Part shown: piece by piece, positions 1 through 64,000 of the stretch
Layout: every line of letters begins with the position of its first letter
How positions within the stretch are numbered: the stretch's first letter is position 1
NCBI RefSeq assembly: GCF_035084215.1
Contig: NC_090338.1
Span: forward strand, 57,164,001 to 57,228,000
Reading direction: 5' to 3'
Length of the DNA stretch: 64,000 nt
From: Heptranchias perlo
Lineage: Eukaryota
Position numbers and translations under genes: made by a program
The notes under the pieces: model-generated
What the model was told of the DNA's origin: nothing
Seen by the model: only the letters and a program-made list of their open reading frames with translations
Database searches by the model: none

Positions 1-420
1 AGTTATGCCACTGTATTTGCATTAGGAATCTGCAGCTGTTGGCTATAACCTGTTCGCCAGACCACACCTACAATATTTGTTGGGTTTTTCTTTTAAAACA
101 GGCAGCATTCCTCTTTCATTTACTATATCAGCTGTTTCTAAACTTGCTCCAAGAGCAATCCCAATAATCCTTTCTCAGTTCATGGTGTAAGCACCCTGGA
201 ACAAATTAAATTCACAAGCTAGCATTCACTGCGTGCACAGCAGTTAATTTTAACCTCACAGTACATCTGCACAAGACCTCAGCAGTTAAAATCGTCAGCA
301 AACTCAAACGCTTTGTATGGTGCAGAAAGCACCTTCAAAAGAAACTGCACGAGCAAAAAATGTGCCACTGATAAAATTCCTGTGAAAAGGGACAGTGCTT
401 TACTCTCTACCAAACTGTAA

Positions 421-792
421 GAAAGAAGACTTGCATTTATAACGCACCTTTCACTACCTCAGGACGTCCCAAAGCACTTTATAACCAGTGAAGTACTTTT
501 GAAGTGTAGTCACTGTTGTAATTTGTGCACAGCAAGATCCCACAAACACAATGCGATAAATGACCAGATCATCTGTTTTAGGTGTAGGTTGAGGAATAAA
601 TGTTGGCCAGGACACCGGCAGAACTTCCCTGCTCTTCTTTGCATATTGCTGTGGGATTTTGTACATCCACCTAAGAGGGCAGACCAGGTCTCAGTTTAGC
701 ATCTCATCCAAAAGACGGCACATCTGACAATGCAGCACCCCCTCAGTACTGGAGTGCCAGCCTAGAATGTGTGCTCAAGTCTCTGGAATGGG
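421..792 (-). mobile_element. Deu-domain tRNA-derived SINE (SacSINE1-like)
   Basis: Reverse complement of the copies at 10072, 23700, 60030 and 62668. Contains the ...aaagatcccatggcac...gtgtcctggccaac-type core. Confidence 0.7.
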
Positions 793-3377
793 AGAGCTTG
801 CTGCTGACGAAGTGACAGTGTTCCCTTCCCCCAGCACAAGCCTCCCAACATCGAGTTTAAAAGCTGCAGAGAGGTAACTGCCACGAGCCGGATGTAAACT
901 AAGACTGCAAATCACCCCTAATATCGCAAGTAGCACTCAGGACACTCCGTATAGCCACACCTGACCCATCAGCATCACCACTAGGGAGACTGAATAGTGA
1001 TGCTGATATGTTTGAATTGGAAGCCTTCTGGAAAGGTTCTCCAGACCAAAACTCTTGATTTTTCCCTTCAGGACATGCAATGATACAAATTGCAACTTTT
1101 CACTGCCAATTTCAAAGTTTTTAGAAGAGAACTTTCATGGGGAAGGAAAGTCTGAGGGGGTACTTTGCAGTGAGAGTGCACCTCATTCGTCTTTTGTTTA
1201 GTAGTCTATGATCTGCCAAAAAATAATAGAGTACTACTCAAATGTTGTTGCATTCACAACCAATGCAAAGTTCTACTGGCTCAGGCATCATCAGCTCAAC
1301 AGCCAGGCCACAATCAAAGCTGCCTCCAATTTGCATTGTTGCAGTAGTTCTAGCTGAAAGTTAAAACGGTGGGATGGGAAATGAATTACTAACTTGAAAG
1401 TTACCTCCCATCAGCCTGCAAGCTTTCATGATATACAATAAGATTGTTTTTTACACTGATAAGGCATCTAAGCAATGTTTGCATCTAAGATGATAAAAGT
1501 GATGTCAACAGGCACCAAATTTGTACCAGAGAGATGCTTTATCATCCAGTTGTTCACACTTTGTATGATCGTGTAAGATACTGTATTCGCATTTCTTGAA
1601 AAATGTAGCTTTGTATTGGACTTTCAAAGCCAAATGTGCACGTCATCCTATATTTGGCAATTGTAGATCTACCTCATTCATTCTACATCTATGTACAAAT
1701 AAGGAGACTGTCACCCAAAAGAGGAAAGTCACCAGCATCGCTGCCTCTGTTTGGATGATATAATATTCATTTCTACACAGTATGGTTAAAGAATGAGGAA
1801 AACCATAACAGGCTATCCAACACTACCTCGACACATCCATGTGTGTATGGGAGAAAGATTTGAGTGTAGATGAGTGGGAGCGGGAAAAGTCTCGTTACTG
1901 ATCTAAGTGATCTACATTGTACATCACTAGCCTTTCCAATCTAACCTTTAATGCATACATGGCAAAAATTAGTTGCTTCTATGGAGTAGATCGTCGTTTT
2001 TCACATCTTCCAATTGAACCCACCTGACTTACTTTCTTCCCTCCCCAACTCAGTGCCTGACACTGTCCCCTGTCTCCTGTTGGGTTCAAACTTAACTTGC
2101 AATCTTCTCTCTGCACAATGTTCTCCTCTAGTCTGCTAACCTTGCTGTACTGCTAATCTTACCTTTCCATTCATTAAAAGAAGGGCTGCGTATGGTGACA
2201 CCACTATTCCCGGCCAGAATGGAGATGTTTGGGTAATTCCCCCATCAATCACGCCAGGAGACCGCACTGCTGTAAGTGACTGGGATAGACTAATTTCAGT
2301 GGTATGGAGATAGCGCTGTTGCAGATAAAGCTTTTAATTGCTGGTTCCCTTTCAACAGGTTGTACCAAGCGACTGATGAGCAGGCCCTTGTGATCAGATA
2401 GGATATATTTCACATTGTGGAGACTAAGTTTAACAATTACCCTGTTGTGTAGTAACACTGAACAGTGGATTTTATGTAGGATTCCTACTTGAACGCTGAA
2501 ACACGTGCCAGACCAAGATTATATAGGCTAAAATAACTATGTTTATTTACAGATTAACACAATGAAGTATCAATGTGACAACATACTAAATAGCACAAGG
2601 TAATGTTGATTTCCTTCAACAGAAATCAGTCTTCCATAATCTTTAAAAACTTATTTTTCCAAAGGCCTCCTTGCGCTGAACTTGATCCTTTGTTCTCTCT
2701 CAATCTCTTCAGTTTATAAAGCCAAATTTCCTTTGAAACTACAGTGGTCAATCAATTGTGATCAAATTAACAACACTATTTTGACATGACAATGGTGCAA
2801 ATTCTCTTAATATTTCTCTAAGGTGAGAATACAGTATTCCAGGGAACAGCTGCTGTAAATAGCTGACCTTTTATACAATGTTAGTATATACCTGCTATAC
2901 AGTGCTGAGGTATAACTGACAGTGGAGTTATCAGAGTGTTTCTCTGCTGACATGTTGCAATCTTCACTGTATTTGAACCATGCATCAAAGTAAGTCTTTA
3001 TCTTACTTTTTGGTCAAAAGAATTTTCTTTTGCTTTTAGATGGATCATCTCTGGTTCTCCATTTCTAATCTGGATATTACCATATTACCATAGCAAGACA
3101 AAATTCTGTTAGTCTCACAGGTGGTTCCTGTTTTACTGCAGGATAAGGGAATCTCAATGCACATAAGAGGTGAAAGGGAGGAAAAATATTCTTTGTCAGA
3201 TCTTTGGCAGTCGGGCACCAGGACGCTGCTATGGGATTAGGTGCCTGACAGGTGTGCGCCTTTCTGCCAGACTATTTTGATCAATTCAGCACGATCCAAC
3301 CAGACTGATCATTCTGTATCCATGTGTGCTTTTACATTGTAAAAAAAAATTTGTGGTGGGGTCTGTTTCCATGTCAC

Positions 3378-4064
3378 GGGCCGGATTTTACTGTAAAAAT
3401 AACAGTGAGGCTATTATCGGGAATCGGGAAGTTGCTCTCACAGATGCCCTGCTCCTCCAAAAGCTGCACGAAAGCAGCATTTCACTGTCTGGCTCACCAT
3501 TCAAATGTATTGAACAGCGTGAAGTTCCTGTACTTACCTTATAGATACAACAAAAAAAGTGAAGTCAAGTCATTTCAAGTCTTAAGTAACCTTTTATGGT
3601 AAGTCTTAATTACTGCCAAACAACCTCTCTGCATCAAAAATTAACTTTTACAAGTGTGGAGTTTCATTCCTTCAAATTTTAATTATTGTTGGACATTAAA
3701 ATGAATGTAGATAAATTATTTTTACTTTTTCTTTCCTCTCTGTCTCCCAATTCAATCTTTATTACTCTCTCTTTATTTTGCTTTTTGTACCTCATTTGAT
3801 ATTGAACTTATTATTCTAACTTACACTTCCTGGTTCTGAATCTGTGCTGTTATTAATGATGCTTCAGTCTGATTGGTTAGGGAGATACACAGTTGCTTGC
3901 CCTGCACACACAGGTTCCAGATGCCCTGTAGAAGGCGTCGTGCTTTCTGACTCTCTAATTTACAGGAACTTGCCATGCAAAAGCTCAGAGAAAGTCCACA
4001 GGCAAGTGCGAGTCTAATGAATGTCAGGTGCCGTTCATTCGCCACTCACAGCAAAATCCGGCCC
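3378..4064. mobile_element. Non-autonomous DNA transposon (PIF/Harbinger-type MITE)
   Basis: Perfect 12-bp terminal inverted repeats (TIRs) GGGCCGGATTTT...AAAATCCGGCCC and no coding capacity. TSD not conserved. Confidence 0.7.
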
Positions 4065-5101
4065 TTTATCTTATATATTTGAACTTAGGGAATTTCAGCC
4101 GCCTTTACATTGTTTAGGTCAAAAATGAAGATTTCTTTGGAAAGTGTAAAAGAAAAAGCAAAGAAACCTGCATTTATACAGCACTTTACAACCACCGAAG
4201 TGCAGTCACTAGTATGTGTGCAAATGCGCACAGCAAGATTTCAGAAACAGCCAGTGAATGAACGACCAGTTGATCTGTTTTTTTTGTGTTTTTTTCTAAA
4301 ATGGCATTCTACAATATAAATGCACAAATAAACTAAACAGACAGCTTCCAAGGGCAGAACATGAATATACAGATTGAACAAAAATATTTTTAAACAAAGA
4401 TGGTCAAAATGAATACATTTTTAACTGAGGCCGCAAACTATTTTACAATGGTTAGAAAGATGTAAAATTTTCTATTATTTTTCACCGAGAGGAAAATTTA
4501 CAATGATGAACAAATTAGAATTATTGCCATTCATATGAGTACATTTTAAAGGGAGAATATGCCAAGTTACCAGTCTTTGCCATGTTATCAGGGATGGAGG
4601 TGGTTCCTTCAGAGGCTGGGCATTTCTCTACAGGGAAAGGTGGTGAACCACCCTCAGCTCATCATGTTGCACTTCCTGGTGGCAGGTTACAGCACTGCAC
4701 CAGTAGAGGATTAGAAGTAAATTGGAGGACACTTGGACAGGCTTTGGCATAAGAGGGAGTCAAAAGGGCAGAATTTAATTTAAAAAGTGAGATAGGATTG
4801 CAAAAACATCAATACTAACATGAAGATATCCACCATGATATCTGAAGATTTCTGGTTTACAATAGCTTTTTACACTGTTAAATTAAACATCATGAGAGGC
4901 AAATACATATTCAATACAAAGAAATTCAAAAGCAATAATTAAATCCAGTAATTCACAAATAATTACTCTTAATGGTTAGTATATTTCAATATTCTAGTTT
5001 AAACAACTATTGTCAGATGCTACATAGTATGCAACACTCTAAAGGCAAATGCATTCCAATTGATTAATCCTATCCTCTCACCCATTGTAAAAGCAGTTGA
5101 G

Positions 5102-5168
5102 TTATTTGATAGAATATACATTTTCTTCTACCGCTTGGCGTGTGTGCATTCCGGCAATGCTGTTTGCA
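5102..5168 (-). CDS. TIM gene A exon 7, cytoplasmic tail CANSIAGMHTRQAVEENVYSIK*
   Basis: ccacag acceptor. The EENVY tyrosine motif resembles TIM-1 (EDNIY) and TIM-3 (EENIY/EENVY). TAA at 5104-5102. Confidence 0.85.
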
Positions 5169-8100
5169 CTGTGGATACAAACAATACTTAATGGATATTG
5201 TGTACGAATGTAAAAATATCAGTGTTTAGGTTTGCTTTAAATCAAAAAGGCCATTCAAAATAAAAATTCTTACCAGTCATCTTTTGTGAATTTCTTCTCT
5301 AAAAGACAAAAATACACATTGAAAAAGGAATGTCAAAAGGGCAGGTAATATTACAATGAGTCACTCAAACATATCTACAGCTTCCATTATTGGAAGCTAT
5401 TTTATATCCAGGAGCTGAAACTGCACACTGCAGTAAATCAGAATAACTAAGCTCAACACTTACGTTTCTTCAAAAAGATGAATATAGCTATGCCAGTGAG
5501 ACAGATAAGAATCACGAAGCCAGCACCAACCCAAACTTCAGATCTCATAAATGTATCCGTTGTATTTGTAACCTACAATAGAAAGAAGGGTTTCATTTTA
5601 CTGGTGGTTAAAAAGCACTTACTTAAATCAATTTCCAGAGGTTTTCCTCCTCATTCTTTTTTTACTGTTTTCCCTTTATCTAAAGAGTTTCTTCACTTAA
5701 ACATCCTTGTCCTGTAGATTAGATTATATGTACACTGATGGATGGCAGAAGTATGTTACAGAGCTTAACACAGTTGAGTCAAGTTTGGGTACCACTCCAG
5801 CATATATAAGCCCCAAACCAAACCAATCCACCTCTGTGAATCACCCTCTGGTCCAGATGCTGTTTTTGTTACGTGTCTCCATTATTTAGCAAATGCCTTC
5901 TTTACACATATGTCTATGATTTCACAGTAAGTAAGAGACAGAGGAATCACCCCACTCTCTGGAATTACCCCACTCTCTGTGGAATTGGATAGGATTGATC
6001 AGGCTGCATTGAGTACTCTTATCATTGAAGATAAATGGATATTTAAGCCCTAAAATTTCTCAGGCGTTCCACCAGTTTCCTGTCATACAACTTTCACACA
6101 GGCCCTCTTTAAAGCAAAGAAGTAACAGTGTCCCTGCAGAACTGAAAGACTCGAAAGTGAAGCTGGGTTGTGGTCGCAACCCAAAAAACAAATATTTTCA
6201 ACTCTCAACCACCACCACCACCCCCCCCCCCCCACCCCGTTCTTGGGGGTTAAAATCACCCCCATTTTGTTTAAAGTTCAAATTCAAGCAATTGGATACA
6301 GACCCGCGATAAGTATTTTCATTAATTAAATTCATAGGAGCTGCGGTGAGCATTGCCTCGCCGCTCTGCACGATTTCTGGCCCCATATGTCTCCTGTACA
6401 AAGGAAGCAAGCTTCCTCTATAGGTGGCACACAGTTCCTGGACATATGTCATTCATACACTAGGGATGCCAGAATGACTGGAAGTCTGTACTATTGATCA
6501 ATTTATTCAAGTTTGCACAGATTCTCCCAGCTACCCATACACATTTACAATCAATTTCTTCAAACCTTACAACATTTGTACTAAGCTTTACAAATCACCA
6601 CTTTTAGATTTTTTTTCTGCAACTGAATCGCCTGTTAAGACAGTATATAAGTAGTTATGCACAGAACTGATACTTAGCATAAATGCTGAAAGACTGATTT
6701 GTTGCAACATCCATAAAAAGTTGTCACAACACCTACAAAAGAACATTTCCAATATTTTAGATTAGCTTGGACTTGTATTAAGCTGTTTAATCTCTGATGT
6801 ATGCTTACAGTTATTTGAGAGAGGCTGCTGGTCTCATCAGGAGCGACTGTAAGAGTGAGGTTCAGATTTCCTGTAATACACAAAGGGAAAGGATACAGGT
6901 CCAGCTGATATCGTAAGTAATGAGTAAGGTAGAGTGTATAAAAGAAAACATAACATTGAAGGAATACTCCACAGTAAGGCTTCACAAACTGCCCTATTGT
7001 CAAATTTATTGTTTAAAATTCATTCTAAAAATAATTTTAAAAACCCAAATATAAACTACATTGTTTTTATGAAAGCAAATCTTGTCACTTAGCCTCAGAT
7101 CCTATCACCTCATCCCCATACTGACATTGAAAGCATTGCCCAGTAAGTGGTGCTGGGAGCCAAGGCCTGATGATGGGGCTTCATATTTCCACAGATAAAC
7201 CTTGGAAATCAGCCGGGAGGCCAGAAATCTTGTGGTACATTTGAAAAGAAAATTAACTCCATTTTTTAACAATTGCACGTATGAGTTCAGGCACATACTC
7301 AAGAATAAGAACATTGTTGAGCTTTATTCTGAGATATTCTTTAACAGCTATGTGATAGCAAGAATTAGCAAATTACAGCTGAATCCCAATAAACACAGAA
7401 CATATCCACCAATAAATGCAATGCTTGAATGAAGACTTCTATATAATGAAAGATAACAGAATTGGGATCCTTCACTCAGGATAACAATGAGATCAGGTAT
7501 GTCCCATCTAGGTTTCACTCACTGGTACATGCTCAAGCCCACTTAGAGTGAGCTCTGATCAAATCAAATCCACTTAAGATATTGTTTTATACGCCAGTCC
7601 AAAATCATTTTGGTTGATTGTAGTGTGAGTTAAGGCTAACCAGATACAATAAAATCCCACTTGAAGAAGCATTGACTTTATGCTTGTGGATTACGGGCAG
7701 TATTATTTTGGCATGATGATACCAGTGAAGGAGTGACACTTTTGCATTGCAGTGGTATATTCTGGTTCAAATTCTGTCATCATGTCTGAGTATTTGATGA
7801 ACTACGAGAGACGTCAAGGCATCCGCAATCCTGTCTTCACTGAAAATCCACACATGATGAATGTCTTTTTTTATACACAAATTTGTATGATTAGATTTTT
7901 TAGCTTGTCAGTCACTTCAAAAGTAATTTACTGACTGTGAAGCGCTTAGGGATATCCTGAGGATGTGAAAGGCACGAGATATATTCAAGTCATTTTTGAT
8001 TTGTAATGACTGAAAGCTAAATCAGTCAAGGAGGATAGCTGCATGTGTCTGGTAACTTTGTGCTGCAGTCGGTTTGAGCTGTAAAAGTGGGAGATGTTTA

Positions 8101-11100
8101 ATGGATGGATACACATATATAAACTCATACATACACACACATATACATTTACACATATATAAACTCACACATACACACACATATACATTTACACATATAT
8201 AAACTCACACATACACACACGTATACATTTATACATATATAAACTCACACATATACACACACATATACATTTACACATATATAAACTCACACATACACAC
8301 ATATACATTTGCACATATATAAACGCACACATACACACACACATATATAAACATATACACACACGCTTACACTAGTATTTCACTCACACTGTAGGTAGGA
8401 GTGGAAACATATAAAGGCAGTTCCACAAGATTCAGTACTTACAATTTGAATGAAATACTAATGTAAGATTGCATGTGTACATGTGTTCCAACTACAGCCC
8501 TCGGCCAAAATGTAGCCTACGAGCCTTGGCTACGCTGTTCCCTCTAAGCTGCATGCATGCGCGGCCGTGCAGCAGTCTGTTGTCTGCCACAAACTTAATC
8601 ATTCCGTCCACGTACCAAACCAATGCTCTCTGCCCCTGTCCCACACTGACCAGTCCCCAGGCCCCTGTCCCACACTGACCAGTCCCCAGGCCCCTGTCCC
8701 ACACTGACCAGTCCCCGGGCCCCTGTCCCACACTGACCAGTCCCCAGGCCCCTGTCCCACAATGACCAGTCCCCAGGCTCCTGTCTCGCACTGATCAGTC
8801 CCCAGGCCCCTCTCTCACACTGACCAGTCCCCCCCAGGCCCCTCTCTCACACTGACCAGTCCCCCCCCGGGCCCCTGTCCCACACTGACCAGTCCCCAGA
8901 CCCCTCTTTCACAATGACCAGTCCCCAGACCCCTGTGCCACACTGACCAGTCCTCAGGCCCCTCTCTCACACTGACCAGTGCCCGGACCCCAGGCCCTTC
9001 TCCAGCTCTGTCTCCCCAGTGCTCTAGCCCCAGGCGGGCTGCTCTGCCTCTGGTGCTGGGGAGTGTCCGAGTGTCCAATCCCACGGCTCTGGCCCCAGCT
9101 GCCACATTGTTTACCACGTTGCTAGGAAATGCAGTCAGTGAACAGCTGATTGGCTTCAATGGTGGGGGGGGGGAGCTTTAATTAAACTGTTCCCTTTCCC
9201 CAAATTCACATTGACTGATTTGACAGCAGTTTTGTATTTCGGACTCAATTTAAAAATTCTGATTGCACACAATTTATTTCTGTTTGAATCATTCATTAAG
9301 CTGATTCAACAAAAAGCTGATTGGAATCATTCCCATCAGATAATTTTTAATAAAATATAATGAGACTGGTCTGCTCAATCCTAGTGTAACTCAAGAAACC
9401 CATTTCATAAATTATATAAGTTTATCAGCCAATATAACATTAAAATGTTACAATTATCTATTGTTTTGTACATTTCTTCTGTTTGTTATTTACCCTGAAT
9501 AATGTTTTCTATAACGATATTCTAATCAACGGTGTGATTTTTTTTAACGGTGACGCACACAGCCTTTATATTGGTGCACAAACCCATATTCATTCCACTC
9601 GTTGGCCGAAAAAAATTAAAGGGAACATTGCTTGGCTATCAGTCTGTGTGGTAATATCTGCCATTTTGAAAAGAGTTTGTCAGTGTAGCATGAGACTATG
9701 TTAAATTCCATAACTAGATTCCTGCCGAGGATGATTATTAATGCACTGGGCCTCCAACTCCAGGAAGATAGAATATATCAAAGATATAGATTGTAGGGGA
9801 CAAAGTCCACAAGTGGGAATTGATATTAAATTGTTGACACAGCAGAGGATTGCATTAAAAACCCCAAAATGTAATAATATCCAATCCTTCTGTCAACTTA
9901 GTTTGAGTAAACTGGAGAAATATGTCATTCTGGAGGAGCTGTGATATTCACTTGCATTGCCACTAACTCAGAAATGTGTTGGTTAACACCAGAGTTGATT
10001 TGACAGAAGTTTTTCTTTTCTTACCAATTTTCTCCCCTTCCCTCCTGTCCTGAAAATGTTGACTCCTTCTGAGTGTCAGCTTGGCTCAGTGCGAGAACAC
10101 TTGCCTTTGAGTCAGAAGGTTGTGGGTTAAAGTCCCTCTCCAGGATTTGAACGTATAATCTGAGCTGACATTTTCAGTGCAGCACTGAAGGACTGCTGCA
10201 TTGTCAGAGGTAGCATCTTTTGAGTGAAACGTTAAACTTGAGACCCCACCTGCTTCTTCACGGGGATGTAAAAGATAATATGGCACCTCTTGAAGTTGGG
10301 TCCTCCTGCTGTCCTTGTAACATTTATCCCTCAACCAGCACCAAAAAACAGATTAACTAGTTATTCATTTCACTGCTGTTTGTGGGACCTTGATATGCAC
10401 AAATTGGTTGTTACATTTGCCTAAAGACTGCATTTCATAAATAGAGCATTTACAGGTAACAAAAACTAGTTTCTGCAAGAGTTCAGTTCAAAATTTAAAT
10501 ACTGAAGTGGATAAAACACACCAAAACATTGACTATCCATATCAAATGTAGACACTGCACCAGATCTATTAACCAGTGTTCACACATATGCACTTCCTGC
10601 TTAGGTCACTGATTAACGATCAGAAGGGGGAACCCTAGCCAATTTTCCCTTCCCTGTCCCAGAGACGGTGAGGCAATTGTAGCAACCTTACCACCACCCA
10701 GGCAAGACAGGTTACTTCAATGTCAATATCATGTCCATGATTACAACCATTGAAGATGAACCAAATTAACCCAAATTCACAGAGTTTAGACTGCAATTTG
10801 TAGAATCAAACCTCCAAACTGCAACTTTAAGCTGGCAGAAACTGCTACTGACTGTCTCAGCAACCAGCTACCAAGAAAGCAGCTTCCTTTTTCTGAAATT
10901 ATCTCACTGCACAGTACAAAGAGAGAAGTCCACTTAGCAAATAACTTCATGTGACATTTCTACCCGTTTTAAGCACAAGTGTTCCGACCCATCATTTTGC
11001 AATAATTCCACCTCATTTAAAAGCATGATACTTTGTAAGAGTAAATGATAGCCTAAAAGGCTTAAAATCTTAGGTAAGAGCATATTTTAAGGCCTACCCT

Positions 11101-14100
11101 TGGCTACCTTGATCACCTATAATCAGATTATTCACAGTCTATGCAAATGAATATAAAATACTTTCATATCAGAGATTAGAAGATAACTTGTAATATCTGG
11201 GACTTGTAGACTGACCTTCAGTTGCATTTGAAGTGATATGGTCACCATGGTCTGTGGTAAGGGACACAGCAGAGGGTAGAGGAGTCAGTGTGCTGATCTC
11301 TGTAATGGAAAAAGTATTACTTTCTTGTGCTCATGTTGGTGACAATATTAGCCATTCACACTCCCTGCTAAGTCACGTGTTTTAGCACCCATGAGTACTG
11401 GCAGCAAGCCACTTGTAAGTCTATATAAATGCTGCTCTTGAGATGGCGACTCAGATATGTAGAAGAGTGGGGTAGTAGCCCTCTTATTCTCTCTCCCTTT
11501 TGTGTGGCAGATGCTTGCCTCAGATCGGAATCTCATTTTGACAACATGTTCAAGACGAGGAAGACAATAAATCCAAAACCATGGAGCACATCCTTTTGTT
11601 CTCTGGTTTCAGACATCTTCTTAGGTTTAGATTTTTTCGGGCAGGTGAATTTCCATGGACAAGAAATTATGAATTTTTTTGCTTTTCTCAGCAGCCTGAT
11701 GGAACAATATTTGTCAATTCATTGCTAATTTGCACCAACTGGTAGACTGGCCTGTGGTGTGGACTAGTAGCTGGACTGAGACCCCCCCCAAAGTAATTCA
11801 CTAAAGACCATTCTAGCAGTACAGATAAAACACTTTCATCCCACCAATCTATAATGAATTACCACTGGAAGTGTGTTGTGGGACAGGGCAACCATCTGTT
11901 CAACTGAACCAGTGCTGACATTCGCAAATATTTCAGGGACAACTTCACTTAAATCATTAAGGTGGGCTCTCGGCAGTATTTTTACTTCTGACTGGGAACT
12001 TGTCACTATATTACAAAATAAAGAATATTCTCTGCTTCCCCACATCAGTAGACAATCTTGCTTGACTTAAACAAAACAAGTTGGGGGAAAAATTGGAAAG
12101 GGGCCGTTTTTGGGCATAGGTAGCGTGAGGTGCTATTACCCCGCGCCCAATGAACCCTGCGCAGGCAGGATGCAAGTTTCAGCACACCCCAGGACTTACC
12201 TGCAATCAGCATTCCATTACAGGCCTTGCATGTGGAATCAATGCAATTCGCACTTTCCACCTCCAGAGGGAGCTCAATCTCTTAAAGAGAGGATGTTTCT
12301 TAGAAATTTCTTAAAGGTAGCTGGTACCTGTTATTTGCTGAAAATAACAGTCTACTGTCTGCATGGAGTCCAAACAGAGATCAGACATCGCACACGTAAA
12401 ACACAGATGCAGATCCCATCCCTATGTTTACACACTGATGAGTTATGTTAAAACATTAAATAAAGGTTCGCACAACTAAATCCCACATCCTCCAATCTGC
12501 ACGCCAGACCTCACCAATCTGCCAATCTGAATTTGTACCAGGCCTGCGAGAGTGCATGCACCAAGGTTCCCTGCTGATGCACTAGAGACCTTGGGTGCAA
12601 GAGGTGGACAGAAGGAGGGACATCCTATATCCGCGCAGGGGGTGGGGTGCAAGAGGCCCTCCAGACATATACTCAAAAGGCAGTGGGAGGCAGCGGGGGA
12701 CGAAGTCAATGCCAGGCGCACAGCATCATGAACATGGATGCAGTGCAGGAAGAAGTTCAATGCTTTGACATGAGGTCAACTGTCAAGTGGTGTCTCCTAC
12801 CAACTGCACCACTCACCACACACCCCCATCCCCCATATACCAACAAACTCTTTCTATCAGTGCTCCACTCTTCCAATCAGATGCTTCCTCTCACTCTTAC
12901 ACATTACCACTGTTTCAAACCGCCCACCCACAACTCACAAGCCACACACACTGGCAGCTATTCAATCATGACAGGCACATCACCCAGACACATGTCCCGC
13001 TTTCTTGCAGGAGAAGGTGGCGCATGACAGGAGGCAGCAAGTGGCAGTGGCATTTAGCCCCTTGAGCCTGTTCCACCATTCAATGAGATTGTGGTAGACC
13101 TGTGACCTAACTCCGTATACCTGCCTTAGCCCCATATCCCTTAATACCCTTGGTTCACAGAAATCTATCAATCTCAGATTTAACATTCACAAGTGAGCTA
13201 GCATCAACTGCCGTCTGTAGAAGAGCGTTCCAAACGTCTCCCACCCTTTGCGTGTAGAAGCATTTTCTAACTTCACTCCCTGCACGTCCTTGCTCTAAAT
13301 GTTAGGCTATGGACCCGCGTCCTAGTATTGAAGTCTAGGAGACCTGCAGAAACAGTTACAAAGGTCTCAGCAGCAAGAAGTAATAATCCAGCCATTAATC
13401 TGTAAATCCTGCCTGGTCCCTTTAAATAGCACCAGGGGGGGTCCTCCGGGCACGTTCAAATGGTCAGGGTTAAGACTGTGCGTTGAGTTGAACGTTAAGT
13501 CCCAAAATGGTGTCTATCACTTTAAATCAGCGTTACACACTGATTAAAGACATTTTCTCCCTACTTTACATGATTCCAGCGTTCGTTATCTGCGCCTGCG
13601 CTAATTCCTATAACAAGATGGCGTCTGGCGCACATCACGCTGGAAACGTGCGTGCTCATCCAAGACGCCATCTTGGATGTCGGAGAGTCCATGTAGTGCC
13701 GAAACAATGGGTGCTACCAATTTAGCGCCCATTGTATCCTAACATCTGAGTCTCTGTGACAGCCCTCGTAACTTTCTCTTTTCAAAAGAAGCTGACTGTC
13801 AGTATTTGTTTCTGTTTCTGTTCTTATCTGCCTGTGTTCACAGCGAAAAGGGAAGGCCTATCAGATAACTCCTGCTGAGTGCCCAGGAACAGAGATTTCC
13901 TCACATTGTGGGCATGGGGTGTTTATCAAATAGTCAAGACAGGCTAACAAATTGTTTAATGTTTATGGTCTTTGGGGAACCACTTCAATGCTTTTCTCAT
14001 TAATATATTAATTACCCTCTGTCTCAGCGCTTTTATTTTAAGCTTGAGTGTATACACTTTCCTTTAAAAGCCCAACATTTAAACATAACTCTTTTCTAAA

Positions 14101-26200: not shown

Positions 26201-27137
26201 TCATGTACAGGGTATCCCGAAGTTTCTAGCCTCCTTGATCCTCCCATGATTCGCATGGTGATATTTCTATCATTCTTATAACTTTGATACAGAGGACCTG
26301 AGCTTGACTCCAGCTTTGACTGTCATTGAAACTTCACAGCTTCCTAAAGGTGGGTTTAACAGTTCTTCACCAGACTCCAAAAACAGTTCCTCATTCTTTG
26401 TCATCCAAGCACTATATCCTGGGGCGAAGAATCAATCAAAAAGGAGCTACTTTATGCTCTGATTGTGCCCTCTTGTCAGCAAACACAGAGCCATTCATGG
26501 CAATATGGAGAATTCAGTCATCAAGTTCAGTTTATGCATCTTGGCTGAAGAACAACATGGAGGGAGCAAGTAAAAAAATGGCATTTTAAAAAATGGTAAC
26601 GTTTAGTAGCACTAAATCATAAGATGATAGACAAAAGTGCAGAAAAGGAATTTTCTTGATGTCAGCAGGTACTAAGAATTCTTAAACACACTTAAACTGA
26701 AAACACGAGTCAAAAGAAATGCAAATTCAAACCTGGCAGTTAGATAATATGAAGTGGCCCCGGCCATCTGCCCACAAGCCTCAAAGATAGTGAGGGATAC
26801 TTTACTCATATTCGCTTAGAAAACCACAAGCAACATAAATTCCTACAAACTCAATGATAAGCTGAATAATATTCACACATTTAAGAACCACGACCTTTAC
26901 ACTGCTTTGACAAGGCTGCACTTATAATGCCCATTTCCTATTACCACACAGTATAGTTAAGAATAAGTATAAATGCTGAAATAAAAATATAACATTTAAA
27001 AAGAGAAAGATGTTTCTTTTTCAATTCCGATTTCATTTTACAACAAATGAACGACACATCATAAGATTGTAGGTAATCCTGTAATGCTGTGAGATGAGGC
27101 CCCAGAGCAGAGGAAAGGGAGTGGCCCATAAAAAGAC

Positions 27138-27395
27138 GGGAGTCGGAGGCCCGAGAGCAGCTGATGCAGCAGAGCAGAGGGGAGGGAGTCGGAGGCCCGA
27201 GAGCAGCTGATGCAGCAGAGCAGAGGGGAGGGAGTCGGAGGCCCGAGAGCAGCTGAGGCGGCAGAGCAGAGGGGAGGGAATCGGAGGCCCGAGAGCAGCT
27301 GAGGCGGCAGAGCAGAGGGGAGGGAATCGGAGGCCCGAGAGCAGCTGAGGCGGCAGAGCAGAGGAGAGGGAGTCGGAGGCGCGAGAGCAGCTCAG
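27138..27395. repeat. 46-bp GC-rich minisatellite, ~5.5 copies
   Basis: Unit gggagtcggaggcccgagagcagctgaggcggcagagcagagggga. Confidence 0.95.
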
Positions 27396-27788
27396 ACAGC
27401 AAAGAGCCCACACAGCCAATTGGCCATCAAGACTTTTTCACTCCAATTGCCCAACCTGTCCAATCCACAAATGAAAGCTTACTGTAATGTGGAGCATAAT
27501 TTGCTGCAGTCTCAATATCTGTGAATCAGCTTTGGATCTTGCAGGGCCAGGAAGGCACACATGGCCGGGCCTCTATTCAGCTGGTTCCTCCTCCTGTGCT
27601 GCCACTTCACTTCCTCCTCTTCAGTTGTCCTCAGGGCTCGCTGTAGATTCCCGCAGAATTGCCACCCGTTCCCCTCTGGAGTTACTGCACTGATGTCAGA
27701 GCCTAACTTCTGTAGATTCTCCAACATTCTATACAGTGTATAAAGACTGCATGAAGCACATCTACTCATTAATGAGCTCCCTTCTACA

Positions 27789-27892
27789 TGTGGAGATGCC
27801 GGTGATGGACTGGGGTTGACAATTGTAAACAATTTTACAACACCAAGTTATAGTCCAGCAATTTTATTTTAATTTCACAATTTTATTTTAAT
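27789..27892 (-). mobile_element. 104-bp Penelope-like terminal fragment with 12-bp TSD
   Basis: Reverse complement of the Penelope terminus at 28869-28958. TSD ctcccttctaca at 27777-27788 and 27893-27904. Confidence 0.88.
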
Positions 27893-28507
27893 CTCCCTTC
27901 TACAGGCAGCTCCCTTAAGGTAAGAGTGCATGGCCATTCAGCTGAGGAAAATCTGGGGCTAGGCTTCCATTCAGCTGGTTCCTGCTGCTCTACAGCCAGC
28001 TCTGCCTCACTTGCACTGCATGTTGGCCTTTATCTCAAAGGGGTTGGAATGCAAAAGGGAGGAAGTGATGCCTCAGTTGTACAGAGCCTTGATCAGACCC
28101 CCTCTAGAGCACTGTGTTCAGTTTTAGGCACCGAACTTCAGGAAAGATATGTTGGCCTAGGTGGGGGTACAGCGCAGATTCACCAAAATGATTCCAGGGC
28201 TTAAAGGGTTAACAACAACAACTTGCATTTATGTAGCACCTTTAACATAGTAAAATGCCTCAAGACGCTTCACAGGAGCGCTATCAAACAAAATTTGACA
28301 CCGAGCCACGTAAGGAGGTATTAGGATAGGTGACCAAAAGCTTGGTCAAAGAGGTAGGTTTCAAGGACCGTCTTAAAGGAGGAGAGAGAGGTAGAGAGGC
28401 AGAGAGGTTTAGGGAGGGAATTCCAGAGCTTAGGGCCTAGGCAGCTGAACACACGGCCTCCACCGGTGGAGCGAATAAAATCAGGGATGTTCAAGAGGCA
28501 TGAATTG

Positions 28508-28963
28508 GAGGACGGCCTCAACCGGGATCTTGGGTTCATGTCACGCTACACGTTACCCCACCAGCGAACAAATGTTATCTGTTTTTAATATAATGGGTCA
28601 TTTGCTGGCTCTCTCTGCCTTCCGGATGTTTCTGCCTCTCTCTGTGTTTTTTTTCTCTGTTTTTTTTCCCTGTTTGTTTTTTTGTTGAATGTGTATTCGG
28701 GGGTTCTGCAGGTGACACCTCTCTGTCTGAACACGGTGATTGCCTTGGCAACGGGCAGTTGCAGGGGCAGTCTGTAAACACCATGTATTGTTCAATATGT
28801 ATAAATGCGTAGGCTTCAAGGAGCTCTTGAAACATTTGCCTGAGGAAGGAGAAAATCTCCGAAAGCTTGTGAATTTAAAATAAAATTGCTGGACTATAAC
28901 TTGGTGTTGTAAAATTGTTTACAATTGTCAACCCCAGTCCATCACCGGCATCTCCACATCATG
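28508..28963 (+). mobile_element. Penelope-like element 3' fragment (P1)
   Basis: GIY-YIG C-terminus (EDGLNRDLGFMSRY), 3' UTR, hammerhead and terminus ...catctccacatcatg. Confidence 0.9.
28835..28873 (+). ncRNA. Minimal type I hammerhead ribozyme (P1)
   Basis: ttgc-CTGAGGA-a-ggaga(aaa)tctcc-GAAA-gc-tt-gtga. Confidence 0.75.
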
Positions 28964-30105
28964 ACAAATGAGAGACAGTGGAGGGGTCTAGAGAGGTGGC
29001 GGTGAGGTAGAGCTGGGTGTCATCAGCCTACATGTGGAACCTGACGTTGTGTTTTTGGATGATGTCACCGAGGGGCAGCATGTTTTTGAGAAATAGAAGG
29101 GGGCCAAGGGCAGTGTAGGGTGTTTCCGATCGTGTGAGTGTCGTTCAGCCTTGCTGGTCACAACTGAACTCACTTATTTACAGTCGAAGGTCTGGGCTTA
29201 CCCTTATGAATCACGCTGAAGGATGATGAATAATGCAATTGAGATAGGTTTCAGATTTTGAACAGTAAAAGTATGTTTAATATGTACAGCAAATCTCAAT
29301 ATGGCAAAACCGATGCTAATGTTCCTATATGACTACAAACAAATAGATTACTTCCCCATGGACTTCTTAAACTAAGCCCCTCCGTGTTCCCTTACTCACG
29401 GCTGTTAACTCCCAACACTACACTGCTAAGGTTTGGTCGGACATGCAGAGGTAATTCTCCACACGGCTGTGAGTTGAGTAATCTGCAGGCTGCGGTTGAA
29501 ATGCTCACCCTGCTGACTTTGCCTGCCGGGTCGGGGCTTCTACGATCGAAGTCCTTGGGGCCATACCTGCTCCTTGGGGCTTGTGACCACTTTCGGTCCT
29601 GGTTGTAGAGAGAGCGGCTTGCTCTGATCTCCTGATGTTGTAGAGCTGTGTGGCTGGTGTCCTTTTGACCTCCACTCTTTGACCTCCACTCTTCGACCCT
29701 CCTCTTCCTGAGGCTGCAACAGTTATACTGTTTTTGGCTGATCTCATCAGACGATGCAAAATGCTACGATTGGTCCCTGGAGAGAAAGCTTTGTTTGAAT
29801 GTGTATTATTCTCCCGCCTCTCATCTAGCTGGTATTGGAGGACAATGGGAACTGTTGACTATATGAGGTGTGAACTGTTTTCAGATGGGTTCTGTTGTCC
29901 CGACCGATTGACTTAATTATATCAACCGGGGTGGGGGGGGGGGGGGGGGAATTCATTGTCTCCTTAGCCAACTTGGAGCCGGTGATGATGTGAGGCACTG
30001 TCTCTGTTGGGTGGGGTGAGTTTTAGTTCAAAAGCTTGTCTGGGAACTGTGTTTTAAACAGGGTCCTTTTCGCAGCCATTTTCCCAAAACTGGGGTTTTC
30101 CCCTG

Positions 30106-30778
30106 GACACCACCCACCAGGTGCACGGTTCATACACCTGTGACTCGGCCAACGTTGTCTACCTCATAAGCTGCAGGAAAGGATGCCCCAGAGCATGGTA
30201 CATTGGCGAGACCATGCAGACGCTGCGACAACGGATGAACGGACACCGCGCAACAATCGCCAGATAGGAGGGTTCCCTCCCAGTCGGGGAACACTTCAGC
30301 AGTCATGGACATTCAGCCACCGACCTTCGGGTAAGCATACTCCAAGGCGGCCTTCGAGACACACGACAACGCAAGATCGTCGAGCAGAAATTGATAGCCA
30401 AGTTCCGCACCCATGAGGACGGCCTCAACCGGGATCTTGGGTTCATGTCACGCTACACGTAACCCCACCAGCGAACAAATGTTATCTGTTTTTAATATAA
30501 CGGGTCATTGACTGTCTTCCTTCTCTCTCTCTCTCTTTATTTTTTGGGGGTTTGTATATTCAGTGGCCTTTTTAGGTGACACCTTTCTGTCTGCTCACTG
30601 TGATTGCCTTGGCAACGGGCAGTAATCACCAGGCATTGTTCTGTGATTTACAAATGCGTAGGATTCGAAAATGTCATTTCCACACCGTTCACCTGACGAA
30701 GGAGGAAGCCTCCGAAAGCTTGTGGAATTTAAAATAAATTTGTTGGACTATAACTTGGTGTTGTAAAATTGTTTACAA
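30106..30778 (+). mobile_element. Penelope-like element 3' fragment (P2), GIY-YIG region
   Basis: Near-identical to 53700-54055 (NVVYLI..WYIGET); in-frame stop at ~30265. Confidence 0.92.
30688..30726 (+). ncRNA. Minimal type I hammerhead ribozyme (P2)
   Basis: ttcac-CTGACGA-a-ggagg(aag)cctcc-GAAA-gc-tt-gtgg. Confidence 0.8.
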
Positions 30779-31719
30779 ATAAAATCTTGGAATAAAAACG
30801 ATAATCCTACAGTAGGTCCTTGAGGGACTCCAGAGGTAACGGTGCGGGAGTGGGAAGAGAAGCCATTGTAGGTGATTCTCCGGCTACGATTGGATCGATA
30901 AGAATAGAACCAGGCGAGCGCAGTCCCACCCAGCTGGATGATGGAGGACAGGAGTTGGAGGAGGATGGTGTGGTCAACCTTGTGAAAGGATGCAGACATG
31001 TCGAGAGGATGAGGAGGGATAGTTTACCATCGTCACAGTCACATAGCATGTCATTTGTGACTTTGATAAAGGCCGTTTCAGTACTGTGGCTGGGGCGGAA
31101 ATGTAATTGGAGGGATTCAAGCATGGAGTTGCGGGAAAGATGGGCACGGATTTGGGAGGCGACAACACGTTCAAGGACTTTGGAAAGGGAAGGGAGGTTG
31201 GAGATGGGGCAGTAGTTTGCAAGGACAAAGGGGTCAAGGGTGGGTTTTTTGAGGAGGGGGTGATGACGGCAGATTTGAAGGGGAGGGGAACAGTACCTGA
31301 GGAAAGGGAACCGGTAACAATATCAACTAACATTAGGGGCCAGGAAGGGAAGCTGGGTGGTCAGCAGGACAGTGGGAATAGGGTCAAGGGAGCAGGAGGT
31401 AGGTCTCATGGTCAAGATGAGCTCGGAGAGGGCATGAGGGGAGATAGGAGAGAAACTAGAGAAAGATGCGAGTTCAGGGCTAGGATATAGGGGAACCTTG
31501 GGGGAAGTTTAGCTTGGTGGGCTATGGGAAGGGAGGGACGCGGCAGAGGCAGCTGAACGGATGGGCTCAATCTTAGTGACAAAGAATCCATGAGCTCTTT
31601 GTCACTTGTTGTTGGAGGTGAGGGTGGAAGGGGCAGGGGAGAGAGGTGTAAGACAGTTTGTAGAGGAGAAGACAAGCTGGGGGCTATCTTTGGAATAGTA
31701 ATTTTTGGCAGAGGAGAGT

Positions 31720-32155
31720 AGTTATGAGACCTGTTTGCAAACACTTACTTTGTATTCCCTTCAGTTTAGAAGATTGAGGGGTGATCAAAACTAGGTCTTT
31801 AAAATGATAATGGCATTCGATAGGATAGATACAGAGAAACAAATTCCTTTGAATGGGGAATCTAGAACTAGGGGGCATAATCTTAAAATTAGAGCTGTGC
31901 CATTTTGGAGTTAAATCAAGAGGCACTTTTTCACACAAAGGGTGGTGGAAATTTGGAAATCTCTCCCCCAAAAGGCTGTGGATGGTGGGTCAAATGAAAG
32001 TTTCAAGACTGAGATCGATCGATTTTTGTTAGGTAAGGGTATCAAGGGATATGGAGCAAAGGCGGTAAATGGAGTTAAGGTACAGATCAGCCATGATCTA
32101 ATTGAATGGCGGAACAGGTTCGAGGGGCTGAATGGCCACTCCTGTTCCTATGTTT
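31720..32155 (+). mobile_element. CR1 3' fragment
   Basis: RTRGHNLKI..FFTQRVVEIWKSLP followed by a CR1 3' UTR. Confidence 0.8.
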
Positions 32156-32327
32156 CAACAGGTGCTCCCTCTGAAATGGATACATACGAGCTGGTGCCTG
32201 TTTAATCAAGAATATCTGATGGGTGCTTATGATACAGATCGGCTTCCTGCTCCTCTCTGGTGCCAGCTAAGTCATCTTGAAGACCATGTAAAAAGAGAAA
32301 AGCAATTTGTGTTAACATCGTACCTGT

Positions 32328-33730
32328 ATTTTTTTTTATTCATTCATGGGATGTGGGTGTCGCTGGCGAGGCCGACATTTATTGCCCATCCCTAATTGCC
32401 CTAATTGGTGGTGAGCCTCCTTCTTGAACCGCTGCAGTCTGTGTGGTGAAGGTTCTCTCACAGTGCTGTTAGGAAGGGAGTTCCAGGATTTTGACCCAGC
32501 GATGATGAAGGAACGGCGATATATTTCCAAGTCGGATGGTGTGTGACTTGGAGGGGTACTTACAGGTGGTGTTGTTCCCATGTACCTGCTGCTCTTGTCG
32601 TTCTAGGTGGTAGAGGTTGCGGGTTTGGGAGGTGCTGTCGAAGAAGCCTTGGCGAGTTGCTGCAGTGCATCCTGTGGATGGTACACACTGCAGCCACTGT
32701 GCGCTGGTGGTGAAGGGAGTGAATGTTTAGGGTGATGGATGGGGTGCCAATCAAGCAGGCTGCTTTGTCCTGGATGGTGTCGAGCTTCTTGAGTGTTGTT
32801 GGAGCTGCACTCATCCAGGCAAGTGGAGAGTATTCCATCACACTCCTGACTTGTGCTTTGTAGATGGTGGAAAGGCTTTGGGGAGTCAGGAGGTGAGTCA
32901 CTCGCCGCAGAATACCCAGCCTCTGACCTGCTCTTGTAGCCATAGTATTTATATGGCTGGTCCAGTTCAGTTTCTGGTCAATGGTGACCCCCAGGATGTT
33001 GATGGTGGGGGATTCGGTGATGGTAATGCCGTTGAATGTCAAGGGGCGGTGGTTAGACTCTCTCTTGTTGGAGATGGTAATTGCCTGGCAATTGTCTGGT
33101 GCGAATGTTACTTGCCACTTATCAGCCCAAGCCTGGATGTTGTCCAGGTCTTGCTGCATGCGGGCTCAGACTGCTTCATTATTTGAGGGGTTGCGAATGG
33201 AACTGAACACTGTGCAGTCATCAGCGAACATCCCCATTTCTGACCTTATGATGGAGGGAAGGTCATTGATGAAGCAGCTGAAGATGGTTGGGCCTAGGAC
33301 ACTGCCCTGAGGAACTCCTGCAGCAATGCCCTGGGGCTGAGATGATTGGCCTCCAACAACCACTACCATCTTCCTTTGTGCTAGATATGACTCCACCCAC
33401 TGGAGAGTTTTCCCCCTGATTCCCATTGACTTCAATTTTACTAGGGCTTCTTGGTGCCACACTCGGTCAAATGCTGCCTTGATGTCAAGGGCAGTCACTC
33501 TCACCTCACCTCTGGAATTCAGCTCTTTTGTCCATGTTTGGACCAAGGCTATAATGAGGTCTGGAGCCGAGTGGTCCTGGCGGAACCCAAACTGAGCATC
33601 GGTGAGCAGGTTATTGGTGAGTAAGTGTCGCTTGAAAGCACTGTTGACGACACCTTCCATCACTTTGCTTACGATCGAGAGTAGACTGATGGGCAATAAT
33701 TGGCCGGTTTGGATTTGTCCTCCTTTTTGT
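32328..33730 (-). mobile_element. LINE family B, 5'-truncated
   Basis: ORFs 33166-33696 and 32560-33159 ([22 protein letters not shown]); poly(A) end at 32328. Confidence 0.92.
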
Positions 33731-33829
33731 GATTGTATGAATCATCTGTGAGCAGAGTTCCAATACATATACATTGCATGCTTTGCTGCTGTTGTCTCAG
33801 TGAATGAGTTGGTTTGAAAGGGAAGTAGC

Positions 33830-34610
33830 AGCAACAGCAACAACATGTATTTATATAATGCTTTTAAAATAGAAACACATCCCAAGATGTTTAACAGAAA
33901 CATAAGGAAGAAAATAAACTGGCGATATTCAAGTTCATTAAACGTTGGTCAAAGAGGTCGATTTTAAGGAGCATCATAAAGGAGGAGAGAGAGTTAGAGA
34001 GGCGGAGAGGTTTAGGGAGGGAATTCCAGAGCCTAGGGCCTAGGCAGCTGAAGGCACGGCCATCAATGGTGGGGCGAAGGAAATCGGTGATGCACAATAG
34101 GCCAGAGTTGGAGCAACGCAGAGATCTCGGAGGGTTGTAGGACTGGAGGAGGTTACAGAGATAGGGAGGGGCGAGGCCATGGAGGGATTTGAACACAAGG
34201 ATGAGAATTTTTAAATCAAGGCATTGGTAGACCAGGGGCCACTGTAGGTCAGCAAGCACAGGGGTGATGGGTGAACGGGACTTGGTGCGAGTTAGGATAC
34301 GAGCAGCAGAGTTTTGGATGAGCTGAAGTTTATGGAGGGTGGAAGATGGGAGGTCAGCCAGGAGAGCATTGGAATAGTTGAGTTTGGAGGTATCAAAGAC
34401 ATGGATTAGGGTTTCAGCAGCAGATGGGCTGAGGCAGGGCGGAGGCAGGCGATATTACTGAGGTCAAAGTTGGCGGTCTTGGTGATGGAGAGCATATGGG
34501 GTTGGAAGCTCAACTCTGGGTCAAATAGGACACCGAGGTTGTGAACAGTCTGGTTCAGCCTGAGACAATGGCCAGAGAGGGGAATGGAATCGGTGGCTAG
34601 GGAACAGAAG
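33830..34610 (-). mobile_element. L2 3' fragment
   Basis: LADLQWPLV..LKILILVFKSLHGLAPPYL..RAFSCLGPRLWNSLP. Confidence 0.85.
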
Positions 34611-35448
34611 AGGGAGAAAGAGTACCTCCATCAACTGGGTGAGGGAGGGGATGGTTGAACAGGGAGTCGGGGGCGCAAACAGTGCCTTTGTGAACTTAGG
34701 GGAGAAGAGTACACTTGTAAACCATGGGGAAGAATGGCTCTGAAATCAGGAGAAAGATTGCTTCTGTGAACAGAAAGGGGGAAGATTTCAGTTTTTATTT
34801 TACATATGAGATCAACAGAGAGCATTTATACATCAACAATTTATCCACTAATTTCTCCTCAAGAGATCAGGGGAAATCCCTGCAATTTTTGCCACAATCT
34901 TCAGCAGTTTTCTGGTGACTCTGCCGAAAAGAAGGAGATGACATTGGAGCTCTTTTTCAATAAATTATATGAATGTTCTCCTTTAATAATTTCAAGAGGT
35001 CATTATGAAGAACTGATCCTCCATATGTTTAAGCATCCAGCCCCTGATTCAGTTTCTCTGGAGGATGGAAACAGTGAGCTGCTCATGGTGCAGACGGTGT
35101 AACATAATTCATTTTAAGAAAATAGAGAATCTATTGCATAAAGCAAGCCAAAAAGTCAAGTGAAGTTATTAATAATGCCCGTTTGAGTCATAGTTCATCA
35201 TGCAATCATTACTCAGTTTGATTCTTATCTACATTGTTTAGAAAAACCATCCACATCTTGCCAGTACCACTTGAAACTGCCAAATGACACAAGGTCAACA
35301 GCAGAATTAAATTAAAGCTATCGATGGAAAGCTGGCGACAAATCGGACATTACCGATCAGACAATGGGGCGGAGATTCGTTATGTTGGAACTCTGACCAT
35401 TTTTCATTCCATCCAAGATCGCGTTTTAAATAGAATCATCCGGAGGAA

Positions 35449-38040
35449 TTTTTTTATTCGTTCATGGGATGTGGGCGTCGCTGGCAAGGCCGGCATTTAT
35501 TGCCCATCCCTAATTGCCATTGAGAAGGTGGTGGTGAGCCGTCTTCTTGAACCGCTGCAGTCCGTGTGCTGACGGTTCTCCCACAGTGCTGTTAGGAAGG
35601 GAGTTCCGGGATTTGACCCAGCGACGATGAAGGAACGGCGATATATTTCCAAGTCGGGATGGTATGTGACTTGGAGGGGAACGTGCAGGTGGTGTTCTTC
35701 CCATGTGCCTGCTGCTCTTGTCCTTCTAGGTGGTAGAGGTCGCGGGTTTGGGAGGTGCTGTGGAAGAAGCCTTGGCGAGTTGCTGCAGTGCATCCTGTGG
35801 ATGGTACACACTGCAGCCACTGTGTGCCGGTGGTGAAGGGAGTGAATGTTTAGGGTGGTGGATGGGGTGCCAATCAAGCGGGCTGCTTTATCCTGAATGG
35901 TGTCGAGCTTCTTGAGTGTTGTTGCAGCTGCACTCATCCAGGCAAGTGGAGAGTATTCCATCACATTCCTGACTTGTGTCTTGTTGATGGTGGAAAGGCT
36001 TTGGGGAGTCAGGAGGTGAGTCACTCGCCGCAGAATACCCAGCCTCTGACCTGCTCTTGTAGCCACAGTATTTATATGGCTGGTCCAGTTCAGTTTCTGG
36101 TCAATGTTGACCCCAGGATGTTGATGGTGGGGGATTCGGCGATGGTAATGCCATTCAACGTCAAGGGGAGGTGGTTAGACTCTCTCTTGTTGGAGATGGT
36201 CATTGCCTGGCACTTGTCTGGCACGAATGTTACTTGCCACTCATGATCCCAAGCCTGGATGTTGTCCAGGTCTTGCTGCATGCGGGCACGGACTGCTTCA
36301 TTATTTGAGGTGTTGCGAATGGAACTGAACACTGTGCAGTCATCAGCGAACATCCCCATTTCCGACCTTATGATGGAGGGAAGGTCATTGATGAAGCAGC
36401 TGAAGATGGTTGGGCCTAGGACACTGCCCTGAGGAACTCCTGCAGCAATATCCTGGGGCTGAGATGATTGGCCTCCAACAACCACTACCATCTTCCTTTG
36501 TGCTAGGTATGACTCCAGCCACTGGAGAGTTTTCCCCCTGATTCCCATTGACTTCAATTTTACTAGGGCTTCTTGGTGCCACACTCGGTCAAATGCTGCC
36601 TTGATGTCAAGGGCAATCACTCTCACCTCACCTCTGGAATTCAGCTCTTTTGCCCATGTTTGGACCAATGCTGTAATGAGGTCTGGAGAGGAATGGTCCT
36701 GGCGGAACCCAAACTGAGCATCGGTGAGCAGGTTATTGGTGAGTAAGTGCCGCTTGATAGCACTGTTGATGACACCTTCCATCAGTTTGCTGATGATTGA
36801 GAATAGACTGATGGGGCGGTAATTGGTCGAATTGGATTTGTCCTGCTTTTTGTGGACAGGACATACCTGGGCAATTTTCCACATTGTTGGGTAGATGCCA
36901 GTGTTGTAGCTGTACTGGAACAGCTTGGCTAGAAGCGCAGCTAGTTCTGGAGCACAAGTCTTCAGCACTACAGCTGGGATGTTGTCAGGGCCCATAGCCT
37001 TTGCTGTATCCAGTGCACTTAGCCGTTTCTTGATATCACGTGGAGTGAATCGAATTGGCTGAAGACTGGCTTCTGTGATGGTGGGGATATCGGGAGGTGA
37101 CTGAGATGGATCATCCACTCGGCACTTCTGGCTGAAGATGGTTGCAAACGCTTCAGCCTTGTCTTTTGCATTCACGTGCTGGACTTCAGCATCATTGAGG
37201 ATGGGGATGTTTACAGAGCCTCCTCCTCCCGTTAGTTGTTTAATTGTCCACCACCATTCACGACTGGATGTGGCAGGACTGCAGAGCTTTGATCTGATCC
37301 GTTGGTAGTGGGATCGCTTTGCTCTGTCTATAGCATGTTGCTTCCGCTGTTTAGCTTGCATGTAGTCCTGAGTTGTAGCTTCACCAGGTTGGCATCTCAT
37401 TTTTAGGTACACCTGGTGCTGCTCCTGGCATGCTCTTCTACACTCCTCATTGAACCAGGGTTGATCCCCTGGCTTGTTGGTAATGGTAGAGTGAGGAATA
37501 TGCCGGGCCATGAGGTTACAGATTGTGCTGGAATACAATTCTGCTGCTGCTGAAGGACTGCAGCGCCTCATGGATGCCCAGTTTTGAGCTGCTAGACCTG
37601 TTCTGAATCTATCCCATTTAGCACGGTGATAGTGCCACACAACACGTTGGATGGTATCCTCAGTGTGAAGACGGGACTTCATCTCCACGAGGACTGTGCG
37701 ATGGTCACTCCTACCAATACTGTCATGGTCAGATGCATTTGCGACAGGTAGGTTGGTGAGGACGAGGTCAAGTAAGTTTTTCCCTCGTGTTGGTTCGCTC
37801 CCCATCTGCCGCAGGCCCAGTCTGGCAGCTATGTCCTTCAGGACTCGGCTAGCTCGGTCAGTCGTGGTGCTACCGAGCCACTCTTGGTGATGGACATTGA
37901 AGTCCCCCACCCAGAGTACATTCTGTGCCCTTGCTACCCTCAGTGCTTCCTCCAAGTGGTGTTCAACATGGAGGAGGACTGATTCATCAGCTGAGGGAGG
38001 GCAGTAGGTGGTAATCAGCAGGAGGTTTCCTTGCCCATGT
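35449..38040 (-). mobile_element. LINE family B, 2.6 kb, partial endonuclease plus RT; 657-aa ORF with one frameshift near 36110
   Basis: WVGDFNVHH, LDLVLT, SDH (APE domain); GPDNIP, NYRPISL, FADD (RT). Confidence 0.93.
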
Positions 38041-39943
38041 TCTTCTGTCTGTTGCCTCGGCAAGTTGCTCTGTGAGTACAGCTGGCACCTAAGTGGGCAT
38101 GATGGTTCAAATGAGAGAAGCCGTCAAGTGATTTAGTGGAAATTACCAGCAAAATATCTTGCTGGCTACTTGCCTTGCTGTCAGATAGTGTTCTGCTGCT
38201 GCCGGGAGTCTGCAGTGTTTTTGAAGTTGTTGCATGAAAACTTCCTGAGGGAGGGTGGGGATGTTGGGGTGGGGGGGTGGTCAGCAACTTACACAGTTTC
38301 TACACTCAAGTTACACCAGAAATGCACCAAGAACATTTAAATTAACTTACTCCAGGAAATTTGCATCTAACTCCCTCTGCTGGTGAATAACATAACTTTC
38401 CAGCACAACAGTGGCATAACTGACATTGAGGAAATTCAGGGCCGACAACATTCGGGGCGGCTACTGCCCTTCACTGCTGAGAACCAGAGATGGGAGTCAC
38501 GAAAATGCAAGTGACAGTTTTCAGATATGAGTTGACTGTAAGTAGAACTTGACTATTCCATAGAAAGAACTTGTATTTTAGGCAACGTCTTTCACATTCC
38601 CAAATGGCCCAAAGAGCTTCACGGCCAATGAATTGCTTTTGAAGTGTAGTCACTAATAATGTTCTACTCCCAAAGTTAGAGATAAATACATGATATCACA
38701 TAGGCCCCAGTGTAATACAAGAGCTAAACAATTACAGCCAACCAGATAAGGAAAGACAAAAAAAAGCTTGTATTGATGTAGTACTTTATCATGTGTGTGG
38801 AAAGAAACTCCAAAGTACTTCACAGACATTAAATTACTTTGAAGTGCAGACTGTTGTTCTGTAGGCAAACATAAGTAACACAAGAAAGTCATGAATGTGT
38901 TATGTCTGGTTGGGTCCATGTTGTTTCTAAGATGTGGTATCACACTGGGATCTGTATGGAATTCTATTTATGGAACAGTTATCTAATGTAAGTAGTTAAA
39001 ATGTGAAAATATCTGTTATCAATTCAGAATGCAGGACTTTTCTTCTATGTATTTATAGCAGCAGGAAAGAATATTGCAGATACATGCAGAGATTCACTTC
39101 CTGGTGTGTGGGTATCCCAGAAGCTACAGTATATGTTATTTGATGTGGGGTTTTTTTTCTAACATTTCCATTTGTTTGTGCTGCAAAAATATTTTGATTT
39201 GATATTTTTGTGCTTTTCTTCCAAATGGCATTTGACGCTGGACCACTGTGACAGCAGAAATGTGGCAGCAGCAATGTGACAGTTGGTTTCGTGATGCCAC
39301 TCAGGACAGTCAAAAGCAAGCTGGCTGAAAGGTGCCATTGTCCTGATGTCAAAGGGACAACAGTCAGTGTACACAGTCCACTGTCACTGCAACAAACAGG
39401 GCACTAGTATTACAAGTGCCCCAAGACAGTGCCAGATACAGAGGGACCTACACCAACCACTCGCATTTGATTGTAAGGGGAAATTTGTTCCGTTCAACAC
39501 TATCCCCTGAATGAGAAAATTATTTTGTTCCTCTTTATAATATTTTAAATAGATTTTCCTATTCCCGTCCCTTGAAGTACTCAATCGCCTGTGTGCAGCG
39601 AATAAAGGAAAATTGAGTGGATTCTCCCAGCCCAATTTTTGTTTATTCACTGTGCCAAGGTGACACAATACACCTCGACACAAAAACAGGAAAATCTCCC
39701 CCGATAGCCTTTCGACAAGATAATAAAAATATTTAAATATACATAAGAACATAAGAACATAAGAAATTGGAGCAGGAGTAGGCCAATCGGCCCCTCGAGC
39801 CTGCTCCGCCATTCAATAAGATCATGGCTGATCTGATCCCAACCACAAATCTAAAGAACACAAGAAGTCGGAGCAGGACCCGGCCACATAGCCCCTGGGC
39901 CCTCTCCGCCACCCACAGGGCATTGACCGATCCGAACTCAGCT

Positions 39944-42794
39944 TCATGTCCAATTTCCTGCCCGCTCCCCATAACCCCTAATTCCCTTTACTTCTAGGAA
40001 ACTGTCTATTTCTGTTTTAAATTTATCTAATGATGTAGCTTCCACAGCTTCCTGGGGCAGCAAATTCCACAGACCTACCACCCTCTGAGTGAAGAAGTTT
40101 CTCCTCATCTCAGTTTTGAAAGAGCAGCCCCTTATTCTAAGATTATGCCCCCTAGTTCTAGTTTCACCCATCTTTGGGAACATCCTTACTGCATCCACCC
40201 GATCAAGACCCTTCACAATCTTATATGTTTCAATAAGATCGCCTCTCATTCTTCTGAACTCCAATAAGTAGAGTCCCAATCTACTCAACCTCTCCTCATA
40301 TGTCCGCCCCCTCATCCCCGGGATTAACCGAGTGAACCTTCTTTGTACTGCCTCGAGAGCAAGTATGTCTTTTCTTAAGTATGGAGACCAAAACTGTATG
40401 CAGTATTCCAGGTGCGGTCTCACCAATACCTTATATAACTGCAGCAATACCTCCTTGTTTTTATATTCTATCCCCCTAGCAATAAAAGCCAACATTCCGT
40501 TGGCTTTCTTGATCACCTGCTGCACCTGCATACCAACTTTTTGATTTTCTTGCACTAGGACCCCCAGATCCCTTTGTACTGCAGTACTTTCCAGTCTCTT
40601 GCCATTAAGAAAATAACTTGCTCTCTGATTTTTCCTGCCAAAGTGCATAACCTCACATTTTCCAATATTATATTGCATCTGCCAAATCTCCGCCCACTCA
40701 CCCAGCCTGTCTATATCCCCTTGCAGGTTTTTTATGTCCTCCTCACTCTCTACTTTCCCTCCCATCTTTGTATCATCTGCAAATTTTGATATGTTGCACT
40801 CGGTCCCCTCCTCCAAATCGTTAATATAGATTGTAAAGAGTTGGGGACCCAGCACCGACCCCTGTGGAACACCACTGGTTACTGGTTGCCAGTCCGAAAA
40901 TGAACCATTTATCCCAACTCTCTGCTTCCTGTTCGATAACCAATCCTCCACCCATGCCAGAATATTACCCCCAATCCCGTGATTTTTTATCTTAAGTAAT
41001 AATCTTTTATGTGGCACCTTGTCGAATGCCTTCTGGAAGTCTAAATACACTATGTCCACTGGTTCCCCTTTATCCACCCTATACGTTATATCCTCGAAGA
41101 ACTCAAGCAAATTTGTCAGACATGACTTCCCCTTCATAAAGCCATGCTGACTTTGTCCTATTAAATTATGCTTATCTAAATGTTCCGTTACTGTCTCCTT
41201 AATAATAGACTCCAAAATTTTACCCACCACAGATGTTAAGCTAACTGGCCTATAATTTCCAGCCTTCTGCCTACTACCCTTTTTAAATAACGGTGTTACA
41301 TTAGCAGTTTTCCAATCTGCCGGGACCTCTCCTGAGTCCAGGGAATTTTGGAAAACTATCACCAAAGCATCCACAATCCCTACTGCCACTTCCCTCAAGA
41401 CCCTAGGATGGAAGCCATCAGGTCCAGGGGATTTATCCGCCTTGAGTCCCATTATTTTACTGAGTACCATCTCCTGAGTGATTTTAATCGTATTTAGCTC
41501 CTCCCCCCCGAGAGTCCCCTGTTTGTCCAGTGTTGGGATATTCTTAGTGTCCTCTACTGTAAAGACTGAAACAAAATATTTGTTCAGCATTTTTGCCATC
41601 TCCATGTTTCCCACCATTAATTTCCCGGTCTCATCCTCTAAGGGACCTATGTTTGCCTTAGCCACCCTTTTTCTTTTTATATAACTATAGAAACTCTTGC
41701 TATCTGTTTTTATATTTTTTGCTAATTTCTTTTCATAATCTAACTTCCCTTTCTTAATCAATCCTTTAGTTACTTTTTGCTGTCTTTTGAAGAATTCCCA
41801 ATCTTCTATCCTCCCACTAAGTTTGGCTACCTTATATGTCCTTGTTTTTAGTCGGATACTATCCTTGATTTCTTTACTTAGCCACGGATGACTGTCATTT
41901 CTTTTACACCCTTTTTTCCTCAGTGGAATATATTTATTTTGAAAGTTGTAAAATAACTCCCTAAATGAACACCGCATGTACCGTCTTACCCTTTAATCTA
42001 TTTTCCCAGTCCACTTTAATCAATTCCGCTCTCATACCATCATAGTCTCCTTTATTCAAGCTCAGTACGCTTGTTTGAGAATCAACCTTCTCACCCTCTA
42101 ATTGGATATGGAATTCAACCATGTTGTGGTCGCTCGTTCCAAGGGGATCCTTAACTAGGACATTATTAATTAATCCTGACTCATTACACAGGACCAGGTC
42201 CAAGGTTGCCTGCCCCCTTGTAGGATCAGTTACATACTGCTCAAGAAATCCATCCCTGATGCACTCAATGAACTCGTCCTCAAGGCTGCTCTGCCCAATT
42301 TGATTTGTCCAGTTAATATGATAATTAAAATCCCCCATAATTATGGCTGTTCCCTTATTACATGCCCCGACTATCTCCTGATTAATACTTCTTCCAGCAG
42401 AGTTGCAACTATTAGGAGGCCTATATACTACGCCCACTAATGTTTTTTTTCCCTTATTATTCCTTATCTCCACCCAAACTGTTTCATTATCTTGATGCTT
42501 TGTCCCAATATCATTTCTCTGTATTACAGTGATTCCTTCCTTTATTAACATAGCCACCCCACCTCCCCTTCCTTCCTGCCTGTCCTTCCTGATTGTTAAA
42601 TACCCTGGCATATTTAATTCCCAGTCGTTGTCACCCTGCAGCCATGTTTCTGTAATGGCCACAAGATCATACCCATACGTAGTTATTTGTGCCGTTAACT
42701 CATCCATTTTATTACGAATGCTACGTGCATTCAGATAAAGAACTTTCAAATCTGTTTTGTGACGCTTAGTTCCTGCTTTTTCCTTTTTTAACAC
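39944..42794 (-). pseudogene. CR1 ORF2p (APE endonuclease + RT), split by one frameshift at ~41970
   Basis: ORF 41961-42794 (YLNARS, AITETWL, GDFN, SDH) continues as ORF 39944-41977 ([23 protein letters not shown]). Confidence 0.92.
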
Positions 42795-42877
42795 TTTACC
42801 TATTACTCCATACCTTCTGTCCCTTCCTGTTACGCTTTCCTCTCTCTCCCTGCTCAGGTTCCCAACCCCCTGCCACT

Positions 42878-43828
42878 TTAGTTTAAACCCTCCCCAACAG
42901 CACTAGCAAACACTCCTCCTAGGACAGCGGTCCCGGCCCTGCCCAGGTGCAGACCATCCGGTTTGTACTGGTCCCACCTCCCCCAGAACCGTTTCCAGTG
43001 TCCCAGGAATTTGAATCCCTCCCCCTTGCACCATTCCTCTAGCCACGTATTCATTTGAAATATCCTCCTATTTCTACTCTGACTAGCACGTGGCACTGGC
43101 AGCAATCCTGAGATTACTACCTTTGAGGTCCTATTTTTTAATTTACCTCCTAACTCCCTATATTCTGCTTTTAGGACCTCATCCCCTTTTTTACCTATAT
43201 CGTTGGTGCCTATGTGCACCACGACAGCTGGCTGTTCGCCCTCCCCCTCCAAAATGTTCTGTAGCCGCTCCGAGACGTCCTTGATCCTTGCACCAGGGAG
43301 GCAACACACCATCCTGGAGTCTCGGTTGCGGCCGCAGAAACGCCTGTCTATTCCCCTTACAATTGAGTCCCCTATCACTATAGCTCTGCCACTCTTTTTC
43401 CTCCCAGCCTGTGCAGCAGAGCTACCCGTGGTGCCAGGAAGTTGGCTGCTGCTGCCTTCCCCTGATAAGTCATCCCCCCCAACAGCATCCAAAGTGGCAT
43501 ATCTGTTTGAGAGGGGGATGGCCACAGGGGACCCCTGCACTACCTGCCTGCATCTCTTACTCTTCCTGGTGGTCACCCATTCACTTCCTGCCTGTATACC
43601 CTTTACCTGCGGTGTGACCAACTCGCTAAACGTGCTATCCACGAGTTTCTCTGCATCGCGGATGCTCCACAGTGAGTCCACCCGCAGCTCCAGCTCCGAG
43701 ATACGATCGGTCAGTAGCTGCAGGTGGACACACTTCCCGCACACATGGTCGGCAGGGACACTGGTAGTGTCCATGACTTCCCACATCTTGCAGGAGGAGC
43801 ATATCACGGGTGCGAGGTCTGCTGCCAT
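42878..43828 (-). CDS. CR1 ORF1p: Cys-rich zinc-finger/leucine-zipper N-terminus plus SGNH/GDSL esterase domain
   Basis: CSSC...CGKC, heptad LTDRISELELRVDSL, IGDSIVR, CLPGA, HIGTND, DGLHL; 316 aa, open. Confidence 0.92.
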   Translation of the reverse strand: MAADLAPVICSSCKMWEVMDTTSVPADHVCGKCVHLQLLTDRISELELRVDSLWSIRDAEKLVDSTFSELVTPQVKGIQAGSEWVTTRKSKRCRQVVQGSPVAIPLSNRYATLDAVGGDDLSGEGSSSQLPGTTGSSAAQAGRKKSGRAIVIGDSIVRGIDRRFCGRNRDSRMVCCLPGARIKDVSERLQNILEGEGEQPAVVVHIGTNDIGKKGDEVLKAEYRELGGKLKNRTSKVVISGLLPVPRASQSRNRRIFQMNTWLEEWCKGEGFKFLGHWKRFWGRWDQYKPDGLHLGRAGTAVLGGVFASAVGEGLN

Positions 43829-44092
43829 GACTTGCCTTAGCTTAGTTACCCCTTTTAAATTACGTTGAAATTAGAAAATGTTAACTATACTAGGGACCTA
43901 GGTTCACTAAAAAAAACACTATCTGCTATAAAACCTGCAGATCTTCCCTTTCTTATTACTTTACTTACAGTAAAATGGTAGAAATACTCACCTGAACCTA
44001 CTCACCAATCAGCTGCCTCCCCTGTGCCGCGTCACTTTCTGACTGGTGACGTCACCCCGAACTCTGCCGCTGGTCTCAGAGTCTCGCTCTCA

Positions 44093-44310
44093 GAGTAAGC
44101 TCTGGTCTCGCTCTCTCCGCGCTGTTTATATCCCCGCTCTGGTCTCGCTCTCTCCCGCCGCTCACCGACTGAACTCTCGCTCTCTCCGCGCTGTTTATAT
44201 CTCCGCTCTGGTCTCGCTCTTTACCGCCGCTCACCGACTGGACTCTCGCTCTCTCCGCGCTGTTTTTATCCCCGCTCTGGTCTCGCTCTCTCCCGCCGCT
44301 CACCGCTCTC
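44093..44310. repeat. ~59-bp tandem repeat in the CR1 5' UTR, ~3.5 copies
   Basis: Unit ctctcgctctctccgcgctgtttatatccccgctctggtctcgctctctcccgccgctcaccgactg-like. Confidence 0.85.
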
Positions 44311-46397
44311 AGGTCCACTACCGCTCTGCAGGAAAAGCAAGGCAAAGCAGCACCTCCTTCCCCCACTTTACCAAACTCCCACACGTACCGAACTCTCAGC
44401 ACACTGTGTTGTCCTCACACCGTGCTGTCCGCACTGACAGGCCCCTGTATTTCTACAGTTGAGACTCAGATGAGTCAGGCCTGCCCCACCTTCAGGTACC
44501 AATTGAATCTAGCTAACCAATTAACTTGCTACAGCAGCTCTCTGCTGAAGCCAGACAGAAACTTAGAAATTTAAACTTTTAAATTGACCTTAAACAGTTG
44601 AAGCAATATGCACTAGATTTAAAGAGATTAACCCTTAAAGAGATTAACCCTTCAACTCCCACACGTACCGAACTCTCAGCACACTATGTTGTCCTCACAC
44701 CATCAGATTTATAGGGAATCAAATTCTTAAAATAACCAATATATGTTAACAATTTCACAAAAAAGATTATAATTAATTTTGAAATGCTCAGTGGAAACTA
44801 AAGGGGAGATTTTCAGTTACTGGGTCCTGATGCATATTGGGAATGTGTGCACCATTAAAATTAATGGATGGTAAATCACAGGCTGTGGGTGCACGATTCC
44901 CGATACACACTCCTGGCACGTGCATACACTGGCAGCACCAAAGTTAAAAATCTCCCATTAAAAGCTTTAAGAGGAGTTTCCCATGTCCATTGTAAGTGTG
45001 CAGTGCGGTGTGTATCAGTGGCACGACATGCTGCTGCCTCGAATTGTGGAAACAGTCCTCCGATTGGCAGCACGTTTTCTTGGGCTTGATGATGTTCTTG
45101 CTCAGACGGGTGGAGGATGAGCCTGGGTTGTGGGAAGATCACAGAACATTGCTGAACAGACATCATGTGCTTTGTTTGAAATGTGCAGGGTTTTACGCTG
45201 AGAAAAGCCTCAATCCTGACACAACGAAGGAAGTGCTTCAGCCATGAAAGTGGTTCATGTTGTTGGATATTTACCTGAGGATCAGAAAGGAGAATATTAA
45301 AGTTAAACCACTCATCCACTGACTGAAGCTCACAATATAGTCATATTCGAGTAATACAGCACAGTAAAACACAGAAAACAGAAAACACATTTGTCGTTTG
45401 AATTGCGTATCTAAATGAGCAGAGATGGACACTCAGACGCCTTCAGATCTGGACAATGATCTTGGTAAATTCAGATCTAAGCTGTAGCCACCAACGGTGC
45501 TAGTGGTGTGGGGTGTGTCTGTCTGTCTGGGGTGAGAGCAGGTGAGTTCAGCTTCCAGGTGTAGACCCTTTGTCAGAACACAGGCCTGGCGGGGAGGTGG
45601 GTGGGGGGGGGTAAACCTCCTCTGTACCCTCTCCGAGGCATTGACATACTTCCTAAAGTGTGGTGCCAGCTCCCACAAGGGCACTTATAGGCTCTACCGG
45701 CTGGAATTTCTGGCAGCAGGAGGCAGACGGGCACCAGAGGAGCACCCAAAGTGGCACTTTTACCCACCTGGCCTATGCTAATGAGGTGCTCTCCCACTGA
45801 CCCCACAAACCCCAGTAGTGTCATTGTTGGGGGACACCGTCAAGAGTGATCCTGATGTAATACTGGGATCGCAACCTGAGCAAATTTAGGGCCAATGTTT
45901 GGAGGTCACTTTGCAACAGGAGAGAGCCCCTTTAACACCTTCTTGCTAAAACATTGTTTCCTTAAGCAGACCTATTCTGAGGCATCATCGAAGGAGCGGT
46001 GTGGTCTGTAGAACCTGGTGGACGGGTCACTCCTAGTTGGTCATCTTCTTCTTTGTTACACCGTATCCCTGTGTACCTCTCTCATTTCCTCCTCCTCCTG
46101 CTCCTGTTCTGTCTCTATAATAAGGAACTCTATCGGAATGCCCCTAGTGAACTCCAGGGTAAGGGCTCCATGACAGAAGAGTGGAAACAAAAGATTTCCC
46201 TGCCTGAAAAGCACAGTTTAGAAAAGATATTTCTAATAGCTTCAGGGTCTATGGGTACAAACTGGTAAAAGACAAGTTCAGCACTGATGTCAGGAAGCAC
46301 TTCTTTACACACAGACTGATCAATACCTGGAATGGTATTGTGGGACCATACGTTTCCATGGCACAATGGACTAGAACCATCAAATGTCTTACCTTAC

Positions 46398-46407
46398 CTG
46401 CATTTAT
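46398..46407 (-). CDS. Gene B candidate microexon (YKC R)
   Basis: Acceptor ttacttcaccaag, 131 nt after the TM donor; tandem donors GTAAG GTAAG. Position matches gene A exon 6. Confidence 0.45.
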
Positions 46408-49400
46408 CTTGGTGAAGTAAAGGACTTTCATTGCAGACTCATACCATCAAACGCCATGTGAAAAATAAAGGCGACTGTAAAAAAATCTTATCAAAGTGTT
46501 TTCAGGCTTAAGACAAATTATTAAATCATCGCACTTACATTTCCATTGGCAGAGGAGCACAGTGATTGCGATGAAACAGATTAAAACTGAAACACGAGCA
46601 GCCAACAGAATAGGAGAAATCAGTCTGCTAACCAGCATTTCTGGTACCTGAAGCACAGAAACAGAATCAGAGAACAGAAATCTTCCTTGCAATATGAAAA
46701 CAAATAAATATCAGTGTAAGGATGTCAACTTACAAATCAATACGGAACATAGTGTTATTCATTAACCTTTGAACATTACTTGGGACCATGTTATCGCCAG
46801 CATCTTGAGTTTAATATGAACCAGCTGAACTGAGCATAACTGTTCGAGTTTATACCAAGTACCCCTCATGACATTCTGCCACACCAGTCTCACTTCGATG
46901 TAACACAATTTCTCTTATCCCATTCTTATCAAGCTGGATTTTCAATGAATCCACCCCAGAAGGTATGGAGCGGGACCTCTGCCCACCGTCACCTTGGCTC
47001 AGTTTCCTGGGTCAGGGGTCATGAATATGCAGTGGTGGATTCCTGGTGGGATCCCTGCCAGCAACAGGGAGTCTGCTGTTTCATACCACAAAAATTTGGT
47101 TGGTGCTGCTCTATTTTAGCTGTTGTTTGGTAGTTGATGGCTCATCCCGAGATTCTTTTTCCCTTAACTCATGGGTCTCAGTCCCTATTGTCCATTTATC
47201 AGATGCAAGGTTGAGCAGGGGCAGGAGTTGGAGCTCGGAGGAGGAGGTGTGATTTGAGTAGAAAGTAAATAGCTGTGAACGTAGTTTTGCAGAAGAGACC
47301 ACATAAAGTTGGCATTTCCTGTCAAAAGCTTTGCAATGTCCAAGACAAGATGCATCAAAATGTTTATGTTCAGTTAGAATCATAGAAAGGTTACAGCACG
47401 GAAGGAGGCAATTCGGCCCATCGAGTCCACGCCTGCTCTATGCGAGAGCAATCCAGCTAGTCCCATTCCCCCGCCCTATCCCCGTAGCCCTGCAAATTTT
47501 TTCCTTTCAAGTATTATCCAGTTCCCTTTTGAAGGCCATGATTGAATCTGCCTCCACCACCCCCTCAGGCAGTGCATTCCAGATCCTAAACACTCACTGT
47601 ATAAAAAAGTACCTCCTCTTTCACCTTTGGTTCTTTTGCCAATCACTTTAAATCTATGTCCTCTGGTTCTTGACCCTTCCGCCAATGGGAAAAGTTTCTC
47701 TCTATCTATTCTGTCCAGTTCCTTCATGATTTTGAATCCCTCTATCAAATCTCCTCTCAACCTTCTCTGTTGCAAGGAGAACAACCCCAGCTTCTCCAGT
47801 CTATCCACGTAACTAAAGTTCCTCATCCCTGGAATCATTCTAGTAAATCTCTTCTGCACCCTCTCTAAGGCCTTCACATCTTTCCTAAAGTGCGATGCAC
47901 AGAACTGGACACAATACTCCAGTTGTGGCTGAACCAGTGTTTAATAGAGGTTCATCATGACTTCCATATTTCTATACTCTATGCCTCTATTTATAAAGCC
48001 CAGGATCCCGTATTTTTTTTAACTGCTTTCTCAACCTGCCCTGCCACCTTCAACGATTTGTGCGCATATACACCCGGATCTCTCTGTTCCTGTGCCCCTT
48101 TTAGAGTTGTTGTCTCTAGTTTATATTGCCTCTCCTCATTCTTCCTACCGAAATGTATCACTTTGCATTTTTCTGCGTTAAATTTCATCTGCCACGTGTC
48201 CGCCCATGCCACCAGCCTGTCTATATCCTCTTGAAATCTATCACTGTCCTCCTCACTGTTTACTAACCTTCCAAGTTTTGTGTCATCTGCAAATTTGGGA
48301 ATTGCGGCCTGTACAACCAAGTCCAAGTCATTAATATATATCAAGAAAAGCAGTGGTCCCAGCACCGACCCCTGGGGAACACCACTGTACACCTTCCTCC
48401 AGTCCGAAAAACAATTATTCACCACTACTCTGTTTCCTGTCCCTTAGCCAATTCTGTATCCATGTTGCTACTGCCCCCTTTATTCCATGGGCCGCAATCT
48501 TGATGATAAGCCTACCGTATGGCACTTTATCAAACAGCTTTTGAAAGTCCATTTATACCACATCAACTGCAATGCCCTCAGCTACCCTTTCTGTTACCCT
48601 ATCAAAAAAAATTCTTTCAGGTTAGTTAAACAAGAATTGCTTTTAACAAATCCATGCTGGATTTCTCATGTCAATCCACACTCGTCCATGTGACTGTTAA
48701 TTCTGTCCCGGATTATCATTTCTAAAAGTTTCCCCACCACTGACGTTAAACTGACTGGCCCATAGTTACTGGGTTTATCCTTACACCCTTTTTTGAACAA
48801 GGGTATAACATTTGCAATTCTCCAGTCCTCTGGCACCACCCCCTGTATCGACAGATGTTTGGAAGATTATGGCCAGTACCTCTGCAATTTCCACCCTTAT
48901 ATCCCTCAGCAACCAAGGATCCATCCCATCTGGACCGGGAGACTTATCTGCTTTAAGTACAGATAGCCTTTCAAGTACCTCTTCCTTATCAATTTTTAGC
49001 CCATCCAGTAGCTCAACTATATCTTCCTTTACTGATACTCTGGCAGCATCCTCTTTCTCGGTAAAGACAGATGCAAAGTACTCATTTAATACCTCGGTCA
49101 ACCCCTCTGCCTTCATGAGTAGATCTCCTTTATGGTCCCTAATTGGCCCCACCCCTCCTCTTACTACCCGTTTACTGTTTACATGCCTGTAGAAGGCTTT
49201 TGGATTCCCTTTTATGTTGGTCGCCAGTCTATTCTCATACTCTCTCTTTGCTCCTCTTATTTCCTTTTTCACTTCCTCTCTGAACTTTCTACATTCTGCC
49301 TGGTTCTCACTTGTATTATCAACCTGACATCTGTCATACGCCCATGTTTTCTGCTTCATCTTACTCTCTATCTCTTTCGTCATCCTGGGAGCTCTGCTTA

Positions 49401-51519
49401 AATGCAGAAGTTGCTAGGATGACTGGCTGGAGAGGCACTGCCTTGAATGAGATGTGCAGGATGTCTATTCTAATTTTCTCTTGCCACAGAGATTTAGCTG
49501 CAGTCTTTGAATGGCTGTGCTCTTTCCTGAATTTGGGAAATATTCATCTTATTATCACATAAATACTGATTCTAGATTTATTGTTGAAATCTCTGTTGAA
49601 TATCATGGGCTATGATGAATGTACAGGATGCAGAAGGTGATGCAGTACAGTGTAATATACACAGATATTCTGTGGAAATGTGCTCCTTGTAATTGTTACA
49701 GTGATTGTGGATTGTACATGGGCAGGTATATTAGAGAGATTTCTAAATAATGTGTGAGTATATTAGAGAGGTTTTTAAACAGTAAATGTATGAGTATATT
49801 ATAGAGATATTTAAATAGTAAATGTGTGAGTATATTAGACAGAATAAGAGTGAATTACTTATATAATGTGTTATAATACATCGCACTCCCTTGTTCCCTT
49901 AAACTACTCCCACATGATCCCCCAAAGCATCACATAACCAGCACTCACTCCCAAACATCACATCCTCTCACTTACCACCACCAGGACCACTTCATTTCTA
50001 CTCCCTTATATGACCCTGACTTCCTATCAGCAATACGACAGGAGATCTACCAGTAACACGTAAATACAGAGGCAACTGAAGCGCAAGTACTGAGTCCTTA
50101 ATAAAAGTTTACAAACACATCGATGTTATATCATTTCTGTTCTGAGAAAAGGGAATTGCTCACAGTTGAAAGTGGTGTTTGAGTCGAATTCCGGTCAGTT
50201 GGTGAGGTGGGCAGTGAATTAGTGTAAGAAGTAATCCTGTTACCTATAAGAAACAGAACAAAAAAAAAGTGTTCAAGTTAAAATGACTCTTATCCAGAAA
50301 TCTAGTCTAGTTGCCATCTCTTCATCCACACAACGATGAGGTATCTCTGGACTTGGGGGAACCAGGGAGCTCACCAGGTTCTTATCTCAATGGGCAATTG
50401 CAATCAATGGCTGGGTTAGATGGGACAGCTCCTGCAGACATATCCTTCATTTGACAGGATTATTCATCACCATTCCACAGAGCCAGAGCAAATTCACCTT
50501 CAACTGAACAAATCTAGTTAAGGTGAGCCTCTTTTTTAATGCATGTAGTCAAGTACTGGGATGTATCACAGGAGCACATGATTATAAGTGAAATTATTGC
50601 TGTATTAACAACTCATTGGCAAGGCCACAATACAGCTTTTGGTTGTCCTTTCTTGAAAAGCATTCAGCTACTCTGTTTCACAAGAATGGTCAGTTGTCAG
50701 TTGTCACCTGGATGAAGTCATTTGAACTTTCATCCCTCTGCCCACTGATGCTCCAGCCAGTTCATAGTGTTTTGATCTTACATTAAAATTCATGCTAGCA
50801 ATTAGCATGTGTGACCTATAAAATTATTACTTGAGATTAATTCACAGTGAGTATTTCTGGTATTAAAGAAAGCTTCCACCAAATTTAATGTTAAACGTCC
50901 AATTTTGTTTTCTTTCTCTGTGGAAAATTTGCTAAAAATCAGATCAGTTGGGGAGGACCAAGGGACATGAGTTTAAACCATGGAACAGTAGGAATTGACT
51001 GGATGTTTGAAGGTTCTTCTTTTCCCAGAGATTTGTGAGCCTCTGGAATACCTTGCCGGCTGGTGTGGTGGGAGCTGACTCTCTGCCTTCAAGAGGGAAC
51101 TGGACCAGTTCTTGACTGGGGCAGAGATCGCATCATATAGAAGGTAAGTGTATTTACAGATAATACTTGGTCCATGTGATGTCCTGGAATGGTTTCGATC
51201 GCCTGAGGGGGTCGGAGAGGAATTTTACAGAGTATTTTTCCCTTATTGGCCCGGGGTTTTTTCTCTGTATTTTTGCCTCTCCCTGGAGACTGATTACATG
51301 GCTGCGGGGGTGAATGGGAAGTGAGGAAGAAGTGTTGGCTGTGATGGTCCATTCATCATGGTGTGGGGCAGACTGGATGAACCAGTTGGTCTTTCCTGAC
51401 CCTCAATTTTGTATGTTCATATGTTTGTCTGAATTTCTTCTCACTTCGATTGTTATGCTTACCATGTTCACTAGTATGGGTCACATCAGTGAATGGTGGA
51501 ATCATTACTAGGGAAAGAT
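46398..51519 (-). CDS. TIM-family paralogue gene B, 3' exons only: join(51519-51463, 50243-50164, 46647-46539, 46407-46398...); 5' exons probably beyond 64000, last exon uncertain
   Basis: Same exon-phase series as gene A (stalk 1-1, stalk 1-0, 109-nt TM exon 0-1, microexon 1-2), same strand, canonical splice sites. TIM identity is inferred from architecture and position because no IgV exon is visible. Confidence 0.7.
46539..46647 (-). CDS. Gene B transmembrane exon (VPEMLVSRLISPILLAARVSVLICFIAITVLLCQWK)
   Basis: cttcag acceptor, GTAAG donor, 109 nt phase 0-1, identical in length and phase to the gene A TM exon. Confidence 0.82.
47378..49395 (-). mobile_element. CR1 LINE, 5'-truncated, in gene B intron
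   Basis: [34 protein letters not shown]. Confidence 0.9.
49555..49840. repeat. Inverted homologue of the 5' part of gene A intron 2 (20194->~19900), including the 36-bp satellite
   Basis: tcacataaatac.gattctagatttattgt...gatgaatgtacaggatgcagaaggtg.tgcagtacagtgt matches the reverse complement of 20085-20194. Confidence 0.85.
50164..50243 (-). CDS. Gene B stalk exon (GNRITSYTNSLPTSPTDRNSTQTPLST)
   Basis: Long pyrimidine tract and atag acceptor, GTGAG donor, 80 nt phase 1-0, S/T/P-rich. Confidence 0.78.
51463..51519 (-). CDS. Gene B stalk exon (xLSLVMIPPFTDVTHTSEH)
   Basis: tttcacag acceptor, G|GTAAG donor, 57 nt phase 1-1. Confidence 0.65.
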
Positions 51520-51724
51520 CTGTGAAAGATGAAATTAATATTACTCATAATCACATCAGCAACTAGTTAAATATTTAAAACTATAGTGACCTACAGTTCT
51601 ACCAAAATTATTCATACTTGTCAGACCTAAATATCTGTTCAAATATTTTCTTCTGATATTTGTCTGTATTGATATTTAGGTTTTGTGGAGGGATCAGTTA
51701 AAGTGATATATGACTTACGGAGGC

Positions 51725-52330
51725 ATAAAATCATACCGCATACAAGGAGGCCATTTGGCCCATCGTGCCTGTGCCTGCTCTTTGAAATAACTATCCAATT
51801 AGTCCCAATCCCCTGCTCTTTCCCCATAGCCCAACATTTTTTTCCTTTTCAAGTAAATATCCAATTCCCTGTTGAAAGTTACTGTTGAATCTGCTTCCAC
51901 CACCCTTTCAGGCAATGCATTTCAGATCGTAACAACTCACTGTGTAAAAAAAAATTCTCCTTATCTCCTCCCTGGTTCTTTTGCCAATTATCTTAAATCT
52001 GTGTCCTTTGGTTACCGACCCTCCTGCCAGTGAAAACAGTTTTTCCCCAACGACTCTATCGAAACCCCTCATGATTTTGAACACCTCTATTAAATCTCCC
52101 CTTAACCTTCTTTGCTCTAAGGAGAACAAACCCAGCTTCTCGAGTCTCTCCACATAACTGAAATCCCTTATCCCTGGTATAATTTCCTCTGCACCCTCTT
52201 CAAGGCCTTGACACCCATCCTTCGTGGTGCCCAGAATTGGACACAATACTCCAGCTGAGGCCGAACCAATGATTTATCAAGGTTTAGCATAACTTCCTTG
52301 TTTTGTACCCTATGTCTGTTTACAAAGCCA
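51725..52330 (-). mobile_element. CR1 3' fragment
   Basis: ERLEKLGLFSLEQRRLRGDLIEVFKI..GHRFKI. Confidence 0.85.
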
Positions 52331-52443
52331 AAAGTCATAAAATCATGTCACCAACCTCCACTCCTAGATTTCATCTCCGTCTCTGTGACTAACGTAAGGA
52401 ATCTTACAACACCAGGTTATAGTCCAACAAATTTATTTTAAAA

Positions 52444-52481
52444 TCACAAGCTTTCGGAGATTATCCCCTTCGTCAGGTGAA
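52444..52481 (-). ncRNA. Minimal hammerhead ribozyme (P3 inverted arm)
   Basis: Reverse complement reads ttcac-CTGACGA-a-gggga(taa)tctcc-GAAA-gc-tt-gtga. Confidence 0.8.
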
Positions 52482-54285
52482 TGAGTGAAAAGGTTCTCAA
52501 ATCGCATATCTTATACTAGGCTGGGACAGCATCACACCAATCAAAAGATGTCGTTGTTATTCAAACAGGCCAGTCACGGAGAACAGCACGTCCCAGTACA
52601 CTGGATATACATTGTGTCAATTACACAGACAGACAGAAAGAAACCCAAATGGCAGAGAGAGAGAGAGAATATTAAAAACATAACTTTTTTTTCCCCTTTT
52701 TGCTGGTGGGGTTACGTGTAGCGTGACATGAACCCAAGATCCCGGTTGAGGCCGTCCTCATGGGTGCGGAACTTAGCTATCAACTTCTGCTCGACGATTT
52801 TGCGTTGTCGTGTGTCTCGAAGGCCGCCTTGGAGAACGCTTACCCAAAGATCAGTGGCTGAATGTCCTTGACTGCTAAAGTGTTCCCCGACTGGGAACAC
52901 TTTAGCATGGTCTCGCCAATCGAGCACGACTTCTTCACTGCACAGGACCTCCAACCAACGCTATACACCAGATACATCGATGACATTTTCTTCCTATGGA
53001 CCCACGGCGAAGAATCACTGAAGAGACTACACGATAACATCAACAAGTTCCATCCCACCATCAAACTCACCATGGACTACTCCTCAGAATCGGTTTCATT
53101 CTTGGACACACAAATCCCCATCAAAGACGGGCACCTCAGCACATCACTCTACCGCAAGCCCACGGACAACCTCACGATGTTCCACTTTTCCAGCTTCCAC
53201 CCCAACCACGTTAAAGAGGCCATCCCCTATGGACAGGCCCTACGAATACACAGGATCTGCTCAGACGAGGAGGAACGCGATGGACACCTACAGACGCTGA
53301 AAGACGCCCTCGTAAGAACGGGATATGACGCTCGACTTGTCGATCGACAGTTCCGACAGGCCACAGCGAAGAATCGCATAGACCTCCTCAGAAGACAAAC
53401 ACGGGACTCAACCAACAGAGTACCCTTCGTCGTCCAGTACTTCCCCGGAGCGGAGAAACTACGCCATGTTCTCCGCAGCCTTCAACATGTCATCGATGAA
53501 GACGAACACCTTGCTAAGGCCATCCCCACACCTCCACTACTCGCCTTTAAACAGCCACCCAACCTCAAACAGACCATCGTTCGCAGCAAGTTACCCAGTT
53601 TTCAGGAGAACAGCGTCCACGACACCACACAACCCTGCCACGGCAACCTCTGCAAGACATGCCAGATCATCGACACGGATACCACCATCACACGAGAGGA
53701 CACCACCCACCACGTACATGGTTCATACCCCTGTGACTCGGCCAACGTTGTCTACCTCATACGTTGCAGGAAAGGATGCCCCGGAGCATGGTACATTGGC
53801 GAGACCATGCAGACACTGCGACAACGGATGAACGGACACCACGCAACAATCGCCAGACAGGAGGGTTCCCTCCCAGTCGGGGAACACTTTAGCAGTCAAG
53901 GACATTCAGCCACCGATCTTCGGGTAAGCGTTCTCCAAGGCGGCCTTCGAGACACACGACAACGCAAAATCGTCGAGCAGAAGTTGATAGCCAAGTTCCG
54001 CACCCATGAGGACGGCCTCAACCGGGATCTTGGGTTCATGTCACGCTACACGTAATCCCACCAGCAAAAAGGGGAAAAAAAAGTTATGTTTTTAATATTC
54101 TCTCTCTCTCTCTGCCATTTGGGTTTCTTTCTGTCTGTCTGTGTAATTGACACAATGTATATCCAGTGTACTGGGACGTGCTGTTCTCCGTGACTGGCCT
54201 GTTTGAATAACAACGACACCTTTTGATTGGTGTGATGCTGTCCCAGCCTAGTATAAGATATACGATTTGAGAACCTTTTCACTCA

Positions 54286-54323
54286 TTCACCTGACGATGG
54301 GGATAATCTCCGAAAGCTTGTGA
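54286..54323 (+). ncRNA. Minimal hammerhead ribozyme (P3 forward arm)
   Basis: ttcac-CTGACGA-t-gggga(taa)tctcc-GAAA-gc-tt-gtga. Confidence 0.78.
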
Positions 54324-55179
54324 TTTTAAAATAAATTTGTTGGACGATTACCTGGTGTTGTAAGATTCCTTACATTTGTCCACCCCAGTCCATCACCGGC
54401 ATCTCCACATCTGTGACTAACGGCAGCGTAAGATGAAGGGCACACTCTAAATACACACAATCTTAATTCTTCTCCTGCTGCACTGGCTGAGTGGTGTAAG
54501 TAGAGACACAAACCACAATTTCCAGAGATTGATCTCCACTGCAAAACCTTACGTGGATGAAGAAGATGTGGGCCTCGAATTTTTATGTTGCTTTTTTTAG
54601 TTCTAATCTTAGTAAACCATAACCAGTTTTCAAACACAGTTTGTTAATTGGAGTACTCTTTGAGGGTCTGAGGTGTCACTTTTGGCTTTTGCTGAATTTA
54701 ATTCCATTTTCTCTCTGCAAACTTTAGGATTCTGTGATTGAAGTGTAGGAACCGCAACCTTCTCCAGTCAGCCCAGAGACACCATGATCATTTGTGAACT
54801 GAAGCCTTTTACATGCCTATAATAAACCTAATGGCTTAAGACCCTCATGCCAGCAGTGCCAAGTCCAATCCACCCTTAAGCCCCGCTATTGACAATAACA
54901 GACTTGGATGTGTCCGTGTAAGAGTATAAAAGGGGCAATGTATCCACAGAGAGCAAAGGCCGAGCAAGTGTCAGTCCGTGTCCCTCGTTGCCAGTGTGGC
55001 CGTGGTTCATCTGTAGCTCCATCTTTATTGTAATGACTGGCTCCACTCGCACACCTAATAATGCCAATATAATTAACAAGGGTATAAACCTGCACTTTGC
55101 CTGGTGCTCTGCACCACACAGTCAAGTGACCAATACCTCTCAGGGTTGTACAATGGGTTCTGTCCATTCATCATATCAG

Positions 55180-58100
55180 GGTACGTTAGCATCGTGGTTA
55201 TGTTACTGGACTAATAATCCAAAGGCCTCGGCTAATAATCCAAGAACATGAGTTCGAAACCCGTCATGGCAGCTGGGGAATTTGAATTCAGTAAATTAAA
55301 TAAAATCTGGAATAAAAAGCTGGTATCAGTAATGGTGACCGTGAAACTACCGGATTATTGAAAAAACCCATCTGGTTCACTAATGCCCTTTAGGGAAGGA
55401 AACCTGCCGTCCTTACCTTGTCTGGCCAAATGTGACTCCAAACCCACAGCAATGTGGTTGATTCTTAACGGCCTAGCAAGCCACTCAGTTGCACAATCCC
55501 AGTACAAAAAGTCATAGTAAGAATAAAACCTGACGGACCACCGGACAAGACAAAGGGAAACCAAGCCCAGTCGACTCTGCAAAGTCCTCCTCACTAACAT
55601 CTGTGGGACTTGTGCCAAAATTGGGACAGCTGTCCTGCAGACCAGTCAAGCAACTGCCTGACATAGCCATACTCACAGAATCATACCTTTCAGTCAACGT
55701 CCCAGACTCCTCCATTACCATCGCTGGGTACGTCCTATCCAACTGGTAGGACAGACCCACCAGAGGTGGCGGCACAGTGGGATACAGTCAGGAGGGAGTG
55801 GCCCTGGGAGTCCTCAACATTGATTCCAGACCCCATGAAGTCTTCTGGCATCAGTTCAAACATGGGCCAAGGAAACCTCCTCCTGATTACCACCTACCGC
55901 CCTTCCTCAGCTGATGAATCAGTCTTCCTCCATGTTGAGCACTACTTGGAGGAAGCACTGAGGGTAGCAAGGACACAGAATGTACTCTGGGTGGGGGACT
56001 TCAATGAACATCACTATGAGTGGCTCAGTAGCACCACTACTGACCGAGCTGGCCGAGTCCCGAAGGACATAGCTGCCGGATTGGGCCTGTGGCAGGTGGT
56101 GAGAGAACCAACATGAGGAAAAAACCAACTTGACATTGTCCTCACCAATCTACCTGTGCAGATGCATCTGTCCATGACAGTATTAGTAGCAGTGACCACC
56201 GCACAGTCCTTGTGGAAACGAAGTCTAGTTTTCATACTGAGAACACCGTCCATTGTGTTGTGTGAAAAAACCACCGTGCTAAATGGGATAGACTCAGCAC
56301 AGATCTAGCAGCTCAAAACTGGGCATCCATGAGGCACTGTGGGCCACTAGCAGCAGCAGAATTGTATTCCAGCACAATCTGTAACCTCATGGCCTGGCAT
56401 ATCCCTCAATCTACCATTATCAACAAGCCAGGGGATCAACCCTGGTTCAATGACGAGTGTAGAAGAGCATGCCAGGAGCAGCACCAGGCAGTACCTAAAA
56501 ATGAGGTGCCAACCTGGTGAAGCTACAACACAAGACTACATGCATGCAAAACAGCAGAAGCAGCATGCTATAGACAGAGCTAAGTGATCCCACTACCAAC
56601 AGATCAGATCAAAACTCTGCAGTCCTGCCACATCCAGTCATGAATGTTGATGGACAATTAAACAACTAATGGGAGGAGGAGGCTCCATGAACATCCCCAT
56701 CCTCAATGATGGCAGAGTCCAGCACATGAGTGCAAAAGACAAGGCTGAAGCGTTTGCAACCATCTTCAGCCAGAAGTGCTGAGTGGATGATCCATCTCGG
56801 CCTCCTCCCAAGATCCCCATCTTCACCGAAGCCAGTCTTCAGCCAATTTGATTCACTCCACATAATATCAAGAAATGGCTGACAGCACTAGATACAGCAA
56901 AGGCTACGGGCCCCGACAACATCCCGGCTATAGTGCTGGAGTCTTGTACTTGAGAATTAGCTATGCCTCTGGCCAAGCTGTTCCAATATAGCTACAACAC
57001 TGGCATCTACCCGACAAAATGGAAAATTGCCCAGGTATGTCCTGTCCACAAAAAGCAGGACAAATCCAATCTGGCCCATTACTGCCCCATCAGTCTAATC
57101 TCAGTCATCAGCAAAGTGATGGAAAGTCAACAGTGCTATCAAGCAGCACTTACTCACCAATAATCTGCTCACCGATTTGCGTTCCACCAGGACCACTTGG
57201 CTCCAGACCTCATTACAGCTTTGGTCCGAACATGGACAAAAGAGCTGAATTCCAGAGGTGAGGTGAGAGAGACTGCCCTTGATATCAAGGCAGCATTTGA
57301 CCGAGTGTGGCACCAAGGAGTCCTAGTAAAATTGAAATCAATGGGAATCAGGGGGGAAACCCTCCAGTGGCTGGAGTCATACCTAGCACAAAGGAAGACG
57401 GTAGTGATTGTTGGAGGCCAATCATCTCAGCCCAAGGACATCACTGCAGGAGTTCCTCAGGGCAGTGTCCTAAGTCCAACCATCTTCAACTGCTTCATCA
57501 ATGACTTTCCCTCCATCATAAGGTCAGAAGCAGGGATGTTCCCTAATGATTGCACAGTGTTCAGTTCCATTCACAACCACTCAGATAATGAAGCAGTCCG
57601 TGCCCGCATGCAGCAAGACCTGGACAACATCCAGGCTTGGGCTGATAAGTGACAAGTAACATTATCATCAGACAAGTGGCAGGCAATGACCATCTCCAAC
57701 AAGAGAGAGTCTAAACACCTCCCCTTCACATTCAGTGGCATTACCATTGCCGAATCCCCCATCATCAACATCCTGGGAGTCATCATTGACCAGAAACTTA
57801 AGTGGACCAGCCACATAAATAATGTGGCTACAAGAGCAGACTGCTAAGGGAAGCAAGGGAGGAAATAGTGGAGGCTCTGACCATAATTTTCCAATCCTCC
57901 CTCGCTACAGGCGTGGTGCCAGGGGATTGGAGGACTGCTAATGTTGCACTATTGTTTAAAAAGGGAGAAAGAGATAGGCAGAGTAATCATAGGCCAGTCA
58001 GTCTAAGCTCGGTGGTGGGCAAATTATTGGAATCGACTCTGAGGACAGCATAAATCGTCATTTAGAAAGGCATGGGTTAATCAAGGACAGTCAGCATGGA

Positions 58101-59965
58101 TTTGTTAAGGGAAATTCGTGTCTGACTAACTTGATTGAATTTTTTGAGCAGGTAACAAGGAGCGATGAGGGTAACGTGTTTGGTGTAGTCTACATGGATT
58201 TTAGCAAGGCTTTTGACAAGGTACCACACAGCAGACTGGTCAAAAAAGTAAAAGTTCATGGGATCCAAGGGAAAGTGGCTAGTTCGATCCAAAATTGGCA
58301 GGAAGCCAAGGGTAATGGTTGACGGGTGATTTTGTGACTGGAAGGCTGTTTCCAGTGGGGTCCCACAAGGCTCAGTACTAGGTCCCTTGCTTTTTGTGGT
58401 ATATATTAATGATTTGGACTTGAATGTGGGGGGGCTTGATCATGAAGTTTGCAGATGATACAAAAATTGGCCATGTGGTTGATAGTGAGGAGGAAAGCTG
58501 TGGACTGCAGGAAGATATCAATGGACTGGTCAGATGTGCAGAAAAGTGGCAAATGGAATTCAATCCAGAGAAGTGGGAGGTAATGCATTTGGGGAGGGCA
58601 AACAATGCAAGGGAGTACACAATAAATGGGAGGATACTGAGAGGTGTAGAGGAACAAAGGGACCTTGGAGTGCATGTCCACAGATCCCTGAAGGTAACAG
58701 GATAGTTAGACAAGGTGGTTCAAAAGGCATATGGGATACTTTCCTTTATTAGCCAAGGCATAGAATATAAAAGCAGGGAGGTTATGCTAGAACTGTATAA
58801 AACACTGGTTAGGCCACAGCTTGAGTACTTGAGTTCTGGTCACCACATTACAGGAAGGATGTAATTGCACTACAGAGGGTACAGAGGAGATTTACGAGGA
58901 TGTTACCAGGGCTGGAGAATTTTAGCCATGAGAAAAGATTGGATAGGACGGGGTTGTTTTCTTTGGTACAAATGAGGCTGAGGGGAGATTTAATTGAGGT
59001 ATATAAAATTATGACGGGACGAGATAGAGTGGATAGGGGGAGCAGAGGGGTCAGTGACAAGAGGGCATAGATTTAACGTAATTGATAGAAGGATTAGAGG
59101 GGAGCTGAGGAGAATTCTTTTCACCCAGGAGGTGGTGGGGGTCTGGAACTCATTGCCTGAAAGGGTGGTAAAGGCAGAAACCCTCAACTCATTTAAAAAG
59201 TACTTGGATGAGCACTTGAAATGCCGTAACCTACAGGGCTACGGACTAAGTGCTGGAAAGTGGGATTAAGCTAGATAGCTCTTTTTCGGCCAGCACGGAC
59301 ACGATGGGCCAAATGGCCTCCTTCTGTGCTGTAACTTTCTTTGATTCTATGATTCTAGGTCAGAGGCTGGGTATTCTGTGGTGAGTGACTCACCTCCTGA
59401 CTCCCCAAAGCATTTCCATCATCTACAAGGCACAAGTCAAGAGTTTAATGGAATACTCTCCACTTGCCTGGATGAGTGCAGCTCCATCAAAACTCAAGAA
59501 GCTCGACACCATCCAGGACAAAACAGCCCGCTTGATTGGCACCCCATCCACCACCTTAAACATTCACTCCCTCCACTACCGGTGTAGCATGGCTGCAGCG
59601 TGTACCATCTACAAGATGCACTGCAGCAACTCGCCAAAGCTTCTTCGACAGCCCCTCCCAAACCCGTGACCTCTACCACCTAGAAGGCCAAGAGCAGCAG
59701 GCGCATGGGAACAACACCACTTCCACGATTCCCTCCAAGTCACACCATCCTGACTTGGAAATATATCGCCGTTCCTTCATTGTCGCTGGGTCAAAATCCT
59801 GGAACTCCCTACCTAACAGCAATGTGAGAGTACCTTCACCACACAGACTGCAGCGGTTCAAGAAGGCGGCTCACCACCACCTTCTCAAGGGCAATTAGGG
59901 ATGGGTAATAAATGCTGGCCTTGCCAGCGATGCCCACATCCCATGAATGAATAATAAAAAAAAGG
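55180..59965 (+). mobile_element. Apparently full-length, degenerate LINE family B with a tRNA-like 5' head; CR1 inserted at 57840-59357
   Basis: A-box-like TAGCATCGTGG (55187) and B-box GTTCGAAAC (55252). Endonuclease starts at ~55590. RT motifs follow, and the 3' end is ...cccatgaatgaataataaaaaaaa. Confidence 0.85.
57840..59357 (+). mobile_element. CR1 LINE, 5'-truncated, nested in LINE family B
   Basis: DWRTANV, DFSKAFDKVPH, KFADD and a (GATTCTAT)-type tail. The host sequence gctacaagagca|ggtcagagg rejoins across it. Confidence 0.9.
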
Positions 59966-61291
59966 GCAGGAGTCTCAGAATCTGGTGTTGTGATCTACAG
60001 GATCTGATATGTTTAAATATCTAGATATAGGTCAGGCTCAGTTGGCAGCTCTCTAGCTGCTGAGTAGAAGCTCAACCCCCACTCCAGGACTTCACCCATA
60101 TTCTAGCCCAACACTTCAGCGCAGTACGAAGGGAATGCTGCTATTGTTGGAGCTGCTTTGTTTCAGAATTAAACATTAAACCACAGACCCATCTGGCAGT
60201 TCAGAAGCATGTAAAAGATGCCACATTTGAAAAAGAGTCAAGAGTTTTCCTGGTGCCCTGGCCAACATTCTGCCCTCAACCAACATCACCAAGAAAAAAA
60301 ACAAATTGACTGATTATTCTTCTCATTTGCTGTTTGCAGGATCTTGCTTTGGGCGATTGCCGATATAGGAATAGTGTCTGCACTTCACAAATAATTTGTG
60401 GTTAGTAAGCACTCTTGGCTGTCCTCGAAAGGTGATAAGGTGCTATATTAATGGGAGTACTTTCTTTCTAAATCATACCAATTTTAAATACTCTTCAGAT
60501 CATTTTAGCACCAATTCATCATTATTTGATTTCAATGCAGATATTTTAGTATTTTGCAGTGAAATGTCCTCCATTACATGGCTACTTTGTCAGCAGGCAG
60601 ACAGAACCTCCAAGAAAACAGGTGAGATCAATTTATTTTCGGTCTCCGCTGTTTCTGCAGACTTGACTTGAAGCAGAGTTTCCATCCATCTCTGACAAGG
60701 CTGGGGCAGGGACTCCCTAAGACCTGAGTTCCCAGACCTGACTCTGGATGGCGACTCAGCGTATCCGTGGCAGCTGGTACACCAGGAAATATGTGGTGTA
60801 CCAACCTCTAAAAAAGCTCAAGTGGGCCCCAACAGTGGCGTTATTATGACATGATGTGTGATTTTAAAAAGTCTCTCTAAAATAACCGCTCATTTGCAGT
60901 TTAATAACCTCTCTAATTTACACACATTCATTTTTTAAAAACCTTTCCAATGTACTCACACATTCATTGTTTAAAAACCTCTCTAATATACTCACACATT
61001 TACCATTTAAAACCCTCCAATATACTCACAAATTTACTGTTTAAAAACCTTTAATATACTCACATTTACTGTTTCAAAATCTCACAAATATACGCATACA
61101 TTTATTGCTTAAAAACCTTTCTATTATACTCACTTTAAAAACCTCTCTAATATACTCACACATTTGTTGCTTAAAAACCATCCTGACTTGGAAATATATC
61201 CATGATGTGGAGATGCCAGTGATGGACTGGGGTTGACAATTCTAAACAATTTTACAACACCAAGTTATAGTCCAACAATTTTATTTGAAAA

Positions 61292-61329
61292 TCACAAGCT
61301 TTCGGAGGCTTCCTCCTTCCTCAGGTGAA
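61292..61329 (-). ncRNA. Minimal hammerhead ribozyme (P4 inverted arm)
   Basis: Reverse complement reads ttcac-CTGAGGA-a-ggagg(aag)cctcc-GAAA-gc-tt-gtga. Confidence 0.8.
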
Positions 61330-62302
61330 TGTGGAAATGAAATCCTCGAACCTTTCGCATTTATAAATCACAGAACAATACCTGGTGATTACAGATAGTC
61401 TTTCCAACTGCCCGTTGCCAAGGCAATCAAAGTGTTCAGAAAGAGAGGTGTTACCTACAGGGCCACCGAATATACAATGACAACGAACACCTCGCTATGG
61501 CCATCCCCACACCTCCACAACTCGCCTTTAAACAGCCACCCAACCTCAAACAAACCATCGTTCCCAGCAAATTACCTAGCTTTCAGGAGAACAGCGTCCA
61601 CGACACCACACAACCCTGCCACGGTAACCTCTGCAAGACATGCCAGATCATCGACACAGATACCACCATCACACGAGAGGACACCACCTACCAGGTGCAT
61701 GGTTCATACTCCTGTGACTCGGCCAACGTTGTCTACCTCATACATTGCAGGAAAGGATGCCCTAGAGCATGGTACATTGGCGAGACCATGCAGACGCTGC
61801 GACAACGGATGAACGGGCACCGCGCAACAATCGCCAGACAGGAGGGTTCCCTCCCAGTCAGGGAACACGTCAGCAGTCAAGGATATTCAGCCACCGACCT
61901 TCGGGTAAGCGTACTCCAAGGCGGCCTTCGAGACACACGACAACTCAAAATCGTCGAGCAGAAATTGATAGCCAAGTTCCGCACCCATGAGGACGGCCTC
62001 AACCGGGATCTTGGGTTCATGTCACGCTACACGTAACCCCACCAGTGAACAAAAGTTATCTGTTTTTAATATAACGGGTCATTTGCTGTCTTTCTCTTCC
62101 TTCCGGATGTTTCTATGTTTCTGCCTCTCTCTCTCTCTGTTTTTTTTTGGTTGTTTGTATATTCGGTGGCCCTGTAGGTAACACCTCTCTGTCTGAACAC
62201 TTTGATTGCCTTGGCAACGGGCAGTTGGAAAGACTGTCTGTAATCACCAGGTATTGTTCTGTGATTTATAAATGCGAAAGGTTCGAGGATTTCATTTCCA
62301 CA

Positions 62303-62340
62303 TTCACCTGAGGAAGGAGGAAGCCTCCGAAAGCTTGTGA
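62303..62340 (+). ncRNA. Minimal hammerhead ribozyme (P4 forward arm)
   Basis: ttcac-CTGAGGA-a-ggagg(aag)cctcc-GAAA-gc-tt-gtga. Confidence 0.8.
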
Positions 62341-63499
62341 TTTTCAAATAAAATTGTTGGACTATAACTTGGTGTTGTAAAATTGTTTACAATTGGGAAT
62401 ATATCACCGTTCCTTCATTGTCGCTGGGTCAAAATCCTGGAACTCCCTACCTAACAGCACTGTGGGAGAACCTTCACCACACGGACTGCAGCGGTTCAAG
62501 AAGGCGGCTCACCGCCACCTTCTCAAGGGCTATTAGGGATGGGTAATAAATGCTGGCCTTGCCAGCGATGCCCACATCCCATAAATGAATAATAAAAAAA
62601 AGGGCAGGAGTCTCAGAATCTGGTGTTGTGACCTACAGGATCTGATAAGTTTAAATATCTAGATATCGGTCAGGCTCAGTTCGCAGCTCTCAAGCTGCTG
62701 AATAGAAGCTCAACCCCCACTCCAGGACTTCACCCATATTCTAGCCCAATGCTTCAGCGCAGTACGAAGGGAATGCTGTATTGTTGGAGCTGCTTTGTTT
62801 CAGAATTAAACATTAAACCACAGCCCCATCTGCCAGTTCAGAAGCATGTAAAAGATGCCACATTTGAAGAAGAGTCAAGAGTTTTCCTGGTGCCCTGGCC
62901 AACATTCTGCCCTCAACCAACATCACCAAGAAAAAAAACAAATTGACTGATTATTCTTCTCATTTGCTGTTTGCAGGATCTTGCTTTGGGCGATTGCCTA
63001 TATAGGAATAGTGTCTGCACTTCACAAATAATTTGTGGTTAGTAAGCACTCTTGGCTGTCCTCGAAAAGTGATAAGGTACTATATAAATCTAAGTACTTT
63101 CTTTCTAAATCATACCAATTTTAAATACTCTTCAGATCATTTTAGCACCAATTCATCATTATTTGATTTCAATGCAGATATTTTAGTATTTTGCAGTGAA
63201 ATGTCCTCCATTACATGGCTACTTTGTCAGCAGGCAGACAGAACCTCCAAGAAAACAGGTGAGATCAATTTATTTTCGGTCTCCGCTGTTTCTGCCGACT
63301 TGACTTGAAGCAGAGTTTCCATCCATCTCTGACAAGGCTGGGGCAGGGACTCCCTAAGACCGGAGTTCCCAGACCTGACTCTGGATGGCGACTCAGCGTA
63401 TCCGTGGCAGCTGGTACACCAGGAAATATGTGGTGTACCAACCTCTAAAAAAGCTCAAGTGGGCCCCAACAGTGGGGTTATTATGACATGATTTGTAAT

Positions 63500-64000
63500 T
63501 TTAAAAAGTCTCTCTAAAATAACCGGTCATTTGCAGTTTAAAAACCTCTCTAATATACTCACACATTTACCGTTTAAAACCCTCTAATATACTCACAAAT
63601 TTACTGTTTAAAAACCTCTAATATACTCACATATACTGTTTAAAAACCTCTCGAATATACTCACACATATATTGCTTGAAAATCTCACCAATATACTCAA
63701 AAATAAACTGTTTAAAAATCACTAAAATACACTCACACATTTATTGATTAAAAACCTCTCTAATATACTCACACATTTATTCTTTAAAAACCTCTCTAAT
63801 ATACTCACACAATTATTATATAGAAACCTCTCTAATATACTCACACATTTATTGTTTAAAAACCTCTCTAATATACTCACACATTTATTATATAGAAACC
63901 TCTCTAATATACTCACACTTATTATTTAAAAACCTCTCGAATATACTCACACATTTATTATTTAGAAACATTTAATATACTCACACATTTATTATTTAGA
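63500..64000. repeat. ~36-bp satellite array running off the window end
   Basis: (acacatttattgtttaaaaacctctctaatatactc)n. Confidence 0.9.

What the first reader, a model, noticed from the sequence alone, without database searches (positions are those of the whole stretch)
27777..27904. 104-bp Penelope insertion whose 5' end coincides with the predicted ribozyme cleavage site
Seen: a perfect 12-bp TSD (ctcccttctaca) flanks a minus-strand copy of only the sequence downstream of the hammerhead. Homology begins at (tt)GTGAA, i.e. at the predicted GCUU^GUGA cut, and is preceded by a ~13-nt self-templated repeat (ttaaaataaaatt) that also explains the 'tt'. Inference: this is a genomic record of retrotransposition of the ribozyme's 3' cleavage product. 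It would be in vivo evidence that the hammerhead cuts and that the ~90-nt tail suffices for mobilisation, as a ribozyme-defined mini-retroelement.
Basis: partly seen in the sequence, partly recalled or inferred. Interest (0 to 1): 0.7.

Follow-up and report, generated by a model that had tools for sequence, protein, structure and literature searches.

The report
Penelope stub beside a ribozyme cut
This 104-base insertion is a real, likely dead-end stub of a very common jumping gene; genome-wide, most such stubs keep the whole self-cutting RNA motif and begin at the predicted RNA start, and only a small excess begins at the predicted cut, a modest hint that the motif sometimes cuts in the animal.

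Summary
The 12-bp TSD and minus-strand Penelope-like tail are confirmed. The 5' end is not clean: the insert is [+6..+20][+2..+90] (+1 = predicted cut). A TTG microhomology lets the junction lie anywhere from -2 to +2, and the outer end is +6.

42,691 arms run intact across the cut; 169 have a non-T at -1. The sharp 5'-end peak lies upstream: 35 of 95 unselected arms end at -35..-46, about 30 nt below a TATA box (predicted RNA start), with the hammerhead intact. A small step does exist at the cut: TSD-flanked single-arm ends are 2.6-5.6 times background at +1 (11 events; p 0.006 to 0.0001), about 2% of arms.

There is no sign of a 90-nt mini-element: the 3' end matches an internal reverse-transcription start just before the ORF, not an RNA end.

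Verdict: ordinary stub, about 30% likely from cut RNA; family-level weak evidence (about 50%) for minority cleavage. The scan noted similar patterns before, in this and other genomes.

The parts
27777..27788 (.). Target-site duplication, copy at the element's 3' side
   Evidence: Identical to 27893-27904; its first base on the minus strand (T, 27788) also matches element +91, a 1-nt microhomology
27789..27878 (-). Element +1..+90: leader between the predicted hammerhead cut and the ORF start, including the roughly 34-nt 'tail'
   Evidence: 91/92 identity to 28867-28958; family 3' ends cluster at +52..+60 and +88..+98
27877..27880 (-). Ambiguous junction (TTG microhomology), element positions -2..+2, containing the predicted cut (-1/+1 = 27879/27878)
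   Evidence: Sequence; the same junction stands in 12 genome places
27881..27892 (-). Templated filler, element +6..+17 (with the shared TTG: +6..+20); carries the same rare A at +6 as the main piece
   Evidence: Sequence; the A(+6) variant has only 72 intact arms against 42,691 for both variants
27893..27904 (.). Target-site duplication, copy at the element's 5' side
28508..28965 (+). Separate, longer copy of the same element end with intact minimal hammerhead (about 28835-28873; predicted cut 28868/28869), TATAAAT at 28800-28806, predicted RNA start near 28830, ATG at 28961
   Evidence: 99.8% identity to the full 3,081-bp unit over 458 nt; helices I and II fold; sequence

Best explanation
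This is a TSD-flanked 104-bp stub of an abundant Penelope-like retrotransposon, likely made when the element's reverse transcriptase started inside the RNA just before the ORF, stopped early beside the hammerhead, re-primed 19 nt back through a TTG microhomology and was joined to the target. Shown: TSD, piece order, family, and the genome-wide end distribution. Inferred: internal priming at +90 (by analogy with PMC11167929), the jump-back, and that the template was more likely uncut than cut. The usual short product of this family runs to the predicted transcription start 35-46 nt upstream of the cut and keeps the hammerhead; this copy is one of the few percent that end sooner. It lacks promoter, hammerhead and ORF, so it would be a dead end.
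For: Full unit: 3,081-bp tandem with a 918-aa stop-to-stop frame, RVT_1 hit E 3e-10, and YIDD, CX4CxxC and GIY-YIG-like motifs. Two 3'-end clusters about 35 nt apart match the two internal start sites in PMC11167929. 42,691 arms are intact over -9..+26. 35 of 95 unselected intact arms end at -35..-46, about 1,300 arms per position against about 170 at +1. Over the same 137 Mb, apparent ends per position are: -25..-10 66 in 16 positions; +1 8; +2 6; +3 6; +4 21; +6 12. Of 50 listed hairpins near the cut, 25 (plus 2 with one mismatch) centre on the AAGCTT palindrome upstream of the cut and 0 are blunt +1/+1 joins (hand tally). 17 of 44 hairpin arms ending at +1..+6 have a partner arm past the cut. 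Of 12 copies with the same jump, L332 continues through the whole hammerhead, and L341 and L340 reach -4 and -2.
Against: Single-arm TSD-flanked ends show a step at the cut: 1.7 per position per 100 Mb at +1 (11 events) and 2.4 at +2..+4 (6 events), against 0.31 background (11 events); ratio 5.6, p 1.4e-4, or 2.6, p 0.006 when copies without a TSD call are included. In 9 of the 12 same-jump copies the upstream piece again begins at -1..+9 (read by eye), as expected if the template ended there. No matching excess was seen below the more stable helix II at -7..-1 or -13..-10 (-9 and -8 were not sampled).
Confidence: 0.6

Rival explanations
1. The template was the hammerhead's 3' cleavage product (about 3 kb, +1 through the ORF). 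Reverse transcription began internally at +90, ran off the cut end at +1, re-primed once and was joined. The copy is still a dead end, but it would record in vivo cleavage, along with about 2% of arms.
For: Step at +1 among single-arm inserts, decaying over about 9 nt like the peak at the predicted RNA start. L052 and L471 are clean TSD-flanked copies starting at +1/+2. Core and palindrome are invariant in 10 of 10 aligned copies, with compensatory changes in 3 of 10 pairs. Jump-back repeats also occur at predicted RNA-start ends (L348, L446). The anole element's hammerhead cuts in vitro with protein (PMC11167929).
Against: The junction fits -2..+2, and a 3-nt microhomology favours -2. Counts are small, partly classified by eye, and use assumed pass rates. 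Stalling at helix I (+1..+5) or at the folded core would give a similar step. PMC11167929 found no RNA-seq reads beginning at the cut and found uncut RNA to be the dominant substrate.
Confidence: 0.3
2. A longer insertion lost its upstream part, or gained the 19-nt repeat, after integration by deletion or replication slippage.
For: The same 19-nt duplication exists inside longer copies (L332, L334).
Against: The 12-bp TSD is perfect and abuts the insert on both sides; the element part is 100% identical to sister copies, so there has been little time; a deletion would have to end exactly at the TSD.
Confidence: 0.07
3. One reading: a 90-nt ribozyme-defined RNA is itself a mobile mini-retroelement.
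For: Tail-only TSD-flanked copies exist (about 55 estimated to start at +1).
Against: The 3' end is an internal start site shared by copies of all lengths. 8 of the 11 single-arm +1 copies end at +52..+58 rather than +90. This junction with the A(+6) variant occurs once among 12. No promoter or second ribozyme bounds such an RNA. In the anole element the RNA needs the first 172 nt of the ORF (PMC11167929).
Confidence: 0.03

Closest known systems
5'-truncated insertions of endonuclease-positive Penelope-like elements with pLTR, tail and TSD (PMC3846280, PMC8557442; passages read)
   Same: RT plus C-terminal GIY-YIG-like ORF in tandem units, TSD, optional 30-40-nt tail, head-to-head inverted copies in sister insertions, TATA plus initiator-like motif in the pLTR
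   Different: This copy is single-armed, stops before the hammerhead and carries a 19-nt templated repeat; those passages give no histogram of 5' ends
PAc/Poseidon of Anolis carolinensis (PMC11167929; text parts 1-2 of 4 read)
   Same: Two internal start sites about 35 nt apart that define the tail; hammerhead upstream of them
   Different: Here the ATG lies 93 nt after the cut (in PAc the cut is 26 nt after the start codon); the CX4CxxC linker points to the Neptune/Nematis type; a small genomic step at the cut is seen here, none in their RNA-seq
Minimal dimer-type hammerheads of metazoan PLEs (PMC4209133; text parts 1-2 of 4 read)
   Same: Core boxes, extra base between 9 and 10.1, G-C pair opening helix II, palindromic helix III region
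   Different: Activity not tested here; the insert itself holds none of the ribozyme except the 3' strand of helix I
Non-LTR retrozymes (10.64898/2026.07.22.740005; part 1 of 5 and passages read)
   Same: Non-coding, PLE-related, hammerhead-associated
   Different: Retrozymes are tandem units each holding a hammerhead; this is a single copy without one

Membership tests
Endonuclease-positive Penelope-like element (source element) | Single ORF with reverse transcriptase | tested here: met
   918-aa stop-to-stop frame in L121, Pfam RVT_1 E 3.1e-10, YIDD at 548
Endonuclease-positive Penelope-like element (source element) | C-terminal GIY-YIG endonuclease | tested here: inconclusive
   GIY-YIG-like motif at residues 806-823, but no Pfam GIY-YIG hit at E 0.001
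Endonuclease-positive Penelope-like element (source element) | Tandem or partial-tandem units with pLTR, inverted copies and 30-40-nt tail | tested here: met
   Three hammerheads 3,081 bp apart in L121; hairpin inserts and two 3'-end clusters
Neptune/Nematis-type PLE | CX2-5CxxC linker between RT and endonuclease | tested here: met
   CX4CxxC ending at CKTC 774-777; feature as given in PMC8557442
Neptune/Nematis-type PLE | Placement in RT phylogeny | not tested
   No tree built
Minimal type I hammerhead (in sister copies) | Core CUGANGA / GAAA / UH with helices I and II | tested here: met
   Core invariant in 10 of 10; 95.5% of cells paired, 3 of 10 pairs with changes on both sides, 5 of 500 shuffles reach the covariation score; Rfam gave no hammerhead hit and folding z-scores are weak, -0.5 to -1.3
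Minimal type I hammerhead (in sister copies) | Self-cleavage at GCUU^GUGA | not testable with these tools
   Only assembled contigs were available; they cannot show RNA ends
Retrozyme / non-autonomous ribozyme-bounded retroelement | Unit carries its own hammerhead and is bounded by cuts at both ends | tested here: not met
   No hammerhead in the insert; the 3' end is at +90, not at a second cut
Retrozyme / non-autonomous ribozyme-bounded retroelement | Re-amplified as a fixed unit | tested here: not met
   12 places share the jump, with different outer ends and flanks; one has the A(+6) variant

The most novel reading that the evidence does not exclude
The genome's 45,000-odd insertion arms are a fossil map of the element's RNA ends: a dominant capped start 35-46 nt above the hammerhead and a minor (1-3%) end exactly at the hammerhead cut, which would be genomic evidence that a minimal PLE hammerhead cleaves in the germline and that its 3' product is still used as template.
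Probability: 0.5. Interest if true: 0.6.

Novelty: new member of a known kind. Interest (0 to 1): 0.36.

Why it matters
Whether the minimal hammerheads of Penelope-like elements cut in vivo, and why, is stated as open in PMC4209133 and PMC8557442, and PMC11167929 found cleavage dispensable in vitro. This family has enough young copies to turn the question into a histogram. The counts here bound the share of cut templates at a few percent and show that most short copies come from uncut RNA run off at a fixed upstream start. The single insertion adds little on its own.

Tried and rejected
Rfam search of the window: no hammerhead hit, only two low-complexity mir-297 matches; the motif rests on sequence, folding and covariation.

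Sequencing runs: no RNA holder listed on record; four runs guessed to be RNA, all held as contigs, cover the element but cannot show ends.

Empty site: no contig of X1, X9, X10 or X11 joined across the insert; this proves nothing. One X1 contig spans the left junction, but X1 may be the source sample.

The DNA search was biased toward copies matching all 92 bases and was not used for the histogram.

A link between the insert and the opposite-strand copy 1 kb away was rejected: the insert has its own TSD and differs at +6.

AT-richness alone as the cause of the step was considered: +10..+19 is as AT-rich and shows 0.27, and +1 is a G.

A cap-derived G is only suggestive: in 9 of the 18 G cases examined, the partner arm also supplies the G.

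Literature searches listed no genome-wide map of PLE 5' ends, but the library is incomplete. The supplement of PMC11167929 (Fig. S2, RNA-seq ends) was not read and bears on the cleavage question.

Full report
Numbering: +1 is the G after the predicted cut GCUU^GUGA, -1 the T before it. An 'arm' is one copy of the element's end; a hairpin insertion has two.

1. Observation. The 12-bp direct repeat at 27777-27788 and 27893-27904 is perfect. Between the repeats, the minus strand reads a 12-nt filler followed by element -2..+90, 91 of 92 identical to the copy at 28867-28958. The filler plus the next TTG equals element +6..+20, so the insert is a partial tandem of period 19 whose inner junction fits -2, -1, +1 or +2 equally and whose outer end is +6. 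The filler and the main piece share a rare A at +6 (72 intact arms), so both came from one template.

2. Source element. A fetched array has hammerheads 3,081 bp apart and an open 918-aa frame with RVT_1 (E 3.1e-10), YIDD, a CX4CxxC linker and a GIY-YIG-like motif: a Penelope-like element, likely of Neptune/Nematis type (no tree built; Pfam gave no GIY-YIG hit). The ATG starts at +93. The hammerhead has an invariant core in 10 of 10 aligned copies, and 3 of 10 pairs change on both sides; Rfam does not detect it. The cut position follows the standard numbering for the dimer-type motif of PMC4209133 and is a prediction. Family 3' ends form two clusters, +52..+60 and +88..+98, matching the two internal start sites that give the tail in PMC11167929. 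The insert's 3' end is therefore most likely a start of reverse transcription, not an RNA end; a 3' cleavage product would be about 3 kb long.

3. Exact whole-genome pattern counts: intact -9..+26, 42,691; non-T at -1 then +1..+32, 169, of which about 38 of 51 arms examined are real junctions and the rest point changes or small indels; two upstream mismatches catching ends at -7..+9, 1,709; at -25..-10, 1,300; at +5..+20, 1,058. I fetched the listed places over the first 137 Mb of contig C1 and called the ends (67, 94 and 44 distinct arms, of which 1, 8 and 6 indel-like arms were dropped). Ends: -25..-10, 66 in 16 positions; -7..-1, 19 in 7, plus about 10 arms of AAGCTT-centred hairpins that the pattern excludes; +1 8, +2 6, +3 6, +4 21, +5 5, +6 12; +10..+20, 24 in 11. 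Positions -9 and -8 were not sampled. There is a broad two- to threefold bump after the cut, with its top at the AATT and TTTAAA palindromes, not a spike at +1. Of 50 listed hairpins near the cut (159 in all), 25 are perfect joins at AAGCTT, 2 more with one mismatch, and none is a blunt +1/+1 join (hand tally). 17 of 44 hairpin arms ending at +1..+6 have a partner that passes the cut; for arms ending at +10 or later it is 9 of 35.

4. Where the ends really pile up. Of 95 distinct unselected intact arms (from the 100 listed, all in the first 6 Mb of C1), 35 end at -35..-46, 34 run 110 nt or more upstream, and 26 end elsewhere. That scales to about 15,700 arms, 1,300 per position, against about 170 at +1. 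In one subfamily 2,733 arms have mismatches at -56/-55 and 1,724 are intact there; 98 of the 100 listed end at -46..-39 (hand tally). Position -46 is the A of an initiator-like TCA-TTT, 29 nt below TATAAAT (motif definitions recalled). In subfamilies whose TATA lies at -68/-69 the commonest end is -39. G precedes 53 of 100 ends at -46 (hand tally), possibly a copied cap, though the partner arm explains 9 of 18 examined. Inference: most short copies are run-off products of uncut RNA from the pLTR promoter. I reached this reading before looking at earlier notes (notes); notes on this and other genomes say the same and are not independent evidence.

5. Rates per position per 100 Mb: -25..-10, 0.40 (6 events); -7..-1, 0.17 (1); +1, 1.7 (11 events in 903 Mb; 6 called by script, 5 by eye); +2..+4, 2.4 (6); +5..+9, 0.9 (6); +10..+20, 0.27 (4). 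The ratio of +1 to background is 5.6 (p 1.4e-4), or 2.6 (p 0.006) with copies lacking a TSD call included. Pass rates of the mismatch letters are assumed from base composition, and the patterns differ between windows. The excess at +1..+6 is about 1,000 arms, some 2%. The edge at +1 and the decay over about 9 nt resemble the peak at the predicted start. Stalling at helix I or at the folded core remains a rival. I put minority cleavage at about 50%.

6. This copy. Twelve places share its jump. One continues through the whole hammerhead, two reach -4 and -2, and nine begin again at -1..+9 (by eye). The first three show that the jump does not need a cut template; the nine fit either a template end or short templated fillers made during end joining. 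Combining the step, the 3-nt microhomology that favours -2, and the doubt about the step's cause gives about 30% that this copy came from cut RNA (my estimate, not a computed value).

7. Comparison and verdict. The insert is a 5'-truncated PLE copy of a known kind (PMC3846280, PMC8557442; passages read). It fails the retrozyme tests. No empty site was found, and no RNA ends could be read. My searches listed no published genome-wide map of PLE 5' ends. Interest lies in the family statistics, not in this copy: 0.36.

Noticed in passing
G000 genome-wide; loci L374-L403, L404-L438: Short-copy 5' ends track the TATA box, not the hammerhead. In one subfamily (TATA at -75) 2,733 arms have mismatches at -56/-55 against 1,724 intact; 98 of 100 listed end at -46..-39 (hand tally). 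In subfamilies with TATA at -68/-69 the commonest end is -39.
   Followed up: yes
L379, L382, L439-L463 and the listing: The base before ends at -46 is G in 53 of 100 (A 30, T 17; hand tally), and several hairpins have an extra CG at their centre; this may be reverse-transcribed cap G as described for full-length L1 (PMC11702581, passage read). Half of the 18 G cases examined are also explained by the partner arm.
   Followed up: partly
L061-L176: Most short insertions are two-armed head-to-head hairpins (66 of 86 arms), typically one arm from about +92 and one from about +56, with 12-13-bp TSDs.
   Followed up: partly
L121 (G000:C1:4458500-4468000): Tandem array of 3,081-bp units with two identical open 918-aa frames, a sign of very recent activity.
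   Followed up: partly
window 30105-30778, 52386-54419, 61201-62395: Further copies of related subfamilies of the same element, including inverted pairs with ORF ends.
   Followed up: no
L472-L474, L482, L044, L049, L056: A recurring variant has G at -1, the cleavage-site base, in otherwise intact hammerheads and has spread to several loci; a possible natural control for cleavage.
   Followed up: no
listing: Apparent ends at -25/-24 are as frequent as at +1 (9 and 8 against 8 in 137 Mb), at the edge of the sampled window; unexplained.
   Followed up: no
window 27092-27450, 8574-9026, 18251-20048, 60844-63989: Tandem arrays of 46, 29 and 34-36 bp units.
   Followed up: no

What the first reader, a model, noticed from the sequence alone, without database searches (positions are those of the whole stretch)
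46393..51519. Candidate activating TIM paralogue with an intramembrane arginine, next to a tyrosine-tailed TIM: a possible paired-receptor system
Seen: gene B repeats the exon and phase architecture of gene A, including a 109-nt TM exon, but its TM reads ILLAA-R-VSVLICFIAITVLLC, and the simplest splice ends the protein at QWKYKCR*. Gene A has an uncharged TM and an EENVY tail. Established: an Arg near the outer end of the TM, about 15-16 residues before the cytoplasmic boundary, is the hallmark of FcR-gamma-coupled activating receptors (LILRA, FcalphaRI, GPVI, OSCAR, NKp46); human TIM-1/3/4 are not described as signalling this way. Inference: this cluster may encode a TIM pair, one signalling through its own Tyr and one through an ITAM adaptor. 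TIM identity of gene B is inferred because its IgV exon is not in the window.
Basis: partly seen in the sequence, partly recalled or inferred. Interest (0 to 1): 0.78.

Follow-up and report, generated by a model that had tools for sequence, protein, structure and literature searches.

The report
Shark TIM receptors form on/off-style pairs
Sharks and rays carry two kinds of TIM immune receptor that keep an almost identical recognition domain but different membrane ends, one with its own tyrosine tail and one with a conserved membrane arginine and almost no tail that likely signals through a borrowed activating partner chain, a design not described for mammalian TIMs in the papers searched.

Summary
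Confirmed and extended. The window holds a shark TIM cluster (NCBI models of the same contig name Heptranchias perlo). Gene B's missing IgV exon lies 1.1 kb beyond the window and is identical to gene A's (0 of 348 nt differ). RNA contigs splice B's TM exon to a last exon at 45274, so the tail is QWKCKYPTT*, not QWKYKCR*. The TM arginine is invariant in 13 of 13 B-type shark/ray proteins and absent from 11 of 11 tyrosine-tailed A-type proteins; 8 species hold both. TM exons group by type (100/100), whereas IgV domains group by lineage (B-clade rejected, p-AU 5e-65): repeated homogenisation of the ligand domain, the signature of paired receptors. A third copy, gene C, lacks stalk exons; an out-of-frame IgV-to-TM transcript predicts a soluble IgV or decay. 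Adaptor binding is inferred, not shown; CD3-zeta was the only intact zeta/FcR-gamma-family gene found in this genome. A's tail is not an ITIM, so 'inhibitory' is unproven. New variant of a known kind.

The parts
45255..45274 (-). Gene B last exon, coding part (C-K-Y-P-T-T-stop); 3' UTR runs on to at least 44700
   Evidence: RNA joint in X1, X2, X4; strong acceptor and NCBI model P0003
46539..46647 (-). Gene B transmembrane exon, 109 nt, phase 0 to 1
   Evidence: identical copy in gene C
46594..46596 (-). Arg197 codon inside the predicted TM helix
   Evidence: invariant in 13 of 13 B-type proteins
50164..50243 (-). Gene B stalk exon 2 (80 nt, S/T-rich, one N-glycan sequon)
   Evidence: covered by X4 contig joined to TM exon
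51463..51519 (-). Gene B stalk exon 1 (57 nt)
   Evidence: NCBI model P0003; X4 bin depth and contig length fit it (inferred)
51520..64000 (-). Gene B intron between IgV and stalk exon 1, running off the window. Beyond the window lie B's IgV exon (L001:1123-1470; window-equivalent 65470-65123) and leader (66235-66184), and gene C (leader 90315-90264, IgV 90040-89693, no stalk exons, TM exon 76909-76801 identical to B, last exon 75471; all window-equivalent)
   Evidence: IgV-to-TM RNA joint in X1, X2
21295..21346 (-). Gene A leader exon (coding)
   Evidence: A-type leader letters in X4 contig
20234..20581 (-). Gene A IgV exon, six-cysteine TIM type, FG loop AGMFND; 0 of 348 nt differ from gene B
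19828..23349 (-). 3.5-kb tract shared by genes A and B (95.9% with gaps): promoter side, leader, IgV; nothing downstream is shared
11216..11299 (-). Gene A stalk exon 1 (84 nt)
   Evidence: IgV-to-this-exon loose ends in X1, X2, X3; P0031
6809..6870 (-). Gene A stalk exon 2 (62 nt, phase 1-0)
5464..5572 (-). Gene A transmembrane exon, 109 nt, uncharged
5274..5298 (-). Gene A cytoplasmic exon 1 (25 nt)
   Evidence: matches P0031
5102..5168 (-). Gene A last exon, coding part, AVEENVYSIK-stop

Best explanation
Gene B is an expressed TIM-family receptor whose IgV exon is identical to that of its tyrosine-tailed neighbour gene A, and whose conserved membrane arginine and nine-residue tail likely let it signal through an ITAM adaptor dimer, making A and B a likely paired-receptor system. 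Shown: the gene structures, the spliced tail, the identical IgV, the invariant Arg across sharks and rays, and the split history (IgV by lineage, TM by type). Inferred: both receptors bind the same ligand (predicted phosphatidylserine through the conserved FG-loop Asn-Asp); Arg197 pairs in the membrane with the Asp pair of a zeta-family dimer, most likely CD3-zeta, the only intact member found in this genome; A signals through phosphorylation of its EENVY tyrosine; recurrent gene conversion or unequal crossover keeps the IgV matched while the loops around the pocket change fast, as expected if pathogens exploit gene A. Gene C is a recent partial copy of B that lost the stalk exons and likely yields a soluble IgV or a decayed transcript.
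For: IgV A=B 0/348 nt, C 1/348; top 15 of 25 PDB hits are TIM-1/2/3/4, best E 1e-38; 6 Cys in 22 of 22 IgVs and FG loop ending N-D in 21 of 22. Arg invariant in 13 of 13 B-type, 15 residues before the end of the hydrophobic run; no charge in 11 of 11 A-type TMs; no YxxL/I/V in 13 of 13 B tails; EEN(V/I)Y in 11 of 11 A tails. TM tree: A and B each one side of a 100/100 branch. IgV tree: label needs 10 changes, at least 6 forced by starred branches; 13 of 13 B IgVs are closer to a same-order A (74-100%) than to an other-order B (60-70%); AU test rejects a B clade, p 4.7e-65. B TM exon is better conserved (22.1 of 36 identities) than A's (13.2). Arg lies inside every 19-, 21- and 23-residue window in 9 of 9 proteins tested. 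Arg, not Lys, in the N-terminal TM part marks FcR-gamma-class partners, and FcR-gamma is homologous to zeta (PMC1440944 passages). Shark zeta keeps the Asp 16 residues before its first Lys. Spliced RNA contigs for A and B.
Against: No binding or signalling data. FcR-gamma, the usual partner, was not found in this genome (searches score only the best candidates). The Arg sits at position 4-11 depending on the window, deeper than FcalphaRI's position 3. A's tail is not an ITIM (Tyr+3 is K, E or S), so opposite signalling is not shown. The full-length B transcript was seen in only 1 of 4 runs at depth 10.9; in two runs the TM exon was joined out of frame. All four runs are one sample and their RNA status is a guess by the tool. 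7 of the 13 B rows are myliobatiform rays, so the conservation counts are not independent. Most orthologues are automatic gene models.
Confidence: 0.72

Rival explanations
1. B is an adaptor-independent tethering or decoy receptor (like tail-motif-free TIM-4, recalled); the Arg serves homodimerisation, ER retention, or snorkels at the outer membrane face.
For: FcR-gamma not found; several other TM columns are as invariant as the Arg (L9, V21, F25, T29, L32, W35, K36), which could equally mark a homodimer face.
Against: Only 15 hydrophobic residues follow the Arg, so it falls inside all predicted windows; short motif-free tail plus TM basic residue plus a homogenised ligand domain is the described activating design (PMC3031540 passage; PMC5701461 and PMC2832619 abstracts).
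Confidence: 0.17
2. Both A and B are activating (A co-stimulatory like TIM-1), and the pair splits one ligand between two activating pathways or cell types rather than opposing each other. This is a variant of the best explanation and overlaps with it.
For: A's IgV is closest to TIM-1 in the PDB; its tail has no ITIM; phosphorylation of the TIM-1 tail feeds PI3K signalling (PMC8482821 passage).
Against: An EEN(I/V)Y motif also marks the inhibitory TIM-3 tail (recalled, no call); concerted evolution is typical of opposed pairs.
Confidence: 0.3
3. The identical IgV copies are an assembly artefact or a neutral recent duplication without selection for pairing.
For: B and C are 95-98% alike over several kb; 0 of 348 against about 2% in flanks is not by itself decisive once coding constraint is allowed for (my inference).
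Against: The same pattern recurs in 8 species of 5 orders (orders recalled) with independent assemblies; RNA contigs join the IgV to A's stalk and, separately, to B-type exons. An artefact could at most explain gene C.
Confidence: 0.04
4. The B-type TM exon was imported from an unrelated activating receptor family by exon shuffling rather than derived from the TIM TM exon.
For: A and B TM exons share only 4.8 of 36 identities on average; other shark families are noted to have Arg-TM exons (unchecked AI notes, a lead only).
Against: Same length (109 nt) and phases; ungapped score peaks at offset 0; no other copy of the exon found in this genome (only 2 candidates scored). Bears on origin only, not on function.
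Confidence: 0.15

Closest known systems
Mammalian TIM family (TIM-1/HAVCR1, TIM-3/HAVCR2, TIM-4)
   Same: Six-Cys IgV with MILIBS-type FG loop, S/T-rich stalk, single TM, tandem cluster; gene A has a Tyr tail (PMC8482821, PMC8303237 passages).
   Different: B has a TM Arg and a 9-residue tail; IgVs are homogenised between paralogues; stalk only about 45 residues. The 5 non-cartilaginous TIM rows returned (3 chicken, 1 lizard, 1 teleost) have uncharged TMs. That mammalian TIMs lack a TM basic residue is recalled.
Paired receptors kept alike by gene conversion: Siglec-11/16, Siglec-5/14, CEACAM1/CEACAM3
   Same: Adjacent genes, ligand-domain exon converted independently in each lineage, divergent signalling ends, secreted relatives (abstracts of PMC5701461 and PMC2832619; PMC4042635 seen in a search listing only).
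   Different: Partner A has no ITIM; B uses an N-terminal Arg rather than the central Lys of DAP12 partners; predicted ligand is a lipid.
FcR-gamma-coupled receptors (FcalphaRI; LILRA, GPVI, OSCAR, NKp46 recalled)
   Same: Type I protein, Arg in the outer half of the TM, short motif-free tail (PMC1440944 passages).
   Different: Arg about 3 residues deeper by window prediction; no N-x-x-R motif (motif recalled); TIM ectodomain; FcR-gamma not found in this genome.
CD300a/CD300c lipid-binding pair and skate MDIRs
   Same: Activating/inhibitory Ig-receptor families; CD300a/c bind aminophospholipids (recalled); MDIRs are activating/inhibitory receptors of skate (PMC3031540 passages).
   Different: MDIRs resemble CD300/TREM/pIgR; this IgV scores E 1e-38 to TIM-1 against 1e-11 to pIgR. 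The original MDIR paper was not read.

Membership tests
TIM family | IgV with six cysteines, closest to TIM IgVs | tested here: met
TIM family | MILIBS FG loop ending in Asn-Asp | tested here: met
   AGMFND aligns with TIM-1 PGWFND; N114/D115 essential in human TIM-1 (PMC8303237); Trp replaced by Met here
TIM family | Mucin-like stalk and single TM | tested here: met
   45-48 residues, 35-37% S/T; one TM
TIM family | Phosphatidylserine binding | not testable with these tools
   needs binding assay
TIM family | Position beside MED7/CYFIP2 as in mammals (recalled; supportive, not defining) | tested here: inconclusive
   MED7 and CYFIP hits on the same contig but at 2.5-2.8 Mb against 57.2 Mb
Paired receptors | Adjacent genes with near-identical ligand domain | tested here: met
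Paired receptors | Concerted evolution of the ligand domain, not of the signalling end | tested here: met
Paired receptors | One member inhibitory (ITIM) | tested here: not met
   A tail EEN(V/I)Yx(I/V) has K/E/S at Tyr+3 in 11 of 11; non-ITIM inhibition not excluded, so it works like a pair but is not a canonical ITIM/ITAM pair
Paired receptors | Expression in the same cells | tested here: inconclusive
   run X4 holds A-type leader letters and the B body contig; bulk contigs cannot show cells
FcR-gamma/zeta-coupled activating receptors | [quoted passage not shown] | tested here: met
   against PMC1440944; position 4-11 by window
FcR-gamma/zeta-coupled activating receptors | Short tail without signalling motif | tested here: met
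   9 residues; 0 of 13 B tails with YxxL/I/V, tails 9-53 residues
FcR-gamma/zeta-coupled activating receptors | Physical, Arg-dependent assembly with the adaptor | not tested
FcR-gamma/zeta-coupled activating receptors | Adaptor gene present in the organism | tested here: inconclusive
   CD3-zeta present; FcR-gamma and DAP10 not found, absence not shown; DAP12 not searched

The most novel reading that the evidence does not exclude
For the whole history of sharks and rays the TIM family has run as a paired system: a tyrosine-tailed phosphatidylserine receptor, a CD3-zeta-coupled activating twin whose IgV is repeatedly re-copied from it so that enveloped viruses using apoptotic mimicry trigger an ITAM response, and in this species a soluble IgV decoy. 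It would be the first adaptor-coupled TIM and a non-TCR client of zeta in a lineage where FcR-gamma may be missing.
Probability: 0.3. Interest if true: 0.82.

Novelty: new variant of a known kind. Interest (0 to 1): 0.66.

Why it matters
TIM proteins are checkpoint targets and entry factors for enveloped viruses, and how they signal is still argued over. A naturally occurring TIM with the same IgV but an adaptor-type membrane anchor would show that the family once used classic paired-receptor logic, gives a clean pair of constructs for separating ligand binding from signalling, and makes it testable whether apoptotic mimicry drove TIM evolution. It also points to CD3-zeta as a possible general adaptor in cartilaginous fish. 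The design principle itself is well known from other families, and unchecked scan notes suggest Arg-TM activating paralogues are common in shark receptor families, which tempers the surprise.

Tried and rejected
QWKYKCR* ending via a 46408 acceptor: rejected, RNA joints go to 45274. Read-through of the TM donor (CKCDDL...): no covering contig among those shown. In-frame alternative acceptor 7 nt into the TM exon, which would give gene C a stalk-less Arg receptor: not seen; the contigs use the first acceptor. Hidden stalk exons in gene C: none; its IgV-TM intron is almost all repeat. Complex prediction of B's TM with a zeta dimer: tool not available, nothing folded, no verdict. Profile search of the 50%-clustered library to survey holocephalan, bony-fish and tetrapod TIMs: never ran, machine busy, so the taxonomic limit of the Arg type is open. 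PDB search with the TM exon: 0 hits at E 10. No RNA holder listed on record; the four runs are guesses, though on the IgV stretch they show only exons and a GT-AG joint. Literature: 10 searches found no paper on shark TIM pairs or an Arg-TM TIM; several were swamped by unrelated papers, and most subscription papers are not held. Elephant shark genome paper PMC3964593: 0 hits for the adaptor and TIM terms in main text and in the one supplement held; its other supplements may bear on FcR-gamma. A TIM review by PMC id was not held. Earlier-findings look-ups by place, sequence and TIM words were empty.
Full report
Locus. The window is G000:C14:57164001-57228000. A search of the genome with gene A's IgV gave 8 matches; three lie in tandem on the minus strand of C14 (100%, 100%, 99% identity), one TIM-type exon at 45% lies on C40, and four are weak. 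NCBI models on a contig of the same length, named Heptranchias perlo, match genes A (P0031) and B (P0003) exon for exon. The IgV is Pfam V-set, and 15 of 25 PDB hits are TIM-1/2/3/4, best E 1.1e-38.

Gene structures. A: leader 21346-21295, IgV 20581-20234, stalk 11299-11216 and 6870-6809, uncharged TM exon 5572-5464, tail exons 5298-5274 and 5168-5102 ending AVEENVYSIK. B: leader and IgV just beyond the window (window-equivalent 66235-66184 and 65470-65123), stalk 51519-51463 and 50243-50164, TM 46647-46539, last exon 45274. The phase pattern from IgV to TM is the same in both. The IgV exons of A and B differ at 0 of 348 nt; the shared tract spans 19828-23349 with about 2% mismatch in the leader intron and 5' flank, and nothing downstream is shared apart from interspersed repeats. 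C, further upstream, has leader, IgV (1 of 348 differs), a TM exon identical to B's (0 of 109) and the same last exon, but neither stalk exon.

Transcripts. Four runs of one sample, guessed to be RNA, hold the IgV. On the leader-IgV stretch their contigs cover exons only. One X4 contig (824 nt, depth 10.9) runs last exon, TM, 80-nt exon; its remaining 90 letters fit 4 + 57 + 29 IgV letters and the bin over the 57-nt exon has depth, so a full B transcript is inferred there. IgV joined to A's stalk appears in X1, X2 and X3. In X1 (depth 81.6) and X2 (8.65) the IgV is spliced straight to the TM exon, out of frame, ending GTRNAG-stop. X1's UTR carries the gene C letter at 12 of 12 B-versus-C differences, but X2 and X4 are mosaics, and at the one C-specific IgV site all four runs read the A/B letter. 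Collapsed contigs or haplotype differences could explain this; exon skipping from B is not excluded. The stop lies 89 nt before the last junction, which would normally invite nonsense-mediated decay (rule recalled), so a soluble IgV is possible, not shown.

Orthologues. One search returned 30 proteins among 188 candidates (25 cartilaginous fish, 5 other vertebrates); searches added 14. I kept one row per apparent gene: 13 B-type and 11 A-type. Dropped: 13 isoform duplicates, 2 chicken isoforms and P0028 (no TM in the model); P0014 (Pristis, no TM in the model) entered only the first IgV tree, ungrouped, with 3 outgroup rows. Eight species hold both types (Heptranchias, Scyliorhinus, Chiloscyllium punctatum, Hypanus, Hemitrygon, two Mobula, Leucoraja); Heterodontus, C. 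plagiosum and Amblyraja showed only A, Mustelus only B; no holocephalan TIM came back. The Arg is in 13 of 13 B rows at the same register, 15 residues before the end of the hydrophobic run; 8 of 36 columns are invariant. All 11 A rows have uncharged TMs and EEN(V/I)Y; no B tail has YxxL/I/V. The 5 non-cartilaginous rows have uncharged TMs.

Concerted evolution. The TM-region tree splits A from B at 100/100 (42 columns, few for 24 rows). The IgV tree mixes them: 10 label changes, at least 6 forced by starred branches, no more clustered than shuffles. Every B IgV (13 of 13) is closer to a same-order A than to an other-order B, and holding B together costs 345 log-likelihood units (p-AU 4.7e-65; the labels were set from TM type before the tree). 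Stalks follow type in sharks (B of Heptranchias and Scyliorhinus 67%, against 29% to own A) but are 95% alike between skate A and B, so tract length varies. The most variable IgV columns lie in and just after the loop between Cys3 and Cys4 and just before the FG-loop glycine. This is the pattern described for Siglec-11/16 and CEACAM1/3 (abstracts).

Mechanism. PMC1440944 (passages) states that receptors using FcR-gamma carry an Arg in the N-terminal TM segment (position 3 in FcalphaRI, against the adaptor's Asp at 6), that type I DAP12 partners carry a central Lys, and that FcR-gamma is homologous to zeta. B's Arg falls inside all tested windows, at position 6 of the best 21-residue window in Heptranchias and 4-11 overall (recalled scales). 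The zeta-family profile found one intact locus, CD3-zeta on C11, and one broken fragment on C1; a search with the zeta exon found only itself; DAP10 was not found. These searches score few candidates, so absence is not shown. I commit to B assembling through Arg197 with a zeta-family dimer, probably zeta (inferred), and A signalling through its own Tyr (inferred; not an ITIM, direction unknown). Both keep the FG-loop Asn-Asp of the phosphatidylserine pocket of TIM-1 (PMC8303237 passages), and TIMs are used by enveloped viruses (PMC8482821 passages), which supplies a plausible, untested selective reason.

Novelty. Ten literature searches found no description; the library lacks most subscription papers. 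NCBI names these proteins only as HAVCR1/2 or TIMD4 homologues, or leaves them uncharacterised. Earlier scan notes describe Arg-TM paralogues in other shark families (unchecked). Verdict: a real, conserved, new variant of the paired-receptor kind within the TIM family; interest 0.66.

Noticed in passing
G000:C40:11783635-11800864 (L023:8635-8967, L025:3407-3571, L025:5661-5864): A fourth TIM-type IgV exon (45% to gene A, six Cys, GLFND) lies on the same strand 15 kb upstream of a GPS exon and 17 kb upstream of a 7tm_2 exon (Pfam E 7e-14 and 6e-11): possibly an adhesion GPCR with a TIM IgV at its tip. Splicing between them was not tested.
   Followed up: partly
window-equivalent 99900-106900 (L004-L005): Inverted fragments of gene B introns, including a 90%-identical copy of the 57-nt stalk exon with intact splice sites, upstream of gene C.
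   Followed up: partly
P0001 (Hypanus), P0002 (Mobula), P0004 (chicken TIM-4): Models with two tandem TIM IgV domains occur in both A and B types in rays; may be real or fused gene models.
   Followed up: no
P0007 (gene A isoform X2): An NCBI isoform uses an early donor in the IgV exon that removes the FG-loop MFND pocket while staying in frame.
   Followed up: no
L022 (G000:C1:111764533-111764583): Broken fragment resembling the zeta/FcR-gamma TM exon (26.4 bits, followed by a stop); could be a decayed family member.
   Followed up: partly
G000:C14:2.5-2.8 Mb: MED7 and CYFIP-family exons are on the same contig but 54 Mb from the TIM cluster.
   Followed up: partly
window 47140-49400, 51600-64000: Abundant interspersed repeats fill gene B's introns and, where reads were laid (to 52000), are heavily represented in the contigs.
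   Followed up: no
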